A stretch of DNA of 64,000 bases from a virus. Below the pieces are notes generated by a model that saw only the letters and a program-made list of their open reading frames with translations, was not told where the DNA came from and did not search any database. The DNA is taken from the IMG/VR virus record IMGVR_UViG_3300025154_000006, positions 19,469-83,468 of that record. One strand, written 5' to 3'. The translations under genes and the position numbers were made by a program. Of the stretch, positions 1-64,000 are shown piece by piece; positions within the stretch are counted from its first letter, which is position 1; the number at the start of each line of letters is the position of its first letter.

Positions 1-178
1 ACGAAAGAGACGAAACAAGGGCGGTGCGAAAATGACTATAAATCTAGATTTTGATTTGCTGGCAGACGCTTTTCAGAATGCCAACATTTTGTGATCAATG
101 AAGTAAGCTGTTATCAAGAGGGCTGGATGAACGGACAAAAGCGAATTGTGAAGTTGGCATAACTAAAGGAGAGATAAC

Positions 179-343
179 ATGGAAGAACAACCGATTTGCG
201 AATGGCACGCTATTGATGTTGTTGGTGGAGAAGCCTGGGTATGGGCATCTACTCGGGAAGATGCTATTCAACAGGCTAGCGCAGTTCCCGGAATTATAGA
301 AATTGAGTATTGCGAACGGGTATATAATGAAAAATCCGCTTAG
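179..343 (+). CDS. small hypothetical phage protein (54 aa)
   Basis: AAGGAGA RBS then ATG at 179, open to TAG at 343; below the ORF-track cutoff. Confidence 0.55.
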   Translation: MEEQPICEWHAIDVVGGEAWVWASTREDAIQQASAVPGIIEIEYCERVYNEKSA

Positions 344-716
344 ACATTATCACACATGGTCAGAAATAGTGATCGGCCATGGACTTGCTGCAAAGTTACG
401 CATTTGCAAATGTGGCTATCAAGAAACATTTCTTTTTGACCGAACCAAACACGCCTTTGTATGGACGCCGGGCAATTTCTTAGAAGATTATACAAGTCAC
501 ATATTTGTTGTTGCTGGAACATACGAAACTTGGCTAAAATCTGTACAGTTTCTAAATGATACTTTCAAAGATACAGAAGTTCGACGAATAGAAGGAGAAT
601 ATGATCTCAACGAAATGTTGAAATTGATCGTTCCAAGGATATATCTTACAGAGGACTGGTTCGAGAGTGATTTAATTTCAAATCCGAAACTTAGGGTCAT
701 ACTTATGTATCGTTAG
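327..716 (+). CDS. hypothetical phage protein
   Basis: ORF track 303..716; ATG at 327 is the more likely start; sits in a tightly packed + strand run. Confidence 0.6.
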   Translation: MKNPLRHYHTWSEIVIGHGLAAKLRICKCGYQETFLFDRTKHAFVWTPGNFLEDYTSHIFVVAGTYETWLKSVQFLNDTFKDTEVRRIEGEYDLNEMLKLIVPRIYLTEDWFESDLISNPKLRVILMYR

Positions 717-728
717 GAGAGAAAACAA

Positions 729-1013
729 ATGAGAGGCATGCATTATTGCAAGAAACACAAAAGTAATTATTTCGATGGCGACGGTTGTCTAGATTGTTAT
801 TTTGAAAGGCTAGATAAAAAGGCCGCCACTATGTCGTTGCCAGACCGACTAGAAGACGAAGAACTCTATATCGATGCCGGTGACGAGGCCGCAGTTAAAC
901 TTAGACAACACTATGACTTTGTAGACACTATTCTTGGTCGTGTTTCTGCTGGCGATACGTTTATTCCGTTGTGGGTTTTTCAAAAAGCACAAACATTACA
1001 GAAAACGAGGTAA
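729..1013 (+). CDS. hypothetical protein with N-terminal Cys/His cluster
   Basis: AGGAGA RBS; CKKH...CLDC. Confidence 0.6.
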   Translation: MRGMHYCKKHKSNYFDGDGCLDCYFERLDKKAATMSLPDRLEDEELYIDAGDEAAVKLRQHYDFVDTILGRVSAGDTFIPLWVFQKAQTLQKTR

Positions 1014-1017
1014 GATA

Positions 1018-1314
1018 ATGGCAGAACAAGTTTACGGTGCCGAATGGTGGGATAAAAAGAAAAGGCGGTGGGGCAAATCTCTGCGCCTGCAATTTTCTGA
1101 TGATCTTTTTCGTGGCGATGACGAGTATTGGACATGTTTATGCGGCGGAATTGGCGACAAGTGGGGTGTTCAAACATTAAGAAGTTTGGCGCTACTTGGT
1201 GCGGCTGTAGTACTTGCGCATGAAGGCGAGATAGATTCTGGGATATTGCCACATTGTGTTCCAGCGCATATTCGCAACAAAATCAAAGAATTGTTGCCAG
1301 ACGAGAAAGAATGA
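1018..1314 (+). CDS. hypothetical protein
   Basis: GAGGT RBS, ATG at 1018 (MAEQVYG), stop overlaps the next start. Confidence 0.6.
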   Translation: MAEQVYGAEWWDKKKRRWGKSLRLQFSDDLFRGDDEYWTCLCGGIGDKWGVQTLRSLALLGAAVVLAHEGEIDSGILPHCVPAHIRNKIKELLPDEKE

Positions 1315-1562
1315 TCTGCCCAATCTGCAAAGTTAACAACATCACCAAATCCATTAATCAATTTGGTGGCAGGATACCCATTTGTGGGTCCTGCCACCAG
1401 GAGGGATTAGAGTGGGCTACGGAAGATCCGTTTCTGATGAGAGAACTTGAACACGGATTTTCGCTTGACGAAGCGCTAAAGACTTATCACTGGTCTTTGC
1501 CACCAGACAACGATGATGAGTTTGTGAATTTCGTGTGGCAAATACACTTTGCGATTGATTAG
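1311..1562 (+). CDS. small zinc-finger protein
   Basis: ATGA overlap with upstream gene; CPIC...CGSC. Confidence 0.55.
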   Translation: MICPICKVNNITKSINQFGGRIPICGSCHQEGLEWATEDPFLMRELEHGFSLDEALKTYHWSLPPDNDDEFVNFVWQIHFAID

Positions 1563-2458
1563 GTTGCTCGTATCGAGACTTTCTTGATATTGCTTTCTTT
1601 GGTGGTTCCTCTGCCGGTGGCGCCACAAGAGGAACACCGAAAACCGCTCCACAAGCCTTGAGGTGTTTGATATTGCACGGACCAAGAAAGATTATCGCTT
1701 TCGCATTTCGGACACATATCTTTATCATGCTCTGTGAAAATGTTGAGATTGGGATGACCTGGTATCCACGGAAGAAATCTTAGATAGACATCCTCAAGCA
1801 ATGGCGCAACGTCCCGTTTGCAGTATTTGAGCATTTTCTCCAACCCGTCTTTACTTCCCTCGGCACAGACGTCCCAATCTTCAATGGTCATCTTTGTTTT
1901 TCCACCAATCCCAAGAACGGTCTTTCCTAATTCGTCTAAGCTATTTGAGGTAAATGCAAACTTCTCTCTCGCAACCTTGAGGGTATCTACGATAGAATAA
2001 AATGATGGGGGCGGATAGTTATATTTGAGAAACTTTGTGTTTAGGCGCTTAAAATCAAACTCGCGACCATTTTGTGTAATAATTATATCGGCTTGATCCA
2101 TTAGTTTCCATATTCCGCTAAGTATACTTCCCTCTTCTCTTGCAATTGCTTCTTTCGGAGTAACAATTTCTCCCATTATTTCTGGTTCAAACAACCACTT
2201 TGCCGCCCAACAGAGAATTGACCAGTCTTTGACTATACGGTTTGGTTGAATATATTCTGTTTTTAGGCTCCAAATACCGCGTACTTCCATATACAGGGTT
2301 TCTATATCAAGCAATAGTATCTTGGCAGTTCTTGGGTGGCGGGATTCCAGGCTTTGATATTTATGACATTTTGGACACTGATATTGTTCTTTATTGGTTA
2401 AATCTCTGGGGTTTCTTCGTTTCCACAACGTTATATGTTCGCAGTATTTACACTTCAT
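1559..2458 (-). CDS. DnaQ/RNase H-like 3'-5' exonuclease with zinc ribbons
   Basis: LLDIET (ExoI), QNGREFDF (ExoII), YCKRDV (ExoIII); CxxC pairs at both termini. Confidence 0.85.
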   Translation of the reverse strand: MKCKYCEHITLWKRRNPRDLTNKEQYQCPKCHKYQSLESRHPRTAKILLLDIETLYMEVRGIWSLKTEYIQPNRIVKDWSILCWAAKWLFEPEIMGEIVTPKEAIAREEGSILSGIWKLMDQADIIITQNGREFDFKRLNTKFLKYNYPPPSFYSIVDTLKVAREKFAFTSNSLDELGKTVLGIGGKTKMTIEDWDVCAEGSKDGLEKMLKYCKRDVAPLLEDVYLRFLPWIPGHPNLNIFTEHDKDMCPKCESDNLSWSVQYQTPQGLWSGFRCSSCGATGRGTTKESNIKKVSIRAT

Positions 2459-2483
2459 GCTTTCCTCTCTTGTCTACAAAGAA

Positions 2484-2512
2484 ACAGGGATGGTAAAAAC
2501 TACCATCCCTGT
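2484..2512 (-). terminator. intrinsic terminator after the holin
   Basis: 12-bp perfect stem ACAGGGATGGTA/TACCATCCCTGT followed by TTCTTT on the minus strand. Confidence 0.7.
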
Positions 2513-2552
2513 CAACGATATTGATTTGTGCATGATACGGTTCAAGAAACGA

Positions 2553-2924
2553 TTAATCAATGCCGTTTTCGGTAAGCGAATAGCCAAGTAACGGACTATT
2601 GGTTTCAATTCCAGCATTGTGCATTGCGGGACCTACAAACAATTCGGCGGCCTGGCCCAGAATAATTGTGGCAATGCGCAAAAGCGTTGTCAGCGTTTCG
2701 TCCATTATAGGAAAACTTGTAGACGGTGACAGAAAGAAGAAGATTGAAAAACCGACCATGCCAAGCAGGTTGATGGTACTAGCCCACCGTAAAGAAGTGC
2801 CATCTTTAACCAATCCGGGAATACGTTTGAGAAGATCAACAATTAGCGGGACCAGTACAGGAATTGACGCATTTCCCAGAAACCAGAGAAGAATTGAAAG
2901 TAGAAAATTGAGATCGAGTTCCAT
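2553..2924 (-). CDS. putative holin
   Basis: 123 aa, about 3 hydrophobic segments, end of the lysis cluster. Confidence 0.6.
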   Translation of the reverse strand: MELDLNFLLSILLWFLGNASIPVLVPLIVDLLKRIPGLVKDGTSLRWASTINLLGMVGFSIFFFLSPSTSFPIMDETLTTLLRIATIILGQAAELFVGPAMHNAGIETNSPLLGYSLTENGID

Positions 2925-2968
2925 TTGATTACTCCTATATTCTGATTATACTACACTTTAGGGCAGAT

Positions 2969-3412
2969 TTACTTTGGTATAAAATTTAGATACAGGGTAA
3001 TTGACAAACCTATACAGTTGAAAATAAAGCCAACAATAAACACAATGATACCAACTGTAGTCGCAACTACCCATTGCTGGCGCGTTTGATCAGAAGAGCC
3101 GCGAAGAACGCCTCCGCTGGTTGCGCTTAGGATTTTGCTTATTTCGTGTATGGCATTATCGTCTCTTTCAATTTTATTTTCAATTTCTTGAATTTTGTTT
3201 GAATACATGTTTTGAGAAACGGTTTCGGCCACCAAATTGTTATGGTGTTTGTCATATTCCGCTTGGGCATTTTGGGCCTTATCCAACGCCCGCTCTTGTG
3301 CGGTAAATCTCTCTGTGTATCGTTTTTCTCTTTCCGTTTCGAGTTCGCGGAAAATCTCAAACTCGCGGAAAGTAAGATATTCCGTTTTTATATCGTTTTC
3401 GTCTTTATTCAT
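2969..3412 (-). CDS. coiled-coil protein with C-terminal TM helix (lysis-associated)
   Basis: coiled-coil then VVATTVGIIVFIVGFIF; lysis-module position. Confidence 0.6.
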   Translation of the reverse strand: MNKDENDIKTEYLTFREFEIFRELETEREKRYTERFTAQERALDKAQNAQAEYDKHHNNLVAETVSQNMYSNKIQEIENKIERDDNAIHEISKILSATSGGVLRGSSDQTRQQWVVATTVGIIVFIVGFIFNCIGLSITLYLNFIPK

Positions 3413-3442
3413 GGTTTCTGCCTCCGGTTCGCAGTACGAACA

Positions 3443-3859
3443 TTATGGTCCTTTGACAAGAACCAGGTTCTTGCTTACCGCAATCCAGAATCCAACCAGG
3501 GCAAGGATTACCGTAGTTATTAATGACGGAAGAATTTTGTCAACGATATACTTTATAACCCCGGTAAACGGGTCCGACCTAATGTCCAGATCTTTCTTTG
3601 TGAGCATTTCTTCGCGAAGAGCATTAATGTTTGATACTGTTTGCCGTTGTTTCCATACAAGTCCGTTTTCCACATCTCCATTACCAATGACTATTTTTTT
3701 CAACATAAGAACTGCATTCTCCAGGTCATCAGACCTATTCTTTTCAATGTCACAAAACGGGAAGGACTGAATCCTCGAGAATGCTACTGAAATAGCGTCT
3801 TCGATCACTTTTGTTAGGCGGGTTTCTTCGTTGATTTGCTTTTGTGTTAATGCTGCCAT
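3443..3859 (-). CDS. membrane protein with C-terminal TM helix (lysis-associated)
   Basis: C-terminal LITTVILALVGFWIAV; position. Confidence 0.6.
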   Translation of the reverse strand: MAALTQKQINEETRLTKVIEDAISVAFSRIQSFPFCDIEKNRSDDLENAVLMLKKIVIGNGDVENGLVWKQRQTVSNINALREEMLTKKDLDIRSDPFTGVIKYIVDKILPSLITTVILALVGFWIAVSKNLVLVKGP

Positions 3860-3862
3860 TTT

Positions 3863-4567
3863 TTACTCCGAGTAGGGAATTATTGCAGAAGTTCTTATTG
3901 TATTTATTTTACAGTGAAATCCATCAATTATCGCCGTTTTGCCACTATTGGAAAATAACGGAGTTCCGAAATTGTAGTCCCATGGACTGGTCGAGCCGTC
4001 TGGGTGAACATCCCAAGCGGTGTGCCATAACCACCGAGGTAACGCAACTGCGAGAGTTTTTGCTTGCGATATAGTTAACGTAGTAAGATAATCATAATCC
4101 AGACACCAAATTTTCAAGCTTTCTTTGCCGTTAACGTATACCGTTTTTGGATCTGCTATTCTGAAAATGTTTTCGCCAGGACAAGTAACGCCCTCCGAAC
4201 GCATCGGCTCGGCGGTTATGTTTGTCCCAAGGATGAACGATCGCTTCGTAAAGCTTCCAAACTTGTTGGTAAATGCCCCGTTGTCACGCATCTTTGACCG
4301 CCAATACGTCAGACTTTCCCCGCTTGCTACAAACGATGGGTGACGCCGCGCCCACGACCAATACCATAACCATTCAACGGGTTCAACCAGTGAGTACGCC
4401 TCGCCGTTACCGAGCTTTACGACCTCGGGAACATCATCGTTCGGATCGCGTGATTTATATCCATATTCAATACGTTCTCGATCATGCAAACCGATGTAAT
4501 AGATCTCGGGCGCAGACGGAATTTGATCGGTAGACACAGAAAGATACAGGTTTATATTGGTAATCAT
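3863..4567 (-). CDS. hypothetical protein in the lysis module
   Basis: 234-aa ORF coupled to the endolysin stop; Trp-rich; no motif recognised. Confidence 0.65.
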   Translation of the reverse strand: MITNINLYLSVSTDQIPSAPEIYYIGLHDRERIEYGYKSRDPNDDVPEVVKLGNGEAYSLVEPVEWLWYWSWARRHPSFVASGESLTYWRSKMRDNGAFTNKFGSFTKRSFILGTNITAEPMRSEGVTCPGENIFRIADPKTVYVNGKESLKIWCLDYDYLTTLTISQAKTLAVALPRWLWHTAWDVHPDGSTSPWDYNFGTPLFSNSGKTAIIDGFHCKINTIRTSAIIPYSE

Positions 4568-5661
4568 AGCGGAATCAGGTCAAGCGGCTTGGTCGCGTAA
4601 TTATCTGCGCCAATTGTAATGTGCAAAATTGGCAGAGATTGTTCCTCGGCGTTAATGTCCCATTCTTTACGTACATAAGATGTTCCGAGAGAACACCAGC
4701 ACACGGGACCCGGCAGCGCTAAATCTTTTCCGGCACGACGTGCTTTCGTAAATCTAATTGACGTTGAAGACTTTTCAACGCCGTAAATAATATCACCGTA
4801 TCGCAGAAAAGAAGGACCGATAACATTGGTGGTAGAAGTTAAATCACTTGTGTTACGAACATTCAGAACCGAACTTGCAACAGTGGCAATTGTAATCATA
4901 GTTTCTCCTTCGGGCGGGGGCGGAATAACGGGCGGGGGAAATTGAACACCAAAGATAGATTCAAATTCGCTTACGCGAATTAGATTTGTGTCGATTGCTT
5001 TTTTACCGCTTGTAACACCATATTGTGCCGGGTCTGCACTCCAACTGTTTTGCCAAATTGTCCACGTTTTTCCGCGACTTGTCCACGCAGACGGCACAAC
5101 GGGTTCATATGAACCCGGCCTAGATAGCCACAACGGGAATTGTGAAAAGAATTCTGTATTAAAGCCATTGTCGTTAATATAGTGGTAGTTACTGTATAAC
5201 AGAAATTTCTGATTAGGTACTAATTTCCAATATTCACGAATGACCGCTTCGTGGTCACTTCCTTGTGGGTTGGAATACCCTGGCGTTTCTTCTGCGTCTA
5301 GCGCAATGGTAACGCCAGGATAATGTTTCATTACCTCCCAGTATTTTGCCGTTTGCGATATTGCGGAAATATTTTTGATTGGATACGGCCACATATACGG
5401 AATTGCCGCAATTTTCGACGTCCTGGCGCGCGCAAATTCCTCTGCGGCAAAAGCCTGAATCAGGGATCCGTTTACAATCTTTAGAATGGCAAATCTGGAA
5501 CCGTTGGTGTATGCCAAATCGTAATTAATCGGTGTATAGTTACCGCCATATTCTTTCCAGTCGTAGTGAGCATGATCTGTACCAAACAAGGTTTCGTTGG
5601 CAGCATTTAATCGCAAAACATCCTGAACAGCAAATTTTACAATATCAAATATTTTCTTCAT
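4564..5661 (-). CDS. endolysin, GH25 muramidase with Pro linker and SH3b-like domain
   Basis: GTDHAHY, FAILK, ALDAE, WTIWQ and IDTN match the GH25 pattern; PPPVIPPPP linker; LNVR SH3b-like; start MKKIF at 5661 with AGGAG RBS. Confidence 0.8.
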   Translation of the reverse strand: MKKIFDIVKFAVQDVLRLNAANETLFGTDHAHYDWKEYGGNYTPINYDLAYTNGSRFAILKIVNGSLIQAFAAEEFARARTSKIAAIPYMWPYPIKNISAISQTAKYWEVMKHYPGVTIALDAEETPGYSNPQGSDHEAVIREYWKLVPNQKFLLYSNYHYINDNGFNTEFFSQFPLWLSRPGSYEPVVPSAWTSRGKTWTIWQNSWSADPAQYGVTSGKKAIDTNLIRVSEFESIFGVQFPPPVIPPPPEGETMITIATVASSVLNVRNTSDLTSTTNVIGPSFLRYGDIIYGVEKSSTSIRFTKARRAGKDLALPGPVCWCSLGTSYVRKEWDINAEEQSLPILHITIGADNYATKPLDLIPL

Positions 5662-5668
5662 TTTTCTC

Positions 5669-6766
5669 CTAGAACGGATAGCATCCGTAACCGTACACGC
5701 GGCTGGTTGCCGCCAGCGTCCAGACAGACACGTCTGCTTTTCGGAAGATCGCGTCGGTTGTTGTTTGTGTGCCTGTTCCGACTGGCAACGCGCTCGCGCC
5801 AGTATCGCGACAGTTAGCGGGGAATGGGATGTTGGCAAATAGACTAGCGACTGGCAACGGTATCAAGAAACTGTTGTGTGCCGTTCCGCCGAAACTTGCG
5901 CTCACGTCTACCGACCAGTGGCAGATTTCGTTTGCTGTCCACCACCTGGCAAAATTGATCGTGGACGATGCAATAGTCATGCTTCCGCCGCCCGCGGGAG
6001 TCGGCGTGTAATTGAAATAGGTCGGGAAACCCTCGGGGTTTTCAATGTACGATATAGCCGTGTCGGTCAACGCGCCTGCGGCCATTGCGTAATCGTTGTT
6101 GGTGATAAGTGTGATGGTAGTGTTCGGAGCGCTGTAGGATGATGCGCCGATGACGCCATACTCAAAACCGCCGCCCTGTTTGTATCTGATTTTTGTCCCC
6201 TTACGATAGGTGGCGGTCACGTCGCCCGAAGCCGTGAACGTGTGATCGCCTGTGCGCGTCCAGGTTGTGGATATTTCAAACCAACCATCGCTTATGCTAA
6301 TTTGTTTCCATACTGCATTTCCGCTGGATTTATCCAGCATGATGAATGCTTTGTCGTTTGTCTTATTTAGCCAAATATCTCCAACTAAGTACCCGCCAGT
6401 TTCGTCATCATTCACTGTCGGGTTGGTCGTTTTACCCCCCGTAATATTTGGAAAATACCCATGCAATGAGTTCGCAAGCCCGATAAGCGTGGCGTAGTAA
6501 TCACCGAGTCCAGGATAGTATAAAGCAAACCGCTCAGTGGTAATTTCTGACAAGTTGTTAGAGAACTCCATTAATTCTTCCAGACTGCTGCCTCCGGTTG
6601 TTTCAACCGTAACCTCTCCTGTGCCATCGTCGGCGCCGGTGCTGGAAATAAAAATACCGCCGCCAGCTATAATTTTCGTAACAAGCGCGTCTCCAGAATC
6701 GGAAATATTAATATTATCTTTAACAACAGTGCCGTTTTTGATTTGGTTTTTTCCACGAATAGCCAT
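5669..6766 (-). CDS. tail fibre / receptor-binding protein
   Basis: Gly/Thr-rich; PTVNDDETGGYLVGDIW and SSGNAVW fibre-like segments; last tail gene. Confidence 0.7.
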   Translation of the reverse strand: MAIRGKNQIKNGTVVKDNINISDSGDALVTKIIAGGGIFISSTGADDGTGEVTVETTGGSSLEELMEFSNNLSEITTERFALYYPGLGDYYATLIGLANSLHGYFPNITGGKTTNPTVNDDETGGYLVGDIWLNKTNDKAFIMLDKSSGNAVWKQISISDGWFEISTTWTRTGDHTFTASGDVTATYRKGTKIRYKQGGGFEYGVIGASSYSAPNTTITLITNNDYAMAAGALTDTAISYIENPEGFPTYFNYTPTPAGGGSMTIASSTINFARWWTANEICHWSVDVSASFGGTAHNSFLIPLPVASLFANIPFPANCRDTGASALPVGTGTQTTTDAIFRKADVSVWTLAATSRVYGYGCYPF

Positions 6767-6777
6767 AATAATTTCTC

Positions 6778-8079
6778 CTAAAGGTTGTATTTTATTCCAA
6801 GATAATCATAAGTATCCTGTAAATCAACACCGCTCTTAATGGCGCCGTAAACTATTATTTCCGCAATATCGCCAAACAGATATTTTCCAGACGATGCGCC
6901 ATCAACTTCTGGACATCCAATTGTATGAACAGAATCTCCGGCAGAAAAACCGGCGGCATTTACTCCCTTTGATATTTGATCTAAGAAAAACTCATATCCG
7001 GCGCCAGACGATCTTAGCTCAAATAAATGAAGTCCACTAAGCGGCATGTCTGCTGGATAACTCTCAACCCTAGATGTTCTAAAACAACCAAGATAACCGG
7101 AGTTAGACGGAGAATAACGCCACCAACTGTCTATATCGGTAGAATGATTATAAAGATTATAATATGTATCGTCAACACTGGCAACTATAAATAGGTGTGC
7201 TGATGTAGAAAGTAATGATCCAATACCGATAATAGACATTTTGTCTTCACCATCAAAACGAACAACAGGATTCCCGTTAATAATATTCGTTTTCAGAACC
7301 GGACGATAAATTCCAGAGGCAGTAACCTCCAGGGAATTTGGTCCAGAATCAATCCAGGAAGATATGGGGTTTCCGTCGACAAGACCGCTTATTGCATTGG
7401 CATCCAGGTGCAAAACTAAATCTGCTTGTGGAATAAGCGGCTGTATGATTGGCAATGTATTTTTTAAATACAGAACGGTTATTTCGTCTCCAGACATAGG
7501 CGCAAACGCCGTTATAAAACTTGTTTTTGTCGCACTTAAAATATAATCACTTGGCGTAAGAGCAAGGCCGTTATAAAAGACGATAATTTTATATGCCGCA
7601 CTACCAATTTCAAATTCTGTATTTGATCCATCCACCTGGCTTGAAAGATCAACGTAAAATATCGATTTTCCATAAACGCCATATTCTTCAAAGTTAAGAT
7701 GATAATATTCCGGCGACCCGCCGTCCCCAAACAATGTGCCTCCTTGAATGCCGCTTAAATCATTGTGCTTTGTAGTATTTGTTCCCTGTTCAAGAGGAGG
7801 GGGGGCTTGAGACGCTTGTGCAGAAGAAGATGGCGAAGCAACGACAGTACTTATACTTAATTGACTTGTATTTGTATAAACTACCGGGAACCCGCTTTGG
7901 TAATTTACGTAAACAGCATCGCCAATTGACGGGCGTCCGCCAATGTATTTCAGGCCGTGTAGTTTTTCTCCACGGAAACTAAGTCTAACAGAAACATAGT
8001 TTCCAAGAACGTCTATTACAGACGCAGGAATTGTCTTTTGTTTTGTTATTGCGGTTATTGGCGCAAGAAGGCTACTCAT
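6778..8079 (-). CDS. tail protein with C-terminal LamG/concanavalin-like domain
   Basis: LHLDAN...W.D...PVVRFDG...GDIAEIIVY...YL..KY pattern. Confidence 0.7.
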   Translation of the reverse strand: MSSLLAPITAITKQKTIPASVIDVLGNYVSVRLSFRGEKLHGLKYIGGRPSIGDAVYVNYQSGFPVVYTNTSQLSISTVVASPSSSAQASQAPPPLEQGTNTTKHNDLSGIQGGTLFGDGGSPEYYHLNFEEYGVYGKSIFYVDLSSQVDGSNTEFEIGSAAYKIIVFYNGLALTPSDYILSATKTSFITAFAPMSGDEITVLYLKNTLPIIQPLIPQADLVLHLDANAISGLVDGNPISSWIDSGPNSLEVTASGIYRPVLKTNIINGNPVVRFDGEDKMSIIGIGSLLSTSAHLFIVASVDDTYYNLYNHSTDIDSWWRYSPSNSGYLGCFRTSRVESYPADMPLSGLHLFELRSSGAGYEFFLDQISKGVNAAGFSAGDSVHTIGCPEVDGASSGKYLFGDIAEIIVYGAIKSGVDLQDTYDYLGIKYNL

Positions 8080-9055
8080 TGTTTCTTCCAGTTACAGACA
8101 TTCTATAAAGACCGTTTTCTAATTTGACCTGAACATCTTCAACTATTATACTTTCGATAATGTGCCTTTGTGTTCCGGTAGAAAAAAGATTGACGTTATA
8201 AATATCTCTTGTTTCAAGTCTTGGATCAAAACGCGCGTTCACCGTAAACATTTTTCTTCGCTGACGCGCCCTTTTCTGGTAAATTGCAGCGGCCTCTAGG
8301 GCGCCAGAATCTAATTCGCTAAGTCTATACATTCTGGTAACAATGCCGACGCTTTTTGCCGTTTCCTCGTCAATTGAAATTCCAACATCTGCCGAATAAA
8401 CAATTCCATCAGAACTTAGTTGAGAATTGTCTCCGGTACTTTCGGCAATAGATTTTACATAAACAGCGTCAACCGCATCGCGAGTAGCAGAATAGGTAAA
8501 CTCTAATTCTCTATTGCTAGAGTGCGTTATTTCTATAGGGCGTTGTTGAATTATCGACTGAATTGCGCTTTCTGTATTAGATTCGTAGTCTACAAAGATA
8601 GCTTCTCGTCTATCCTTTAGTTCTGTTCTCTTAATGTTTTCTACAACAAGCGTGTCTCCTCCGCTTCGGCCAAGAGATATGGTGACTGGACTTGGGTAAT
8701 TTATATCGGCAAAAACATACGAATAAACCCACATCCCGTTACAATATACTGAGATATAATAATCGTAAAGAAAAACCCGAATTTTATAAACAATAGTCGA
8801 GTCGTTTCCAATTAGGTATTTTTGATTATTAACAAAAGTAGAGCCAAGTTTTGTTCTTGTATAAATATATTGTTTTCCGCTTTGGTCGCCAACACCAACG
8901 TCTTTTGATATATAAATATAAATTTCCTCAAGAACATCGTTTGATTCCGAAAACGAACTTCGCGCGGTTATATTTGTTGATATAACCAATGCGGTAGCCG
9001 CCGATGGCGTAAGGTCAAAATAAATATCGAAACCTCCATTTGTTACATTTGTCAT
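8072..9055 (-). CDS. minor tail protein
   Basis: 327 aa, translationally coupled within the tail operon. Confidence 0.6.
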   Translation of the reverse strand: MTNVTNGGFDIYFDLTPSAATALVISTNITARSSFSESNDVLEEIYIYISKDVGVGDQSGKQYIYTRTKLGSTFVNNQKYLIGNDSTIVYKIRVFLYDYYISVYCNGMWVYSYVFADINYPSPVTISLGRSGGDTLVVENIKRTELKDRREAIFVDYESNTESAIQSIIQQRPIEITHSSNRELEFTYSATRDAVDAVYVKSIAESTGDNSQLSSDGIVYSADVGISIDEETAKSVGIVTRMYRLSELDSGALEAAAIYQKRARQRRKMFTVNARFDPRLETRDIYNVNLFSTGTQRHIIESIIVEDVQVKLENGLYRMSVTGRNNE

Positions 9056-12000
9056 TAAAGACTTATCTCGCTTTCAGATATATTTGCAACACTAATAATG
9101 TTGTCGCCAGGAAACACAGTTGACGTTCCCGCAATTTTGCACAGCATATCTAATAGTCCCGCTATGGAATAATCGTGATCGCCGCTGATTCCGGTAAAGC
9201 CAAAAACATTAACCTTATCGTTATTGTGAAGATATACAAACGTGCCCTCTGGATAGAGACCGCTTGCTTTGTTTCCCTTTTGGGGAGCAACTTCTGGTAT
9301 TGTGTTTGTAATCCAAACCTTATCCAATAAAGTGCCATTAAAATTTGAATCCAGTTGCCAAAGACCAGCGCCTGTTGGCCAGGTTGTCCTACAGCGTTCC
9401 CTAATCCAAATAAGTTCTCCGCTTGTTGTTATCCACACCTTCCATTGCATAAAGTTTGCGGGAATATACCAGCCAGAACTTAAGCAGCAGTGATATGTAT
9501 CGGTATCAACAAAATACATTTGGTTTTCCGTTGTTCCATCAAGCCACTTGAATAAATAAAACTCTATGCAGCCACCATTTATGTATTCTCTTCCGCCACC
9601 ACCCGGCGGATCAGAGCTATATGGTGGCTCGACAGCTCCTTTTAGGCGCAACTGAAATGGACCAAGCGGCGTCGTGGGCGGAACCGGTTCTCCATAAAGG
9701 TATCCGTCTGGAATGCCCACGTGAAATATGCTACCGTTGCCACCAACATCAACCCAGGCGCCATAATCAACTACAAAAAACTCCATATCCGTTTTTCCAG
9801 TAGCTGGATTTAGGTCTAATGGCAAAACTCCTATTTTGTCTTGTGTTACAACAAAGCCAGTAGTCCTAAATTTTGGGGGGTCTATAATTGACCAAATCCC
9901 AACATGGAATATGTCGTCGCTAGTTGCAATACTTCCATCGTTTTCTTTCCAGGAATAATAAAGTTGAGAACCATGGATTGGCCATGTGGCGGTTGATGTA
10001 AGTTTGTATTCGATACCAAACTCTCCATCGCGGTGCCAAAATCTAAGATCGTAGGTCTTGTTTGTAACCGGCCCGAAGCCGTATTCTTCTAAAATTGTTT
10101 TTATCCCATTTCTTACAACGGCCAAGCATATTTTTCCAACCTCCATATAGCCAACCAAATAGCTGTTTCCATCTACGCCCATACCAACAAGCCCAAGTTT
10201 TGAGTAGCTTCCAATTACATTTCCCCTTAAGTAGCAATCAAAATTCCACGCAGAGTATGGCCTTTGGGAGAAAAAGATTTGCGGAACTCCCTTTGTTGTA
10301 TTGGCAAGTTTTTTGGGAGATTCTCCCTCTACAACCGAGCTGCTATATGTTTCGGAAATTATACTGATCGATATTTTTCCGGTATTTTGGGTTGCGTTAT
10401 AATAATTTCTCCAAGAGAAACCAAATGGAAGGGAAGATAGTTCTTTTAGTTTCCCTTTTCTTGTAATGGTTGTAGACCAGGACTGTCCGCTTTGTATTTC
10501 CGTGGCATTTGCCTCATAACTTCCAAATGTAGAATATTCCTCAAAGTCGCTGTGGTCCGGTGGTATATCCCACGCATCTGTATCATTTAAGCAAACAGGA
10601 TAAACAACCACATTTAGCGGATCGCCTGCTACAGCGCCGTTTGTAATTTCCATATCTAATATTATCGTCACTTCCCTTTCTCCAAGCCCATCATCGACGG
10701 GAGTAATAATCCAAGCGCAACTCCCAAAAACGCCAATAGTTAGAAGGTTTGACGTTGTTAGATCATTAATCTCCAATTCATAACTTGTCATTGGGTTGGG
10801 GTCAACAGAAATCCCATTCCAGCAATATAATTTGAACGGAAGCAGATCTGTATTAAGGTTTTCCAATTGCATATTAACGTTTTCTTGAAGTGGAAGAAGC
10901 GACACAACAATACCGGGAACCTCTATGCGTTCGGTATAATAAGTTGTGTTTCCGCTTGGAGATATAACTCGTATTCCAACCTTAATTAATTTTTTTCCCT
11001 CTCCTGGATTTGCCATATTATATATAACCGGATAAGAACCCGGGCGAACATTTTCCTCGAACCAGGTTTGCTCTGGGTGTTTATATGTACTATCAAGTTC
11101 GCCAATTAAAGAAATATAGGTTGTTTGAATGCCAGAATTGTCCTCAACCAACATAAGAGCATAGAAGTCATCGTTGTTTGTATTGGTTGGCGTGTTATCT
11201 ACAGGATTTGGGCCGGGTGCGCCAGATGAAATACCCGCCCTGCTCCAGCCATAAAGCCTTATCTCAATAGTTTCCGAATTGTCAAATAACGGATAATCTA
11301 CACAAAATTCTTTTAGGTCTTTACACCAGTGATCGGTTGCGGCTTCTCCGGCATGTGTTTGATAAACAAGTCCGCCGGCATCTATGACTTCTTGGGTCCA
11401 AAAATCGCAGGACAAAGACCAGTTTATTCCGGTTTGGGTTTCGACCCTATAGAGATTATTCAACTCTTGAACCCGATCAAGAATTGCCTGTTTTCCTTGC
11501 AGTTCCATGTAAAACGGGTGTGTCATCATCGAAGTGTGCCACATTGCGTCTGGAACAAAATTTATATTGTATCCGCGACTTCCGTCTTCAAGCGTTGCCC
11601 TTATATCCGATATGACAACATCGTGGAACTTGACATATTCAGTTCCCTCTGTCGTATTAACTCCGGCTTCAATTTTAGAATATGCGCCAGTGATAAGTAG
11701 GGGATTATCTAAATATTCTTCCGACGATGCCTTTATTTTGACCGACCAACCGGAATTGGGCGAGCCGCTTATGCTATCGATAATAAGACTTACGAATTCC
11801 GCACTTTCTCCAATAAGTTGATATGGCTTGGTTGTGGAATAATATCTATTTGTTGATGAAAAAACGAGGTTATCTCCACAGGAAGCGGCCAGAAACCGAA
11901 GATTAATTGTAGAAACAAGGGTTTTTCTGTCGATACTAAACGTAATACCGTCTTGGCTCCAAAGTAGAAGCGTATATTTTGTTTCAGAAACAAATTCTTC

Positions 12001-12846
12001 TTTTCTGTAAAATCTTACGCACATAAAAACACGAGAGTTTTCAACGAACACATTGCCAATTTCGGCAACCGACAAATCTTCTGGAACCGAAACAAAGAAA
12101 TCTGACCAGGCGCCGTTTAGTCCATCCTCTGCAAATTCATAACTTGCGCCCTTAATTGATCCTTTGTGTGTTGTACTATAAACAAAAATCTTTTCGCCCA
12201 GAAGTGTCGCCCCGGTATACTGGAGTAGCTCTACGTCTTCCGTATTAAAGCCGCTATAAACGTGTGTAGGGTTAAAAAGTCGTCCTTGGTGTTTGTGTTC
12301 TGATCCGTCCGATGCAATGTAAACGGGCCTAATTCCGCCCTCGTCAATATAAAATATAATAGCAGTATTATCTGTTAATGGATGAATTGCTCCTGTTGGT
12401 ATTGTGGAAAAAACATTTTGGGAAACAATACAGTTTTCGGTTCCCAAAAGTACAAGATCGGGATTGTATGTGGCCTTATACCAGTTTCCGGAATAAAAGT
12501 ACCAAAGTAAGTTTTCAAAAATTCCTGGCCTGCAAATTGGGTCTGCCTCTATTGGCGTACCTGTAATCGCAACGCGAACCGGGGTCGCCTCGCCCTCTAT
12601 GTGCAACATAACATCGCCATTTGTCTTGATAGAAATTGTTACGAATTTTTCAAGATCACTGTTATAGCAAATAGCCTCTGGTAAAGGATAACCATTTATC
12701 TCTCCCTCCGCAAGAGCATATTCCGGCGCATTGTCTGTATAGGCGTCAAAGTATACGCGCGATTTATATGCAGTCAGTCTTCCGGTTGCCCTAAGGCTTT
12801 CAGGAATAGTTATTGCATCTTCGTATGACTGGGAACTTGTTCTCAT
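9055..12846 (-). CDS. large tail tip / hub protein
   Basis: about 1260 aa, beta-rich, two genes downstream of the tape measure; start MRTSSQ at 12846 after AAGGA. Confidence 0.65.
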   Translation of the reverse strand: MRTSSQSYEDAITIPESLRATGRLTAYKSRVYFDAYTDNAPEYALAEGEINGYPLPEAICYNSDLEKFVTISIKTNGDVMLHIEGEATPVRVAITGTPIEADPICRPGIFENLLWYFYSGNWYKATYNPDLVLLGTENCIVSQNVFSTIPTGAIHPLTDNTAIIFYIDEGGIRPVYIASDGSEHKHQGRLFNPTHVYSGFNTEDVELLQYTGATLLGEKIFVYSTTHKGSIKGASYEFAEDGLNGAWSDFFVSVPEDLSVAEIGNVFVENSRVFMCVRFYRKEEFVSETKYTLLLWSQDGITFSIDRKTLVSTINLRFLAASCGDNLVFSSTNRYYSTTKPYQLIGESAEFVSLIIDSISGSPNSGWSVKIKASSEEYLDNPLLITGAYSKIEAGVNTTEGTEYVKFHDVVISDIRATLEDGSRGYNINFVPDAMWHTSMMTHPFYMELQGKQAILDRVQELNNLYRVETQTGINWSLSCDFWTQEVIDAGGLVYQTHAGEAATDHWCKDLKEFCVDYPLFDNSETIEIRLYGWSRAGISSGAPGPNPVDNTPTNTNNDDFYALMLVEDNSGIQTTYISLIGELDSTYKHPEQTWFEENVRPGSYPVIYNMANPGEGKKLIKVGIRVISPSGNTTYYTERIEVPGIVVSLLPLQENVNMQLENLNTDLLPFKLYCWNGISVDPNPMTSYELEINDLTTSNLLTIGVFGSCAWIITPVDDGLGEREVTIILDMEITNGAVAGDPLNVVVYPVCLNDTDAWDIPPDHSDFEEYSTFGSYEANATEIQSGQSWSTTITRKGKLKELSSLPFGFSWRNYYNATQNTGKISISIISETYSSSVVEGESPKKLANTTKGVPQIFFSQRPYSAWNFDCYLRGNVIGSYSKLGLVGMGVDGNSYLVGYMEVGKICLAVVRNGIKTILEEYGFGPVTNKTYDLRFWHRDGEFGIEYKLTSTATWPIHGSQLYYSWKENDGSIATSDDIFHVGIWSIIDPPKFRTTGFVVTQDKIGVLPLDLNPATGKTDMEFFVVDYGAWVDVGGNGSIFHVGIPDGYLYGEPVPPTTPLGPFQLRLKGAVEPPYSSDPPGGGGREYINGGCIEFYLFKWLDGTTENQMYFVDTDTYHCCLSSGWYIPANFMQWKVWITTSGELIWIRERCRTTWPTGAGLWQLDSNFNGTLLDKVWITNTIPEVAPQKGNKASGLYPEGTFVYLHNNDKVNVFGFTGISGDHDYSIAGLLDMLCKIAGTSTVFPGDNIISVANISESEISL

Positions 12847-12854
12847 GTTTTTCC

Positions 12855-13292
12855 TTATGAAATATCCAGTGGCGTTGCGCTTAGGCATTGAAACACACAC
12901 TGTACCAAAGACCAGGCGCTTGGGCCCTCTACCATTACACCAAGAAGTTGCTCTGAAAACGAACCAAGCATTACCACATTATATACCTGTTCGCAGTGCG
13001 AAACCATGGTCAAAACATTTGACGGAGTTCCGTTTGGGTTGTTGAACGAAAAGAAGGTTCGTAAATCTTCAAGATTGCCAAAATTTTCTCTATTCTCTTC
13101 TTGCCTAACCCGAACAAGATATTCGTCTCTTTTATAAAGCCCACCGACTGCAATGTCAAGGCTTCCATCAAGGGTTTTGTCGATACTCTGAGACTTTTCG
13201 AGAATTGGTCTATATCCAGATAAAAGTACCTGAAAACGACGCGAAAAACTACCGTCGCTTGTTGTAAGAGTAAAATAATCATTGGTTGCCAT
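12855..13292 (-). CDS. distal tail (Dit-like) protein
   Basis: 145 aa directly after the tape measure; KTLDGSL motif. Confidence 0.55.
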   Translation of the reverse strand: MATNDYFTLTTSDGSFSRRFQVLLSGYRPILEKSQSIDKTLDGSLDIAVGGLYKRDEYLVRVRQEENRENFGNLEDLRTFFSFNNPNGTPSNVLTMVSHCEQVYNVVMLGSFSEQLLGVMVEGPSAWSLVQCVFQCLSATPLDIS

Positions 13293-16200
13293 TATGATCT
13301 TAGTTCCTGTGCTACTGCGTCAATAACAAATCTGGACAGGTGTTCGTTACCAAGATAAATGTTAATTGTTTGCTTTTTATCTTGCTTTACGGCATTGTTC
13401 AAGAGGTAGGTAGTGTCATTATACATTGTATCCTCGGTTTGATTTGACAAATAGGGATAGTTGACCGGAAGAGTATCTTTGGGTTGGCGCGGATCTTGCG
13501 GAGCAGGTTGAACAGGCGGCGGATTAGTTCCGGCCTCGTAAATTAAATTGATTTGATCTAATACTCCGGCAAGTCCGATCCGAAGCTTTTCCATTCCTTC
13601 ACCAGACAATGTGTTCAATTCGCCACCCATAGACATAATGGCAAGTTGCATCTGGAAAACAGCCTCTTCGTGTTCATGTGCGGCCCTGGCCTGTTCTTCT
13701 GCAAGAGCAAGCTGTTTTTGTTGTAGGGCGTATTGTTCCTTGGCATACCTTCGTTCTTCTGCAACTTGTTCTGCTTGTAACTTTTTCTGCTCTTCGTAAT
13801 ATTTCTTTTGAAGATCAAGTTGCTTTTGTTGCATTGCAAGAGATTCGAGCTGTTGTTTCTTTTGAAGATTAAAACGCTCGTCCTCAAGCTTCCAAAGTTC
13901 TTCTTGGCGCGCGCGTTGTTTCTCAATCTGGTCGCCTTCCATATTGTGCATGGTGGTCTCGCGACCCATTTTCCGTTCGGCCAATTTGCGTTGGCGCCCA
14001 GTCATAAAACGAGATTCTTCCGCAAAATCTTCTTGCTTCCATCCCCACTGCATATTGCGAAGTTGATCTTGATAGCCCCAATCTTCCTTGGCCCAGGTGC
14101 GCGTGAGGTTCATCTGGGTTTGTTGAATAGTATTGCCAATATTGATATTTGCCGCAGATTGGTTTATCTGTTCTTGTTGCAGACCAAACTGTTGTTGCTG
14201 ATACCAATTTGACAGGGCGATTTGCTTATCCTGAATCCCCCACATGGTCTGGGTATGAGCCCATCCCGATTGAAGTCCTTGTTGTTGCAACGCAAAGCCT
14301 TGTTGTTGGTATCCGTAACTTTGTTGCATCCAGCTATATTGTTCTCCCTGTATACCGCCAATAGACGTAATTTGGTTGGGTTGACCAGTAGCGGGATTGA
14401 TGCTTCCTAGCGTAATTGGCTGTGCAAGCTGAACGCCATTAACTGCGGCGTTAACAGAACGATTCTGTGTTGTCCCAAAAATATTCTGTCCCATTTGTTG
14501 CGAAGACAGACTGCCCATTTCTAAACCTGTTGTCCCATAAGGAAGTCCAGTTAGACGACCATTATTGGTGTCTGTCATTGCCAGATAGTTGGCATTGATA
14601 GTGTTGCCCTGCATGGTTCTGACACCGGGAAGTTGTCCCAGGTCCATACCGCCCAGGGCCAAGGTTGCCATGGCCATAGGGTCGCCACCAAGAGCACGAT
14701 TATAGAATTCTGCTTGCCCACCCGTCATTCCAGTCATTTGTGCATAGATTTTATTTCCGGTACTGGCATTGCCATAAAAGGTGCTTTTATCGTACTGGCT
14801 TTGTGCCATTCCGCGCACCTGCTCTGCGGCAAATGTAGACGCCGTAGCAGAAGCGGTAAGATTTGCGGCTTCTCGTGGCGACATTAAGGGCGATAATTTT
14901 GTTGGATCTACCGCAGTGGTCGATCTTCCAATTGCGGCATTTGCCATATATGCTTCTTGTTGTGCGCGAATAACATTTTCGGCAGGAGTACCAACAAATT
15001 TCGATAATGTGTCCTCGAATTTGATCAACAGATCGTTTATCTCTGTTTCTGTTCTTTGTCTTGCGCCTCCCGCCATTGTTGGACCCATTGGGTGCCCCTG
15101 CATATATTTAACGCCAGGCAACGATGTGGCAAATTCTGCGCCAGTTGTAATTGCAATTCTTTGTTCTTCTGGAATTTCTTTATCTGAAAGATAACGCGTA
15201 AGCGCGTCTGTTCTAAGGCTTCCTTTGCTGTCTCTTTGCCACGCAAACGTAGCGCCTCTTCCGGCGCCGGACAATATTGACTGGGCCAAATCCTGATCCC
15301 TGATCCCAAGATCCATTCCAGAAGCAAGTTTTTGTGTAAGGCTATTGTTAATTGTCCAATTTGGATTTCGCGCATACATAGCTTGGACGTTAGCAACTGC
15401 TTGTTGGGAGTAAATACTCATTCCCGGTTGTTCCATTAAAAGCCTGGTTCCGCCACTTATGGTTCCGGCCAGGCCGCCAGAACCACGTAGTTGTCTAAGT
15501 TGCTCAAATGTTGTACCGCCTTCAATTTGTTTACGGGCTTGTTCGTACCACGTTTCTCGTTCTTGATTTAGCGCACCGCGACTTCCGTCTTCAAATGTTC
15601 TTTCTCTGGCAAATGGCTTATATTTATAACCACCAGAAAACGTTTGCGCCAATACGTCATATGGTGCCAGGAAATATTGCTTTGCTTCGTCAAATTTCGA
15701 TAAGCGATAAGCAAGCGACTCTTGATCTTCCGTTTTCTGATATATCTGTGATCCGCCAGATACCACCGCGGTGGCAATTCCTACCGGAAGCGCCGCTTTA
15801 CCAAAGAATTTTGATGCAGTACTTCCTTTTCTAAAGGAATCGGCAATCCACTGAGTAGCGCCCCACGCACCTACGCCCGCCATTGCCGTTCCAAAGACAT
15901 CGCCAAGAACTGGATAATCTGCGGCCATGGTCTGCGCGGTTATAAGCGGATTGGCATTTGCGCCCATAAGTGCCTGTTTATTTAGCAATGCCATCTGTGG
16001 ACTGTAGACGGGTTGGCGAATACCAAAAGTTTGCGCGGCCTGAGCAGAAATGGCCTGATTTAGACCCATCGCCTGTTCTTGTCCCTGGCCCATTCCACCA
16101 GTAATGATGTTTCCAATAGAACGGAAATACATCAAACCAAAACCACTGAGCATTCGCCTGGCCGCACCGCCCATTGTATTCTCTTCGGCCATTGCCTCTT

Positions 16201-19200
16201 GCTCGAGCTTTTGCGTCATTCTTGCATTGTCTATTTTCTGCAAACGCCCTTGCAGAGTCCCAAGTTTTGTAACGTCTTCTTGCGTTAGTTGACCAGATGC
16301 AAGTTTGGTTTCGCCTTCCGACACTTGCTTTTTGAGATTTTCGTAGGCCATTTCTTGCCCAAGCCTGCGTTTTTGTTCTTGTACACCGCTTAGGGCTTTT
16401 TCTTCATCAACCAGTCCCTTAATGCGGTTTCCGTGTTTGTCGGATAATTTGCCAAGAAGATCGGCCTCTTCTTTTATTAAGCGGTTGTATTCTGCGCGTT
16501 GAGAACTGGTTCCGGTAACAAGTCCACCGCCGCTACCCTCTTTGAGCATATCGCCGGTTTTTAGTTTGTAAGCGTCTGTCAAATCTGCCAATTCGGTTTG
16601 CTGTTGGCCGATCAGATCTGGGCGTTCTTTCTTTATTTTTGCGGTAATGCCGAGATTTTCTCTTAGTATGGCTTTGTTTTGCGCAGCGGCTATGAACGGT
16701 TTCATTCTTTCAAGCCGCTCATCTATGGTTCCAGTTCTTTCGGGTCCAACAATGCCAGCTTTCGACATTCCAGTAAAGAGTTCCTGGAAAGTATTAGAAG
16801 TAACAAGTGCCTCTGACATTTCTGCTATGAAAGCGTTTTGCGCCATTCCGCTTGCGGTTCTACCGCGGCCAGCATCGCCAAGCTCCGTAATTGCTCTTTT
16901 GCCCTTATTGTCAGCATATGACGTGTTGAGATTTGCAATGGCGTCGCCCATATCAGGAAAACTTGTTTCTTTGTGTTCTTTTACACCAGAATACGCCAAT
17001 TGTTGCGCGTCTCTCAATAGACCGGCTTGTCGTAATGTTGGCCCGTGAATTCTAAGTAACCTATTGGCCTCTGCCGGATTCGTCAACCTTAATTGGTTTA
17101 TTCTTGCAGAAATATTCCTTGCCTCAAGTGCGCTTTCTCCCGCATTAAGTTCTGGGAACCCAAGATCGGTTAGAGACTTGTCCAGAGTACTAAAAGTTCC
17201 TCTAATCTGTTCAATACTATCCTGGTACATATTAGAGAAAGCGGCAAGCGCTTTACGGGCTTTGCTTGGTGAGGAAACAAAGCTTGGATATTTTCCACCA
17301 CCAGTCGCATCTTTACCGCCACTTCTTCCGCCAAAAGTACCCTCCGCAATAGCATCTACTGTGCGATCATACCCGATCCACCCCGTAGTGTTCCCTTCTT
17401 TGTCTTTAAGCGGAATATCGTGAGGCTTTTCGCCGCCAGCCAATATGGTTTGCTGTTCTTTTGTCTTCTTTGATGTAAGAACAGATTGTTCTTTGCCAAA
17501 CGGAATTTCTCTTGCCGACTCAAAATCAAAATTAGCGGCAAGGTTTGGATTGATTGCCGTACCAAGTCGTTGTAATTCTGGAATAAGCACATCTTTTTCT
17601 TTTTGCGTTAAGTTCGGATCATTGAGTTTCGCTTCAAGGCGATGCGATTTCTCTACGAGCGTCTCTTTGCCCTCGTTCGCACTGCGAACTGCGGAACTTA
17701 GTCTATCAAGCATTTGATTCTCACTAGACTTTGGATCGTAGCCAAGAATTTGCTGCATCTGTATACTTGTGGTTCCCGGCATTTGTGCGGAAGTTCGCGC
17801 TAATCTTCCGGCGCCAGCCGTATCTTCCGAAGTAACGTATTTGTTCTTTCTTGCAGAATAAACATCTTCTGTTCCAATTGCTTCCCATTGCGAATAAAGC
17901 GCATCTGCTTTTGCCTGATCACCACCAGTTATTTTCAGCGCGATTGTCTTCGCAAGTTCTTTTTCTTTATTTCCTTCTTTTGAGCCAACGGCACGACCAA
18001 AGAAACCAGCAAGAATTGGCATCTTTGTCATCAGTTCATTGCCCTTTTGCGTACCAAGAGAACGATATGTAGCAGAGATCCGCCTGACGAGGCGCATGCC
18101 CCATTGTCCCTTATCTGAAATCGCCTCAAGTTCAGATCGCAGCACGGCCTCGTCTTCTTCGCTTGTTCCAAACTTGTTTGCTATTGAAGCGGCGGAACGC
18201 GTGTAACTTCCATCGGAATATGGCGCAGTAGCATCCACGGCGGCCTGTTGCATAAAGTTTTGTAGGCCACCCGTGTCTATATTCTGTTCTTCTTTTCCGC
18301 CACCAGAGAACACGCGGTTTACTGGCGACCATTCTTTATCCCATCCTTGTGGTTTGGGGCGAGAATATCCAAAGAACTGTTCGCCCTTTTGATTTTCGCC
18401 AAATCTTATCGAGGAAAGTGCTTGCGAAAGATTGCTATCACCAAGTTCGGCGTAGTCTACACCAGTCATATACGAAGCTTCGTCGCTTACGTTTCCTTTC
18501 CTGCCAAGAAACTTATTTGCCGTAGCAAGAGTAAGCCCTACACTATATTCTTTACCAATGTGTTCAACTGGCATAGACTTACCAACTGCCTGTTTCCAAA
18601 CCTCGTTGTAGGGAAGAGTTGCCCGTTTTGCTATATTCTTTGCTGTTGGATCGACATTTCTAATCGCGTCTCTGGCGCTTTGAACGTAAGAGTTGAACCG
18701 ATTTGCTGTGTTTAAACTTGGAAACTTTGCCGCTTCTTTGCCACGAATAAATGCTACTTGGTCTTTTGGAAGAATATTATCGCCAAATGTCTTTAATATT
18801 TCTGGACCAAAAGTATCAAAGAAGAACTTTTGGTATTCTGTATCGTAATCTTTATCTCCCAACTGCCCTCTTCCTATGGCGCTACTTCCATAAATACCAT
18901 ATTGCGCTTCCATTTCTGGTCGTATTCTGTTCCAAACTTCTTTTCCGAGAAGAGTTCGCATTTCCCTAAACGGGATATTTATACCTGGCATAGGAGATTC
19001 GCCCGGGGCGGCAGGATCTCTTTGCGATGCCGTAACAATGCGTTTTTCTCTTAGAAATCTACTTACTTCTCTTTGCTGTACTTCTAAAGTACCTGCGGCG
19101 CGACGCGTCATGGGTTGCAGTAGTTTTTGCGTAGCATAACTTGTTCCTGGCGCTAGAAATGGCGCAGGATAGTCGCCACCGCGAATTGATAGCGGATCTT

Positions 19201-21937
19201 CTCTCTCCTGGGACTTTTTGATTAGCCCTTGATCTAGTCCGCGAATATGTTGCCACAATGCGTTTTGAGAACCAGACATGCGCCTTGTGTTTTGTGTATT
19301 TGTTCCAGGTTGCAACATTGATGTAGCAAGTTCCATAACAGCATTTGAGTAGCGACCGCCAATGCCACCAACGGGATTACCTTCAATGTCCAGATATTGT
19401 TCGTTTTCAACTGCGTTTGGATTTGGAACATAATCTTTTCCAAATCTTGGCATGGTGTTGACGTCTTCTGGGCCCAAACCAAGAATACTCCGCATTTTTC
19501 CGGGAAACTCTTCTGGCGGAATTTCCTGACCCTTAAGTGCAAAAAGCGCGGCGGCCTGGTCTTGCGTAACGTCAAGTGCGCTTGGATGCTGAACGGTTTC
19601 TTTGTCGTCGCGAATATCTTTTTGATATGCAACATAACTCAAAAGTCCTATGGCAGAAGCCTGACCGCGGGTAACTTTTCCTTTTTCGGATGGATCAAGT
19701 CCAACTCTTTTGGCAAGTGCGGGATCAAGTGCAGTCAAACCCTGTTGAAAGATAAGACTTGCGGTATGTTTTGCAGTTATATTGCTCATAATATGCGGAA
19801 TTGCAGCGCGGGAGAGTAGTCCGCCAGGAAAGTGTTCTGTAAGAATTGGCGTTAATCCGGCTTTCTTTTTGCCATACGTGTAGCGCTTATTGAAAACCTC
19901 TTCTATTTGCTCTTCCGACATACCGTCTTCAAGTCCAGCGCGTTTCCAGTCGTCTTTCAATAGCTTGAACTCGCCCGGGTGCATGGGCGTAACATCAAGA
20001 TCGCGCGGTCCCAAATAGCCCATACCACCAAGATCAAGATTTGCTTGATTAACTATTTCCTCGTCTTTATTTGCCAGGATTTGTTCGTCTACAAGTTTCG
20101 TGGCAAATCCAGAAGCGTCTAGATTGTATGCACCTGCACTTGCCAGTTTATCAAAATCAACCTGCACTGCCTTTCGATTTGCCCCAGAAGACATTTGCCT
20201 ATCGAATTCTGCAAGAGAAGCCGCGGCCATCTGTGCTTCTTTTGGATCTTGACGCGAGGCCGTCCACGCTTCGAGCAAATATCTTTGCTGTTGGTTTGTT
20301 TTGGCTTCCAGCAGACTAAGATTTAACCTGGGTGCTTTTGCTTCACTTGTATATAAATCGATATTTACATCTTGTCCACCAAGCCTGGCCCGATTGATCA
20401 TTCCTGTAGGCGCTTCAAGTCCTTTCCATCCGTGTCCGCGTCCACGATCAGACGCTATAGAGGTTGCTTCAAGCGAAACCATTGGCATTTCCACAGAGCC
20501 GATGGAATAAAGCATGTCTCTATTTGTATTTCTAAGTTGTTGGGCAAGTGCCGCCGTAGATTCGGCGCCCTCATCGCCGGGTTGCGCCCACTGTTTGGTA
20601 TTCGGATTCCACGCTTCTGGAATTGTCATACGCAACTTATTTCCAGCAGTAAAGAGTGGATTTTGTCCTTTCTGCGCCCTAAGGTCTATTGCCTCTTCTC
20701 CGAATTGCATTGTTCCCAAAGAGACTTCGCCAGCACCAAACTCAAACTCGGTTTGCTTTGTTCTGTTAAATCTTAGAGAATCACCGAGCAGCGCCTCTGG
20801 CGTAATTCTGTTTGACAGTTTGGTTTTTAGAAATTTGTCTGTTTCGCCACGTGCATCAACACGACTTCTGGAAGGATTGTAGAATCTGTAGGACGCGCCT
20901 GGTATTCCAGGCGCATCGCCAAATAGAACAGTTTCCATTTCCATTGGCTGTGTCTGTCCGCCATAACCAACTACGTTTGGAATACCATATTGTGGAAATG
21001 GATTATCTTCTGTGACGAATTCAGGTTTCCACTTTTCGTATCTAATACCATTTTCGTTTTGTACTCTACGAAGTGGTTGCGCCAGCGGACTTGCGCCACG
21101 CACAAGAGACGGTTTATAGATTGCACCTTTCATTCCCTCAATAAGAGAAACATCGTATCCGGTTGTAAATTGACCCTTTTTATTTATGCCCAGATGTCCA
21201 GCAACCGGCGCCAGGCTTCTATCTTTTGTTGGAAAATAAAGTCCGGTAAGAAGAGTGCCGAAGAACTTTTGTTGTGTTTCCGATTGTACTGGCAACTCGC
21301 CAAGAATTGTTCTGCGTATTGCATCAAATGTCTTTTCTTGACTAAATTTATCTGCTTTGGTTACAACGTCTACGGTTCGGATAAGAGATTCTCGGAACGC
21401 TAACGGCGAGTTCTTTGTAGGTCTTACGCCACTGGCAACGTGCGCCTGGCTAATGTCGCTTGCAAGTGTACGAAAAGTACTTGCCCACTCTTTGTTTTCC
21501 GAGGCGGCAATGTCCGCAGACGATCTAAGTCCTTCTCCTAGTCTTTGTGTCGAGGACAGACCAGCGACAATGAATTTTTCTCTTTGTGCTTTTTGGAAAT
21601 TTCTTTGTGCATCGTAACCAGCATCGCGCTCTGGAATATGCGATGCAAAAACGCCATGTCTGAATATAATACCATTAGTTCTTGCGTCTGGAACTTTACC
21701 CTGGATACCGCCAACTTCCCAAACAGAACCAAGGTCGGAAACGTTATGATGGATATTTACGTCCAAAAGGAGTCTGTTGTCTTTTGGCGCGCGTTCATAA
21801 TTGGCAGTTACACTTAGTTTTCTTCCCTCGTATCCATTGACCCAATCCGCGTTGAAGTCTTGTCCTAGAGACTCTCGTAAAGACCCTAGAACATCCGAGT
21901 TATATTGTTTGTTCCATTGGCTTCCAGAAGTAGCCAT
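13292..21937 (-). CDS. tail tape measure protein with putative N-terminal two-barrel RNA polymerase module
   Basis: 2881 aa between the chaperones and Dit; C-terminal half Ala/Gly/Gln-rich and helical with hydrophobic stretches; N-terminal half has DRGRGHGWKG (aa ~497-506), SIR..PFL (~917-928), RDP (~973) and DKDYD (~1028-1032). Confidence 0.75.
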   Translation of the reverse strand: MATSGSQWNKQYNSDVLGSLRESLGQDFNADWVNGYEGRKLSVTANYERAPKDNRLLLDVNIHHNVSDLGSVWEVGGIQGKVPDARTNGIIFRHGVFASHIPERDAGYDAQRNFQKAQREKFIVAGLSSTQRLGEGLRSSADIAASENKEWASTFRTLASDISQAHVASGVRPTKNSPLAFRESLIRTVDVVTKADKFSQEKTFDAIRRTILGELPVQSETQQKFFGTLLTGLYFPTKDRSLAPVAGHLGINKKGQFTTGYDVSLIEGMKGAIYKPSLVRGASPLAQPLRRVQNENGIRYEKWKPEFVTEDNPFPQYGIPNVVGYGGQTQPMEMETVLFGDAPGIPGASYRFYNPSRSRVDARGETDKFLKTKLSNRITPEALLGDSLRFNRTKQTEFEFGAGEVSLGTMQFGEEAIDLRAQKGQNPLFTAGNKLRMTIPEAWNPNTKQWAQPGDEGAESTAALAQQLRNTNRDMLYSIGSVEMPMVSLEATSIASDRGRGHGWKGLEAPTGMINRARLGGQDVNIDLYTSEAKAPRLNLSLLEAKTNQQQRYLLEAWTASRQDPKEAQMAAASLAEFDRQMSSGANRKAVQVDFDKLASAGAYNLDASGFATKLVDEQILANKDEEIVNQANLDLGGMGYLGPRDLDVTPMHPGEFKLLKDDWKRAGLEDGMSEEQIEEVFNKRYTYGKKKAGLTPILTEHFPGGLLSRAAIPHIMSNITAKHTASLIFQQGLTALDPALAKRVGLDPSEKGKVTRGQASAIGLLSYVAYQKDIRDDKETVQHPSALDVTQDQAAALFALKGQEIPPEEFPGKMRSILGLGPEDVNTMPRFGKDYVPNPNAVENEQYLDIEGNPVGGIGGRYSNAVMELATSMLQPGTNTQNTRRMSGSQNALWQHIRGLDQGLIKKSQEREDPLSIRGGDYPAPFLAPGTSYATQKLLQPMTRRAAGTLEVQQREVSRFLREKRIVTASQRDPAAPGESPMPGINIPFREMRTLLGKEVWNRIRPEMEAQYGIYGSSAIGRGQLGDKDYDTEYQKFFFDTFGPEILKTFGDNILPKDQVAFIRGKEAAKFPSLNTANRFNSYVQSARDAIRNVDPTAKNIAKRATLPYNEVWKQAVGKSMPVEHIGKEYSVGLTLATANKFLGRKGNVSDEASYMTGVDYAELGDSNLSQALSSIRFGENQKGEQFFGYSRPKPQGWDKEWSPVNRVFSGGGKEEQNIDTGGLQNFMQQAAVDATAPYSDGSYTRSAASIANKFGTSEEDEAVLRSELEAISDKGQWGMRLVRRISATYRSLGTQKGNELMTKMPILAGFFGRAVGSKEGNKEKELAKTIALKITGGDQAKADALYSQWEAIGTEDVYSARKNKYVTSEDTAGAGRLARTSAQMPGTTSIQMQQILGYDPKSSENQMLDRLSSAVRSANEGKETLVEKSHRLEAKLNDPNLTQKEKDVLIPELQRLGTAINPNLAANFDFESAREIPFGKEQSVLTSKKTKEQQTILAGGEKPHDIPLKDKEGNTTGWIGYDRTVDAIAEGTFGGRSGGKDATGGGKYPSFVSSPSKARKALAAFSNMYQDSIEQIRGTFSTLDKSLTDLGFPELNAGESALEARNISARINQLRLTNPAEANRLLRIHGPTLRQAGLLRDAQQLAYSGVKEHKETSFPDMGDAIANLNTSYADNKGKRAITELGDAGRGRTASGMAQNAFIAEMSEALVTSNTFQELFTGMSKAGIVGPERTGTIDERLERMKPFIAAAQNKAILRENLGITAKIKKERPDLIGQQQTELADLTDAYKLKTGDMLKEGSGGGLVTGTSSQRAEYNRLIKEEADLLGKLSDKHGNRIKGLVDEEKALSGVQEQKRRLGQEMAYENLKKQVSEGETKLASGQLTQEDVTKLGTLQGRLQKIDNARMTQKLEQEAMAEENTMGGAARRMLSGFGLMYFRSIGNIITGGMGQGQEQAMGLNQAISAQAAQTFGIRQPVYSPQMALLNKQALMGANANPLITAQTMAADYPVLGDVFGTAMAGVGAWGATQWIADSFRKGSTASKFFGKAALPVGIATAVVSGGSQIYQKTEDQESLAYRLSKFDEAKQYFLAPYDVLAQTFSGGYKYKPFARERTFEDGSRGALNQERETWYEQARKQIEGGTTFEQLRQLRGSGGLAGTISGGTRLLMEQPGMSIYSQQAVANVQAMYARNPNWTINNSLTQKLASGMDLGIRDQDLAQSILSGAGRGATFAWQRDSKGSLRTDALTRYLSDKEIPEEQRIAITTGAEFATSLPGVKYMQGHPMGPTMAGGARQRTETEINDLLIKFEDTLSKFVGTPAENVIRAQQEAYMANAAIGRSTTAVDPTKLSPLMSPREAANLTASATASTFAAEQVRGMAQSQYDKSTFYGNASTGNKIYAQMTGMTGGQAEFYNRALGGDPMAMATLALGGMDLGQLPGVRTMQGNTINANYLAMTDTNNGRLTGLPYGTTGLEMGSLSSQQMGQNIFGTTQNRSVNAAVNGVQLAQPITLGSINPATGQPNQITSIGGIQGEQYSWMQQSYGYQQQGFALQQQGLQSGWAHTQTMWGIQDKQIALSNWYQQQQFGLQQEQINQSAANINIGNTIQQTQMNLTRTWAKEDWGYQDQLRNMQWGWKQEDFAEESRFMTGRQRKLAERKMGRETTMHNMEGDQIEKQRARQEELWKLEDERFNLQKKQQLESLAMQQKQLDLQKKYYEEQKKLQAEQVAEERRYAKEQYALQQKQLALAEEQARAAHEHEEAVFQMQLAIMSMGGELNTLSGEGMEKLRIGLAGVLDQINLIYEAGTNPPPVQPAPQDPRQPKDTLPVNYPYLSNQTEDTMYNDTTYLLNNAVKQDKKQTINIYLGNEHLSRFVIDAVAQELRS

Positions 21938-21947
21938 TTATCTTCCT

Positions 21948-22370
21948 TTATCCAAGTCTGATCCATTGTGGATTTGCTTGCAAAACACATTCGATTATCT
22001 CGTCCGCAATAGGCAATGGCAACATTCCAAAAGCAAGATTAAATTCGCGTTCTGTCATTGAAATGCGGTTATTGTCAAAGACAAAAATTGGCTTATCGTT
22101 TTGATCTGCCAGGTTGCAATCTGCAAGTACTAGAAATACCTCTTTCCTGCGAATGTCATCTATAGAAATTGGCGAAGTAAACTTCACAACATCATCGTCA
22201 TAGTTTTGTTCTTTGACAACAAGAGAAAACATGTGGTTTCTTGTGTCAGCCTCGCCCTTTAGCGCAACACGGACAGATGCCCTAGACGGTTCGCCTTCAT
22301 TTTCAAATATTTCATCTGATTTTGAAAGAACGAACTCTTCTACTTGCGCCGGTCCAATTTTAATAGGCAT
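21948..22370 (-). CDS. tail assembly chaperone paralogue
   Basis: shares DDIRRKEVFL.LA.CN and overall layout with 22646..23062. Confidence 0.7.
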   Translation of the reverse strand: MPIKIGPAQVEEFVLSKSDEIFENEGEPSRASVRVALKGEADTRNHMFSLVVKEQNYDDDVVKFTSPISIDDIRRKEVFLVLADCNLADQNDKPIFVFDNNRISMTEREFNLAFGMLPLPIADEIIECVLQANPQWIRLG

Positions 22371-22385
22371 TGTTGATTTCCTTGT

Positions 22386-22658
22386 TTATCTTGATCGATT
22401 GGCATTGTCTAGCGCTTCATAAAGCGCTACTTCCTGGCTTATTGCCTCAAAGATGGCTATCCAGATGTACGGCTGATCCATTAGGCCACCAGCAAGCAAC
22501 GACAGACCAGAGCTTTTTACTGCTTCATACACTCTTAGTCTGTTTGGCTTGTATGGCATACTGGACCGTATACCTGCTTTTATTTCATTCATTGCGCCAA
22601 AATACTCGCGCAATTCAGTCCTGGTTTCCTCTAGTATTTCCCCAATTAGGCTTCCCCC
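22386..22658 (-). CDS. tail assembly chaperone, -1 frameshift extension (gpGT-like)
   Basis: ORF in the -1 frame overlapping the chaperone end at slippery GGGGGAA (22652..22658). Confidence 0.65.
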   Translation of the reverse strand, partial: GGSLIGEILEETRTELREYFGAMNEIKAGIRSSMPYKPNRLRVYEAVKSSGLSLLAGGLMDQPYIWIAIFEAISQEVALYEALDNANRSR

Positions 22659-23062
22659 ACTTTTTGCCAGACCACATTGCATTCTAGAATCTTCTCGTGG
22701 ATTTCATTGGCAATAAATGGGTAAAGTTGATCCCAGGCCTTCTTGAAAGATACCTCGTCAACAAGGTGGTCGTTCTGGAAGGTAAACAGCAGTTTTCCGT
22801 TTTCATCTTCAATATTGCAGGACGCCAGGGTCAAGAATACCTCTTTCCTGCGAATGTCATCAAACGATAGGCGCTGATGGATAATTGTCTTTGCGCCCTC
22901 GACTTCTCGAATGTACTCTGACCAAAGTTCATTGCGGGCTTCAACTGCGCCCTGGGTGGCGAGATGAACTTCGATCATCGTAGGTGTCTCTGACTTGAAC
23001 TCTTCATCGCTTTTATCAAGTCGGTATGATGTCTTTGTGGCTGGTTGTAATTTCAATGGCAT
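22646..23062 (-). CDS. tail assembly chaperone (gpG-like)
   Basis: between the tail tube and tape measure; AGGAG RBS; ends G GGG GAA GCC TAA. Confidence 0.75.
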   Translation of the reverse strand: MPLKLQPATKTSYRLDKSDEEFKSETPTMIEVHLATQGAVEARNELWSEYIREVEGAKTIIHQRLSFDDIRRKEVFLTLASCNIEDENGKLLFTFQNDHLVDEVSFKKAWDQLYPFIANEIHEKILECNVVWQKVGEA

Positions 23063-23107
23063 TTTCGTTTTTCTCCTAGATTAGTTCGCATTGCGAACCG
23101 TAGATGT

Positions 23108-23137
23108 CCGAGGGGAGTTTTTGTTTCCTCCCCTCGG
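23108..23137. terminator. GC-rich hairpin after the major tail gene
   Basis: CCGAGGGGAG/CTCCCCTCGG 10-bp stem; no clear U-tract on the minus strand. Confidence 0.45.
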
Positions 23138-23153
23138 TTGAAACAACTAAGAA

Positions 23154-24218
23154 CTAGACGGGCCAGACGTAACTTGCAACCTTGTTGCGAAGCTTCATGG
23201 TCGCATAAGTTCCGGTACCCTCGATGATCGTTCCCTGGAACCTCATCATCACGGCTTGTCCAGCGGCCAAGCGGATACCACCAACCTGAGTCATCATGGC
23301 GTCTGCGGCTTCAACTTGCAGGGAATAGGGTTCAGCCAAAGACGGCATATTCTTTGCAGAAACCATTTTCGCATCGAATGAACCAACCATTGGCTCGCCA
23401 CTCCAGACAGTACCAGACGAAGAACCAGTTAGAACTTCGCGATAAAGATCAGGATCGTTGTACTTCACGATAATGTCGAAGGCCAACTGCCGCGAAAGAA
23501 TGGTCACATCGTCCAGGGCAGGAGAACCATAAACGCGCTCGGCACGAGGATCGAGAGGCTGATTAGTCCAGGCAAACGAAGCGCCAGCGATAGGCAGGGT
23601 AACTCCGCCAATCTTGAGGTGGCCACCAGTCATACAGGCCACAGGAATAGACTGCCAATCCTCGAATGTGTTAGCATAGCTAAACAAAGTAGGATCGGTA
23701 TCAAGCTCGAAAGTACGGCCAATCACGTCCACGCGAGCGGTTAGGGGCGCATCGGTGGGCATTTGGAAACCAAGACCAAGAACTTTACAGTCTGTATAGG
23801 TTTCGCCAAGATCGGTAGTGGCAACGCCATCTTTGCGAGGAATAACTTTGCGGAACGTCATCCACGGAACATACGATGCGTCAGTACTCAACATCTCGAA
23901 AGTATGTTCGTAAATGCCAGAATCGGACGGATCATCATCTGCGACGCTAGTACACTTTCCCATAGCGCCATACAGAAGCCATCCGAAAGTATCTTGCAGG
24001 CGAGGCTGTAAAACAGCGCCTCCGCCTATGATGTAACCAGCCTTATAGGGAAAGGTTGGCACAGGGACGCCGCCAACTTCGAGTTGACCCAACCGAACAT
24101 CGTCATTGATGCTCAGGTCAATGTCAACCGCGCGATGGCGATAGAACGTAGTAGCGGTAACTCCCTTAGCGGTTTGAGGACCGAATGAGAGGATCCCGGC
24201 GGCACTCGTGAGGGCCAT
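23154..24218 (-). CDS. major tail (tube) protein
   Basis: 354 aa, strong RBS, biased codons, YEHTF motif, upstream of the chaperones. Confidence 0.8.
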   Translation of the reverse strand: MALTSAAGILSFGPQTAKGVTATTFYRHRAVDIDLSINDDVRLGQLEVGGVPVPTFPYKAGYIIGGGAVLQPRLQDTFGWLLYGAMGKCTSVADDDPSDSGIYEHTFEMLSTDASYVPWMTFRKVIPRKDGVATTDLGETYTDCKVLGLGFQMPTDAPLTARVDVIGRTFELDTDPTLFSYANTFEDWQSIPVACMTGGHLKIGGVTLPIAGASFAWTNQPLDPRAERVYGSPALDDVTILSRQLAFDIIVKYNDPDLYREVLTGSSSGTVWSGEPMVGSFDAKMVSAKNMPSLAEPYSLQVEAADAMMTQVGGIRLAAGQAVMMRFQGTIIEGTGTYATMKLRNKVASYVWPV

Positions 24219-24285
24219 TAAGAACTCCTTCTGTCATAAGACAGAGAATAAAGAACGAATAATTGCAGAGGTTCGTAGTGCGAAC

Positions 24286-24831
24286 TCATGGTCGCTCCGT
24301 GAAGACTACCCAGAACACCTTCCCGCGGAAGATGTAACTGTTTGGAGGTCCGCCCGTCTCAAAGTAGGTATTTGCATAGCAGTGTGGATTTCCAACAGCC
24401 AACTCGCCATAGTCATCCGAACCCATATTCTCAAGTGGAGTAGATTCGATATTTGACATTACACGGCCAAGCAGGTCATAACCATACTGGTGAGCAGTCA
24501 CCTCATTGATTTGCTTATGAAGAAAGAACGCATCTACTTTTACTACGCCACGCCTCATCCACGTTTGGCCGCCGCCTATTTCTCGGGCAGGAAAGACCAT
24601 AGAAAGGTTTGGCAGTTTTTCGAGAGTAACAATACCGTCTTGCTGGTCGGGTAATTCGTGGTCGCCGCCCTGAACACCGATTTGGATGTTCTGACGGGTT
24701 TTGTTTTCCACAAGCAAACCCATCTTTACCAGACTGGCGCGAACTGGATCATCTGTAGCGACGTTAGTGATCAACGTTTCGGTAAGATGAGTAACCAGTG
24801 CGTCTATAACCATGTAGACGATTTGCGACAT
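24286..24831 (-). CDS. neck / tail terminator-like protein
   Basis: position between adaptor and tail tube. Confidence 0.55.
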   Translation of the reverse strand: MSQIVYMVIDALVTHLTETLITNVATDDPVRASLVKMGLLVENKTRQNIQIGVQGGDHELPDQQDGIVTLEKLPNLSMVFPAREIGGGQTWMRRGVVKVDAFFLHKQINEVTAHQYGYDLLGRVMSNIESTPLENMGSDDYGELAVGNPHCYANTYFETGGPPNSYIFRGKVFWVVFTERP

Positions 24832-25499
24832 TAATTCCTCGTTTGCATAGGCAGAGAATTAAGTTCATTCTCAAAACGGGCAAGAAAGAAGTTTGAGAGA
24901 TCCTTTGCAGGAAGATCAACGGGTTGCCCGGAGTCGACTTTCGTTTTGTACTGTGCAATATCACCTTGCTCCACTGCTGATTTCAGCAGACAATAGGAGG
25001 CGGCAAACAATGTCACAGCCGTAATAGTCATTTCCGGGCACTCCAAGGTTTCATCGTCGTCTTCTGGAAGTTCCCAGTGCGCAAGATAGTAGACTTTTGC
25101 TCCATCTGCCGCTAGTTCGTTCACAAAAGTAATTCCATTCGGGTAATTGATCCAGGCGTTTGCGTTGGTCATAGACGTGGATAACACCTGACCTGTCTGG
25201 AAACCGATACGAGGGATGAACATTGACGTTTCGTTCTCAAAAACTCCTTCGACATCCAAGAGATCAGAGGGTAGAGAAAAGTTCGTACCTGCCTCCTCGA
25301 TCTCGTAGATAGTCGTTTTCCAAATGCGACTTGAAATTCGCTTCAATGCGGCATGAACGGCATCTTTCAAGATGTCGGCATCGTAGATACCGCCACCCAC
25401 GGGAGATGGATTGGATGGGTCATCATCTTCCACTACGGCAACAATGTCGCCAAGTAGACGAAGAACCTTCAACTTTACATCATAGAAAGAAGCCGTCAT
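24831..25499 (-). CDS. head-tail adaptor protein
   Basis: directly after the capsid gene; LRLLGD...FSLPSDLL pattern. Confidence 0.65.
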   Translation of the reverse strand: MTASFYDVKLKVLRLLGDIVAVVEDDDPSNPSPVGGGIYDADILKDAVHAALKRISSRIWKTTIYEIEEAGTNFSLPSDLLDVEGVFENETSMFIPRIGFQTGQVLSTSMTNANAWINYPNGITFVNELAADGAKVYYLAHWELPEDDDETLECPEMTITAVTLFAASYCLLKSAVEQGDIAQYKTKVDSGQPVDLPAKDLSNFFLARFENELNSLPMQTRN

Positions 25500-25515
25500 G
25501 CTACACCTTTACGAA

Positions 25516-26205
25516 TTAGGGCGCGGGCGGTTCGATCACGCCACCGGGTTTAGCCAGAGAGACGCCAACAAAGTGCAACTCGAAACTATTGGGTTCCCAA
25601 ACCGAGATACCGCCAACGAAATCCCAAGTAAAGCGATACACCGAGTTGAAGTCATCCACAGGAACCGGTTCGTAGAACTCAAGAGGCTTATTGACGTTGC
25701 CCTTCAAGCCACCACCGGAACCAAGTGCCAGACAGAAACCTACATGCGTACCCTTGGTGACATAAGCATACACGCCACTAGTAAGTTCAGTGGTGTAGTT
25801 GCTCATAATCGGACGATCAAACGATAAGCGATAGTAACCGCTTGAAGGATCTTCATCGCGATCAATGGCAACAATGCGCCGAACGATAGTCTTGCCAGAA
25901 CGGAAATTCACACCATTCGTAACACCGTAATCAGAAGTACGCAGGGTATGAATAGTAACCTGATCGTTGACGGCAAAGTCGCTTGCGCCAAACGCAGAAC
26001 AGGAGATATAGTGCGTAGCATCTTTCTGACCAACGTACCAGGTACCGTCAACGGCAGTAGTTTCGGGATCAGGAGAACCAGCGCCAGCCGCGATAGGAGA
26101 AGTAACCGTGACCTGTTTGGCAATCTTGCCGCAGTTATAGAGAACCGCAGGATTTTGACCATAGTTGTCATTCGGCGCTTCAACAAAGCGGACGTTCTTG
26201 TAAGT
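25516..26205 (-). CDS. major capsid protein, exon 2
   Basis: 690 nt open frame beginning TYKNVRFVE; joins exon 1 in frame (YEVG|TYKNVRFVE). Confidence 0.85.
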   Translation of the reverse strand, partial: TYKNVRFVEAPNDNYGQNPAVLYNCGKIAKQVTVTSPIAAGAGSPDPETTAVDGTWYVGQKDATHYISCSAFGASDFAVNDQVTIHTLRTSDYGVTNGVNFRSGKTIVRRIVAIDRDEDPSSGYYRLSFDRPIMSNYTTELTSGVYAYVTKGTHVGFCLALGSGGGLKGNVNKPLEFYEPVPVDDFNSVYRFTWDFVGGISVWEPNSFELHFVGVSLAKPGGVIEPPAP

Positions 26206-26221
26206 CGTTTTTGTTACTTTC

Positions 26222-26230
26222 TGTTATAAT
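26222..26230 (+). promoter_or_regulatory. extended -10 promoter for the intron endonuclease
   Basis: TGTTATAAT (TGnTATAAT) ~45 nt upstream of the ATG, with AAGGAG RBS. Confidence 0.55.
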
Positions 26231-26274
26231 AAGGTCGGTATTTATTTGACAACCACATTCTCAAGGAGTAAAAC

Positions 26275-26784
26275 ATGTTTGAAAATATAAGTCCTATTTG
26301 GAAAGCAGAATTTCGAGGATTTTTTCTTGCAGACGGATGTGCAATTCTTTTGATGGATCATCATTCAAGATACAAAAGCATTCCTCTTATTCGACCATTG
26401 TTAGTAATTGGACTTAGATACGACGATAAGAGCGTTATTGATGATTTCAAATCTACACTGGGCATTGGTTCCATTTCTTTTGTTGAATACTCAAAATATT
26501 CAAATACAAATAGTAGAGACCAATTTCGTTGGTATACAAAAAGCGCTAAACACGTTTTGGCTATTATTGACGAAATCCTATCACCGTCATTATTGCCAGC
26601 AAAGAAACAGGTTGATATTTCTTTGGTTAGAGATTTCTGTATACTTAGACTTAGTATGCCATATCGTTATGGCGAAATTCATCGTCGTAGTTTACTAGAT
26701 TTTTATGAGAATGTTTTTAAGGTTCGAGTTGCCAAAAGAAAACCGGTGGCTTCTTATAAAGAAGATCAAGTCATTTCTGCTTGA
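26275..26784 (+). CDS. LAGLIDADG homing endonuclease (intron-encoded, antisense)
   Basis: FRGFFLADGC motif; 169-aa single-motif size; AT-rich; lies inside the intron. Confidence 0.85.
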   Translation: MFENISPIWKAEFRGFFLADGCAILLMDHHSRYKSIPLIRPLLVIGLRYDDKSVIDDFKSTLGIGSISFVEYSKYSNTNSRDQFRWYTKSAKHVLAIIDEILSPSLLPAKKQVDISLVRDFCILRLSMPYRYGEIHRRSLLDFYENVFKVRVAKRKPVASYKEDQVISA

Positions 26785-26956
26785 CTCTGCAACTTCTTAT
26801 TAGTTGCAGACCAGACTATCGTTTCACTTTTCAGTGTCTCTTCGCTTAGTCGTTGCTGCTGCACAGGATTTTTCCTTGCTTGCATCGGGTTGCCATCACA
26901 GGTTTTCCCGTTATTCAGAAGAGATTTTTAGTCGGCAGTTAGTTTAGGTACTGTTT

Positions 26957-27679
26957 ACCGACTTCGTAGCGCAAGGGAGCGCCACCATAGGTCTTGGCGT
27001 CTCGCCACAACGCAGCCTCGTTCTGAGAAGCTGCCGCCAGCGATTGCTGGAAGTCGTAGATACAACCAGGCGGGATAATGACGATTTTTTCGGTCATCAA
27101 GCCACCAGGAACCACCGGAGTACCAGTCTGACCCAGACGCAAGTTCCATTCGTTCACGATGTCAAGAGAGAACTTGCTAGTACTACCCAAACCAAGGAAA
27201 TTGGTAGCGCTACCGCCATAGGTCCAGAATGTCGAGGGGGTCTGGAAGAACGCATTGCGAGAAACACCTTCAATTTTGCGACGCACGTTGTTCGACAGGA
27301 CAGCCTTCATAATGGGGCGCCAGTCACGGCCACCACTCATCTGCCACTGTTGAAAATACGAACTGACTTTATGAACCTGGATTTTGTCGCCGTAGCGCGC
27401 CATCGAGGTCGTCCGGAAACGCGAGTCAACGGTCAGCGGTTCCGGGATATACATCGCATCATACGCGATGGTGTCGGTATTCACGTCAGCATCTAACATG
27501 TCTGTAAAGATGGTGGCGTCTGCTCCGGTCTGGCGACTGCGATCCATCCACTCTACAAGCGGCGTATAGATCACGGGCGCGGTCTGGAAGTTCATAACAA
27601 CTTGCGCTACGCGATCATCCCAAGTATTTTGGTCAATCACGGCTACCGGGTTGTTATTGTAATAATCTTCAAGGGCCAT
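26957..27679 (-). CDS. major capsid protein, exon 1
   Basis: 723 nt, 241 codons, after the scaffold; spliced product 470 aa. Confidence 0.85.
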
Positions 27680-27741
27680 TTCAAACTCCTATGAAAAACT
27701 GAATAATTGCAGGATTTGGAGGCCCACTAAACAACTTTGGT

Positions 27742-28377
27742 TTAATTCTTTGCTTTTAGATATGCTTCAAATTTCTCGTTGTAGCCCTTTTGGTCGCCTT
27801 TCAACATGGCGGCATTGGCTTCTTTGAGAAGACTTGTGGCAGTTACCTCGGCAGTAGCGTTTGCCGAACTGTCCAAAGCGCTTGCGCCAGCAACGGCTGT
27901 CTGTCTAATTTGAGCATTCGTTGTTGCCAGTTTCTCGCTGATGGCTTTCAGGGCAACTTCCAACTTATCTTCTGGGAGATCGGGCAGTAAGCCGTCTGCT
28001 TCCCATTGGGCAAGATTTGGATATTTACCCATAACCAACTGATTGCGCGCTAACTTGCGAGTCGCGGCTTGCAGTTGTTCGTCAAGCGATGTCTTTGCCT
28101 CAAGAATTGCCTTTGATCCAGTTTCCAAAGCAGCAAACTGATCGGTCAAAGACTTAATCTGAGTCTGGGCGGTAAGAAGTTCACCTTTGGTTGCTTTGTG
28201 AGCAAGGGTTTCTTTCTCGTGTGTCTGTTGAAGCCCAGTGTAAACAGCTTTTGTGAAAAACTCACCGGAGTTTATTTTTCCCATTAGTTCTGTGTACAAT
28301 GATTGGTAATCTGGACTGTTACCGGTTCCGCCCGTTGGGGTGGTTACGGCAACATTAAGATCATCGGTAGGCGGCAT
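27742..28377 (-). CDS. capsid scaffolding protein
   Basis: coiled-coil, Ala/Lys-rich, between portal and capsid. Confidence 0.7.
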   Translation of the reverse strand: MPPTDDLNVAVTTPTGGTGNSPDYQSLYTELMGKINSGEFFTKAVYTGLQQTHEKETLAHKATKGELLTAQTQIKSLTDQFAALETGSKAILEAKTSLDEQLQAATRKLARNQLVMGKYPNLAQWEADGLLPDLPEDKLEVALKAISEKLATTNAQIRQTAVAGASALDSSANATAEVTATSLLKEANAAMLKGDQKGYNEKFEAYLKAKN

Positions 28378-28378
28378 T

Positions 28379-29977
28379 TTATTTTTCTCCTGTCTTATCG
28401 CGGTTCTGCGCTTGAGGTTCTTCTACATCAGTCGCAGATTGGTCGGAGGTGGCCTTTGTCTTGGCGGCCATTAGGTCTTTCTCTCGTTCTGCCTCCGCGT
28501 CGGCTTCGGCGTTGATCTCTTTTAGCTCTTCTTCTACATTGTCAACGTCCTGGAACATATCTAGCAAGTGGCGCCGCGAACCTAAATGGTTCTTTGATCG
28601 GATAGCCACCTCGTTCACAAGCGCCTCTCTGTCAACCGGAAGCATTGGCGCCCATTTCACAATCAACTTTTCTTTCAGGTCTTCTTCGGTAATTCCATTG
28701 ATGCCCTTTACCTGGCAAATCTTTAGGATGATTTCTGCTAATGCGATCATTCCCACGGTCCAGTTGATACGCTCCAACTTAATGTGTGTAACCAACGGGA
28801 ACATGCGAGTAGTAAGCGTCAGGGAGGACCTCTGTGACCCTTCGTCTTCACCATCTGCTACGGCGGGATGCCTTGCCTCTCGCCTGTAGATTGCTTCAAG
28901 TCGTTCTGTTATGGTCAACATGGGCGCAGACGTACTGTCGGTTCGCACTGCGAACAAATCCGGTTGCGTGTCGTTTGGCGATAGGCCAGCGGAAGCGCCA
29001 ATGTCAATAGCAATGCGCCCATTTGGAAGTTCTACTTTCTTGATACCAGTTCGCACACCACGGACTGCCAACGTTCCGTGACTATCGTCTGAAACGGCAT
29101 CGCCCAGATCGGCATATCGCAAATTCATCTCAAGGATAACGCCCTTGATGGTCTCTGTGATCATTGAATGACCCCAGAAACCAGAAGTACGAATATGTGG
29201 AATATAAACAAACGGGACAATACCAAATGGATTAGCGCCCTCTAGCGGAACGCCATCCATGGTCAGCGTCTTTTCGTTCACAGAAATCTTGTAAGTGTCT
29301 TTTGTCCAATGCTCGATGTAGTAATACTTTATGTTGGTATCTTGAGGATCTTCAACATAATAACCATAACTTTGAGCGTCTGATGCGTTTATCTCACGAA
29401 CAAACCAGCACTCCCGTAAGCGCCACAGATTAGTACCATCTGGAATTCCATAAAATTCTGTTGGTTCTGGTGCAATCGCTTGTATTTTCTGTATTGGATC
29501 ATTTGGCTTGAAAGTGACTCCCCACACACAACCACCGAGATATTGAGAGAGAACGGCATTGCTTGAGAAAAGTGCGCCACCGCCACCGCTAATCAGTGCG
29601 TCCGTAATGGCATCTACGATAATACTACTTCTTTTGCTATCGGTTTTTCGCAGTGCGAACTTTATAGGAACGCCACTATCCCTAATGCTTTCGATGGTAT
29701 TTCCAAGTAAAACAGTTGCGTGACGCTCGCAGGAGTTCGGAATCGGATTGATCTTTAGCGGATACTTATCAATGGTGGTCCCAGATGTCTTGTCTTGGAT
29801 TGTTTCTTGTAGCGGAACACTACCGTACCAGTCGCTTAACTCTAAGTAAGCCTCCTGCATAGTATTCCATTGGGTATATGGAAACCTAGGAATGCTCTGT
29901 AAAGTAAAAGGAGAGGTGGCGATTAATGATCCAAATAAGGTTTTTAGCATATTTTTAGACAAAAAAATAGCAGGCAC
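28379..29977 (-). CDS. portal protein
   Basis: about 520-530 aa after the terminase; NPFGIVPFVYIPH motif as in SPP1-type portals; start uncertain (29950 or 29977). Confidence 0.85.
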   Translation of the reverse strand: MPAIFLSKNMLKTLFGSLIATSPFTLQSIPRFPYTQWNTMQEAYLELSDWYGSVPLQETIQDKTSGTTIDKYPLKINPIPNSCERHATVLLGNTIESIRDSGVPIKFALRKTDSKRSSIIVDAITDALISGGGGALFSSNAVLSQYLGGCVWGVTFKPNDPIQKIQAIAPEPTEFYGIPDGTNLWRLRECWFVREINASDAQSYGYYVEDPQDTNIKYYYIEHWTKDTYKISVNEKTLTMDGVPLEGANPFGIVPFVYIPHIRTSGFWGHSMITETIKGVILEMNLRYADLGDAVSDDSHGTLAVRGVRTGIKKVELPNGRIAIDIGASAGLSPNDTQPDLFAVRTDSTSAPMLTITERLEAIYRREARHPAVADGEDEGSQRSSLTLTTRMFPLVTHIKLERINWTVGMIALAEIILKICQVKGINGITEEDLKEKLIVKWAPMLPVDREALVNEVAIRSKNHLGSRRHLLDMFQDVDNVEEELKEINAEADAEAEREKDLMAAKTKATSDQSATDVEEPQAQNRDKTGEK

Positions 29978-30043
29978 AATGGCATATGTCTGCGTATCGT
30001 ACGGGTATATTTCGTATATGTCTATGCGTACTTAAAAAGCATA

Positions 30044-30268
30044 CTACTCTTTTTGAATCTCGTCAAGTATCTTAGATGCAATAAGTGTCAATTTGTCTGC
30101 ATTTGAAGCGTCTTCGTAACTAATTCCGGTATATTCCTCAAGATCAACGATGTGTCCGCATTGTTCGCATTCCCATTCGGTGATCTGGCACGTAGGGGCA
30201 TAATACACATCGTCATCGTGAAAACCGCATTCCGGACAGGTTATTTCAAGAAAAAAACGCTCTCCCAT
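30044..30268 (-). CDS. small zinc-ribbon protein
   Basis: CPECG...CEQCG; GGAG RBS. Confidence 0.6.
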   Translation of the reverse strand: MGERFFLEITCPECGFHDDDVYYAPTCQITEWECEQCGHIVDLEEYTGISYEDASNADKLTLIASKILDEIQKE

Positions 30269-30306
30269 ATTATCTCCCGTATCTTTTATCTCTTGTTGTA
30301 GAGCGA

Positions 30307-31920
30307 CTAGCGTGTGTTCTTGGCGCGGTTGGTGGAACGAGCAACGGATCCACGAGACGAGTAAGGTAAACGCTGAACGCTTCCTGTACTTTTTGCGGCA
30401 TCCTCTTCTTCGAGCGATGGATATAACGCGCGAGAAACATAACAGCCCATAGCCAAAGTCGCAACAAGGTCTTGTGGAATTTTTGCAGATTTAGAGTTAT
30501 CCAAGATTGGGTCATAAGATTTGAACTGGGAGCCTATTCCAGTGGCAGTTATGGGCCAGAACCATAAATTTGCAGAGATGGCAAGCCTGGCGCTTACTAG
30601 ATAACTATACTTCCCAGAACCAGAGAAGTCAAGTCCATTGATGCGTTCTACGGAATAGTTATTTCCAGTGACATATTGAACATTGAATAGTTCCGCAGAA
30701 TACTTCTGGGTAGACGTTGAGTCTACGCCCACAAAGACAGGTTGATATATCTTCATAAACTCAAGTAGGTGGTTTACCCATGGCATAATTGAGCCGCCGC
30801 CATTGCCCCACCATAAAGCAGAAACAACATTAACTTTTGGCGCATTGGTAACGTCATGTACCATGATTACTGGCGCGTTCCTGCTTGGCGCCGCGCCTGT
30901 TCCGGGATCGGTGGTAATAATATAGGTGTGCATAGGGTCCCTGGGAAAACGATAATGCCAGTAGCCCATAGCAGGATGACTTTCTCCATGAAAACCCGGA
31001 ACGCCCGCGGCAATTCCCTCTCGAAGTTGCGCTGCAAGACTTTCGCTTTCACAGGCTTCAACTACCGTTCTTGAGAAGTAACTACCACGTCCTTCTGGTC
31101 GCTTTCCGGTAAGATAAAAACCACGTTCTTCTTCTGGGATATTGCGTAGCTGTGTAGCAATTTGCTCGGGAGTGTTGTTTAGGTTCTGTTCCGAGTCTAT
31201 TAGGAATACTGCCCAGTGTTCTGGGTCCGCCTTGGCGTTGTCAAATAAAGCCCAAAGCTGTGGATTGTCCAATGGATTCGAGATAATACTAAGCCTACCC
31301 ATAAATGGGCGGCCAGATGCTGTAGCGCCAGTTCCGCGAGTGGTTAGGCGCATAATCAGCGTGGATAGGTCGTCAAAACGCCACGCCTCTTCAATATTGA
31401 ACCAATCGCCACGCTGAGAGAATAGATTGCTTGCATCAGACAGCTCGCCCGCGGAATAGAAGTGCATTACAGAAGAAAACAGGATGTTTCCAACATAGAA
31501 ATTGAAATTGATTTTAGGATGTGGACTAGACGGACTTCCCGATATAAGTTTCTCTAAACGGGTATTCTTGGCATATTTCAGGATTAGATCATACATAATC
31601 CTGGCTTGATCTAGGTCCTTGCCAATATTGTAGAACTCAAATTCCTGGGTAATGGTTGCGTGAAAGCAAGCACCAAGGCCCACGGCCAAGGTTTTGCCCG
31701 CGCTGATTCCGCAGATTGCCAGCACGCCCTCTTGCTTTGCCATAATAGCGTCAACTTGCCACTTTCCTTCTTCTGTGAAATTGTAATCAAACTGGAACGG
31801 CCTATCTTGTCCCTCTTTTTGTAACCAATATCTAGCCCACAGATTCGGATCACTCTCGCTGGCTTTCATAAGTTCTACTTCTGCCAATGAGAGTTTATAT
31901 AGTTTCTCCAACTTTGCCAT
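30307..31920 (-). CDS. terminase large subunit
   Basis: Walker A GISAGKT, Walker B WFNIEEA, coupling motif ISNP, nuclease TTDPG and C-terminal QDLV. Confidence 0.9.
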   Translation of the reverse strand: MAKLEKLYKLSLAEVELMKASESDPNLWARYWLQKEGQDRPFQFDYNFTEEGKWQVDAIMAKQEGVLAICGISAGKTLAVGLGACFHATITQEFEFYNIGKDLDQARIMYDLILKYAKNTRLEKLISGSPSSPHPKINFNFYVGNILFSSVMHFYSAGELSDASNLFSQRGDWFNIEEAWRFDDLSTLIMRLTTRGTGATASGRPFMGRLSIISNPLDNPQLWALFDNAKADPEHWAVFLIDSEQNLNNTPEQIATQLRNIPEEERGFYLTGKRPEGRGSYFSRTVVEACESESLAAQLREGIAAGVPGFHGESHPAMGYWHYRFPRDPMHTYIITTDPGTGAAPSRNAPVIMVHDVTNAPKVNVVSALWWGNGGGSIMPWVNHLLEFMKIYQPVFVGVDSTSTQKYSAELFNVQYVTGNNYSVERINGLDFSGSGKYSYLVSARLAISANLWFWPITATGIGSQFKSYDPILDNSKSAKIPQDLVATLAMGCYVSRALYPSLEEEDAAKSTGSVQRLPYSSRGSVARSTNRAKNTR

Positions 31921-32390
31921 TATTTATTTAACTCCGCGGAAGTCCATACCATTTCGCGGATAGTATTTTCCAGAATTTCAATAAGTTGATCTGATATTTG
32001 AAAACGCTCTTTATTGATCCTCAAAGACTCAAAAATGTCTCCGTTTGCATGGCGTAAACTTGCGGCTTTCCAGTCTGCAAGCATTTCAATCAGGTCAAGC
32101 AAACTCATTCCGCTAATTCCATTAAACCAATGTTCGGGATGGTGAGAATTATTGTCGTAGTGATGTTGTAGTGCCGTTCCCATTTGTATTAAGAAACCAC
32201 GATATTCATCACTTCCGTATGTTGACGCTTTTAACTTAGGAGTATATTCGTCATGCATACTCTTTTCTGGTTCTATTAATTTGCTCGCATCATGCGCCAT
32301 TTGACGCAACATTAGATTTCCTCTAACTTCTTCGATTAATCCGCGAACGGTTTTTATGTGTGCCTTTATAGCATCTGTACTATCGTACAT
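31920..32390 (-). CDS. HD-like protein (DUF5662-like)
   Basis: HDASK, QHHY.NN.HHPEH, EMLADWKAA. Confidence 0.75.
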   Translation of the reverse strand: MYDSTDAIKAHIKTVRGLIEEVRGNLMLRQMAHDASKLIEPEKSMHDEYTPKLKASTYGSDEYRGFLIQMGTALQHHYDNNSHHPEHWFNGISGMSLLDLIEMLADWKAASLRHANGDIFESLRINKERFQISDQLIEILENTIREMVWTSAELNK

Positions 32391-32402
32391 TTTTGACCTA
32401 TT

Positions 32403-32756
32403 TTATGACCGCGGACGGTTCATAGACCGCATCATAGCAAGTTCTTGGTTCCAGTTGCGCTTGGCCCGTATTTCCATGATGTAATAGTCCATAAATGACT
32501 TTGGCAGAAAACTTGCCGGAGTATCTTCTGGAAGAGAACCAACAAGAGCAAGCGAAATGAGTTGATATTTCGGCAACGCCTCATCTTCATAGAACAACAT
32601 TTTGAGTTTTGTTCCATTGGTAATACAACTAAGCGGCTGTATACCCTGGGCCTGGATACCAATTACGATTTCCAGATCATCAAGATCAATGACTTTTCGG
32701 CCCTCTTCCAGTTCTCGATATTTGGTTTGTACATGAAAATTATTGTCAAAGGTCAT
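32403..32756 (-). CDS. hypothetical protein
   Basis: GGAG RBS, coupled to the upstream gene. Confidence 0.6.
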   Translation of the reverse strand: MTFDNNFHVQTKYRELEEGRKVIDLDDLEIVIGIQAQGIQPLSCITNGTKLKMLFYEDEALPKYQLISLALVGSLPEDTPASFLPKSFMDYYIMEIRAKRNWNQELAMMRSMNRPRS

Positions 32757-33445
32757 TCTTTTTCTCCGTGTTCGTTGATTTTTCCCAAGATGTGCGCCTT
32801 AGTCTCGGAGTATTTCTTCACCGGTTGCGGACGCAGACGAAAATTAGACGATGGTTTGTATTCTTCTTCATCATCTTCGTCTATGATACTTTTAGAAACT
32901 GGTTTATAGGAAGAGGTTGGCGAAACTCGTTTTTCTGCCTCAATAATCGACCTGTACTCTTTCGCAGATAGAGACAGACCATCAAGTACCCAACCGAGAA
33001 CTTCTTCAACAAATACAAGCAGGGCCATGCCAAGCCAGCCAATAAGGCGATAGATCGGAACGTTGGAAGACAAGTCTGCAACAACGTTCTTTTCAAACCA
33101 CAAAATGTTAGTGGCGCCATCGACAATCGCGCAGATAACAAACATAGAAATGGAAATATTGTTAGTAGTAAGCCACTTAGGAAAACCGTCTTGTAAGATA
33201 CGGTTTGATCCAAAGCGCTTACGAAGATACAGCGCGGCGTTCTGCCCATATTGGAACAATAAACCAAGCAGAATTGGCAAATAAATACCAATCCACAAAG
33301 TTGGATCGGCCCAGGCCGCAAACGCCTGGATGGTTTGCGTTAATGATGCATAACTAAGTCCAAGCAGCGCCACGAGTACGACCATAAGCGCCAGGACATT
33401 GATTAGTGCAAGATATTTATGTTTTGAGATAACGTTTGATTCCAC
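32753..33445 (-). CDS. multi-pass membrane protein
   Basis: about 4 hydrophobic helices and a charged C-terminal tail. Confidence 0.7.
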   Translation of the reverse strand: MESNVISKHKYLALINVLALMVVLVALLGLSYASLTQTIQAFAAWADPTLWIGIYLPILLGLLFQYGQNAALYLRKRFGSNRILQDGFPKWLTTNNISISMFVICAIVDGATNILWFEKNVVADLSSNVPIYRLIGWLGMALLVFVEEVLGWVLDGLSLSAKEYRSIIEAEKRVSPTSSYKPVSKSIIDEDDEEEYKPSSNFRLRPQPVKKYSETKAHILGKINEHGEKE

Positions 33446-33449
33446 TTTT

Positions 33450-34361
33450 CTATTCTCCTATTTTTTTCTTGAAATTTTGTATGCCACTGTTTTGTGAAAA
33501 ACACACCCAACCACCATCTTTAATCTTGGCCCACGAAAAACCGTCGATTTCTGGAATAATTTCTTCAAATTCGTATTGCGAACCATCAACGTGGGTATTG
33601 GCAATCATTCCAGAAGCCATGGACGGACCTTCTCTAACCGCTACCGAGCGTGTTGCGATATAAATATTCGCAATGGCATTCTCGGGTTGGGCTTTCTTTA
33701 GCGTTACCTCTTTGAGTACGGGCAGGTTCAGGTCGCGCAAGGAGAAGAATGACCAGAAAATGGTTTCCGGAACATATTCTTTATATTCGCCAAGCAAGTA
33801 TGGCAGGTTGATCTTACTTTCGGTAGTAAGTGATACGATTAGTGGTTTTGGGTTTTTCAATTCGGTCTTGAATAACGAGAATATTTCTTCCAGTGGCGTT
33901 TTTTCGTCATTGATAATTGGAACCGGGAACAAATTGGGGGCAATTGCCAACAGTTCTTTGCATTTTTCTAGCCAGCAATAGTGCGAAGCCAATATGCCAA
34001 CCCGAAGTTTCGGGTTCTTTTCCAGAAAAGCACCAATTAATCGCTTTTCTGTCTCAAGACTATCCGGGAAGTTGGTATCGGGTTCAATGTAGATTTCATC
34101 AAAACTTCCAAGAGACAAAACATTATCAACCAGTTTTGTGATCACTTTCTGGTCATTCTTTATAATTGCTCTTGGAAGAAATGGAGATATGGTGGATAGA
34201 CCAAAGTTCGCACCGTCCTCAATAAGTATTTCCATCTTTTCCGTTCCGCGTCCATGGAACGGAAAATACAGAAGACCATGCGAAATTCCGGTTTCGGTAA
34301 TTAGTTTGTGATTTCCGTCCCCTGTTGAAAATATGTCTCTTAGAAGAATTGCTAGTTTCAT
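33450..34361 (-). CDS. protein with C-terminal SH3b-like domain
   Basis: VAVREGPS...WAKI..GGWV. Confidence 0.6.
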   Translation of the reverse strand: MKLAILLRDIFSTGDGNHKLITETGISHGLLYFPFHGRGTEKMEILIEDGANFGLSTISPFLPRAIIKNDQKVITKLVDNVLSLGSFDEIYIEPDTNFPDSLETEKRLIGAFLEKNPKLRVGILASHYCWLEKCKELLAIAPNLFPVPIINDEKTPLEEIFSLFKTELKNPKPLIVSLTTESKINLPYLLGEYKEYVPETIFWSFFSLRDLNLPVLKEVTLKKAQPENAIANIYIATRSVAVREGPSMASGMIANTHVDGSQYEFEEIIPEIDGFSWAKIKDGGWVCFSQNSGIQNFKKKIGE

Positions 34362-34385
34362 TTTTGTATACCTCTTATTTGCAGT

Positions 34386-35336
34386 TTACACCATATTTGC
34401 ATTTACGTCTATGTATTGTTTTACAATCTTGATAAAGTTGGTAGGAGAAAATGGGTCTCCAATCATTCGTTCTCGCCAGGAGGAAACGTCTTCTCTTGGC
34501 TTGCAGGCAGATTGCATTGTGTCCCAAAGATTGCCAACCGCAGAATCAAGTGGATATTCCATAATGTCCCTATACTTATCCCACGACTTTACGTAATCGA
34601 AATTATCTTGTGAGTTTCCAATCCTTGGCGGGACATTCTCTGCCATCATTAGGGTTGGTTTTCCGCGGGCAATCGCAAGATAGGCATAAGTTTCTGTGCC
34701 AATTACCAAGTCCGCTGTATCTATTTCTTTAAAGGACTGATCTGGTAAACCAAGTACATACTTGACATTGGAAATCCTGTGTAGTCCACAACTGTCCAGT
34801 GAGCGAAGGTATCTAACCGTAATGTCAAAAGAGTGTGCTTTTTGTGCCTCCAAAAGACGATCCATTATTTTGTGATTAATCTCCTGGTTGACCGGAGCGT
34901 TCCAACCATTTGTATTTGCATGAATTGGAGCAAATGTTACTTTTCGTATTATTTTGGATACTGGCGCAAATTCTCTCTGGTCGCAGAACGACCAGCCAAC
35001 AATGTGTACTGGTTTTGTAACTCCAATGCGATCTAGTACTTGTTTATGTCCTATAGACGGAACGAAAATAGCAGTCGTTTTGGGATGTGGATGACATTCT
35101 CTAAAATCATACCAAAGCGGCGGCCTTGCCGTGTGCCCAAACAGAAAAATTAGACAACTCTCGGGCATTTTATTAATTCTGTCTATTCGCCATTTTGTTA
35201 CGTCGCTATCAAAAAGGGCAACCGTTGGATTTTGGGTATAGTCGGCTGGTTTCCAGCCAGCATTTCGCATGGCCTGTTCGTATGCCTGGCCCTTCTCTTG
35301 ATGATCGCGAATAAAGAAAGTTGTCTTATCTGTCAT
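34386..35336 (-). CDS. glycosyltransferase-like protein (GT-B-like)
   Basis: ADLVIG.ETYAYLAIARGKPT; paralogue of 38258..39178. Confidence 0.6.
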   Translation of the reverse strand: MTDKTTFFIRDHQEKGQAYEQAMRNAGWKPADYTQNPTVALFDSDVTKWRIDRINKMPESCLIFLFGHTARPPLWYDFRECHPHPKTTAIFVPSIGHKQVLDRIGVTKPVHIVGWSFCDQREFAPVSKIIRKVTFAPIHANTNGWNAPVNQEINHKIMDRLLEAQKAHSFDITVRYLRSLDSCGLHRISNVKYVLGLPDQSFKEIDTADLVIGTETYAYLAIARGKPTLMMAENVPPRIGNSQDNFDYVKSWDKYRDIMEYPLDSAVGNLWDTMQSACKPREDVSSWRERMIGDPFSPTNFIKIVKQYIDVNANMV

Positions 35337-35967
35337 TGCGCTTCCGTAGCGTCCAGATGAATTCCCACTCCTGCTTCGGGCCGGTAATACTTTCTATGAT
35401 TTCAAGCCCGGCGTTCTGGAATATCTTTTCCCAAGTAGGGCGAAATAGATGCCATTCATATTGGCGATTTCGCGAAGCAAGTTGCCGAAACCCCTCTTCG
35501 TGAATACTGTTTCTGTAACTTATGCAGTTGGGGGCCTCTATGTAAAGAATGCCATTTGGCGACATAAACCTGCCAATTGCGGCTAGACTTGCTTTATGAT
35601 CTATGTCTTCCGGGTCCAGATGTTCGATTACACCCAATAGAACAACTACATCAAAGGTATGTCCAAAGTCGGTATCTTCGATCAGACCACAACGAATATC
35701 TGCTTCCGGTACTTTCTTTTTGGCAAGTTCGCAGGCAACGGGAGAAAAGTCAAGTCCGGCATACCGCGCGGTTTTACCCCACCTATCTGCAAAGTAACGC
35801 AGTAAATGTCCGTTTCCGCACCCAAGATCCAGGATGTTCTCGATATTTTGGTGTGATCGCACGGCACTGAAACAAAATTCGTCTCGTTCGTCACCAGACC
35901 ATTTTTCGGGGTCGGCAATATAATACTCGTTATATTTCTTGATCAGAGCGCTATTTGAAATATCCAT
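35326..35967 (-). CDS. class I SAM-dependent methyltransferase
   Basis: ILDLGCGNG, GLDFS, FDVV..GVIEHL, PNGILYIEAP. Confidence 0.9.
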   Translation of the reverse strand: MDISNSALIKKYNEYYIADPEKWSGDERDEFCFSAVRSHQNIENILDLGCGNGHLLRYFADRWGKTARYAGLDFSPVACELAKKKVPEADIRCGLIEDTDFGHTFDVVVLLGVIEHLDPEDIDHKASLAAIGRFMSPNGILYIEAPNCISYRNSIHEEGFRQLASRNRQYEWHLFRPTWEKIFQNAGLEIIESITGPKQEWEFIWTLRKRNDR

Positions 35968-35986
35968 GCAGTTTTATCCTTTGTTT

Positions 35987-36205
35987 TTAAAAGTCGGACA
36001 GTTTGCCAGTCATAATAATTTTTTCAACCGCGGCAATGGCGGCGGCTTCGTCTATCGCATTAACGGTATGCCCAAAGTTGTCAATAACAACCATGTTCCC
36101 ATCTCCAAACATCCCTCCTTCCATAATCTGCGCAATCATGTTGCCATTCCTTGTGACAATCATATAATTCTCTGCCCCTTTTTTGTACCGGATCATATCT
36201 TCCAT
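35987..36205 (-). CDS. small hypothetical protein
   Basis: AAGGAG RBS, 72 aa. Confidence 0.55.
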   Translation of the reverse strand: MEDMIRYKKGAENYMIVTRNGNMIAQIMEGGMFGDGNMVVIDNFGHTVNAIDEAAAIAAVEKIIMTGKLSDF

Positions 36206-36243
36206 ATTTTCTCCTTTTATTGTCTATTTTTCGCGGTGCGAAC

Positions 36244-36876
36244 TTATTCTACGTTTGTTATAGTACCACTTATAACAGTTGGGTCAAAGGGGTGGACATC
36301 GCCACCGCGAATTATTGCGGCCTTACTCGCCTCTCTTGCGTATACGCCCGTAGTAGATACCTGGGCAAGCGCCGCAATTAGCAAGGGATTGGCCTCTATT
36401 GGCGCATCTAGTTTGAAAGTTTGCCCGGTTGTAAGCATGGTAATAAAATGGTTTCCGCTAATTGTTTTCATAGTAAACGCCGGGAATGTTCGGGTATTCT
36501 CGTCCATGTGAATAAGGCAAGCCTCTAGTTGCGCCCTGGCCACTCGCGCTTGTCCAAGTCCAATTACTGTCTCTTTCGTAACCCATCCGCCGCCAAGCGC
36601 AATAACACATAAGGCGATCCCGATAGAATAAACCACGAAATTAGCAACTTTCTTAATGGCAATGACCATGTGGTCGAATAAATCATTCCAACGGGCATCT
36701 TCGATTGCTTTCTGCTCTGCGGCTTTTTCATTCGCAGCGCGAACCTGTTCATCAAAAAGCGCCCGCTGATCGGTTTCTACAACTATTTGATAAGCTTTGG
36801 CCTCGTCCACGACTGCTTTGTTCCCACAGCCAACTAGAAAAAGCGCAAATAAAACAAAAGAATATATTTTTTTCAT
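36244..36876 (-). CDS. putative lipoprotein with an additional TM helix
   Basis: MKKIYSFVLFALFLVGC lipobox; internal hydrophobic segment. Confidence 0.65.
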   Translation of the reverse strand: MKKIYSFVLFALFLVGCGNKAVVDEAKAYQIVVETDQRALFDEQVRAANEKAAEQKAIEDARWNDLFDHMVIAIKKVANFVVYSIGIALCVIALGGGWVTKETVIGLGQARVARAQLEACLIHMDENTRTFPAFTMKTISGNHFITMLTTGQTFKLDAPIEANPLLIAALAQVSTTGVYAREASKAAIIRGGDVHPFDPTVISGTITNVE

Positions 36877-36912
36877 TTTAGTTTCTTCTCTGCAATATAC
36901 CATGTTTTGGGG

Positions 36913-37548
36913 TTATTTGACGATTTTGGCATACGTCATGCAGACTGAAACACTTGGAACAATTGTTTTCACTATGGCCAACAGTTCGTCTATATTGCCA
37001 CCACCAAAAGCCTCGTGGAACTCGCCACGGAATATCTCTATTCCCTTAAGTGGCTCTAGGTCTTTGAGGATCTCAAATTCTGCGCCTTCGCAATCCATAA
37101 TCATTACTTTGGGCGGCTTGTCGAATTTACACATCTTTAGAGCATCTTTTAGTGTCTTTGATTTCACAATTGGACCAGCCTTGCTACCATAAATCCTATG
37201 CGCGCCCGAGTTCTTTGTCATGTGCATTCTAATGTCTCTGCCATCTCCAGTAATGGCAAAGTTAAAAACCTTGATTAGATCGCCAAGTCTATTCGTTTTG
37301 ATATTTGCCATTAGTCTACTGTAGTTGAGCGGTGACGGTTCAAAGACGAATACCCTGGCGCCGTACTTCTTTGCCAGAGTCATACTTACTTCGCCAGTAT
37401 GTCCGCCGATTTCTATTACGGTATCGCCTGGTTGCAGATTCCACGTATCGGGCCGGTACTCGGTCTGGATTTCGTCCATGATAAAATTTTCCTCCCACGA
37501 AGAATCGCAGAAAACTAGTCCGAGCGGATTATTCATAACATTTTGCAT
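36913..37548 (-). CDS. FkbM-family methyltransferase
   Basis: VIEIGGHTG, FVFEP, MDCEGAEFEIL, GEFH. Confidence 0.9.
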   Translation of the reverse strand: MQNVMNNPLGLVFCDSSWEENFIMDEIQTEYRPDTWNLQPGDTVIEIGGHTGEVSMTLAKKYGARVFVFEPSPLNYSRLMANIKTNRLGDLIKVFNFAITGDGRDIRMHMTKNSGAHRIYGSKAGPIVKSKTLKDALKMCKFDKPPKVMIMDCEGAEFEILKDLEPLKGIEIFRGEFHEAFGGGNIDELLAIVKTIVPSVSVCMTYAKIVK

Positions 37549-38261
37549 TATTGTCCTCGTGCTTTCTTTTTACCCATTCGATGAAGTATTATAGTGCTAC
37601 TACTTTCGTATTTTTGGTTCCAAATTGGGTCAAGTAGTTTTACTTTTACGTCTGGACAATGGCACATAGTTCGGTGCCACGCCATTTGCTCGTCCCAGTC
37701 GCCAAATACTTGCCATTCTTGATACCATGTCTCAAAGAACATCTGCGTATTTTCATTAGTGCGAAAGAAGATTACGCCGGTATTTATAAACGGCATTCTC
37801 TTGTCGCCAATCATTGCCTGCGTTATCTCTCGCTCCATGATACTATTTTTGCTAATGGGAGGCGACAAAAGCGGATCTGCGAATATCTCGTCAACATACC
37901 ACGGATCGCCGTTTTGCCTAACGTGATACGAAACACAAATATCGTGATCTTTCAGATAGTCAAATCCAGTTGTCAAGTCTTTCTTGACGGCTGTATCCGC
38001 ATCAAGATACAGAGTTTTCTGAAATGGACTAAGATGGTAAAGAAACGGCTTTACTTTTCCGGCAAGAAACCCAAGTTCGCCGTCTTTGCGCCGCGGATTA
38101 AGTCCGTTCCATTCTATAAATGCGGTTCCGTTAACCTGTATATCGCCAACGGTGGCAATTGGAATGTTTATATTTAGTTTCTTTATAGAGGCGACGCTTT
38201 TGCCTGCCACCTCTTTTGCCTTTTCTCCAAAGGCCATATACAGAAAGCCCTTATCGTTCAT
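37548..38261 (-). CDS. GT-A fold glycosyltransferase (GT8-like)
   Basis: TLYLDADT (DxD), NTGVIFF, DEQ, WN. Confidence 0.8.
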   Translation of the reverse strand: MNDKGFLYMAFGEKAKEVAGKSVASIKKLNINIPIATVGDIQVNGTAFIEWNGLNPRRKDGELGFLAGKVKPFLYHLSPFQKTLYLDADTAVKKDLTTGFDYLKDHDICVSYHVRQNGDPWYVDEIFADPLLSPPISKNSIMEREITQAMIGDKRMPFINTGVIFFRTNENTQMFFETWYQEWQVFGDWDEQMAWHRTMCHCPDVKVKLLDPIWNQKYESSSTIILHRMGKKKARGQ

Positions 38262-39178
38262 TTTACATACTCCCGAACTATAGACAAGAACCTGTTTGCG
38301 TTAAACGTACTGCCAATATTTACTTTTTTCCACCGTTCTACGTTTGGGTCTTGTCGCACCGCAAACTGCATGATCATGTTGTCTGACATCCCATCAAGTT
38401 GGACAGGATAGTCTATCCATTTGTAGAGACTGTAGTGCTTAACGGTCATTCCGTCTTCTCGTGGCGGCTGTCCTTGTGATCCATAGAATATCGTTGGTTT
38501 TCCTCTGGCAACCGCTAAATGGGCTAGTGTTCCAGCAGATATTACTATATTATGCCTACCAATACTCGCAAGCGCATCTTTTGTTTTCAGATTGGCTTGC
38601 TCAAACGTCACATTTGGTATTTGTGGATCATACATGCCGCTTGCAGAAAACGTTTTGCCATATCTAATAGTTACTTTTTTGAATAGTGGCGCCAACTCAA
38701 ATACTCGCTCAAGCGCTTTTCTGTTTAGTTCAAAACTTGCTGGAGAACGAAGAAAATCCTGTCCAGCAGGTCCCATTGTGTGCATTGGCGCAAATAGCAA
38801 CGTCTTTTCCCGCATTGGTTTCCAATTGATTACTTCTCCACAAGAAAAGCCACACGGTTCTATTCTTGACCTATATCCATAAGAGATCATGGCGTTCTTG
38901 ATCTCCCTGGTAAATACAAAGTTGCAACTTACTGGAAACTCTTTGTGAAAACCGTCCCAGAAGTACCAGGAATTTGCAGAATGTGGATAGACAAAAATCG
39001 GTCTATTTGTTTTCGCAAATTCATTTAGAATCGGCCTATAGTGATCTTGTTCCAAGTCATATAACAAAAAACTCGCCTCGTCTGGATCGACGGTTTTTCT
39101 ATAGTTCGCATCAAGTAGTGCTTTTCTGAACGGACGCGACATATCCCTGCGTTCCAACACATAATATTTTCTTGTCAT
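38258..39178 (-). CDS. glycosyltransferase-like protein (GT-B-like)
   Basis: FAPMH, TLAHLAVARGKPT; paralogue of 34386..35336. Confidence 0.6.
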   Translation of the reverse strand: MTRKYYVLERRDMSRPFRKALLDANYRKTVDPDEASFLLYDLEQDHYRPILNEFAKTNRPIFVYPHSANSWYFWDGFHKEFPVSCNFVFTREIKNAMISYGYRSRIEPCGFSCGEVINWKPMREKTLLFAPMHTMGPAGQDFLRSPASFELNRKALERVFELAPLFKKVTIRYGKTFSASGMYDPQIPNVTFEQANLKTKDALASIGRHNIVISAGTLAHLAVARGKPTIFYGSQGQPPREDGMTVKHYSLYKWIDYPVQLDGMSDNMIMQFAVRQDPNVERWKKVNIGSTFNANRFLSIVREYVK

Positions 39179-39490
39179 TTATAGCGACTCCGCCAATGCT
39201 TTTAGGTTTTTTAACAATCTGTTGTTTTTGCTTTCCAGCGGTTCGTCTTTTATGTCAACAAGGCGCCTTATCGAGCCAAGTCTGCTTTTTACATTCTCTA
39301 AATCGTCTGGATGAAAAATTACGCATTTTGGATTGCTGTTTGTTTCCTTAAGAAGATATATTGTGCCACGATCTGTATATTTATTTAATGCGTAATGTAG
39401 TGTCGGAAAAAGCAGATCGATTGCCTTTTGAAAACTATCGAGAGTCAGTTCTGTAGCCTCGTTTGAACATGCGGTGCAATATTGTGTCAT
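39179..39490 (-). CDS. hypothetical protein
   Basis: GGAG RBS, operon-packed. Confidence 0.55.
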   Translation of the reverse strand: MTQYCTACSNEATELTLDSFQKAIDLLFPTLHYALNKYTDRGTIYLLKETNSNPKCVIFHPDDLENVKSRLGSIRRLVDIKDEPLESKNNRLLKNLKALAESL

Positions 39491-39515
39491 TTTGCGATGT
39501 ATCTCCGGCGATATG

Positions 39516-39827
39516 TCAGTATGTGCGATAATTGCACTTGGTATTCTCGCACCAAATGTCTTTTCCGTTGGTTGTCAACTTGTTCACAAGGCCGATCTTC
39601 TGACATTTAGGACATATTTTGTCAAGATACCAACAGGTTTTTGCTGAGTTCGCACTGCGAAGCGGATTAAATATCTTTTCTCTGCATTCCTCGCAAAGCG
39701 GAACAAAAATGCCTAAATTGCTTTGCTCCATTATGGCGTCTTTTTTGAAGATCGCTTTCTTGCAAACGGTGCAAATAACCGGAGAATGATCAATTAGAAA
39801 TTGTACAAATTTATTAATCGGGTTCAT
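39516..39827 (-). CDS. Cys-rich zinc-finger protein
   Basis: several CxxC pairs; start MNPINK at 39827 after GGAGG. Confidence 0.55.
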   Translation of the reverse strand: MNPINKFVQFLIDHSPVICTVCKKAIFKKDAIMEQSNLGIFVPLCEECREKIFNPLRSANSAKTCWYLDKICPKCQKIGLVNKLTTNGKDIWCENTKCNYRTY

Positions 39828-40575
39828 TTTCGACAACCTCCACCAACATATTTTCTGCCATCGGAACCAACGCGAGTCTTTTGGCGGCATATTTTTTCTT
39901 AAGAGTTAGAGATATTTTATCACGGGTTTCTTGAGAAACAATTTTTCCTTTTTGTGCCCTAGATATCTTCAGGCGCGCCTCGAGTGATACGGTTTTGCCT
40001 TTTTGCGCCAATGACATCTTGGCGCGCGCTTCTTCGGAAGCGCGTTTTTCATTATGGTTTTTATTCCCAGTTAAAGCAAGAGACATTTTCATACAGGTTT
40101 CTTCCGAGTGATGTTTTCCAAGCATACCTCTTTTATGTCCTTTTAGCGCCCGCGATATTTTCTCGCGGGTTTCGACGGATACGTTTTTCCTTGCGAGAGA
40201 CATTTTCTCGCGGGTTTCAAAAGACAAATGTTTTCCAATATTCGCAAGAGACATCTTTAAGCGAGATTCTTCTGTGTGTCTTGTTCCTAGTTTGCTATAT
40301 GCTTTTTTGCAAATATTGTATTCTGGACAAACACTGTCTATATAATACTGTTCTCGTTCGACCAGTTGCTCTTTCTCGCATTCTTCGAGAATAGAAAACT
40401 CAAAATTTTCTTCACCATACTTATTCCAGGCAGATTGAAGATGACGACTATGGTGTTTTGTTCTTTTTAAGAGAGAAACATGCTCATTCCACCGTCTATC
40501 AATATTAATGGCAGATCCGATATATATTTTTTCGTTAATCACATTCCTTATTTGATAGATGCCTATAAGAATCAT
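39814..40575 (-). CDS. GIY-YIG homing endonuclease with NUMOD3 repeats
   Basis: GIYQI...IYIGSA...RW.EH; repeated H(S/T)EETR.KMS. Confidence 0.92.
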   Translation of the reverse strand: MILIGIYQIRNVINEKIYIGSAINIDRRWNEHVSLLKRTKHHSRHLQSAWNKYGEENFEFSILEECEKEQLVEREQYYIDSVCPEYNICKKAYSKLGTRHTEESRLKMSLANIGKHLSFETREKMSLARKNVSVETREKISRALKGHKRGMLGKHHSEETCMKMSLALTGNKNHNEKRASEEARAKMSLAQKGKTVSLEARLKISRAQKGKIVSQETRDKISLTLKKKYAAKRLALVPMAENMLVEVVENEPD

Positions 40576-40880
40576 TTTTTGGTCTTATTCCGAGACAGCT
40601 CTTTGAGCAGAAGAGAAGTATCCATTCCCATATCTTTAAGCACATTGTAAATTGCCACTTCAAGAACGGACAGTTCTTCGTGGGTAATGTTGATTTGGCA
40701 ATGATACTTTATCGCCTCTAGTATCTCGTGGATCACGGTAGATTCTTGTGATTGTACGTGCTGTTCTGGCGAAATAAGAATAATCTGGCTCATTGGATTC
40801 ATTTGCCCAGAATTGTCGGTCCCGCCAAGTTTTTTGGCGGGAGAATAGATCAGTTCGTAGTCATAAGCCAATATCTTCAT
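40572..40880 (-). CDS. small zincin-like phage protein
   Basis: STVIHEILEA (HExxE variant of HExxH); AAGGAG RBS; first gene of the minus-strand block. Confidence 0.6.
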   Translation of the reverse strand: MKILAYDYELIYSPAKKLGGTDNSGQMNPMSQIILISPEQHVQSQESTVIHEILEAIKYHCQINITHEELSVLEVAIYNVLKDMGMDTSLLLKELSRNKTKK

Positions 40881-41219
40881 GTTTTATCTCCTTTGATTGT
40901 TGACACACAACATAGTCAATATATCACAAAATCCAGCCTTTTTGTACCAGAATACCCATTATCTCCATGGAGAATAATGCCCAAAACCTATACGCGACAA
41001 CCTTCTCGTGTATAGATTTCCAAGAAAACCGATTTTCCGAAAAAGGGAGAGTTTTTATAAGGAGACTATTAAGAAGGGTATAGAGATGGTGCATGAACAG
41101 GGGGGGGGTCGCTTATATAGGACTCTTCTTTGTTCATCCCCCGTTCCCCCTTCCCCCCTCGGCTCGTGGCTTTTCGTGACGCCCCTGCCCCCCTCTCCCC
41201 CTACCCCAAGGAGGTAGCA

Positions 41220-41471
41220 ATGTCTAAACGAAACGCTTGTATCTTGTTGGCCGTACTAATGCTCGCCCTCTCCTCCATTGCTTGCGACGATGGCGGGATT
41301 GTTGATAACGATTGCGCTACGTGTGGCGGTCCCGAAACTGGCGGCCAGGTTATGAATCCCGACAACGTTGTTCAGCAGGGATATAGCGCACTGGAAGTGG
41401 TATGGTGTAACGACCCGGGGTACAAGGACTACAACTCGTGGCACTGCAACGATGTTCGGAGCGGAAAATGA
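41220..41471 (+). CDS. small Cys-containing lipoprotein
   Basis: AAGGAGGT RBS; signal peptide ending LSSIAC. Confidence 0.65.
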   Translation: MSKRNACILLAVLMLALSSIACDDGGIVDNDCATCGGPETGGQVMNPDNVVQQGYSALEVVWCNDPGYKDYNSWHCNDVRSGK

Positions 41472-41633
41472 CCATCCTTCCCGTTGATGTTGGCGCCGTT
41501 ATCTTTGGCGTGATCATGTCCATCGTCATTCCCGCGGGCGTGATTGTAGACTCGGTCGTGTTCTAGCAAGTCCCAACTTCCAAGTAGTCCTCTCTCTACA
41601 AGAGGACTACTACAGTTGTGCGCTTGTACAACA

Positions 41634-41687
41634 AGGTACTGCCTAACCTATCTCAATAGGCACACACTAAGGAGGTTGCGATGCCTG
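41634..41687 (+). repeat. 54-bp direct repeat, copy 1
   Basis: identical to 42336..42389; contains hairpin, AAGGAGGT RBS and ATG. Confidence 0.95.
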
Positions 41688-41733
41688 CTTAGGCATAAGC
41701 CGCAAGTCTCTTACTTGCATAAAGGAGGTTACG

Positions 41734-41967
41734 ATGTTCGCGCTTGGTTTGCTTGTTGGCCTAAGTATTGGTTTGGTTATCGGTGCCATTGGTTTGGTTG
41801 CAATGGTGCTGAAAGACGAACGCAATATGGACGAATCCATGAAGTCGCCCGTGGTACTTGATTGTATGGGCGAATATTGGTGTCAGTTGCATGAATGCTC
41901 TGCTTATGAGTGCGCGTGTGACTGGTCGCATCAAGACTACCTCGCAATGGTTCATTGCGAGGACTAG
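41734..41967 (+). CDS. small membrane-anchored protein with Cys-rich tail
   Basis: AAGGAGGT RBS; N-terminal TM. Confidence 0.6.
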   Translation: MFALGLLVGLSIGLVIGAIGLVAMVLKDERNMDESMKSPVVLDCMGEYWCQLHECSAYECACDWSHQDYLAMVHCED

Positions 41968-42072
41968 GCATGTGTGTTCTGCCTATAGGGGGAAAGGCAG
42001 AGCAGACCTGCTTAGGTCTAGTGCCGATAAGTCCTTACTCGCAAGAGAAGGCACAGGCAAAGGAGATGTACG

Positions 42073-42258
42073 ATGGATACCAATACCAGTTTCATGCAGA
42101 TCGTGCGCGAGGACGGCGTCCGTGACTTGGCCATGACTATTCGCGTCAAGTTCGGCCACGCCTTGGAGATGGAACGCCTGGGCAATGACGCCCAGGCCAG
42201 CATCTTCCTTGCTGAGGCCATTGAGGCCGAAGTCAAGGTCAAGGCCGAAACCAAGTAA
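42073..42258 (+). CDS. small early protein
   Basis: AAGGAG RBS; GC-rich third positions. Confidence 0.6.
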   Translation: MDTNTSFMQIVREDGVRDLAMTIRVKFGHALEMERLGNDAQASIFLAEAIEAEVKVKAETK

Positions 42259-42335
42259 TAACAACACGGTCGCCATGCTGTCTACAAGGGTGGTAGTAGA
42301 CAGCATTGGACTGTGCTTGTTGGTGTTAAGCACAC

Positions 42336-42389
42336 AGGTACTGCCTAACCTATCTCAATAGGCACACACTAAGGAGGTTGCGATGCCTG
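42336..42389 (+). repeat. 54-bp direct repeat, copy 2
   Basis: identical to 41634..41687; supplies the RBS and start for 42383..42616. Confidence 0.95.
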
Positions 42390-42616
42390 TAGCACAGGTG
42401 TTCACATCCGTAAGTGCTGCTCTTCAAGCCGTCGAGAAGATGGCTGTCGGTCAGCGTATCGTAGTCATGGGCAGAAACGCCCATGTTGTCAACGGCATTG
42501 GTTGCAAGACTGTCCAGTATGATAAACAGTCTTTGTCCGCAACCGCGCGCCCTGTCGATGGGCGCGCGTTCAACCGCGTTAACAACGGACTTGTGTCCAT
42601 GAAGGAGGCAGAATGA
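42383..42616 (+). CDS. small early protein
   Basis: AAGGAGGT RBS. Confidence 0.6.
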   Translation: MPVAQVFTSVSAALQAVEKMAVGQRIVVMGRNAHVVNGIGCKTVQYDKQSLSATARPVDGRAFNRVNNGLVSMKEAE

Positions 42617-43056
42617 CCGTTATGCAAGCCTGGCAATGGATTACCTCTAGGTGGTGTGCGACTACCTGGACACCCATTGACCCAGATGTCCGTACGATCC
42701 TGCGCCTACCCGCGCTTCTGGGCATGGCGCACGGCATGTTGGTTACAAGGGCTGGCGCGAATGGCTCACAAGAGTTCATTAAGCGCATAAACACGAGGTG
42801 AAGAATGTTTGCGATCTACGAACCGATCATGCGTTTACTTGTCTCGCTTATTGTGTTGGCTGGAAATGCCCGATGTCCCGGACATGGCAATCTGGACTAC
42901 ATGGTAAGGCGGGTACTGGCAGACGCCAAAAACCGTCTACAACAGCAAGCCTAAGTCGTTGCGTCTGTGCTTATCCGAACAGAGAGATAAGCACAGAACC
43001 GACCTGCTTAGGTCGCTACTCTGGTGCGGAGTTCGCACTGCGAAAAAAGGAGAGAA

Positions 43057-43332
43057 ATGGCTACCCTTCGTATTCCCAAGTCCACAAATGGCGAGAAGTC
43101 GTTACTTCCTCGTCGCTCGACTCAATGGTTGCTAGACGCCATGGGCGAGATGTTCAATGACAACTGTACCGACGCCGAGATACTTGGCGTTACTCGTGTT
43201 CAGGTCATGCGCGGCCTGGCCACGGCAGGCGTTCCTAACGACGAGATCAGGGAAATCTGGCAGGGGCAGTTCGCGTTGAAGAGCGCCCAGGAGAGGTATG
43301 ACCTACTCTCCTACTTCGTGTATGGCGAATAG
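43057..43332 (+). CDS. hypothetical early protein
   Basis: AAGGAG RBS directly after a palindrome copy. Confidence 0.65.
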   Translation: MATLRIPKSTNGEKSLLPRRSTQWLLDAMGEMFNDNCTDAEILGVTRVQVMRGLATAGVPNDEIREIWQGQFALKSAQERYDLLSYFVYGE

Positions 43333-43530
43333 GACTACCGGAGCCCTACGCACCGCCAACGATTTCACTATATAAGTCCTATATAGGGAAATGTAGGACT
43401 TATATCGTCCATCCAAAGAAAGGAGATAACCCTATGGCCCTTGATCGTGTAGTGTTCTGGTCGTTTGCCGCATTTGCGCTATTTGGCGCCATCGCTATCC
43501 TGTTGTTCGCCTAGACACAAGGAGTTCAAA

Positions 43531-44028
43531 ATGTCTCAGAACCAAAAAACCGTAATCACGCTTGCCAATCTTGGAAGCGCCGTCGAGGTTCGCCTGGACC
43601 CCGAAATCGTCTTCGCCATTGCTACCGAGTTCAGTGATAACCCGCTTGTCCAGAAGTCTGACGAACTGGCGGCCCTGGAAGCGGAACTTGCCGTTGCGCA
43701 GGCTGGCGTTGACGGTTTTCGCACTGCGAACCAGAGGATAGGCGATCTTGCTATCCGGAAAGTTCACCTGGAACATGCCGCTCGCGCCATTCTGCTGGAA
43801 AAGAAAGGCGTCAAGAACATGGCGGAGTTGCCATTGGCAATCCGCGGCGTGGTTGAGAAATATCGCCAACAAATCCTCGCACTGGATACCACGTACCAGG
43901 ATACTTGCAAAGAACTGGCAGAAATGCGCCAGAAACTTGAAATGTCCGAGTTCAATGCCCATTTGACCGCAAAGGTCAATATCGAAGCGGCGATCTCCGC
44001 CATCATCAAGGAGGCCAACGGTGGCTAA
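43531..44028 (+). CDS. coiled-coil early protein
   Basis: AAGGAG RBS, ATG at 43531. Confidence 0.7.
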   Translation: MSQNQKTVITLANLGSAVEVRLDPEIVFAIATEFSDNPLVQKSDELAALEAELAVAQAGVDGFRTANQRIGDLAIRKVHLEHAARAILLEKKGVKNMAELPLAIRGVVEKYRQQILALDTTYQDTCKELAEMRQKLEMSEFNAHLTAKVNIEAAISAIIKEANGG

Positions 44029-45052
44029 GAAGTCCGTATTACCCGTTTCAAACGGTGTCAATTCAATCATCAACAACGAGGAGACCAAAATGTCCAAGAA
44101 GAATTCCGCCAAATCCATCAATGCCATATCTGATCAGCCACTTGCCGCGCCGTTTACTTTTCAGCCCGCCAATGGTCGCAACGACCTGGCTCTGCTGCGC
44201 GTAGACGGCGACGAAGACAAGGCTCCGTTCTACATCGACGCGCCCGACCGTGTTCACGGTATTTGCAATGCCGCGACCCATGTCTGGGTTGGCACATATC
44301 CAGTGTTTGAACCCGGAAAGTTCTACTTCCGCATGTCCCGGGACGACGTCAAGAAAGAATTTGGTGTCGAAAGCATGGGCTATATCCGCGGTAGTGCAGA
44401 GTTGCAACAGGCTGTTACAGAGGGTAAGTATGCCCACACCAAGCCGATTGTTGAGGATGCCTGGTATCGCGTGTCCTGGAACGGTCATCGCTTCACCCTC
44501 AAGGTTGTTGAATGGCGCAATTACGAGAAGGAAGAACCCGAATGGATCACCTATGATCGGGATGCCCTACGCCTGCTGGACGGCCTGGACGATGTGTACA
44601 AAGCGGTTGCTGCCAAACGCGCCCTGCGTCTGTTCTTTGCCGAGTCCATTGAGTGGGCGCTGAAAGAGAAAGCCGCACAGGAACCGTTTGTTCGCAATAA
44701 CGACCTGGTTGGCCTGAAAGAGCGCCTGAATACCCGCGTTCTCAAGACAAAGGCGTTCAAGGATTATGGCAACGTCAAGGCCATGATCAAGAAGGCGGAC
44801 GAGGCCAAAGAGAAGGGCGAAGCTATCCCAAATTCCTTCAAGCGCATGGAAGTGGCACTGGCCCGGAAAGCTGGTATGGTTCGCACTGCGAACGGCGACG
44901 AAATCCCGGAAGATGCGCTGATCGGGAAAAACATCGTTCTGGTGCTTGGAACCACCGCCATTCCTGGTAAGCGCGCCGTGACCACGGAAAACTTTATGAT
45001 CATCACCCGCGTGATTGCCCGCCAGGGCTACTCGGTTTCGATTGTAGAGTAA
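44021..45052 (+). CDS. hypothetical early protein
   Basis: 343 aa; RBS-preceded starts at 44021 (GTG) and 44090 (ATG). Confidence 0.75.
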   Translation: MAKKSVLPVSNGVNSIINNEETKMSKKNSAKSINAISDQPLAAPFTFQPANGRNDLALLRVDGDEDKAPFYIDAPDRVHGICNAATHVWVGTYPVFEPGKFYFRMSRDDVKKEFGVESMGYIRGSAELQQAVTEGKYAHTKPIVEDAWYRVSWNGHRFTLKVVEWRNYEKEEPEWITYDRDALRLLDGLDDVYKAVAAKRALRLFFAESIEWALKEKAAQEPFVRNNDLVGLKERLNTRVLKTKAFKDYGNVKAMIKKADEAKEKGEAIPNSFKRMEVALARKAGMVRTANGDEIPEDALIGKNIVLVLGTTAIPGKRAVTTENFMIITRVIARQGYSVSIVE

Positions 45053-45064
45053 CCATCAACAATA

Positions 45065-45105
45065 GCCCAGAGAGGAATATTGCCCATCCTCTCTGGGCGT
45101 TTTTG
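45065..45105 (+). terminator. intrinsic terminator closing the GC-rich early block
   Basis: GCCCAGAGAGGA/TCCTCTCTGGGC 12-bp stem followed by GTTTTTG. Confidence 0.8.
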
Positions 45106-45133
45106 TAGTATGATACGAAAAAGGAGATTAAAT

Positions 45134-45433
45134 ATGACTAAAAGAGAATTACGCAAACTTGCCGAGAGTAAAGATATTGGCTTTATGGCGGCCAATGGAA
45201 TATTTTTCTTCGTATTTCCGGGAGATTTTAAGGCACATGCGGCAACCAAAGAGATGATTGAACGGGTACGGGCGTTGCCAGACTTTGAGAAGCCTAAGGT
45301 GTCTCGGGCGCCAGAGAATGCAGTCTCTCTTGAAGGATTGTCCCAAGAAGAACGGGATGCCAAAGCACTTGATCTTATGGGCGCCGTTACCATTCCTGGG
45401 CTTGATAATTATCCCGTTGTAGAGGAACAATGA
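45134..45433 (+). CDS. hypothetical protein
   Basis: AAGGAG RBS. Confidence 0.6.
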   Translation: MTKRELRKLAESKDIGFMAANGIFFFVFPGDFKAHAATKEMIERVRALPDFEKPKVSRAPENAVSLEGLSQEERDAKALDLMGAVTIPGLDNYPVVEEQ

Positions 45434-45639
45434 AACAGACATATCAACAGCGTTTTGGACATGATCGGGTTCGTAAAGCGAATAAGAATTCCAAGAAGTT
45501 TGCTCGACAACAAGGCGCTTTGGCAAGAATGCGAACAATGCTTGATGGCAATATTCGTTTATATGGCAATCTGGATAACTATTGGCAAAAGTATACCAAG
45601 TCTCAGATTGCTGTCCTTGAAGCAAAAGGAGTAAACTAA
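45430..45639 (+). CDS. small basic protein
   Basis: coupled ORF. Confidence 0.55.
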   Translation: MKQTYQQRFGHDRVRKANKNSKKFARQQGALARMRTMLDGNIRLYGNLDNYWQKYTKSQIAVLEAKGVN

Positions 45640-46037
45640 TGACTTTGCAAACCTGGATGAATGAGTTTTATCCGGTTCCCGCTAGTGAGGTGTTGGAAAA
45701 AGACGCGCCGGCACACTCTTTACGGAAATGGAAGGGATTACTAAAAGAGAATTTAGAAAAACACGATTGCATCACCAATTTTAATGGCGACGTTTTAGGC
45801 CACGGTGGAAAAATTGAAATATCAGAAGCGACGTGTGCGCTGTGTCTGCTTTATCGGTTTGTCGGAAACCTTTGTTCTGCTTGTCCGCTTGCTGTTTCGC
45901 GTGGGCGCTCATGTTTTTTGCCCACATCCGATGAGGATTATTTTAGCCCATGGAGAGCATGGTTGTATGAGCGCAATCCGCTTCCAATGATTAATGTGCT
46001 TGAGAAGGCCATTAAGAACAAGGAGACAATATTATGA
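45639..46037 (+). CDS. Cys-rich hypothetical phage protein
   Basis: CALC...CSACPL...C. Confidence 0.65.
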   Translation: MTLQTWMNEFYPVPASEVLEKDAPAHSLRKWKGLLKENLEKHDCITNFNGDVLGHGGKIEISEATCALCLLYRFVGNLCSACPLAVSRGRSCFLPTSDEDYFSPWRAWLYERNPLPMINVLEKAIKNKETIL

Positions 46038-46436
46038 GCATTTGGCTTATTTATTTTGCGTGGGCTTGCGGTCTTTTTGCTGGTCTCTTTATGGGATTAT
46101 CTACAGAACCAGATAAAATAACCGCGTGGGCGTTAGCGGCCTTAATATCTCTGTTTTTTATTGTTTTTCTAAATAAGAAAAGAATATCTCGGTGAACGCT
46201 GTTTTTTTCTTAATCCTCTTTGTGCTTGTTTTAGCATGGATAGTTTTTGGCCCATGGCCAGGAACTCTTCTTTAGCCCACAAATATCTTTATTAGTTGTC
46301 TGACTTCTGTAATATTGGAGAGCTATATGAACATTAATGATCGAAGAAGGATCGCCTGGTTGTTTGTAAAGCTTTATGCGATAATTTCGCTTTTGTTTAT
46401 AATTGCCCTTGTGCTAAAGAGTTCGTAGTGCGAATT

Positions 46437-46631
46437 ATGGCAACAGTATCTAAAATTCGCTGTTACTCTAAGAAAAGGGGCCATATTCGCAAAACAAGGA
46501 ATGTGGCCCATACTTTGCGCTTCTGGAAGCGGTGGGCGCATAGAACCTATAGGCGTACTGCCAAAATAGCAATTCGTACCGGACAAGAGATTAACGAGAA
46601 GCCCAGGCTTACAGACTGGCAACTAGACTAA
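46437..46631 (+). CDS. small very basic protein
   Basis: Arg/Lys-rich; ATG immediately after a palindrome copy. Confidence 0.55.
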   Translation: MATVSKIRCYSKKRGHIRKTRNVAHTLRFWKRWAHRTYRRTAKIAIRTGQEINEKPRLTDWQLD

Positions 46632-46641
46632 AGGAGACAAA

Positions 46642-46944
46642 ATGAACATAAGACTCGGTAATTACACGCTTTTGATTACTTTGTCAGACAATACACTATC
46701 CTGGGAACAGCAGGTAATCCAAGAAGTTGAAAAAATGGGCAGGTTGTACCCAGAACATTACGGTACTTTTGGCGGAAGAAACATAAAAATCGCCCGTATA
46801 AAAGCGGTTTGTCAGCTTGCATCTATGTTCCCAGAAGATATTAGAGAGCATAGCGGTGTCCATAACCCCTTGTCTTTGATATTTTGTAAAGATTGGGTAG
46901 AAGACCATTGGCAAAACAATGGTTACGGCGATCCTGTCAAGTAA
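46642..46944 (+). CDS. hypothetical protein
   Basis: AAGGAG RBS. Confidence 0.6.
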   Translation: MNIRLGNYTLLITLSDNTLSWEQQVIQEVEKMGRLYPEHYGTFGGRNIKIARIKAVCQLASMFPEDIREHSGVHNPLSLIFCKDWVEDHWQNNGYGDPVK

Positions 46945-47222
46945 TCTATATATCCCTTTTCTCTTGTTGATAATGAAAATCGGCCTCAACAAGAGAGAAG
47001 AAGGTAATATTCACGTATAAATCCAATATTACACATGGATGTCGTTGTGAAACTATGATAAGCAGAAATGTGAGTATGCCAGAAGAGACTTATAAGGTAT
47101 ATGAAGAACACTATGCTTTTTATCGCTCTGTTGGTTATCAAATCTGGTTTGCTGATATTGTTTCACTGGATAGCACAAAAACGCATCCGGAAAGTAATAT
47201 TTATATCTAAAGGAAAATAACT

Positions 47223-47537
47223 ATGTTCAACACAATCAAGAAGTTACTTGGGTTTGAATATGAAATTGACAGTAAGATATTCTGTAAGGCTTTAGTGCAA
47301 TATCCATATAATTCAGATAGTTCTGGTGCTTACTTATCGCACATTACAGCAGTATGGGCTACTTGGAAAGGAAATAGGATTACGGTCCACATCAAAACAC
47401 ATTGTCCGGGTATTTTGATTGGGAAAGCAGGGAGGCAAATTAGTGAGATCAAAGAGCTTATGGAATACATGAGCAAAAACAAAGATCTAAGTATCGATAT
47501 TCAAGAAGAAACTATGTTTAATGGGCTTTATTATTAG
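47223..47537 (+). CDS. type II KH-domain protein (ribosomal S3-like)
   Basis: ITVHIKTHCPGILIGKAGRQISEIK resembles the S3 KH signature PGxxIGxxG. Confidence 0.75.
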   Translation: MFNTIKKLLGFEYEIDSKIFCKALVQYPYNSDSSGAYLSHITAVWATWKGNRITVHIKTHCPGILIGKAGRQISEIKELMEYMSKNKDLSIDIQEETMFNGLYY

Positions 47538-47563
47538 TCCATTGTCATTCAGGAGATTAAACA

Positions 47564-47842
47564 ATGTTACAAGTACCTCAAACAACTCTGTTGCCCGGTC
47601 CATATCCACAGGAATCTGGTTGGTATTGGTTTTATGGTGATCCGTTCTATCCAGAAAGTCATCCAGAACGAAAGGTTGACAATTTGCACATGGTTAGAGT
47701 TCGCAAAATTGCCAATGGTTTTGCTTATATCGCAGACGGTAACCTTTTTGCAAACAAAGCGCCCGGACTTTGGTGTTCCGCTTTTGTTCCTACTGTTTCA
47801 GGCGATATTCGCAGTACAAACGTTGATGGTCATGATATCTAA
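47564..47842 (+). CDS. hypothetical protein
   Basis: AGGAG RBS; PQESGWYW motif. Confidence 0.6.
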   Translation: MLQVPQTTLLPGPYPQESGWYWFYGDPFYPESHPERKVDNLHMVRVRKIANGFAYIADGNLFANKAPGLWCSAFVPTVSGDIRSTNVDGHDI

Positions 47843-48201
47843 AAACTACTCATAAATGTGCAATAAATCAAACAATAAGAGATAAAACAATAAACAAAAG
47901 ACTTGAAAACAAAATTGCCAAATTGTTTTTTGACGATCAGCAATTATATCTTAAGGTAATGTCAAGATATTTTTTGCTTGTTGAGAATCAACGAAAAGAA
48001 CTTGTTATAAAATGCAATAAATTGGCTTATGGTTGGGCTTGGGATATTGACAATAAAAAGTATAAGCCAGACCTGGAACACAGCGCTGATTACCTAAGAG
48101 CGCTTGCCGAAGAGTTGTACGGTACAGAATTTGGTGATCGGCTATTTGCCATTCTTGAGAAGAATAAAAGTGAATAGTTCGCAATGCGAACAAATTGCCT
48201 A

Positions 48202-48230
48202 TTGACTTCTCTTGTGAAAAAATATATACT
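48202..48230 (+). promoter_or_regulatory. sigma70-type promoter
   Basis: TTGACT-17 nt-TATACT, 10 nt downstream of a palindrome copy. Confidence 0.75.
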
Positions 48231-48251
48231 AAGGATATAGGAGAATAAAAC

Positions 48252-48641
48252 ATGATTGAAGAGTTTATAACCTTGGCTAATCCGTTTTCGTCTGAAAATA
48301 TTTCCAGCCCACAAAAATGTTGGGTTTACATTGCAAGTCCCTATTCTATTGGTAATAAGCTAGAGAATGTTCTGGATCAGTTTCGGGCTTCTGATGAACT
48401 TTTACATTTGGGTTTTCATCCAGTTCCTCCGCTTTGGACCCACTTCTGGGACGAGGTAAGTCCCAAACGTTATGAAGCGTGGATGGAATATGATGAGCAA
48501 ACTATCAAAAGATGTGATTGTCTACTTCGTTTACCAGGAGAAAGCGCTGGAGCAGATCAGGAAGTAGAATTTGCATTGAAGATTGGTGTTCCAGTCTTTT
48601 ATTCTATTCAAGAGGTTGTAAACTATAGCTATCATGGTTAA
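48252..48641 (+). CDS. nucleoside deoxyribosyltransferase-like (DUF4406/DUF1937-like) protein
   Basis: VYIASPYS...CDCLLRLPGESAGADQEVEFA..G.PV. Confidence 0.8.
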   Translation: MIEEFITLANPFSSENISSPQKCWVYIASPYSIGNKLENVLDQFRASDELLHLGFHPVPPLWTHFWDEVSPKRYEAWMEYDEQTIKRCDCLLRLPGESAGADQEVEFALKIGVPVFYSIQEVVNYSYHG

Positions 48642-48939
48642 AAGAGCAAAATGGTATGTTGATTTTATTCGTAAAGAACCTAATGAGCAAACAATGCTAA
48701 AGGTAGCGCGTTTACTTATAGACGAATGTAGCGAACTTATGAAAGCGCGCACCAAGAAAACCAATGTCGCTGCAATTGCCATTTTGGATGCACAAGATCA
48801 GAAATGGCGCCTTATATGCCAACGATTGCCAGAATTCAAATTGCGCACTAATGGTTTTAGAATAATGGTACTTGCTACATTTTCTAACTTGATACCATAT
48901 TTGGCACACTGGAAAGAAGCACAGACAAAAGGAGAATAA
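48634..48939 (+). CDS. hypothetical protein
   Basis: operon-packed ORF. Confidence 0.55.
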   Translation: MVKRAKWYVDFIRKEPNEQTMLKVARLLIDECSELMKARTKKTNVAAIAILDAQDQKWRLICQRLPEFKLRTNGFRIMVLATFSNLIPYLAHWKEAQTKGE

Positions 48940-48940
48940 A

Positions 48941-49159
48941 ATGAGATGTGCTTATTGTGGAAGTAATAAACATACCATTAAGAATTGTCCAAAAACGTGG
49001 TCTGGATCAGTTAATCATTTCCACATGCGCTGTGCTTATTGTGGAGCGAAAGACCACGAAATTGAAGCTTGTTATAAAACATGGTCTGGTAATGCAGCGC
49101 GTGCACGGAACCCCAAAAGCGTTGCAGACCATTTCGTTCTTGATAAAGAAAAGAAATAG
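48941..49159 (+). CDS. double CCHC zinc-knuckle protein
   Basis: CAYCGSNKHTIKNC and CAYCGAKDHEIEAC (C-x2-C-x4-H-x4-C twice). Confidence 0.8.
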   Translation: MRCAYCGSNKHTIKNCPKTWSGSVNHFHMRCAYCGAKDHEIEACYKTWSGNAARARNPKSVADHFVLDKEKK

Positions 49160-49170
49160 GAGAGATCATA

Positions 49171-49524
49171 ATGGATACCATTGTCATACTCACAAAACAA
49201 GCAGTTGATACCATGGATCTGAAAGTACTGGATCTAAAAAACATTAAAGATCATGCTGATGCTATTGAAAAATGTAATGCAATTCTGCCACAACTTGAGG
49301 GCAAAGTGGCAATCTGGCTCGATCCCGAACCGCTCTATATTGGCATTGCTCTAATGATTACAACTTGGTTATTACACCAGGTTCGTAGTGCGAACTGGTT
49401 TGTAACACAAAAAGAAGTAGGATGGCCAATGAAAGACTTCTTTGATGCTGGAAATGATTATTTGAAAGGAGAGAATACTCAAGAAGTTTTAAGTCCGCTA
49501 GGCGCAATTAATATTAGTTGCTAG
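49171..49524 (+). CDS. hypothetical protein
   Basis: AGGAG RBS. Confidence 0.55.
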   Translation: MDTIVILTKQAVDTMDLKVLDLKNIKDHADAIEKCNAILPQLEGKVAIWLDPEPLYIGIALMITTWLLHQVRSANWFVTQKEVGWPMKDFFDAGNDYLKGENTQEVLSPLGAINISC

Positions 49525-49570
49525 TTATGTCCTAATCACAAACTCTAATTATCTCTAAAGGAGATTTCAA

Positions 49571-50035
49571 ATGGCTACTCACAAGCAAAATACGTCCCAG
49601 TACAAAGCATATTCAACCAAGCACAATCTGTCTCTGATCAAAGTTTGTACTGAACCTGCTTCAAGATTCTTAAATAATGGAACTCAAGTTGCGTCTTTCT
49701 CTACCGTGATGATCGATGCTTATCAGGTTGAGGGTCAACTACAGATGGTTAATGAGACCTGGGTCCGCATTTCCGCTTTTGGTAAACAGGCCGAATCCAT
49801 TGCTCGTCTTCAAAAGGGCGAGTTTGTTCTTCTGGAACTCAGGGGTCATCCTATTATGGACACCTGGACTAAAGAAGATGGTACAACTGGCGTTTCTTTG
49901 ACACAAAAGTTCAACGGTTTCCCACAACGCGTTACTTTGGTAAAGTCAGATACTGCCTCTGTAGTTGAACAGGAACATCAAATTACGGAAGATCTTGCTT
50001 CCGCCATGCCTGCCGAATCGGATATTCCGTTTTAG
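49571..50035 (+). CDS. ssb: single-stranded DNA-binding protein
   Basis: ETWVRISAFGKQAE..LQKG OB-fold pattern; acidic tail ending DIPF. Confidence 0.85.
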   Translation: MATHKQNTSQYKAYSTKHNLSLIKVCTEPASRFLNNGTQVASFSTVMIDAYQVEGQLQMVNETWVRISAFGKQAESIARLQKGEFVLLELRGHPIMDTWTKEDGTTGVSLTQKFNGFPQRVTLVKSDTASVVEQEHQITEDLASAMPAESDIPF

Positions 50036-50054
50036 TGTTATTTCATGATACAAT

Positions 50055-50087
50055 TCTTGGGAAGTAGAGAGATTCTACTTCCCAAGA
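50055..50087. terminator. 14-bp perfect hairpin after ssb
   Basis: TCTTGGGAAGTAGA/TCTACTTCCCAAGA. Confidence 0.6.
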
Positions 50088-50166
50088 TAATACCATACAG
50101 GAGATACCATGGATTTTATGCGGTTTCAGGGTTTGTTCGATTAGTTTTGGTGTGATCTCTGCCATA

Positions 50167-50194
50167 TTGACATATTATCATAAAGCAGTAAAAT
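50167..50194 (+). promoter_or_regulatory. promoter upstream of the cassette array (Pc-like)
   Basis: TTGACA-16 nt-TAAAAT pointing into the array. Confidence 0.65.
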
Positions 50195-50271
50195 CGAGGT
50201 TAGGCTAATAGCCGTTAGTATATCAATATGTTAGCCCGCTCTGGCTGTTCAAATGGCAAAAGGAAAATATC

Positions 50272-50454
50272 ATGTCTCAAACCGCAAGTGAAGTTTTCGA
50301 GCAAGCAATGGATGCCGAATTTACCGATGGTAATTTGGCGGAAGCAATCACCCTGTATGAAGCCGCCGCGCAGTTGTACATCGAGCAGGGTTCACCCGCA
50401 GACGCGGAAGTCTGTCAGCACATGGCAGAAATCGTAAACGAGAAAGCTGGCTAA
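50272..50454 (+). CDS. cassette 1, small acidic helical protein
   Basis: AAGGA RBS; stop TAA lies within the GGCTAAC core. Confidence 0.7.
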   Translation: MSQTASEVFEQAMDAEFTDGNLAEAITLYEAAAQLYIEQGSPADAEVCQHMAEIVNEKAG

Positions 50455-50560
50455 CGGCTTGCGTGAGCGGCTTTACGCCAGCACAGAACCTTGTAAATTT
50501 ATGACGACGGCGGGCAAAATGCCTATGCCTTCAAATAGTCCGCTCCACGCTTTGTTGGGC
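50449..50560 (+). repeat. attC-like site 1
   Basis: GGCTAAC...GTTGGGC with internal inverted arms (GCGTGAGCGG/CCGCTCCACGC). Confidence 0.8.
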
Positions 50561-50590
50561 GTATACTTGGCAAAAAAGGAGCGTGAAAAA

Positions 50591-50797
50591 ATGAAATGTG
50601 CGATATGCGGTGACGAAGTTGATACAGAAAATCCGTTTATGACAGGCGGGGTTTATGGGAAAAACCCAATCACCTGGCGCATGGCATGGATGCACGGATA
50701 TTGTCTGGAAAACGCAATTGACGATACAAAAACTCAACCCGCGAAATCTATCCAGTTTGAAAATCGCCACGATGAATATGTTTTCGCCGTCCAGTAA
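50591..50797 (+). CDS. cassette 2, small zinc-finger protein
   Basis: CAIC...HGYC; AAGGAG RBS. Confidence 0.7.
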   Translation: MKCAICGDEVDTENPFMTGGVYGKNPITWRMAWMHGYCLENAIDDTKTQPAKSIQFENRHDEYVFAVQ

Positions 50798-50800
50798 AAC

Positions 50801-50897
50801 GCCCAACAATGCGTGCACTGGACAATTGGCGGGCGCGGGCAAAGCGGACGGTGAATCTACACCCTCCGCCAATTGCCAGTAACGCTTGCCGTTAGGC
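50801..50897 (+). repeat. attC-like site 2
   Basis: GCCCAAC...AATTGGCGG/CCGCCAATT...GTTAGGC. Confidence 0.85.
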
Positions 50898-50906
50898 TTC
50901 TTACTT

Positions 50907-52076
50907 ATGTCAGCAAAAATACTCGAAGGCAATGTCCTTGAAACCCTGAAAGACCTGCCTGCCTGCTCGGTTCAGTGCGTGGTAACTAGCCCGCCTTACT
51001 ACGGCTTGCGCGATTATGGCGTTGAAGGGCAAATAGGTTTAGAGCCTTCCCCCGAAGCCTATGTTGAACAACTTGTAAAAGTTTTCCGTGAAGTGTGGCG
51101 AGTACTAAAAGATGATGGTACTTTGTGGCTCAATCTTGGTGATAGTTATTGGGGCGGCAAAGGTCAATCATCACAGGCTTGATCTACCGAACACCAAGAC
51201 CGCAACACCTTACAAAAGGCACAGCATCAAATAACTGGCAAAGGTGAAACACGTCCCACAGATGGCAAGCATCCAGTTATCAAAGCCAAAGACCTTATCG
51301 GCATCCCCTGGATGGTCGCCTTTGCTTTACGGGCTGATGGTTGGTATCTGCGCTCCGAGATAATTTGGGCAAAGCCTAATCCTATGCCTGAGAGCATGAA
51401 GGATAGACCAACAAAAAGCCATGAGCAAATATTTCTTTTCTCAAAGTCGCCTGATTATTTCTATAACTACGAAGCGATTTTAGAGCCTGCAAATTATGAC
51501 GGGCGAAAAGATACCGTAATGAAAGGCAGTAAGAAATATAAAGATGGTTCTTATCTTGCGAACGGAAACGCAAACAGCCTATCGGTCAAAGGGTGTGAGC
51601 GTTGGCGTTTCAAGAATTTACAGGAAGATGGTCAGCAACCCAACACAATCCACGAAAGACGCGCCGCAGGCTTGAAAGATGAAGTCTATGCCGTCAGAAA
51701 TAAAAGGGATGTTTGGACAGTCAGCACAAAATCTTATAGTGGCGCACATTTCGCCACATTCCCAACAGAATTGATTGAGCCTTGCATTTTAGCAGGCACA
51801 AAGGAAGGTGATACCGTGCTTGATCCGTTCAATGGTTCAGGCACAACAGGCGAAGTATCCATCAAACATCATAGGCTTTATGTCGGTTGTGAGTTGAATC
51901 CGAAGTATGTAAAACTCACACACCGCAGGCTGTCCCAAGTCCAACCCGTCTTAATGCAAGAACGAAGCCTAACACCGCTTGCACTGAACGGGGCTAAGGC
52001 TCCCGATTTCCAGCATTCATTCCCTGCTGATGTACTGGTAGGCGAAGGCGCATTGCCTAAGCCGCCCCGCCAGTAA
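50907..52076 (+). pseudogene. cassette 3, beta-class N4-C/N6-A DNA methyltransferase with one in-frame TGA
   Basis: VTSPPYY and LDPFNGSGTT motifs; both halves are in the same frame, separated only by TGA at 51180..51182. Confidence 0.8.
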
Positions 52077-52091
52077 AGCGAACCGTTAGCC
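51967..52091 (+). repeat. attC-like site 3
   Basis: GCCTAAC...GTTAGCC with inverted arms. Confidence 0.85.
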
Positions 52092-52119
52092 AGCCCTTTT
52101 GCTGGCGGAAAGGTCTCTT

Positions 52120-52350
52120 ATGTCACAAAGCGATTTTTATTCGGGTTTTGTGCCGCCCGAAGATTGGCTTCCTGGTAGCCCAAAACGGGATGTTCCTGTT
52201 CCGCAAGGCTCGCCCGCGTGGCCGTTCGGATGGAATCAAGAGCGAGTAGACAGAGCAAATGCTTGGGAAAACATAAAACTATTTCTGATTCTCGGTTTTG
52301 TTTTCGTTCTTGTAATTGCCTGTCCATCATTGCTGTGGATGGCTGGCTAA
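52120..52350 (+). CDS. cassette 4, small membrane protein
   Basis: C-terminal TM; stop within GGCTAAC. Confidence 0.65.
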   Translation: MSQSDFYSGFVPPEDWLPGSPKRDVPVPQGSPAWPFGWNQERVDRANAWENIKLFLILGFVFVLVIACPSLLWMAG

Positions 52351-52441
52351 CCTTGCGTGGTGTCGGCCAGGTGGTGGGTTTCGCGGCGCGGACAGTTTTT
52401 CCAACCCCGCCACCACCTGCTGCACACGCTAGACATTAGAC
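52345..52441 (+). repeat. attC-like site 4 (right core ATTAGAC)
   Basis: GGCTAAC...CAGGTGGTGG/CCACCACCTG...ATTAGAC. Confidence 0.75.
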
Positions 52442-52461
52442 TCCTTCGTGAGGAAAATAAA

Positions 52462-52623
52462 ATGAACGAAAATGAATGGATTAAGCAAGCAGAAGAATAT
52501 GAACGCATGGCACAAAAAGCATACGATGAAGGTGATGAAGTCGCTGGTGAATTGTGGGAACGTAAAGCACAATCATGTCGCTATGCCGCTTGTAATGCTC
52601 CCGTTGAAAGTGGCGGGGTCTAA
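52462..52623 (+). CDS. cassette 5, small acidic protein
   Basis: GAGGA RBS; stop within GTCTAAC. Confidence 0.65.
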   Translation: MNENEWIKQAEEYERMAQKAYDEGDEVAGELWERKAQSCRYAACNAPVESGGV

Positions 52624-52659
52624 CAATATGTTCGGCGGCACGTCCGCAAAGGGAGTTTT

Positions 52660-52896
52660 ATGAATGCTCTAAAACTAGCAATCCTGTTTCACGAAACGTA
52701 TGAGCGTCTCGCTTCATCGTTTGGTTACGAGACAAGAGACGATACTAAAAAGTTTGACGAGACTTCTAAAAATGGTAGGCTCATGGTGGCTGTGTGTGGC
52801 GAAATTTTGGCGCACCTAACACGGCGTTCGCCTGACCAGAAGCGGGCTGGCCGAAAATCCAAGCGTTTATCTGCTCCCGCCGCTTCTGGCAGGTAA
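52660..52896 (+). CDS. cassette 6, hypothetical protein
   Basis: GGGAG RBS; FHETYERLA..FGYETR; reads into the attC-like site. Confidence 0.65.
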   Translation: MNALKLAILFHETYERLASSFGYETRDDTKKFDETSKNGRLMVAVCGEILAHLTRRSPDQKRAGRKSKRLSAPAASGR

Positions 52897-52911
52897 CGCA
52901 AACCGTTAGCC
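52814..52911 (+). repeat. attC-like site 6
   Basis: ACCTAAC...CCAGAAGCGG/CCGCTTCTGG...GTTAGCC. Confidence 0.8.
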
Positions 52912-52935
52912 CCCTATTTTATAAAGGAGTAAGCC

Positions 52936-53187
52936 ATGCCTGAATATCCTAAAAAACAAAAATACGAATCCCACAAATTGCATGCTTCACAAACGATAGA
53001 TGTATCCTTTATTTGTTTGCGTGCTGGTGAATTTGTCCATATTGACGCAAACGGTAAAGCGGTTGAAATCAAAATGGACAACGAAGGAAACGTTGGAGTC
53101 TGTGTATCAGAAGGCGTGGTAGTTGCTACGTTTGCTGAAATATACGGGGGCCAACATTATATTGGGCTTCTGAGCAGAGGTGAATGA
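52936..53187 (+). CDS. cassette 7, hypothetical protein
   Basis: AAGGAG RBS; reads through the short site at 53149..53167. Confidence 0.65.
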   Translation: MPEYPKKQKYESHKLHASQTIDVSFICLRAGEFVHIDANGKAVEIKMDNEGNVGVCVSEGVVVATFAEIYGGQHYIGLLSRGE

Positions 53188-53396
53188 TGGCAGAAAAACA
53201 AATCGTTTGTGATAGTTGCGATGAACAATGGGAGAGGTCATTCTTCTGTGAAATCTGTTCGCATGGTGGTCATCACGAAATGCGAGAAGTCCCAAATATT
53301 ATGTGGGATGGATTGCCCGGTGAAGAGTATTACTGGGAAGAAGAATGGATTGATAACGGTGATATTTGCATGAATTGTTGCAATGGCCATCCATGA
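53184..53396 (+). CDS. cassette 8, Cys-rich protein
   Basis: CDSC, CEIC, CMNCC. Confidence 0.65.
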   Translation: MMAEKQIVCDSCDEQWERSFFCEICSHGGHHEMREVPNIMWDGLPGEEYYWEEEWIDNGDICMNCCNGHP

Positions 53397-53397
53397 A

Positions 53398-53525
53398 GCC
53401 CAACAAAACATGTACCTGACGTGGTGGAGTCTACGGCTTCGGTCGGCATTTTCCCGCCTCAGAAGTATCAGCATCAGAAGCGGATTCTACTCCTGCCATC
53501 ATGCGGGTAATGTAAGCCGTTCTAT
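53398..53525 (+). repeat. attC-like site 8
   Basis: GCCCAAC...GCCGTTCTAT, with arms resembling sites 2, 3 and 6 but more degenerate. Confidence 0.7.
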
Positions 53526-53537
53526 TGTAATAAATTG

Positions 53538-54086
53538 TTAGCTATCTATTGTTTTTCCCTCAATGATTTCTGTTTGATCTTCTTGTTCTATAGTAACTAT
53601 GCGTTTCGTTTCTACCATTGTGAGTTTTGCCCCTTTAACGGTTGCTAGAATTTCCATTGCTTTTGCGTCATTGGTTTTGTCCGATGGCTTTTCGTCCACC
53701 GGTTCTTTAATAACAGGATAGATAAAGTCCATGGTCTTTCCTAAATGCGCATCTATTTTGAGAAGGCTTGCAATATACTTATCTCGATCAAGTATACCAG
53801 CAGAAAGAGACGTTCGTATTTCTTCCGCTTCGTTTAAAAGTGTTTCAACATTCTTGCGTCTACTTTCTGTAATTCCGTCAATCAAAGACGAAAAAGAAGT
53901 ACGGATTGCAGATTGAATAGTACGAATTAACTCAGGAGATTGCGCAACATATCTATCGAAAGTCCAGAGATCAATGCCTACCTCTGCGCAAGCATCCTTC
54001 TTATTCTTACCCGAGAATAGGAGATCCATAACTTTCAAGATTTTTTCTTCCCGGACAACTTCTGTAATTGCATTTGTTTTTGTCAT
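53538..54086 (-). CDS. N-terminal HTH protein, possibly terminase small subunit
   Basis: KKDACAEVGIDLWTFDRY HTH followed by helices and a beta tail; lone minus-strand gene in the right arm; start at 54086 inferred. Confidence 0.55.
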   Translation of the reverse strand: MTKTNAITEVVREEKILKVMDLLFSGKNKKDACAEVGIDLWTFDRYVAQSPELIRTIQSAIRTSFSSLIDGITESRRKNVETLLNEAEEIRTSLSAGILDRDKYIASLLKIDAHLGKTMDFIYPVIKEPVDEKPSDKTNDAKAMEILATVKGAKLTMVETKRIVTIEQEDQTEIIEGKTIDS

Positions 54087-54135
54087 TTTGGTATTATAAT
54101 CTAAAAATGTTCGCAATGCGAACCTAGGAGACAAA

Positions 54136-54375
54136 ATGAAAGAATATATTCTTAGAACCACTGGCGGCGAGGCTGCATGTTTTTTGTCAAAAGAACACGC
54201 AGATAGACTAAAACAAATTGTTAATGGTAAATACATTGAAAAAACATTTTTCCAAACCGGAAAACAAACAGTTTTCGTTTTTAAAGTTAACATGGTTTGG
54301 AAATTAGTAATCGGCATCGAAATTCCTATCTATAAAGAATACTATATCCAAGAGGTCCAAGAGAGCGATCTATGA
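54136..54375 (+). CDS. hypothetical protein
   Basis: AGGAG RBS; TATAAT at 54095..54100 upstream. Confidence 0.55.
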   Translation: MKEYILRTTGGEAACFLSKEHADRLKQIVNGKYIEKTFFQTGKQTVFVFKVNMVWKLVIGIEIPIYKEYYIQEVQESDL

Positions 54376-55442
54376 AACTACACTATTTTGATAAAATCTA
54401 TAACTTTGTAGAGATTTTCGATACTGAAACCGGATTTCATTACACTTCTGGTATTTTGACCGAAAGCGGTAAAGATAGTGGCGTTGATCCATTAATGCGT
54501 TCTTGGCCTGCACTTATGGACATAGGAATTATGGGTGGTTGTTCATCTTCTAAAGTTTGTCAAGTTGGTTGTTATCAACAAGGAAAGAATACGCCAAAGG
54601 GTCATATGTCAGTTGATCTTTTCCGCAAAATCATTGACGAAGCTGCGGGAAAGACTTTTTCTGTAGCCCTGGGTGGTTTTGGCAATCCAAATGAACATCC
54701 AAACTTTCTTGAGATTATTCGCTATGCCAGAATGAAGAATATTGCTCCGTCTTATACTACTGCCGGGACCAATCTAACAGACGCACAAGTACAGGTTACT
54801 AAACATTATTGTGGTGCTGTGGCAGTTTCGTGGCACGATCAACCATATACCTATGGCGCAATTGAGCGTTTTGTGAATGCCGGTTGTATTACTAATATTC
54901 ATTTTGTGGTAGGGAATAACACAATTGATGAAGCTATTAGACGTCTAGAAGAAAACGATTTTCCCAAGGGTATCTACGCTGTTATCTTCTTACTGTATAA
55001 GCCTGTTGGCAAGGGAATGCCAGAAAACCGTCTTAGGGTCACAGATCCGCGTATTCGTAGATTTTATGAACTGATTGAAGCGGAGCATCCCTTTAAGTGC
55101 GGTTTAGATAGTTGCCATATTCCTGGAGTTATGAACTTTACCAAGAACGTCGCTATAGAAAGCATTGTGCCGTGTGACGCCGCAAGATTTTCAATGTATA
55201 TAACACCAGATGGTTTTGCGTTACCGTGTTCATTTGATACCAACAATCGCCAGTATGCTGTTGACATTAAGGAAATCGGTATTCAGGGCGCCTGGGAAAG
55301 CGAGGCTTTTGAGAAATTTAGAAATCATTATAAAACTAGTTGTTCGCACTGCGAAATAAGTAAACGTCTTAACTGCCTTGGCGGATGTGGCCTAATGGCA
55401 GAACAAATCAATCTTTGTAAAGATTATTCTAAAGGAGAATAA
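54372..55442 (+). CDS. radical SAM/SPASM-domain protein
   Basis: CSSSKVCQVGCY cluster motif, GG.GNP; C-terminal CDAA..YITPDG...PC and CSHC...CLGGC. Confidence 0.9.
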   Translation: MKLHYFDKIYNFVEIFDTETGFHYTSGILTESGKDSGVDPLMRSWPALMDIGIMGGCSSSKVCQVGCYQQGKNTPKGHMSVDLFRKIIDEAAGKTFSVALGGFGNPNEHPNFLEIIRYARMKNIAPSYTTAGTNLTDAQVQVTKHYCGAVAVSWHDQPYTYGAIERFVNAGCITNIHFVVGNNTIDEAIRRLEENDFPKGIYAVIFLLYKPVGKGMPENRLRVTDPRIRRFYELIEAEHPFKCGLDSCHIPGVMNFTKNVAIESIVPCDAARFSMYITPDGFALPCSFDTNNRQYAVDIKEIGIQGAWESEAFEKFRNHYKTSCSHCEISKRLNCLGGCGLMAEQINLCKDYSKGE

Positions 55443-55443
55443 A

Positions 55444-55755
55444 ATGAAAATTCATATGTCTTTTGTAACAAATAGCAGCTCATCTTCATTTATCATTATT
55501 GGTACAAATAAACACAACGAGAAGTTTGTAGAAGACAGAGACATCAAAAGTGAACTTTTCTCTGAATTTGAACTTGTTTTCACGCATGAAGGTGATGATA
55601 ACGGCACGGTTTCTATTAGTAATGTCACAAAGCTTCTCTCTGAAATGACAATCCCGCAAGCCAAGCAATACTTTGTTAAAAAAGCCAGAGAGCATGGAAT
55701 TGATATTGATGTAAAAGATGTAACATTTGACTATGGAGGTTACTATAATGGCTAA
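55444..55755 (+). CDS. TNSSSSS-motif protein 1
   Basis: MKIHMSFVTNSSSSSFII. Confidence 0.8.
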   Translation: MKIHMSFVTNSSSSSFIIIGTNKHNEKFVEDRDIKSELFSEFELVFTHEGDDNGTVSISNVTKLLSEMTIPQAKQYFVKKAREHGIDIDVKDVTFDYGGYYNG

Positions 55756-56095
55756 GATCCGTTTATCTTTTGTAACGAACAGTTCTTCTTCGAGTTTTAT
55801 TCTTGCTATTAAAAACGATATTACTCGTGAAGAACTTGAAGAAATTGTAGCCAAGAGGATAAAAGATACCCAATTTTCTTCTGAATTTGATTACTATGAT
55901 GTTGAAACAGAAGAAGAGGCTATTGACAAAATTGTATCTTCGCTATTAGAGGATCTCAAATGTGCCATGGCGCTTGATAACTGGAAGGTACTTGGCGGAG
56001 ATTGCTCAAATGAAAGCGAAGATATTTTCAATGGCTTTATATATCAATGTGGTTTTGAAAACACAGAGAAAATCAAAAATAAGTTTTTTGACTAG
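55748..56095 (+). CDS. TNSSSSS-motif protein 2
   Basis: MAKIRLSFVTNSSSSSFIL. Confidence 0.8.
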   Translation: MAKIRLSFVTNSSSSSFILAIKNDITREELEEIVAKRIKDTQFSSEFDYYDVETEEEAIDKIVSSLLEDLKCAMALDNWKVLGGDCSNESEDIFNGFIYQCGFENTEKIKNKFFD

Positions 56096-56104
56096 GAGAT
56101 AAAA

Positions 56105-56539
56105 ATGTGCAAAATTCATTCATCGTTCATTACGAATAGTAGTAGTTCTAGTTTTGTTATTATTGGAAGAAAGAAATTACAAGATATTGCCTTTCAAGAA
56201 AGTATTCTTGTTGCAGGAAGCGAACTTGGAAAAATCGAATTTGGATGGGGACCAGAAACAATTCGAGATTGGGGAAGTCGTGTTAATTTTGCCTATCTGC
56301 AAACCCTATATCTTGGAGAAAATGGAAAGCAAAAACTTGAAATGCTCGAAAAGATTCTCCGAGAATGTCTTAAAGTAAAAGAAATCACCTGGAAACTCAC
56401 TATGGATGAAGGATATATTGATCATCAGTCGTCTGCGATTGAAGGAGAAAATCTTGAAATTTTTGAAAGTGAAGAACTCTTAAGGCAATTTCTGTTCGCG
56501 GAAGATTCTAAAATTGTTTTAAATAACGATAACTACTAA
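56105..56539 (+). CDS. TNSSSSS-motif protein 3
   Basis: MCKIHSSFITNSSSSSFVI...GYIDHQS. Confidence 0.8.
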   Translation: MCKIHSSFITNSSSSSFVIIGRKKLQDIAFQESILVAGSELGKIEFGWGPETIRDWGSRVNFAYLQTLYLGENGKQKLEMLEKILRECLKVKEITWKLTMDEGYIDHQSSAIEGENLEIFESEELLRQFLFAEDSKIVLNNDNY

Positions 56540-56558
56540 GCCATAAGGAGAAAATATC

Positions 56559-57089
56559 ATGGCCAACTATAACAAAGCAATTGAACAACTGGTTCGTACT
56601 TCTTGGGAAACTCACGCTTTGCAAGGATTTTGGAAGAAAGCTAATTTTGAAAAGACCGATCATGGTTGTTCGTTTATGCTTTATGAACGCGTAGAACTTG
56701 AAAAACCTTATTATTTTATTGCCCACGAATGGTTAAAAAAGCATGTTGATCCTGCTGGTATCTATACCAAGAAGCGCTCAGAGAAACTTTTTGCGCCACT
56801 TGCGGCAATGTTACAACAATCTCCATGGAGTGAAAACGATCTCAGGATTGGACAAAAAGTCTGGTTACTGCCTATTCGAGAAATATCAACAAAGTATCGC
56901 CGCGGAGAGATTGGCGAGATTGATATGCTCGAGAGTGACAGCATTGTTGATTTGATAAATTGTGCCGAAGAATATGGATATAGCGATTCGTACGGTTCTT
57001 GCTATTCTTTGGAAATTGTCATTGTGAAAGATGCTGACGGAAATTGGCACCCATTTGAGGCAAAAAAGGAAGCAACAAAAGATGAATAA
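56559..57089 (+). CDS. hypothetical protein
   Basis: AAGGAG RBS, 176 aa. Confidence 0.65.
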   Translation: MANYNKAIEQLVRTSWETHALQGFWKKANFEKTDHGCSFMLYERVELEKPYYFIAHEWLKKHVDPAGIYTKKRSEKLFAPLAAMLQQSPWSENDLRIGQKVWLLPIREISTKYRRGEIGEIDMLESDSIVDLINCAEEYGYSDSYGSCYSLEIVIVKDADGNWHPFEAKKEATKDE

Positions 57090-57438
57090 GCAACCCTGGT
57101 ATGTTCGTTTGACTATTACCGAATTTGAAAGTTCTACTGCGAATACTTCTCAGTCTCTTGCTTTTATGAAGGAAGCCAAAAAATGGCTAAAAGACTTTTG
57201 TGTAAATCGTAGATATACAAATTTCAAGTTCGGCATTGGTCACTTTTACTTCTCTGCTTTCTTCAAGGTTAGAGAACAGTGGTGGTATGTATCCAGCGGA
57301 GATTTACGTTGGTCATTTGGGACTATGCTGGTTCGTACTGCGAACTCGGACAAAGACTATACCGGCGGACGCAATCAGTCCGTGTATTATAACGAGAACT
57401 TTGAAGCCAATCTCTATAAAATTGTAAAAGGAGACTAG
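57082..57438 (+). CDS. conserved-looking phage hypothetical protein
   Basis: GHFYFSAF...YVSSGDLR...LVRTA...DYTGGRN. Confidence 0.65.
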   Translation: MNKQPWYVRLTITEFESSTANTSQSLAFMKEAKKWLKDFCVNRRYTNFKFGIGHFYFSAFFKVREQWWYVSSGDLRWSFGTMLVRTANSDKDYTGGRNQSVYYNENFEANLYKIVKGD

Positions 57439-57439
57439 A

Positions 57440-57763
57440 ATGGCGGCTAGTATTCTTACTATCTTTCAAGATATGATCTATCGTCCGGATGAAGCAAATT
57501 TCAAACATGCTCTTTCCTTCGCGCCAGGATGTGATAATTTAGAGGACCAAGATTGGCAAATGCTTGAAAGACTTGAGGGAGATCGTCTTTTTCAGAAGAT
57601 TGCTGATCTGTATCCAAAGTATTATCGTTTTTGGCGCTTGTATAAGAAACCTGGAACCGCTGAGGAATGGCAAGAAGTAAAGTGGAAAAACTATATGTAC
57701 GATATGAATGTAATGGCTGAAATTTTTGGCGAAGCACAAAAAGAAATATTAAAAGGAGACTAA
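57440..57763 (+). CDS. hypothetical protein
   Basis: AAGGAG RBS. Confidence 0.6.
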   Translation: MAASILTIFQDMIYRPDEANFKHALSFAPGCDNLEDQDWQMLERLEGDRLFQKIADLYPKYYRFWRLYKKPGTAEEWQEVKWKNYMYDMNVMAEIFGEAQKEILKGD

Positions 57764-57766
57764 GCC

Positions 57767-58111
57767 ATGAATGTACTAAAAGAAATCCAAAAGTTACTGA
57801 ACTATCTATATAATGACGAGAAGAAAAGTTGGGAAGAAGAGAATTGTCCAAAAGATCATACTTTCTTAACTGTGCAGAAAGTTTGGGCTTTTGTAAATAA
57901 ACCGTATCAAGTTATCGCTTTTCATAAGCGCGGAGTGTTCGAGCAGGCATTTAGCGATGATCTAAATATGCTTATGTTGGACATGGATAACATTGAAGAT
58001 AATCTTTGTCCTAAGTGTCGTGACCCGCTTGTTGATTATAAATGCAAGTTCTGTCAAATTGATTGGTCCAACTGGTCATATCAACAAATTGTAAACAAAT
58101 TAAACTCGTAA
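57767..58111 (+). CDS. hypothetical protein with C-terminal zinc ribbon
   Basis: CPKC...CKFC. Confidence 0.6.
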   Translation: MNVLKEIQKLLNYLYNDEKKSWEEENCPKDHTFLTVQKVWAFVNKPYQVIAFHKRGVFEQAFSDDLNMLMLDMDNIEDNLCPKCRDPLVDYKCKFCQIDWSNWSYQQIVNKLNS

Positions 58112-58162
58112 TTTTCACCAAAATAGCACTTTTCACCATTTGGTGAAAATAGGAGAAACAGA

Positions 58163-58528
58163 ATGATACAAGAACCTAAACTCATTATGCTTGACCTAAT
58201 AGCACTATCTGTTTGCGAAACAGTTGCAGAATTTATTCAACACTGGTATAGCGAGGAGCAAAAAGCACAACATTTTGAGGATTTATTCCGCGCCGAACTT
58301 GGTGGCTGGCTCGGGATTGCTACTTTCCATATTGAAATATGCGTTTATCTGGAACAGACAGTATTTAATGCTGGTGGCTGGAAAGAAATAACTACGGTTT
58401 TTGACGAGTTAATTGGTTCTGTGATTACCTTTATCTTTAATGCTATGTCGTCTAGCGCCAATACAGATACTCTAAAAAGACGAACAGAAGATTATATTCA
58501 ACAACTAATCAAAAAGGAGATAGAATGA
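58163..58528 (+). CDS. hypothetical protein
   Basis: AGGAG RBS. Confidence 0.6.
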   Translation: MIQEPKLIMLDLIALSVCETVAEFIQHWYSEEQKAQHFEDLFRAELGGWLGIATFHIEICVYLEQTVFNAGGWKEITTVFDELIGSVITFIFNAMSSSANTDTLKRRTEDYIQQLIKKEIE

Positions 58529-58794
58529 GTGGCATTCCAGAAGAACAAGATCATTTACCACACGATAAAGACTGTAAAGATCGAGAGAATTGTAATTGCG
58601 ATCATGTTATTTGTGGAGATTGTTGTTGGGAATGCAATCCTCCTAAAATTGGTAAATGTGTTGAATGTGGCCTAGAGCGCGAACTTGACAAGATTGACTA
58701 TTGCGCTGATTGTACTAGATTGATAGAAAGAGAGCGCGAAACGGGACGCTGTGGACATTGTGGGCGATTACTTTTAGAATGTAATTGTGACTAA
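58525..58794 (+). CDS. very Cys-rich small protein
   Basis: about 15 Cys in 89 aa. Confidence 0.6.
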   Translation: MSGIPEEQDHLPHDKDCKDRENCNCDHVICGDCCWECNPPKIGKCVECGLERELDKIDYCADCTRLIERERETGRCGHCGRLLLECNCD

Positions 58795-58820
58795 AAGTTT
58801 GCACTGCGAAAAACTGCTTA

Positions 58821-58848
58821 TTGACAATTTCCCATAAAGAGATAAAAT
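58821..58848 (+). promoter_or_regulatory. sigma70-type promoter
   Basis: TTGACA-16 nt-TAAAAT, 9 nt downstream of a palindrome copy. Confidence 0.7.
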
Positions 58849-58949
58849 TGTCTTGAGATTGCAATGTTCCAAAACACTAAAACAATTCATATTTTTGCCT
58901 ATTCTCTCTTGTAAAACAAGAGGAGTTTTGTCGTAGAGGAGAGTAATAC

Positions 58950-60023
58950 GTGACGCTACCTAAGTGGATTTTAAATCCTGACGATCCAAAGGCCGTTGAT
59001 TGGGCGGTAGCAGATCTAACGGCTTATTTCCATACCAAGATTATGGATGAGATCAATGAGATTGCCAAGAAAGAAGGACGTCCGGTAAAAGAGATCAAAG
59101 ATCTAACTAAACCCGAGAAGATGCGAATGCTCGCTCAGGCTATGCTTAGGGCAACTACGCAAGCGGGAAAGAACTCAGAACTGATTGAGCGAGCCTTCAA
59201 GCGAATTGCTTATAAAGCTATGCGATTACAGGCACACTACGAAGATAACGAAAGCACGTTCGAGGAATTTCTCGTAAACCGCTTGGGAGAAGTTCGCACT
59301 AAGGGCAGTTTATCGGAAGTTAGATTTATGTTGGAATTATTGGCCACGTTTGAAGATGCTGGAAACGTAGAATTCGTAGATAATCTCTTCAAAAGTGGAA
59401 AAAACTTTGCCAAATTTACTAAGGCAATTCCATACTTGCGAGAAAAACATAATGCCGTTGTTGTGATACAAGAACGTTCCAAAATCTTTCTTTCTGATCT
59501 AACAAAAGAGTTGTCTGTTCTTTCCCACGAAAAGAATAAAGCTAGTAAAGAAGAAGTTCCCGAAATTGAGAAGAAAATTGAGAAAAAGACTAAGGAACTT
59601 GAGAAAGATAAAAAAGAACACGAGAAAGCGCTAGGTGGTTTACAGAAAGAACTCGCGGATAGTCTATTTACCGCCGTAAGTCTTACCCACAATCCGCGCA
59701 TTGACGCTACTGGACCCCAGGGAATATCTAGGTTACTTCACCAGGGAATAAAAGTAAACGAAAAAGGAGAACTTGAGAAGGTTCCAGAAGAATTATTGCC
59801 ACTTACGCTAGTGGGCAAGCTTACTATTGAGAAAGTGTATGTCAATAACCATGTGGCTTTTGTCATTTCGGCACCTATGGACTTAGAGCGCGAAGTAGAA
59901 AGAGCAGTACGGAAATTTTCTGATATTCAGGTTACAGACGTAAAAGTTGTAATAAATTCTTTGATACGTGAGAGCAAAACGGAGAAATACTATAATGTGC
60001 AAAACTCAAGTTCGTCTGAATGA
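58950..60023 (+). CDS. helical / coiled-coil hypothetical protein
   Basis: 357 aa, GAGGAG RBS, GTG start, Lys/Glu-rich coil. Confidence 0.75.
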   Translation: MTLPKWILNPDDPKAVDWAVADLTAYFHTKIMDEINEIAKKEGRPVKEIKDLTKPEKMRMLAQAMLRATTQAGKNSELIERAFKRIAYKAMRLQAHYEDNESTFEEFLVNRLGEVRTKGSLSEVRFMLELLATFEDAGNVEFVDNLFKSGKNFAKFTKAIPYLREKHNAVVVIQERSKIFLSDLTKELSVLSHEKNKASKEEVPEIEKKIEKKTKELEKDKKEHEKALGGLQKELADSLFTAVSLTHNPRIDATGPQGISRLLHQGIKVNEKGELEKVPEELLPLTLVGKLTIEKVYVNNHVAFVISAPMDLEREVERAVRKFSDIQVTDVKVVINSLIRESKTEKYYNVQNSSSSE

Positions 60024-60348
60024 TATTACCCTTGTTACCGAAATCAATGGAGTTATTTTAGAGATTGCTTTTTTCGTGAACTATCCGTGGAAAAATGGTG
60101 TAGTTTATGTCAAAGATGCAGAAGAAAAGACCTTCCGTAGCGATCTAGCGCTTGTTTTAGAGGAGAAAAATGTTAGAGAGTATGTACTAGGCACTCATTT
60201 TGGTATTTCAACAAGTAATTACCACGATCTTACTAATAGAGAATTTGATTGGATCAAAGAAATGGTTGCTTTCTATGAAAGGAAACCAAATATTATTTTT
60301 AATATAGACATGCTTTTTCCAAGCCAGGAGACAAAATGTCACAAATAA
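59995..60348 (+). CDS. hypothetical protein
   Basis: GGAG RBS, overlapping operon packing. Confidence 0.55.
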   Translation: MCKTQVRLNDITLVTEINGVILEIAFFVNYPWKNGVVYVKDAEEKTFRSDLALVLEEKNVREYVLGTHFGISTSNYHDLTNREFDWIKEMVAFYERKPNIIFNIDMLFPSQETKCHK

Positions 60349-60605
60349 TTGATCCTTTTATTTATATTGCAAAGTTAGTCGGTGCAGAATGGGAAATAAA
60401 TGCTGGTTGTTTTTATGAAGAGAAATGTTATTATCTGATTGCCCAGGGCCACGGGCAAAGACTATTTGGTAAAGGTAATGATCTAATCCATGCTTTTATT
60501 GATATGAAAGAGAAGATCGAGGCTTGGAAACACGAACAAGAAGAACTTGATTATAAAGACGAACAAGATACTCGGGAATCGTTGCTTGTTGGAATGCATC
60601 CATAG
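60336..60605 (+). CDS. hypothetical protein
   Basis: AGGAG RBS. Confidence 0.55.
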   Translation: MSQIIDPFIYIAKLVGAEWEINAGCFYEEKCYYLIAQGHGQRLFGKGNDLIHAFIDMKEKIEAWKHEQEELDYKDEQDTRESLLVGMHP

Positions 60606-60613
60606 GAGGAAAA

Positions 60614-60826
60614 ATGAATGATGTTTTTAGCAACCTTATAGAAATGGCAAGAACTGGCGATACTTATAAAGCAGCGCAGTCTTATTCTGTTCTTATGAAC
60701 TTGCCCATACAGGAATGTCTAGAAACGATGAACAATATTCGTAAAACATTCCAAAAAGTTCGTATTGCAAATAAAGACGAGCAATTAGACAATTCAGATC
60801 AACAGGAGATAAACGATGGAAATTAA
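60614..60826 (+). CDS. small hypothetical protein
   Basis: AGGAGG RBS. Confidence 0.55.
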   Translation: MNDVFSNLIEMARTGDTYKAAQSYSVLMNLPIQECLETMNNIRKTFQKVRIANKDEQLDNSDQQEINDGN

Positions 60827-60854
60827 AGAATTACAAAAAGAATAGGAGGCTAGA

Positions 60855-61457
60855 ATGAACGAAGCATCTGTACGATTGGCTTTACACCACGCCTTGCAAT
60901 GGAGAGGATACTGGCCTAAACACGATAGCGATGGACGCAAATACCCTGTACCATGCGTAAAGTGTCATCGCGTGAATTGGCTTATGGTAACGCCAGAGAT
61001 CAAAGGTTTGCCAGACACCAATGGTCGTCATCCGCGGTTTCCTTCTCCACTGATTGAAGTCAAGGCGGTAAAAGCCACCGAACGATCCTTTGCTTTCAAT
61101 TCTATTACTCCCGAACAAAGAGAGTATTTGTCTGCCTGGGCAAAAGAAGGTGGCGGTAGTTATCTTTGTCTAGGTAAGATTGTGCCTATGGGAAGCAAAG
61201 AAAAGATACGCCAAATTTTAGTTATCCCTTGGTTGGAATGGCTAAAAATTGAGGATAATTATGACAAAAGTATTCCCTGGGATTATGCTCTTTACGAAAA
61301 GCAACCATCTCTACCACGGCAAAGCGATTTTATGAGTTTGGTATTCTCATGGTGGCATTTAGTTCGCACTGCGAACGAATGGCATTTTCCTGACGATCAT
61401 CCGCTTTCGGTTATACCTGAAATCGAAACGCCGTTTTTCAAGAAAGGCAAATTATGA
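60855..61457 (+). CDS. PD-(D/E)xK nuclease, RecU/Holliday junction resolvase-like
   Basis: MNE.., GLPD, LIEVK, ITPEQREYL..W...GG. Confidence 0.75.
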   Translation: MNEASVRLALHHALQWRGYWPKHDSDGRKYPVPCVKCHRVNWLMVTPEIKGLPDTNGRHPRFPSPLIEVKAVKATERSFAFNSITPEQREYLSAWAKEGGGSYLCLGKIVPMGSKEKIRQILVIPWLEWLKIEDNYDKSIPWDYALYEKQPSLPRQSDFMSLVFSWWHLVRTANEWHFPDDHPLSVIPEIETPFFKKGKL

Positions 61458-62134
61458 CTAGTGGAATTTATCAAATAAAGAATAAGGTAAACAATAAGAT
61501 ATATATTGGCCAAGCCATCAACTTAAGTAAAAGAAAAGCCGAACATTGGAGTTGCCTGCGAGGTAAATACCATTACAATTCTCATCTACAGCGTGCCTGG
61601 GATAAATACGGCGAAGAAAATTTTAGATTTATAATATTGCTTTGTTGCGAATCGGCAGAATTGTCTTATTATGAACAAGTGTTGGTAAATTTATTAAATC
61701 CGAAATATAATATTCAAAAAGAGTGTACAACTAGTCCGTTAGGAACAAAACTTTCCAAAGAACACAAGGCAAAAATCTCAAAAAGCCTTAAGGGAATTAA
61801 GCGCTCTCAACAAACTAGAGAAAAAATTTCAAGATGTCGTAAAGGAATAATATTTTCAGATGAACATAAGAGGCACTTACGTGAAAATCATGTCGGTAAT
61901 TTAGGTAAGCATTGTTCTGAAGAAACAATACAAAAAATGGCCCTTGCTCAGAAAGGCGACAAGAATCACATGTTTGGTAAACATATTTCCGAGGAGCATA
62001 AACAAAAAATATCAATGTCTAACAAAGGTAACAAAAGGTTACTGGGATATAAACAATCGGATGAACACAGAAGACATATATCAGAATCTATGTTAGCGAG
62101 ACAAAATGAAACCAGAACCCAAGAAGATACATAG
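61454..62134 (+). CDS. GIY-YIG homing endonuclease with NUMOD3 repeats
   Basis: SGIYQIKN...IYIGQA; repeated SEEHK.KIS. Confidence 0.92.
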   Translation: MTSGIYQIKNKVNNKIYIGQAINLSKRKAEHWSCLRGKYHYNSHLQRAWDKYGEENFRFIILLCCESAELSYYEQVLVNLLNPKYNIQKECTTSPLGTKLSKEHKAKISKSLKGIKRSQQTREKISRCRKGIIFSDEHKRHLRENHVGNLGKHCSEETIQKMALAQKGDKNHMFGKHISEEHKQKISMSNKGNKRLLGYKQSDEHRRHISESMLARQNETRTQEDT

Positions 62135-62312
62135 AGCAAGGCGATCCGTAGAAGACCGATTGGAAAATATTGTTTATTCAGAAGCGCTTGTTGAATTTAT
62201 GACGGTTGGACACGATGTGGTTCTGCCTAAACAATTGCTTTTTCAACTTCTAAAACGCGCCTATGATATGGGCAAACGAGATACATTAAACAAACAAGGA
62301 GACATAAAATGA
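62106..62312 (+). CDS. small hypothetical protein
   Basis: ORF overlapping the endonuclease end and coupled to the next gene. Confidence 0.5.
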   Translation: MKPEPKKIHRARRSVEDRLENIVYSEALVEFMTVGHDVVLPKQLLFQLLKRAYDMGKRDTLNKQGDIK

Positions 62313-62860
62313 CTAAGGTATATAATGTTGGCGATATGGTTTGGGTTGCGAATTTTAGAAGCGAAGAGATAAAAGTTCCGTGTCCGGTTTGCTATGGAAA
62401 TAAACACGTTGTTGTTGTTTTAGGAAATGGCGAAAAGGTTGAAGTAGAATGCGACTATTGCGGACATGGATTTGAAGGACTGCGTGGTTATGTTGTCGAG
62501 TATCAATATCTTCCAAGCGTTGAATACATTTCGATTACAGGCAAAGAAGTAAAAAAAACGCAAAAAGGTATTGAGATTGAATATAATCATCTTCTTTCTG
62601 GTGAATATGGTCATAGTTATAGCAGTATGCGCTTAAAGGATATTTTTGATACAGAAGAAGAAGCGCATCAATTTGCCATAGAAAAAGCAGAGAAATACCA
62701 ATCGGAACAAGACAACAAAATCAAATATAAAAACGAGAAAAGTTATACCTGGAATGCTGGTTATCATATGCGAGAAGCAAAATCAAAACAGCACGATGCC
62801 GAATATCATCTTAAAAAAGCACAACTTTGTAAACAGAAATCTAAGTCTGATCAACCTTAA
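62309..62860 (+). CDS. protein with DnaJ-like CxxCxG zinc finger
   Basis: CPVCYG...CDYCGHG. Confidence 0.65.
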   Translation: MTKVYNVGDMVWVANFRSEEIKVPCPVCYGNKHVVVVLGNGEKVEVECDYCGHGFEGLRGYVVEYQYLPSVEYISITGKEVKKTQKGIEIEYNHLLSGEYGHSYSSMRLKDIFDTEEEAHQFAIEKAEKYQSEQDNKIKYKNEKSYTWNAGYHMREAKSKQHDAEYHLKKAQLCKQKSKSDQP

Positions 62861-62897
62861 TCCATAAACCAAACCATATATCATAAGGAGATATACA

Positions 62898-63887
62898 ATG
62901 AGTGACAATATTTACGGCCAAAATATTTATAGTCATAAGGAAGAAATGTGGCACAAGAAGGGGACTGTTGGACAAGACGACGAACGCGCGGAAGAAGTTT
63001 ATGGTCGCATGACTCCAGTTATCTTTGAACAACGTCCGTTTTCAATTACCCTGGGTGGACAAAGTGTTGAAAGTGGCGATCTTGGTATTGTTCGTACTTC
63101 TGATACCGAAGTCCTGGTTGGTATCACTAAGGGTCGTTACAATCTTACTCAACCATTAACCTATTGCCAGATGTTTGATGCTAACGTTCAACAACCCGTA
63201 GAAACACTTGGGTTTTTGGGGACTAAAGCAGACAAGATGTTTTTGACTTGGAAATTGCCAAAGATTGATGTTCATGGTGATAAAGTTGAAAACTTTGGCT
63301 TCATCGCCACAGGTTTTGATGGGCGATTTGGTGAACATCTGTTTGTTACCCATGTTCGGGTAGTTTGTAATAATACCTGGAATGCGGCAATTGGTGACGG
63401 CAAGTCTGCTTTGTATAACGGAAAGCATAGCGATACCAACCATGAGCGCAACTTGGCTTTATGGATGGAGTTTGTTCAACGTGATGCCGAAGAACACGTA
63501 ATGATTTATCAGAAGTTGTTCCGCAAACTTGAAGAAGTTTCTGTTTCAAAAGATAACGCTCGCACTATCTTCGAGAATGTTTATCCCTATACTGGCGATG
63601 GAATGACTTATGGCCCACAGGTGCTTATTGACGAGGGCGCCAAGCGCGACCAAGAATTCAATATGAAGCAGGGAGAAAGTCGCAACTTGGCCATGGAATT
63701 ATTCTGTGGTAAAGGAACTGAGATTAACACTACTGCTTGGGGTGTTTTCAATGCCGTTACCGAAGCAGAAAATCACTGCAAGAAATCTAAGAAAGATACG
63801 ACTGCCAGCATTTTACTAGGCAGCAGGGCAGCAATCATGGATCGGGCAATGGCGGTAGTCTTAGACTTCGCAGATCATCGAGACTAA
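62898..63887 (+). CDS. DUF932/DUF945-family phage protein
   Basis: WH.KG, RVVCNNT, TAWGVFNAVTE..NH. Confidence 0.85.
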   Translation: MSDNIYGQNIYSHKEEMWHKKGTVGQDDERAEEVYGRMTPVIFEQRPFSITLGGQSVESGDLGIVRTSDTEVLVGITKGRYNLTQPLTYCQMFDANVQQPVETLGFLGTKADKMFLTWKLPKIDVHGDKVENFGFIATGFDGRFGEHLFVTHVRVVCNNTWNAAIGDGKSALYNGKHSDTNHERNLALWMEFVQRDAEEHVMIYQKLFRKLEEVSVSKDNARTIFENVYPYTGDGMTYGPQVLIDEGAKRDQEFNMKQGESRNLAMELFCGKGTEINTTAWGVFNAVTEAENHCKKSKKDTTASILLGSRAAIMDRAMAVVLDFADHRD

Positions 63888-64000
63888 AATGAAAAGTTAT
63901 TCTAAGAAATGGTTATCTTTACTTTATGAACTTGGTAAAGAAATTCGTAAACGTGGAGTAGAAAGACATAAAAACCATGGTTCATATTGGCGCCTAGTTC

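Follow-up and report, generated by a model that had tools for sequence, protein, structure and literature searches.

The question raised by this locus is whether a giant protein encoded in the tape-measure position of a phage genome also carries an RNA polymerase (RNAP). The original prediction had proposed a tape measure protein fused to a divergent two-barrel RNAP. The window analysed is a 64,000-nt stretch of the IMG/VR record IMGVR_UViG_3300025154_000006 (positions 19,469 to 83,468), and all coordinates refer to this window. The ORF in question encodes 2,881 aa and lies within a complete 83.5-kb phage genome, in the following setting:

13292..21937, minus strand: whole gene of the tape-measure-position protein (P0001), from ORF calling and the same gene order in related loci
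21948..23062, minus strand: two small ORFs (138 and 140 aa) and an overlapping ORF in the -1 frame, a chaperone-like slot by position
23154..24218, minus strand: tail tube gene, upstream of the tape-measure gene on the same strand, from Phage_tube_2 and phrog_290

The tube gene matched Pfam Phage_tube_2 at 28.7 bits (cut-off 27) and phrog_290 with an E-value of 3e-11, and the small ORFs that separate it from the 2,881-aa gene matched no Pfam or PHROG family. Downstream follows a large tail ORF of 1,281 aa, and further upstream, beyond the tube gene and the small ORFs, are an SU10-adaptor-like gene and a portal gene. The order of tube, two small ORFs, giant gene and large tail ORF was the same in the seven related loci examined, and the tape-measure position proposed for the 2,881-aa gene is borne out by this gene order. 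The protein itself gave no match to Pfam, PHROGs or PDB sequences, and no tape-measure family was hit. Megablast and tblastn searches of 50,697 phage records with the gene, with aa 1-1200 and with aa 1881-2881 found no match. In the ESM Atlas, aa 1-1400 gave no usable match, and aa 1881-2881 gave weak leads to tape-measure clusters (0.86-0.88). It is the position of the gene that marks its product as a putative tape measure protein.

Homologues were collected with both ends of the protein. An exhaustive phmmer search with aa 1-1200 against 1.84 billion representatives (E <= 1e-3) returned 10 matches, namely the protein itself, eight giant homologues of 2,869-3,421 aa (23-38% identity) and a repeat protein, P0011. 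The C-terminal region (aa 2400-2800) as query brought in 25 IMG/VR loci, 24 of which contained ORFs of 2,525-3,722 aa. For nine of these 24 giant ORFs, the N-terminal HMM was not significant even with filters off, and their placement in the alignment was based on C-terminal homology, size, gene order and motifs. Conservation was counted over 31 non-redundant giant members, approximately 15-39% identical to P0001. Left out of this count were P0002, which is identical to P0001; L009, which has the ORF coordinates, length, motif and HMM scores of L008; L019, which is without an ORF of at least 2,400 aa; and P0011, a 2,099-aa repeat protein that matched only aa 1083-1145, in 22 stretches. P0004 is the same as L002, and P0012 the same as L021. 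The family thus has at least 31 diverged members, or 32 with a contig from a Leptolinea metagenome-assembled genome (MAG), L031. A word-indexed protein search with P0001 returned only P0001 itself and, with alignment A1, only P0004 and P0012; with alignment A2, proteins of 625-2,396 aa yielded nothing, so no stand-alone form was found within that index.

Alignment, hydropathy and the structural matches described below divided the protein into the following parts, all on the minus strand:

21149..21937, minus strand: aa 1-263, N-terminal region conserved in the closer homologues (alignment with the eight homologues)
19772..21148, minus strand: aa 264-722, beta-like (second-largest-subunit-like) half with a helical insertion (VIA-align matches)
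20420..20449, minus strand: aa 497-506, DRGRGHGWKG, basic loop R500-x4-K505 (conservation; QDE-1 spacing)
20336..20344, minus strand: aa 532-534, E-A-K, a further acidic/basic pair conserved in the beta-like half (conservation)
17849..19609, minus strand: aa 777-1363, beta-prime-like (largest-subunit-like) half (VIA-align matches)
18824..19195, minus strand: aa 915-1038, double-psi beta-barrel (DPBB) A holding SIRGG, RDP and DKDYD (DPBB matches)
19154..19189, minus strand: aa 917-928, SIRGGDYPAPFL (motif position)
19013..19024, minus strand: aa 972-975, QRDP, R-x-P motif (conservation)
18842..18859, minus strand: aa 1027-1032, GDKDYD, DxDxD metal-binding motif (conservation)
16238..17737, minus strand: aa 1401-1900, linker with low identity and many gaps in the alignment
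15728..16165, minus strand: aa 1925-2070, conserved Gly-rich hydrophobic segments (hydropathy; conserved GGFGLMY block)
13538..14740, minus strand: aa 2400-2800, C-terminal tape-measure region, rich in Q/E/K/R and the best-conserved part of the protein (identity counts)

Identity to the eight homologues was 21-40 residues across aa 1-100, and counts reached 52-64 per 100 in aa 2601-2700. Hydropathy was maximal at aa 1929, 2010 and 2044, and the surrounding segment (aa 1925-2070) is a candidate for the membrane-inserting part of the tape measure. The polymerase-like region had been drawn at 18800..21937, which corresponds to aa 1-1046. This range proved too short, as the conserved N-terminal module extends to about aa 1400 (nt 17738).

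The four motifs on which the fusion had been proposed were all located as claimed in the translation of the ORF; GDKDYD was correctly placed, with its end coordinate at 18859 and not 18856, a difference of 3 nt. In a single set of aligned columns, the first and third Asp of this motif (D1028 and D1032) were each kept in 30 of the 31 members and D1030 in all 31, while the preceding G1027 was kept in 27. The R-x-P motif lies 55 residues ahead of D1028, with R973 in 27 members and P975 in all 31. In the basic loop, K505 was found in 28 members and a basic residue at that position in 30; the R500 position was basic in 23. K534 was Lys in 29 members, and E532 was acidic in 25. One residue was common to at least 75% of the 31 members at 27 positions, and K505, K534, R973, P975, D1028, D1030 and D1032 were among them. 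The residues expected from HGxKG, RxP and DxDxD to be conserved (K505, R973, P975 and the three Asp) are therefore among the best-conserved N-terminal residues of the 31 homologues. This did not extend to SIRGGDYPAPFL, which had been aligned to a beta-prime motif; its sequence was not conserved, although it lies on the first strand of the barrel matched by a pure DPBB domain. The catalytic loop had also been called unusual. DxDxD stands, and DKDYD is only one variant of it, since family members differ freely at the x residues (DLDSD, DDDGD, DFDRD, DFDAD and others).

A single DxDxD occurs in P0001 against 0.31 expected from its Asp content, which is not remarkable by chance. Its conservation exceeds chance: 35 copies were counted family-wide where 9.0 were expected, and 30 of the 35 fall in a single column. 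Eight residues are described as invariant in all two-barrel RNAPs (PMC2919709). Among those given in that source are the R-x-P of barrel A (Rpb1 R446/P448; QDE-1 R962/P964), a pair of basic residues in a barrel B loop (Rpb2 K979/K987; QDE-1 R738/K743) and, as the eighth, a barrel B Asp that helps to bind the second Mg (Rpb2 D837/QDE-1 D709). Compared with this set, R500, K505, R973, P975, D1028, D1030 and D1032 correspond to seven of the eight, and the R-x4-K spacing of R500/K505 is that of R738/K743 in QDE-1. For the barrel B Asp, the candidates were E456, acidic in 16 of 31 members, and E532 (25 of 31), neither of which is clear.

These counts bear on whether the module is a relic, that is, a once-active polymerase kept without catalysis as tape-measure bulk or as an assembly domain. 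The DxDxD has been lost from one member (L018), no clear counterpart of the eighth invariant acidic residue was seen, and k-mer counting identified no phage promoter motif for such an enzyme in the genome. Against this, conservation in 30 of 31 members is highest at the catalytic residues, with overall identity at approximately 15-20%; this indicates selection on catalysis and makes a relic highly unlikely.

No sequence method tied the family to any known RNAP. With Pfam, none of 24 A2 members matched an RNAP family; nine single matches (E 0.007-0.29) were unrelated and were discarded. Profile A2 against PDB sequences likewise gave no RNAP match, and two chance matches (E 0.38 and 2.3) were rejected. 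The Rpb1_2 (PF00623) and Rpb2_6 (PF00562) models did not match the genome, with positive controls. In an hhalign comparison of A2 with residues 1-1200 of gp96, the tape-measure-fused RNAP of Thermus phage P23-45, GDxDxD was aligned to DFDGD, but not significantly (E 0.51, probability 0.1).

An AlphaFold2 model of aa 201-1400 was built from the 31-row alignment (model number + 200 = aa), with a mean pLDDT of 84.0 and a pTM of 0.77. All 50 matches listed by Foldseek against the PDB were RNAP chains, led by QDE-1 (2j7n_A, E 4.7e-4, 903 columns), so that structure prediction returned the RNAP likeness that had been anticipated from the motifs. In a second look with VIA-align, the best 50 were all RNAP largest subunits (Z 9.0-10.0, 235-420 residues aligned), with model ranges within 570..1166 and mostly about 577..1163. 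These alignments reach model residue ~1163 (aa ~1363), past barrel A, where the bridge helix and trigger loop lie in two-barrel RNAPs and where the model is helical. Against 48,161 representatives, VIA-align gave nine chains with Z >= 8, all of them RNAPs, with 7ob9_A first (Z 9.5). The best single-chain match was QDE-1 (7y7p_A, Z 8.7), in which 304 residues were aligned over model 63..978, covering both halves. ZmRDR2 followed at Z 7.5, then P23-45 gp96 (8h2m_A, Z 6.9, rmsd 5.7, 231 aligned, model 65..961 against chain 470..1042; 8h2n_A, Z 6.8) and gp62 (8f5m_A, Z 6.9, 187 aligned); differences in Z below 1-2 between such rows are near ties. YonO and phi14:2 gp66 were absent among the structural matches listed, which is no sign of dissimilarity.

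Barrel A was matched in its own right by a designed DPBB (7dvc_A, Z 7.7, rmsd 2.3, 85/87 aligned, model 715..838) and by the DPBB of VAT (7dbo_B, Z 7.4). Such barrels also occur in cell-wall-acting or purely structural proteins (expansin, barwin-like, RlpA/MltA-type or AAA+ N-domain), and the likeness to RNAP could then be one of fold only. Expansin, barwin-like proteins, kiwellin, a viral chitosanase and Cdc48/VAT N-domains indeed matched aa ~915-1060 with Z 5.3-7.7. Lytic domains are common in tape measure proteins. A metallopeptidase is described in gp96 itself (PMC10770324). The single-DPBB matches, however, span just ~80-100 residues, whereas the RNAP largest subunits align over 235-420 at Z 9-10 and QDE-1 spans both halves. 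The Foldseek list consisted of RNAP chains throughout, and R-x-P, DxDxD and the basic loop together are an RNAP signature according to PMC2919709. A wall-acting or structural barrel is very improbable on this evidence.

For the second barrel that had been expected, the whole model and the beta-like piece gave different results. In the whole model, the beta-like half aligned with 6j9e_C (Z 5.8, 267 aligned, model 67..520), 4c2m_B (Z 5.5, model 64..522) and 8qma_A (Z 6.0, model 69..518), values of 5.5-6.0 that lie within the range VIA-align itself calls common. These beta-type matches on model 64..522 are beta, A135 and, probably, plastid beta. When the beta-like piece was folded alone (aa 401-780, pLDDT 76.8), there was no RNAP or DPBB match: the best Foldseek E-value was 0.064, the whole-model pass of the wide VIA-align search gave no chain with Z >= 5, and the best re-aligned row (Z 5.0) covered helices only. 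Support for the beta-like barrel is weaker than for the beta-prime-like barrel. The basic loop lay in blocks of pLDDT 87-88 in the whole model and fell below 50 in the beta-like piece alone, a pattern that fits a loop packing against the other barrel in the predicted structure. The order of a beta-like followed by a beta-prime-like half on one chain, read originally from the motifs, was seen in the predicted fold, and the pairings of the motifs with those of beta and beta-prime fall on the right structural elements.

Among viral models in BFVD, the first match was a MaMV-DC protein (E 1.5e-11), probably ORF65L as judged by protein length; ORF65L contains QRTP and GDADGD, 37 residues apart. The second was annotated as a 'minor tail protein', and crAss-like and giant-virus RNAPs followed, including a crAss-like 'putative RNA polymerase' (E 1.1e-3).

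The two-barrel reading of the original prediction is supported, and the protein's N-terminal ~1,400 residues are likely to be a single-chain two-barrel RNA polymerase. The predicted enzyme would consist of a beta-like half (~aa 264-722) with the basic loop R500/K505, followed by a beta-prime-like half (~aa 777-1363) whose barrel (aa 915-1038) would carry R973-x-P975 and D1028-x-D1030-x-D1032. The rest of the protein would be the tape measure proper, with its variable linker, Gly-rich hydrophobic segments and conserved C-terminal region.

Neither template nor product can be read from the fold and the catalytic residues, and a two-barrel polymerase delivered by the tape measure could have another job, as an RNA-dependent RNAP, a primer-making enzyme or a PolD-type DNA polymerase. 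The best single-chain matches, QDE-1 and ZmRDR2, ranked above gp96 and gp62, although gaps in Z below 1-2 count as near ties. In PMC10770324, the eukaryotic RNA-interference RNAPs are grouped with the phage single-subunit RNAPs in one clade, and PolD is described as having both barrels too. However, the phage enzymes reported there as tested, gp96 and gp64, are DNA-dependent RNAPs, as is YonO (PMC5467207), and a primase-like gene, a helicase and a DNA polymerase exonuclease subunit are encoded elsewhere in the genome. Such another job is unlikely.

The closest known arrangement to the predicted DNA-dependent RNAP is gp96 of P23-45 (also P74-26, G20c and TSP4), in which a two-barrel RNAP of the virion is joined to the N-terminal end of the tape measure protein (Chaban et al. 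2024, PMC10770324; PDB 8H2M, 8H2N), so the precedent invoked originally is real. Both are giant proteins in the tape-measure slot with an N-terminal polymerase (here aa ~1-1400 of 2,881, predicted) and membrane-type segments further on. In gp96, and in the predicted fold here, the beta-like barrel precedes the beta-prime-like barrel, and in both proteins a single DxDxD follows the R-x-P (FRNP at 741 and DFDGD at 779 in gp96). The structural likeness is modest, at Z 6.9 no closer than that to QDE-1, and no sequence similarity was detectable with hhalign, phmmer or tblastn. The family was therefore filed as working like gp96 and not as part of its sequence family. The DxDxD is at aa 1028 here and at 779 in gp96, the module comprises ~1,400 aa against ~1,200, and the whole protein 2,881 aa against 5,002. 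The Pfam search found no metallopeptidase domain here, and no partner non-virion RNAP like gp64 was found in this genome. The probable host lineage also differs, as contigs with family members were binned with Leptolinea MAGs.

Other two-barrel enzymes share parts of this arrangement. QDE-1 of Neurospora crassa and plant RDR2, both single-chain RNA-silencing polymerases (PDB 2J7N, 7Y7P, 7W84), have R-x-P and DxDxD in barrel A, but the barrels are 468 residues apart here and 219 in QDE-1, and these eukaryotic cellular enzymes use RNA or ssDNA templates and are neither virion proteins nor fused to a tape measure. YonO of SPbeta, phi14:2 gp66 and P23-45 gp64/P74-26 gp62 are single chains with barrel B before A, the order also predicted here, and phage single-chain RNAPs are described as highly diverged and recognizable mainly by DxDxD (PMC10770324). 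YonO and gp64 are free, non-virion enzymes, and gp66, although found in the virion, belongs to a podovirus-like crAss phage and is not a tape measure. Of the multisubunit RNAPs, the largest subunits (beta-prime/Rpb1) gave the highest Z and the beta-type subunits aligned to model 64..522; the protein differs from them in being one chain, far smaller, with no other subunits and undetected by the Pfam Rpb1/Rpb2 models. In the literature, no tape-measure-fused RNAP was found besides P23-45 and its relatives, although the survey supplements of Chaban et al. may list more. The family looks like a new, sequence-orphan group of tape-measure-fused RNAPs.

For catalysis, template, product, virion presence and timing, we infer the following course. 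By analogy with gp96, the 2,881-aa protein would be built into the tail and ejected through the tail tube at infection, and its C-terminal part would form or line a channel in the cell envelope. Working without the host polymerase, the N-terminal polymerase would then transcribe the first genes of the phage as its DNA enters. As no second RNAP was found in the genome, where a very diverged or split enzyme could escape detection, transcription of later genes would fall to the host enzyme. Besides the 2,881-aa gene, only the 1,281-aa tail ORF, a 537-aa ORF and the 532-aa portal exceed 433 aa, and the largest other ORF with a DxDxD has 343 aa. The genome's only strongly repeated word, a 15-bp palindrome (34 copies with <=2 mismatches, 9/34 intergenic), was rejected as a promoter for the polymerase because it is scattered through genes of all modules.

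Tentatively, and with slightly more doubt than belief, these findings can be extended to a whole clade of siphovirus-type phages of ~83 kb, so far uncultured and with Anaerolineae (Chloroflexota) as probable hosts. Injection of a polymerase tethered to the tape measure would be their standard start-up, with this enzyme as their only phage RNAP and a direct handover to the host enzyme. As the polymerase family has no detectable sequence in common with gp96 and is structurally at least as close to QDE-1, the fusion may be of independent origin. The passage of an enzyme of ~155 kDa through the tail tube, and its subsequent refolding, is a question raised by this proposal. Very diverged and minimal, the two-barrel polymerases of the family also offer a way to study the needs of the catalytic core. 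If the proposal is true, tape measure proteins would repeatedly serve to carry the first transcription enzyme into the cell, and many metagenomic 'giant tape measures' would hide polymerases invisible to HMM libraries.

The virus record is a complete genome of 83,468 bp with 127-bp direct terminal repeats, and the window covers its bases 19469-83468. A single open frame of 2,881 aa lies at window 13292..21937 on the minus strand, and searches of its product against Pfam, PHROGs and PDB sequences returned no matches. Based on the order of its neighbours, this ORF sits where a tail module of siphovirus type has its tape measure gene.

Neighbours of the 2,881-aa ORF
Upstream, same strand: portal gene (SPP1_portal, E 6e-11)
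Upstream, same strand: SU10-adaptor-like gene
Upstream, same strand: tail tube gene (Phage_tube_2, 28.7 bits, cut-off 27; phrog_290, E 3e-11)
Upstream, same strand: two small ORFs and a -1-frame overlapping ORF
Following: 1,281-aa ORF

After the tube gene, at window 22386..23062 (-), a 138-aa ORF with the 3' end ...TGG CAA AAA GTG GGG GAA GCC TAA overlaps with a 98-aa ORF read in the -1 frame, a layout like that of the G/GT frameshift of tail chaperones.

The four motifs on which the original prediction of a tape measure-RNA polymerase (RNAP) fusion was based (DRGRGHGWKG, a stretch containing SIRGG, QRDP and GDKDYD) were each found at the residues assigned to them in the 2,881-aa protein. For GDKDYD the residues were right but the nucleotide span is 18842..18859, not 18842..18856. 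The Asp content gives a chance expectation of 0.31 DxDxD motifs in a protein of 2,881 aa, and a lone DxDxD is not remarkable.

An exhaustive phmmer search with aa 1-1200 of 1.84 billion representative proteins (E <= 1e-3) returned 10 proteins: the query itself, eight giant homologues (2,869-3,421 aa, identity 23-38%) and one repeat protein. The latter, P0011 (2,099 aa), matched query aa 1083-1145 in 22 distinct stretches (E 8.5e-12); the motifs were missing from its aligned sequence, and it was dropped from the set. When IMG/VR was scanned with A1, the full-length alignment, 25 loci were identified. In 24 of them there is an ORF of 2,525-3,722 aa whose gene order matches the one here, and 23 of these 24 giant ORFs carry a DxDxD within the first 1,800 residues. 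Duplicates were removed before counting (locus L009 equals L008, and proteins P0004 and P0012 equal loci L002 and L021, respectively), and 31 members were aligned. An HMM of the N-terminal part, made from the nine nearest sequences, scored significantly against five of the 24 giant IMG/VR ORFs under default filters and against 15 once the filters were switched off. The other nine, below significance even then, entered the alignment on their motifs and C-terminal homology, together with size and gene order. Neither a word-indexed search nor the exhaustive phmmer search found a stand-alone module of 625-2,396 aa; every homologue found was a fused giant.

Over the first ~1,700 residues, only 27 positions have one residue common to at least 75% of the 31 members.

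Conservation of individual residues among the 31 aligned members
K505: kept in 28, basic in 30
K534: kept in 29
R973: kept in 27
P975: kept in 31
G1027: kept in 27
D1028: kept in 30
D1030: kept in 31
D1032: kept in 30
Y1156: kept in 29
D1161: kept in 29

The expectation that the motif residues would be conserved in homologues was borne out, with K505, R973, P975 and D1028/D1030/D1032 kept in 27-31 of the 31 members. The further suggestion of an unusual DKDYD loop was not: because the x positions of DxDxD change freely across the family, DKDYD is one of its variants. The sole aligned member without DxDxD, at locus L018 (3563-11137 (+), 2,525 aa), has GGIDDPE at that place, with R replacing K505 and G replacing K534; its polymerase module may be inactivated.

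According to Ruprich-Robert and Thuriaux (PMC2919709), eight residues are invariant across all two-barrel RNAPs. These are D709, R738, K743, R962, P964, D1007, D1009 and D1011 in QDE-1, and Rpb2 D837, K979 and K987 with Rpb1 R446, P448 and the DFDGD aspartates (all three) in yeast Pol II. As aligned, the best-conserved positions of the family match seven of the eight residues in that account: R500/K505, R973/P975 and the three Asp. The R500-x4-K505 spacing is that reported for QDE-1, with a basic residue at position 500 in 23 of the 31 members, and R973-x-P975 sits 55 residues ahead of D1028-x-D1030-x-D1032. Acidic candidates for the eighth residue in the beta-like barrel are ambiguous (E456, acidic in 16 of 31; E532, in 25 of 31).

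Sequence-based comparison, profile methods (proposed as a check) included, gave no link to RNAPs. None was obtained by a Pfam search of 24 family members or by the family profile against PDB sequences, and the Pfam models Rpb1_2 and Rpb2_6 had no match on the genome (controls positive). With hhalign against gp96, the tape-measure-fused virion RNAP of phage P23-45, GDxDxD was paired with DFDGD, but at an E of 0.51.

The region aa 201-1400 was modelled with AlphaFold2 from the 31-row alignment (A3) without templates, giving a mean pLDDT of 84.0 and a pTM of 0.77 (adding 200 to a model residue number gives the protein residue). Among the 50 Foldseek matches listed against the PDB, RNA polymerase chains were found throughout, headed by QDE-1 (2j7n_A; E 4.7e-4, probability 0.87, 903 columns) and followed by beta-prime chains of bacteria and the non-virion RNAP of phage AR9. 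A wide VIA-align run on 48,161 representatives, made without Foldseek, gave Z >= 8 for nine chains, every one an RNAP. In a second look with VIA-align, the best 50 were all largest subunits (Rpb1, A190, C160, beta-prime, ASFV) at Z 9.0-10.0, with 235-420 residues aligned; on the model these alignments fell inside 570..1166, for the most part at about 577..1163.

Structural alignments of the model (model numbering)
QDE-1 7y7p_A: Z 8.7, 304 residues, model 63..978 against chain 658..1136, both barrels
7dvc_A, designed minimal double-psi beta-barrel (DPBB): Z 7.7, rmsd 2.3, 85/87 residues, model 715..838 (aa 915-1038)
ZmRDR2: Z 7.5, model 68..961
P74-26 gp62: Z 6.9, 187 residues
P23-45 gp96 8h2m_A: Z 6.9, 231 residues, model 65..961 against chain 470..1042
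P23-45 gp96 8h2n_A: Z 6.8, model 48..957
8qma_A, probably a plastid beta subunit going by its length: Z 6.0, model 69..518
Bacterial beta 6j9e_C: Z 5.8, 267 residues, model 67..520 against chain 702..1281
Pol I A135 4c2m_B: Z 5.5, model 64..522

The region matching the designed barrel (aa 915-1038) contains SIRGG, RDP and DKDYD. Second-largest subunits (8qma_A, 6j9e_C, 4c2m_B) align with the model's first half, at Z values (5.5-6.0) in the range that the tool calls common. When the beta-like piece (aa 401-780) was folded alone (pLDDT 76.8), no RNAP match emerged: Foldseek reached no better than E 0.064, and VIA-align no more than Z 5.0, for helices only. The basic loop had pLDDT blocks of 87-88 in the whole model and <50 in the isolated piece; because of this fall, the loop appears to depend on the other barrel for its fold. 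Of the two DPBB folds predicted originally, the beta-prime-like barrel is firmly supported by the model and the beta-like barrel reasonably but not decisively, because the isolated piece was unmatched and the beta-type Z values were low. On gene position, residue conservation and predicted fold together, the N-terminal module of the tape measure protein is quite probably a two-barrel RNA polymerase.

In BFVD, the first match was a protein of Microcystis phage MaMV-DC (E 1.5e-11), probably ORF65L (1,677 aa) going by length. The second (E 3.4e-7) came from an uncultured siphovirus and is annotated 'minor tail protein'; lower rows included RNAP subunits of giant viruses and a 'putative RNA polymerase' of crAss-like type. 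MaMV-DC (KF356199), a cultured cyanophage, has minus-strand ORFs at 1225-6258 and 18653-29335. Since ORF65L (QRTP at 1315, GDADGD at 1352) and ORF82L (3,560 aa; QRSP at 2477, GDFDGD at 2537) both carry RxP and DxDxD motifs, this phage may encode two unannotated two-barrel RNAPs, one within a giant protein.

The conserved N-terminal module stops near aa 1400, and Pfam detected no lytic or peptidase domain in the 2,881-aa protein.

Remainder of the protein
aa 1401-1900: gap-rich, weakly conserved
aa ~1925-2070: conserved Gly-rich hydrophobic segments
aa 2400-2800: highest conservation in the whole protein

Among the products encoded in the genome are a DnaG-type zinc-finger primase-like protein, a DnaB-like helicase and a DNA polymerase exonuclease subunit.

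Other genes
Window 39814..40575 (-): GIY-YIG + NUMOD3 homing endonuclease
Window 61454..62134 (+): GIY-YIG + NUMOD3 homing endonuclease
Genome 18145..18951: RNA ligase
51312..52076: N6/N4 DNA methylase
54372..55442: SPASM-domain enzyme

Besides the tape measure gene, the only ORFs of >433 aa in the genome are the 1,281-aa tail ORF, a 537-aa ORF and the portal, and the largest other DxDxD-bearing ORF has 343 aa. By ORF size and DxDxD scan, therefore, no second phage RNAP was found, a very diverged or split enzyme being conceivable.

A 15-bp palindrome, GTTCG(C/T)AnT(G/A)CGAAC, occurs in 34 copies (<=2 mismatches) in the 83.5-kb genome, whose most repeated 11-mer family it is (window positions include 17675, 23084, 28941, 44879, 48177, 54109 and 61362). 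Nine of the 34 copies are intergenic. TTGAC boxes were seen in the genome, and the copies at 48177 and 58797 precede a TTGAC(T/A) box by ~10 nt. A role as the promoter of the tape-measure polymerase is disfavoured, as the other copies lie within genes of every module, one in the tape measure gene itself.

Three relatives of the C-terminal region (L029-L031) come from contigs that share bins with MAGs of 'uncultured Leptolinea sp.' (Anaerolineae, Chloroflexota), which accounts for all genome-contig matches to the family (3/3). One contig, L031 (66,957 bp), has an ORF of 3,442 aa with GDNDAD at 1232. This hints at, and does not prove, a host in the Leptolinea/Chloroflexota lineage.

A tape-measure-fused RNAP is already known from P23-45, and the accessible literature yielded none beyond that paper, whose supplementary survey of viral two-barrel RNAPs may bear on the point. 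By sequence comparison, the present family shows no significant similarity to gp96, and the hhalign test did not place it in the gp96 family (E 0.51); its predicted structure is no nearer gp96 (Z 6.9) than QDE-1 (Z 8.7). The module also differs in size, no peptidase was found, and no counterpart was found to gp64, the non-virion partner RNAP in P23-45. By analogy, the tape measure protein would nevertheless work like gp96. Its role in infection, as distinct from the tape position, residue conservation and predicted fold described here, would follow that set out in the P23-45 work (PMC10770324). The protein would be built into the tail and expelled at infection, its C-terminal part would make a path through the envelope, and the N-terminal polymerase would transcribe the first genes off the entering DNA. 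Since the phage appears to have no second RNAP, transcription would afterwards pass to the enzyme of the host.

Follow-up and report, generated by a model that had tools for sequence, protein, structure and literature searches.

Acquisition of accessory genes by phages through integron recombination sites is rare and has already been described. Phage cassette arrays (CALINs) were published by Qi et al. (2023; PMC9892861), whose account includes recombination by IntI1 of five of six attC sites from virulent phages. Double-stranded genome sites of sequence GWT have been reported to accept cassettes via IntI (Loot et al., bioRxiv 10.1101/2022.09.11.507474, listed as Nat Microbiol 2024 in the references of PMC13323075). 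The locus analyzed here is best read, with a probability of roughly three in four, as a CALIN of eight cassettes drawn from a host cassette pool and inserted into a phage genome by a host IntI acting in trans.

The window is the whole 64,000-nucleotide stretch of DNA that was analyzed, and all coordinates refer to it. The phage record to which it belongs comprises 83,468 bp, carries direct terminal repeats, has a CheckV completeness of 100% and contains matches to portal, tail and endolysin; the genome is complete, and the phage looks virulent. The array lies between ssb and a convergent gene, and its composition is foreign to the phage, with a GC content of 0.45–0.47 in the two 2-kb bins over the array versus 0.37–0.39 in the flanking bins. 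Its features are as follows, with scores in bits from R1, a covariance model of this attC family whose training set included sites B, C and F and left out A, D and H:

50230–53525: cassette array (CALIN) of eight small gene cassettes, with integron-type recombination sites as boundaries
50167–50194, + strand: candidate promoter for the cassettes, a promoter-like TTGACA-16-TAAAAT site immediately ahead of the array
50199–50236, + strand: array head, three direct GTTAG cores at 50199, 50214 and 50230
50272–50454, + strand: cassette 1 ORF, 60 aa, stop TAA inside the GGCTAAC core
50448–50560, + strand: attC site A, 56.4 bits, E 1e-12, inverted relative to the other five
50591–50797, + strand: cassette 2 ORF, 68 aa, Cys-rich, no family found
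50801–50897, − strand: attC site B, 75.7 bits (in training set)
50907–52076, + strand: cassette 3, N6/N4 DNA methyltransferase, in-frame TGA at 51180–51182
51967–52091, − strand: attC site C, 84.7 bits (in training set), fold z −2.24, rank 1 of 377
52120–52350, + strand: cassette 4 ORF, 76 aa, no family, stop in the GGCTAAC core
52345–52441, − strand: attC site D, divergent, 3′ core ATTAGAC, 16.3 bits, E 0.022
52462–52623, + strand: cassette 5 ORF, 53-aa helical protein, stop in the GTCTAAC core
52615–52639, no strand assigned: remnant E, right core GGGGTCTAAC, AATAT, then GTTCGG
52660–52896, + strand: cassette 6 ORF, 78 aa, running through attC F to the stop TAA in GTAACGC
52814–52911, − strand: attC site F, 75.9 bits (in training set), fold z −2.11
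52936–53187, + strand: cassette 7 ORF, 83 aa, no family, crossing remnant G
53146–53170, no strand assigned: remnant G, GGGGGCCAAC, ATTAT, then ATTGGGCTTC, cores alone left
53184–53396, + strand: cassette 8 ORF, 70 aa, Cys-rich (Zn-finger-like)
53398–53525, − strand: attC site H, the last site, 37.1 bits, E 1e-07

The promoter-like site agrees with the consensus at 11 of 12 positions and is the best of six such sites in 49900–53700, a count not above that in shuffled sequence (mean 5.2). At the array head the last core (..CAATAT G|TTAGCC) forms the left boundary of cassette 1, its TTAGCC pairing with the GGCTAA core at 50449–54. Similar ..ATA|GTTRG junctions are seen in two other phage arrays as well as in arrays truly linked to IntI, and the head is a candidate attI-like or secondary insertion site.

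An initial annotation had described an integron-like array at 50230–53525 in which each left core pairs with the right core of its own unit, and both the sequence and the scoring of its cores bear this out. Left cores start at 50230, 50554, 50891, 52085, 52435, 52630, 52905 and 53161 (the last being a correction to the position first given for unit 8), and right cores end at 50455, 50807, 51973, 52351, 52624, 52820, 53155 and 53404. Scored over seven variable positions per core, own-end complementarity for units 1 to 8 is 6, 6, 7, 7, 6, 3, 6 and 7 (48/56), versus 25/56 when each end is compared with the neighbour's end at the shared physical site; the 3/7 of unit 6 is the partial match noted at the outset. 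A total of 48 is reached by only two of the 40,320 possible left-right assignments, namely the true one and the swap of units 1 and 4, which have the same right core. The ends of cassette 2, GTTGGGCGT and ACGCCCAAC, pair at six of the seven scored positions, and both cassettes flanking remnant G keep their own-end pairing (6/7 and 7/7). The same signature runs through the whole attC family, with own-end scores of 4.02 versus 2.87 of 5 for 55 viral cassettes and 3.93 versus 2.83 of 5 for 29 bacterial or metagenome cassettes. Three stop codons, as first noted, fall inside the TAAC core, those of units 1 (50452–54), 4 (52348–50) and 5 (52621–23).

R1 finds six sites in the 64-kb window at E ≤ 0.022, all within 50448–53524, the next match there having an E of 6.8; in the other 19.6 kb of the genome it finds no site (best E 1.6). 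Of the eight sites first listed, six are thus recovered, and the two of 19 bp (52618–36 and 53149–67) prove not to be attC sites but to consist only of a right core, five nucleotides and a left core, with no R1 match to either remnant E or remnant G. Nor are all sites co-oriented, site A lying on the + strand and B, C, D, F and H opposite to it; because site A is inverted, cassette 2 was probably inserted backwards, at AA|C of the right core of cassette 1 (50455–50806). Among 377 AAC...GTT/ATT candidates in the 83-kb genome ordered by constrained fold energy, C, B and D rank 1, 3 and 7. The bottom-strand folding suggested in the initial annotation gives a divided result: in unconstrained folds only B, C and F clearly beat shuffles as attC-type hairpins (z −3.6, −2.2 and −2.1), site B folding at −26.7 kcal/mol (z −3.56) with R box, unpaired spacer, L box and 3′-arm bulges; D yields a long-stemmed hairpin (z −1.06); and A and H form no attC hairpin, their folds being non-canonical (z −0.07 and −0.86). 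Over 106 nt, site A shares 74.5% identity with an attC of another array (L020). At site H the 3′ core, GTTCTAT, and the right core of the site do not pair, which is what the terminal site of an array should show. Overall, four or five of the sites still match attC well.

Arrays built from this attC family are present in 24 further IMG/VR records. Among 29 family members 97.3% of cells pair, versus 28–47% with partners slid; doubly changed stem cells number 97 versus 11–23 in the slid controls, and the observed covariation score is reached by none of 500 shuffles. The family has two extrahelical positions on the 3′ arm of the bottom strand. Its pattern, derived for fetching from the window's own sites B, C and F, matches 42 GTDB loci, 33 of them with titles naming Chloroflexota, Anaerolineae or relatives, and an IntI over the cut-off is present in 10 of 26 of those genomes; at one locus (L079) a divergent intI is separated by about 0.8 kb from an attC of 77 bits. 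Integron integrases scoring above the TIGR02249 cut-off thus lie next to the family in bacterial genomes as well as on one metagenome contig, in keeping with the initial view that these are cassettes of the integron-integrase type. The probable host of the phage is a member of the Chloroflexota, class Anaerolineae, an assignment taken solely from where the attC family occurs; against it stand those arrays of the family whose contigs were binned to Patescibacteria, to a Woesearchaeota MAG and to a Methylococcaceae genome.

The hairpins could in principle be phage terminators or REP-like repeats unrelated to integrons, with their AAC and GTT ends arising by chance; shuffled sequence does match sites A and H in folding, and one strong AAC...GTT hairpin (42487–42584) is located elsewhere in the genome. 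That reading is hardly credible against the permutation test, the covariation with its controls, the adjoining IntI genes, the sharing of whole cassettes described below and the confinement of model matches to the array within 83 kb.

No tyrosine or serine recombinase is found in the complete 83-kb phage genome with TIGR02249, PF00589 and PF00239, all positive in control genomes. This agrees with the initial statement that the window holds no integrase and removes the suggestion that one is encoded elsewhere in the phage genome, so that a host IntI acting in trans is the remaining option. A classical IntI scores over the cut-off in one of the 24 related viral records and just under it in a second; IntI is therefore the known partner of the attC family. 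Many ORFs of the phage genome have no family, which leaves room for a phage recombinase of an unrecognised family that would act on the sites with no need of a host IntI; such an enzyme is very unlikely given the negative domain search, the classical IntI among related viral records and the membership of the sites in a family found beside classical IntI genes.

The cargo had been called phage-like, which holds in part. Cassette 3 is confirmed as an N6_N4 DNA methylase (PF01555, 2.1e-50; phrog_67, 3.1e-77, with the TGA read as X), its frame running through attC C to the TAA in GTAAAGC. The in-frame TGA codon corresponds to W in the homolog in array L023, and the homolog in L008 is open across that region. 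For the Zn-finger protein of cassette 8 the viral affinity is a lead only, the Atlas clusters closest to it being viral with a score of 0.89. Its 90%-identity cluster has members on many small contigs, and a contig of run X8 joins an attC-type 3′ end directly to the cassette 8 start (weak, with 21 nt on one side). The cassette 1 protein, found exactly on 32 contigs, has weak TPR-like matches below the Pfam cut-offs. The C-terminal 41 residues of cassette 6 are encoded inside attC F; their weak tblastn match (46% identity) falls within an attC of L007 and may reflect attC DNA similarity only. Cassette 7, whose end overlaps the start codon of cassette 8, has no relatives in viral_contigs, and neither cassette 7 nor cassette 8 has relatives in 401 genomes of the class of genome G046.

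Sequence comparison shows that two of the cassettes are shared, each as an entire unit, with other arrays. On the metagenome contig L082 an integron integrase (366.6 bits, cut-off 265) is followed by a G|TTAGAC junction, then by a relative of cassette 5 (77% identity) as the first cassette, and then by a full attC. There the right core and AAT also found in remnant E continue into a full 125-nt attC, so that remnant E may be an attC that lost its L″...L′ interior by deletion; remnants E and G are decayed attC sites. The methylase cassette is also present in the L008 and L023 arrays, with different flanking cassettes; similarity begins 12–13 nt after the G|TT crossover, and the cassette start and right core differ between arrays yet stay complementary to each other.

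Another conceivable origin is an assembly chimera in which reads of a bacterial integron were joined to the phage contig through repeated attC sequence. The attC-like sequence is multi-copy in the samples, and Logan contigs break inside the array. Depth peaks at site D (67 in run X5 and 23 in run X8 for the bin 52339–52505, versus 3.5–8.4 for phage-only X5 contigs), where contigs match 52363–52440 with other flanks, and at site H, where two contigs from activated sludge (run X16; depths 48 and 16) match 53398–53514 and 53402–53521 with differing upstream flanks. Site B alone (50799–50897) is matched by X5 and X8 contigs with different flanks, and 50820–50896 by X16 with one mismatch. Such a chimera is nonetheless extremely improbable. 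Run X5, not itself flagged as a possible source sample, has one contig covering 49500–50918 (from ssb through cassettes 1 and 2 into cassette 3) and another covering 53434–54500 (from attC H into the right flank), both with 0 differences; the contigs cross both array edges and so tie the array to phage DNA at either end. The interior is mostly covered in X5 by overlapping or near-abutting pieces, one of them 51137–51810 in cassette 3 with 0 differences, no listed piece lying over 50919–51136. The longest contig holding the exact cassette proteins together with the ssb product has 83,583 bases.

Whether the array still changes is a separate matter. It may be a frozen relic: a host chromosomal integron would have supplied the whole block in one step, whether through illegitimate recombination, homologous recombination or one IntI event, and the block would now be ordinary phage DNA that neither recombines nor shuffles. 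Two attC sites are core stubs, across one of which cassette 7 reads; site A is inverted; the methylase carries a TGA where a homolog has W; and the ends of unit 6 pair at 3/7. A large part of the array may thus have lost the ability to recombine, and the decayed and inverted sites together with the methylase stop, all of which speak against ongoing shuffling, make part of it look fixed. Contigs from six runs also hold 96–100% of the sampled words of the stretch, four of these runs being flagged as possible source samples and some perhaps being the same data set filed twice. Against a relic stand the four or five sites that are still good attC matches and the uneven counts of contigs with exact proteins (only 10 for cassette 4 versus 23–32 for the other units). 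Two short contigs of another sample (run X7) match the head to 50232 and then diverge at GTT, a match made at 85% likeness, at which the tool warns that divergent cases can come from other organisms. Of other phages, L019 and L024 have a 15-nt head junction in common while their first cassettes differ; the two heads point to repeated insertion at a fixed phage site as opposed to a single block capture. A frozen block is the less likely reading, and cassette shuffling by a host IntI is likely to be ongoing.

For insertion by a host IntI the following course is proposed. Cassettes from the integron pool of the probable Anaerolineae (Chloroflexota) hosts would be inserted as circles, during infection, by a host-encoded integron integrase acting in trans, first at a GTT site downstream of ssb and later at existing attC sites or the array head. 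With crossover between G and TT, the start of each cassette would be complementary to its own right core. A strong phage promoter-like site precedes the array, and most cassette genes would therefore be co-transcribed with the phage early/replication genes. The cargo, a DNA methyltransferase (now with a stop codon) and seven small proteins, likely has an accessory role, possibly in anti-restriction or counter-defence. The array is partly decaying, with two attC sites lacking their hairpin interior and one cassette probably backwards.

The locus resembles the hypervariable 'moron'-type regions of phages in its small genes of foreign composition and unknown function between conserved modules; unlike in those regions, each unit here is bounded by defined recombination sites and can be gained or lost by an enzymatic route that is known. 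It also resembles sedentary chromosomal integrons of Anaerolineae/Chloroflexota (those compared have a TIGR02249 IntI, attI and arrays of similar attC sites, and include cases with intI on the cassette strand). Common to both are the attC family itself (R box, spacers of 3 and 5 nt, L box, covarying stem and two bulged bases), the signature of crossover at G|TT, a comparable ..ATA(T)|GTTRG head junction and cassettes that are mostly short ORFs of unknown function. In contrast to them, the present array lies in a phage behind a phage promoter-like site, has two decayed sites and no intI, and possesses a head that is only a candidate attI-like site. Insertion at the non-canonical, double-stranded attG (5′-GWT-3′), as described by Loot et al. 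(10.1101/2022.09.11.507474), offers an entry route into att-less DNA at G|TT or A|TT; that account concerns E. coli and V. cholerae with IntI1–3, and the head at 50230 is only a candidate for such a site. The same account describes the folded attC of such cassettes as easily deleted by replication slippage, which would fit remnants E and G.

Close counterparts are the phage CALINs of Qi et al. (2023; PMC9892861), with which this array has in common co-oriented small attC cassettes in a phage with no integron integrase, an N6_N4 DNA methyltransferase in the cargo, one divergent attC (as in phage P12002L) and GTT-type motifs at the array boundary; the gain of counter-defence genes by phages in this manner is also proposed there. 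As far as that account goes, the present case differs in that the phage is an uncultured 83-kb groundwater phage, its array is known from sequence alone, its attC family is tied to Chloroflexota integrons and one of its cassettes is found beside IntI elsewhere. It is also the larger array, with six attC sites and two remnants compared to the three attC sites and four ORFs of TJE1, the largest described in section 3.4 of that paper.

The array of eight cassettes lies in the complete genome of a tailed phage; the whole record is 83,468 bp long, carries direct terminal repeats, has a CheckV completeness of 100% and matches PHROG families of portal, minor tail and endolysin proteins, and the window corresponds to its bases 19469-83468. 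GC content is 0.45-0.47 over the array versus 0.37-0.39 in both flanks. The features of the region, in window coordinates, are:

49571-50035, SSB gene (PF00436), on one side of the array
50230-53525, cassette array, units 1-8
50448-50560, attC site A, matched by the covariance model on the + strand
50801-50897, attC site B, matched on the - strand
51967-52091, attC site C, matched on the - strand
52345-52441, attC site D, matched on the - strand
52615-52639, core stub E
52814-52911, attC site F, matched on the - strand
53146-53170, core stub G
53398-53525, attC site H, matched on the - strand
other side of the array, convergent 259-aa ORF

An ORF at 54372-55442, immediately right of the array, carries a SPASM iron-sulfur domain (PF13186, 7.2e-09). 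The profiles TIGR02249 (integron integrase, IntI), PF00589 and PF00239 gave no match anywhere in the 83,468-bp record, control genomes being positive for TIGR02249 and PF00589; the intI gene that adjoins the array in a complete integron is thus lacking, and any recombination must use an enzyme supplied in trans. No relative of window 28000-50000 was found by megablast against the phage collection, and searches of viral_contigs found none for the SSB, for the putative large terminase (a 537-aa ORF without family match) or for two exact window strings, nor did the SSB find a match in metagenome_contigs, these being collections from which records nearly identical to the phage may be missing.

Sites of the attC type are imperfect inverted repeats of the form R''-L''...L'-R', roughly 60-140 nt long and terminating in ..AAC and GTT..; an unpaired spacer occupies the centre, one arm of the bottom strand carries extrahelical bases, and the loop varies. 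The array's sites, 97-128 nt long, have this architecture. Since Rfam 15 returned no attC-type match over 48000-56000 (four weak miRNA/snRNA matches only), a degenerate bottom-strand pattern was written from sites B, C and F and used to scan public collections, where it matched 25 loci in 24 IMG/VR records and 42 loci in GTDB genomes. When 26 viral sites were aligned with B, C and F, much more proved to be shared than the pattern specifies, and a covariance model of the family (R1) was built from this alignment. Its consensus structure comprises a 6-bp R box, an asymmetric spacer and a 16-bp L box/stem, with columns 105 and 113 unpaired on the 3' arm, and 9 of its 22 pairs are changed on both sides among the aligned sites. 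Paired cells amount to 97.3% in the family alignment versus 28-47% in slid controls, doubly changed cells number 97 versus 11-23, and the covariation score is 0.412 versus at most 0.087, a value reached by none of 500 shuffles. The structure of the family is conserved by compensatory changes, not by sequence.

Run over the window with filters off, R1 matches C with 84.7 bits, F with 75.9, B with 75.7, A with 56.4, H with 37.1 and D with 16.3, all at E <= 0.022; the E-values are rough. The scores of B, C and F are partly by construction, because these three were training members and the source of the degenerate pattern; A, D and H were left out of training. Outside the array the next match in the window has E 6.8, and the remaining 19.6 kb of the genome holds none better than E 1.6. 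With six R1 matches within 3.1 kb the array is a CALIN, a cluster of attC sites without integron integrase, which is defined by at least two attC sites lying close together and found by a covariance model of sequence and structure.

The initial annotation had named bottom-strand folding as one check of its reading, and here the outcome divides. Bottom-strand DNA folds of B (z -3.6), C (z -2.2) and F (z -2.1) take the attC-type shape, in which an unpaired spacer separates a short R helix from a long L helix with 3'-arm bulges, together with a variable loop; D takes it less clearly (z -1.1); the free folds of A and H do not form it, and these two show the architecture only through alignment to the model. 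The attC of an IntI-linked metagenome contig (L082) is also non-canonical in its free-energy fold, so that unconstrained MFE folding discriminates poorly in this attC family. When constrained fold energies were ranked among the 377 AAC...GTT/ATT candidates of the whole genome, C came first, B third and D seventh. An earlier strict RYYYAAC/GTTRRRY scan with an ungapped stem score had yielded 20 pairs and no site rated good; most real cores here deviate from the strict consensus, making that criterion too rigid, and it was dropped for the constrained-fold ranking and the covariance model. Rank 2 of the 377 is a hairpin with AAC...GTT ends at 42487-42584 (-26.8 kcal/mol), where R1 has no match. 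The window's 42-46 kb stretch has a GC content of 0.49-0.53, and four ORFs in it (42798-46034) match no Pfam family.

The units had also been described as co-oriented. Of their sites, B, C, D, F and H share one orientation and A does not: R1 matches A on the + strand and the other five on the - strand, and A is therefore inverted. On the simplest account, unit 2 (50455-50806) would be a cassette that entered in reverse at AA/C of the right core of cassette 1 (slashes mark boundaries here and below), and B would then be cassette 1's own attC. End complementarities fit an inverted unit 2 equally well.

The claim that each left core pairs with the right core of its own unit was borne out. When each left core was scored against each right core over seven variable positions, own ends paired at 48/56 positions versus 25/56 for the end that the neighbour contributes to that physical site, and a score of 48 is reached by only 2 of 40,320 assignments, the true one and a swap of units 1 and 4, which have the same right core. 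Unit 6 pairs partially, as had been noted (3/7), and the three stop codons reported inside the TAAC core are those of units 1, 4 and 5. The own-end rule extends to 55 viral cassettes (4.02 versus 2.87 of 5) and 29 bacterial or metagenome cassettes (3.93 versus 2.83 of 5), both sets delimited by regex-defined sites, and the crossover lies between G and TT, as in integron cassettes.

Two complete cassettes can be recognised in other arrays, in one case next to an integrase. Homologs of the methylase cassette 3 occur at two other viral loci, L008 (87% and 79% identity in two parts) and L023. Among the window and these two, DNA similarity runs from 12-13 nt past G/TT (or A/TT) to the cassette's own attC and the neighbours are unrelated; the first bases and the right core vary between arrays, and each array keeps its own pair complementary, with full pairing in the window and L008 and 8/9 positions in L023. 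A relative of cassette 5 (77% identity) lies on L082, where the order is integrase, directly G/TTAGAC with the relative, then attC; the integrase, represented by its 3' 283 codons, scores 366.6 bits against a cut-off of 265 and is 54-57% identical to Anaerolineae integrases. Judged by such comparisons, the cassettes appear to move as units.

The same L082 relative bears on E and G, the two 19-bp elements that had been listed as sites. Neither stands up as an attC: each has just a right core and a left core with five bases between them, and R1 matches neither. The relative of cassette 5 ends in E's right core plus AAT and continues into a full 125-nt attC of 60.2 bits, and it is this continuation that makes stub E look like an attC minus its interior. 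According to Loot et al., replication slippage readily removes attC sites that are folded. The frame of cassette 7 crosses stub G into cassette 8. Full site, inverted site and core stub would together make up a natural attC decay series, showing how cassettes become fixed.

Of the cargo that had been described as phage-like, the DNA methylase is confirmed, as an N6_N4 methyltransferase encoded by cassette 3 (PF01555, 2.1e-50); for the other seven ORFs (53-83 aa) no family scored above cut-off. Methyltransferase-like ORFs related to cassette 3 were seen by tblastn at L004, L006, L007, L016, L019, L020, L022, L024, L044 and L054, all loci of the attC family. Searches without positive control found no relatives of cassette 7 in viral_contigs and none of cassettes 7 and 8 in 401 genomes of the class to which genome G046 belongs, and an Atlas look-up of cassette 8 gave only leads below 0.9. 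The cassette 3 methylase has an in-frame TGA at 51180-51182, where the L023 homolog has W and a contig of sequencing run X5 has the same base as the window; the phage has here either a broken gene or a TGA codon that is read through. Genome-wide recoding of TGA was rejected, as table 11 leaves long ORFs intact, the longest reaching 2881 aa, and this one gene alone has an in-frame TGA. Over 51967-52076 and 52814-52896 the frames of cassettes 3 and 6 extend across nearly all of the attC and terminate at the TAA within the conserved L' motif GTAA(A/C)GC; the attC thus supplies both stop codon and C-terminal tail. DNA methylases appear to be common cargo of this family's arrays, viral and bacterial.

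The family points to a probable host group. By our own count of titles, 33 of the 42 GTDB loci are titled Chloroflexota, Anaerolineae, Caldilineales, Villigracilis, Amarolinea or Ardenticatenaceae; the 42 together hold 104 R1 sites, and the Mucilaginibacter, Hanstruepera and Verrucomicrobiaceae loci, which have no R1 match, are probably chance matches of the pattern. IntI scores above the TIGR02249 cut-off in 10 of 26 genomes searched. In an Anaerolineales genome (L079) a family attC and a divergent intI over the cut-off are ~0.8 kb apart; the first cassette there begins at ..AAAACATA/GTTGGGCAGT and is closed by the matching core ACTGCCCAAC. Arrays adjoining a bona fide IntI accordingly contain sites of this family at L079, on L082 and in a viral record (G021), and the family appears traceable to Chloroflexota integrons. 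Chloroflexota are common in groundwater and activated sludge and have few cultured phage-host pairs; a host prediction is thereby gained for an uncultured phage. Since binning also places some family-array contigs in Patescibacteria, a Woesearchaeota MAG and a Methylococcaceae genome, we infer an Anaerolineae host and do not report it as a result. Contigs binned to Magasanikiibacteriota, Woesearchaeota and Saccharibacteria (CPR/DPANN MAGs; L044, L059 and L074) carry 4-13 family attC sites; mis-binning, a phage origin of the contigs or genuine spread between lineages could account for this.

Six groundwater runs contain the stretch almost whole and others contain it in part; sludge, activated-sludge and lake runs contain a small part, and the small shares (0.07) in runs X13-X20 are not counted as habitat evidence, X16 being the exception that was aligned. 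Contigs of four runs were aligned to the stretch at 85% likeness, parts of the array left uncovered in X7, X8 and X16 not being counted as absence. An assembly chimera could in principle place a bacterial array in a phage genome; in X5, contigs with 0 differences connect either end of the array to phage DNA, which argues against this. In the aligned runs loose contig ends coincide with site borders, and contigs of X5 and X8 match B alone or D alone, with other flanks; the bin holding D reaches a depth of 67 in X5 and 23 in X8 versus 3.5-8.4 for the X5 phage-only contigs. In the activated-sludge run X16, B, C, H and a methylase of 90-94% identity are found, all in other contexts. Two X7 contigs match the head of the array to 50232 and then diverge, and one X8 contig runs from the 3' end of an attC into the beginning of cassette 8; these matches are short and of a kind that other organisms can produce, and they are no more than hints of turnover. 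Contigs encoding the exact protein number 10 for cassette 4 and 23-32 for the others. The most likely mechanism is that a host IntI shuffles the cassettes and that this shuffling is ongoing.

Among the 24 related viral records, IntI scores over the cut-off in G021 and just under it, at 257 bits, in G005. In G021 (34.7 kb, 93% complete) the IntI of 405.8 bits is followed by a family array (L026), with intI and cassettes on the same strand and a DNA methyltransferase as first cassette; in G005, a record classed as viral, the 257-bit integrase likewise adjoins an array of the family (L027). Terminase_6N is matched in 9 of the 24, including all three that are DTR-complete. Two of these complete phages carry long arrays in one orientation, with 11 R1 sites at 7821-10655 of a 43.3-kb genome (L016) and 12 at 1888-7016 of a 38.4-kb genome (L019), both with DTR, CheckV 100% and Terminase_6N.

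The heads of the arrays were also compared. In the window a promoter-like TTGACA-16-TAAAAT at 50167-50194 (11/12 positions, a consensus match only) is followed downstream by three direct GTTAG cores, the last being the cassette 1 boundary, ..CAATAT/GTTAGCC. Heads linked to IntI read AAAACATA/GTTGGG, AAGGATA/GTTAGG and ATCATGA/GTTAGAC, that is ..ATA/GTTRG or ..TGA/GTTAG, and two other phage heads read AAGCAATA/GTTAG. An attI is defined by function, and the resemblance of the window's head to the IntI-linked ones is short, too short to call it attI. At L019 (504-1230) and at L024 (12497-13220), the arrays lie downstream of an SSB homolog (31-35% identity), from which a hairpin and one small ORF separate them. 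Both junctions read TCAAGCAATAG/TTAG, with 15 identical bases (TCAAGCAATAGTTAG) within diverged DNA, and lead into differing first cassettes, each of which pairs with its own right core.

The 11-12 attC sites in two complete DTR phages, and the shared array position and 15-nt head in front of different first cassettes, lead us to a tentative proposal, to which we give roughly one chance in three. Several unrelated phage lineages, probably infecting Anaerolineae, may keep a dedicated, integrase-less cassette landing pad (a short conserved junction, ..CAATA(T)/GTTAG, behind a phage promoter and just downstream of ssb), where the host IntI would bring in, exchange and drop counter-defence cassettes, DNA methyltransferases among them; the arrays would then be a maintained, integrase-parasitic "phage integron platform", not debris. 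The eight small, phage-selected cassette genes are in any case candidates to screen for anti-restriction or anti-defence activity.

Cassette arrays of integron type in phages have been described only lately, from a handful of cultured phages. Our literature search, within its terms and the collection covered, brought up no publication in which a Chloroflexota attC family forms arrays in phages. Phage CALINs are already known as a kind, and the present array is a well-resolved further example, a clean and quantitative case that combines a complete, recombinase-free genome, an intact crossover signature and an attC family traced, as far as sequence comparison goes, to Chloroflexota. Many larger arrays of this family stand in public viral collections, and gene flow between integrons and phages in environmental bacteria may for this reason exceed the picture given by surveys of cultured phages. 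In the closest known system, Qi et al. 2023 (PMC9892861) obtained 17 CALINs from a screen of 10,705 phage genomes, with five methyltransferases among the phage cassettes and divergent attC orientation in one phage; IntI1 recombined 5/6 attC sites from virulent phages, and phages were proposed to gain counter-defence genes via cassettes. The site counts of L016 and L019 are far above the 3-attC phage example of that study, whose full list of 17 may itself hold larger arrays (PMC9892861).
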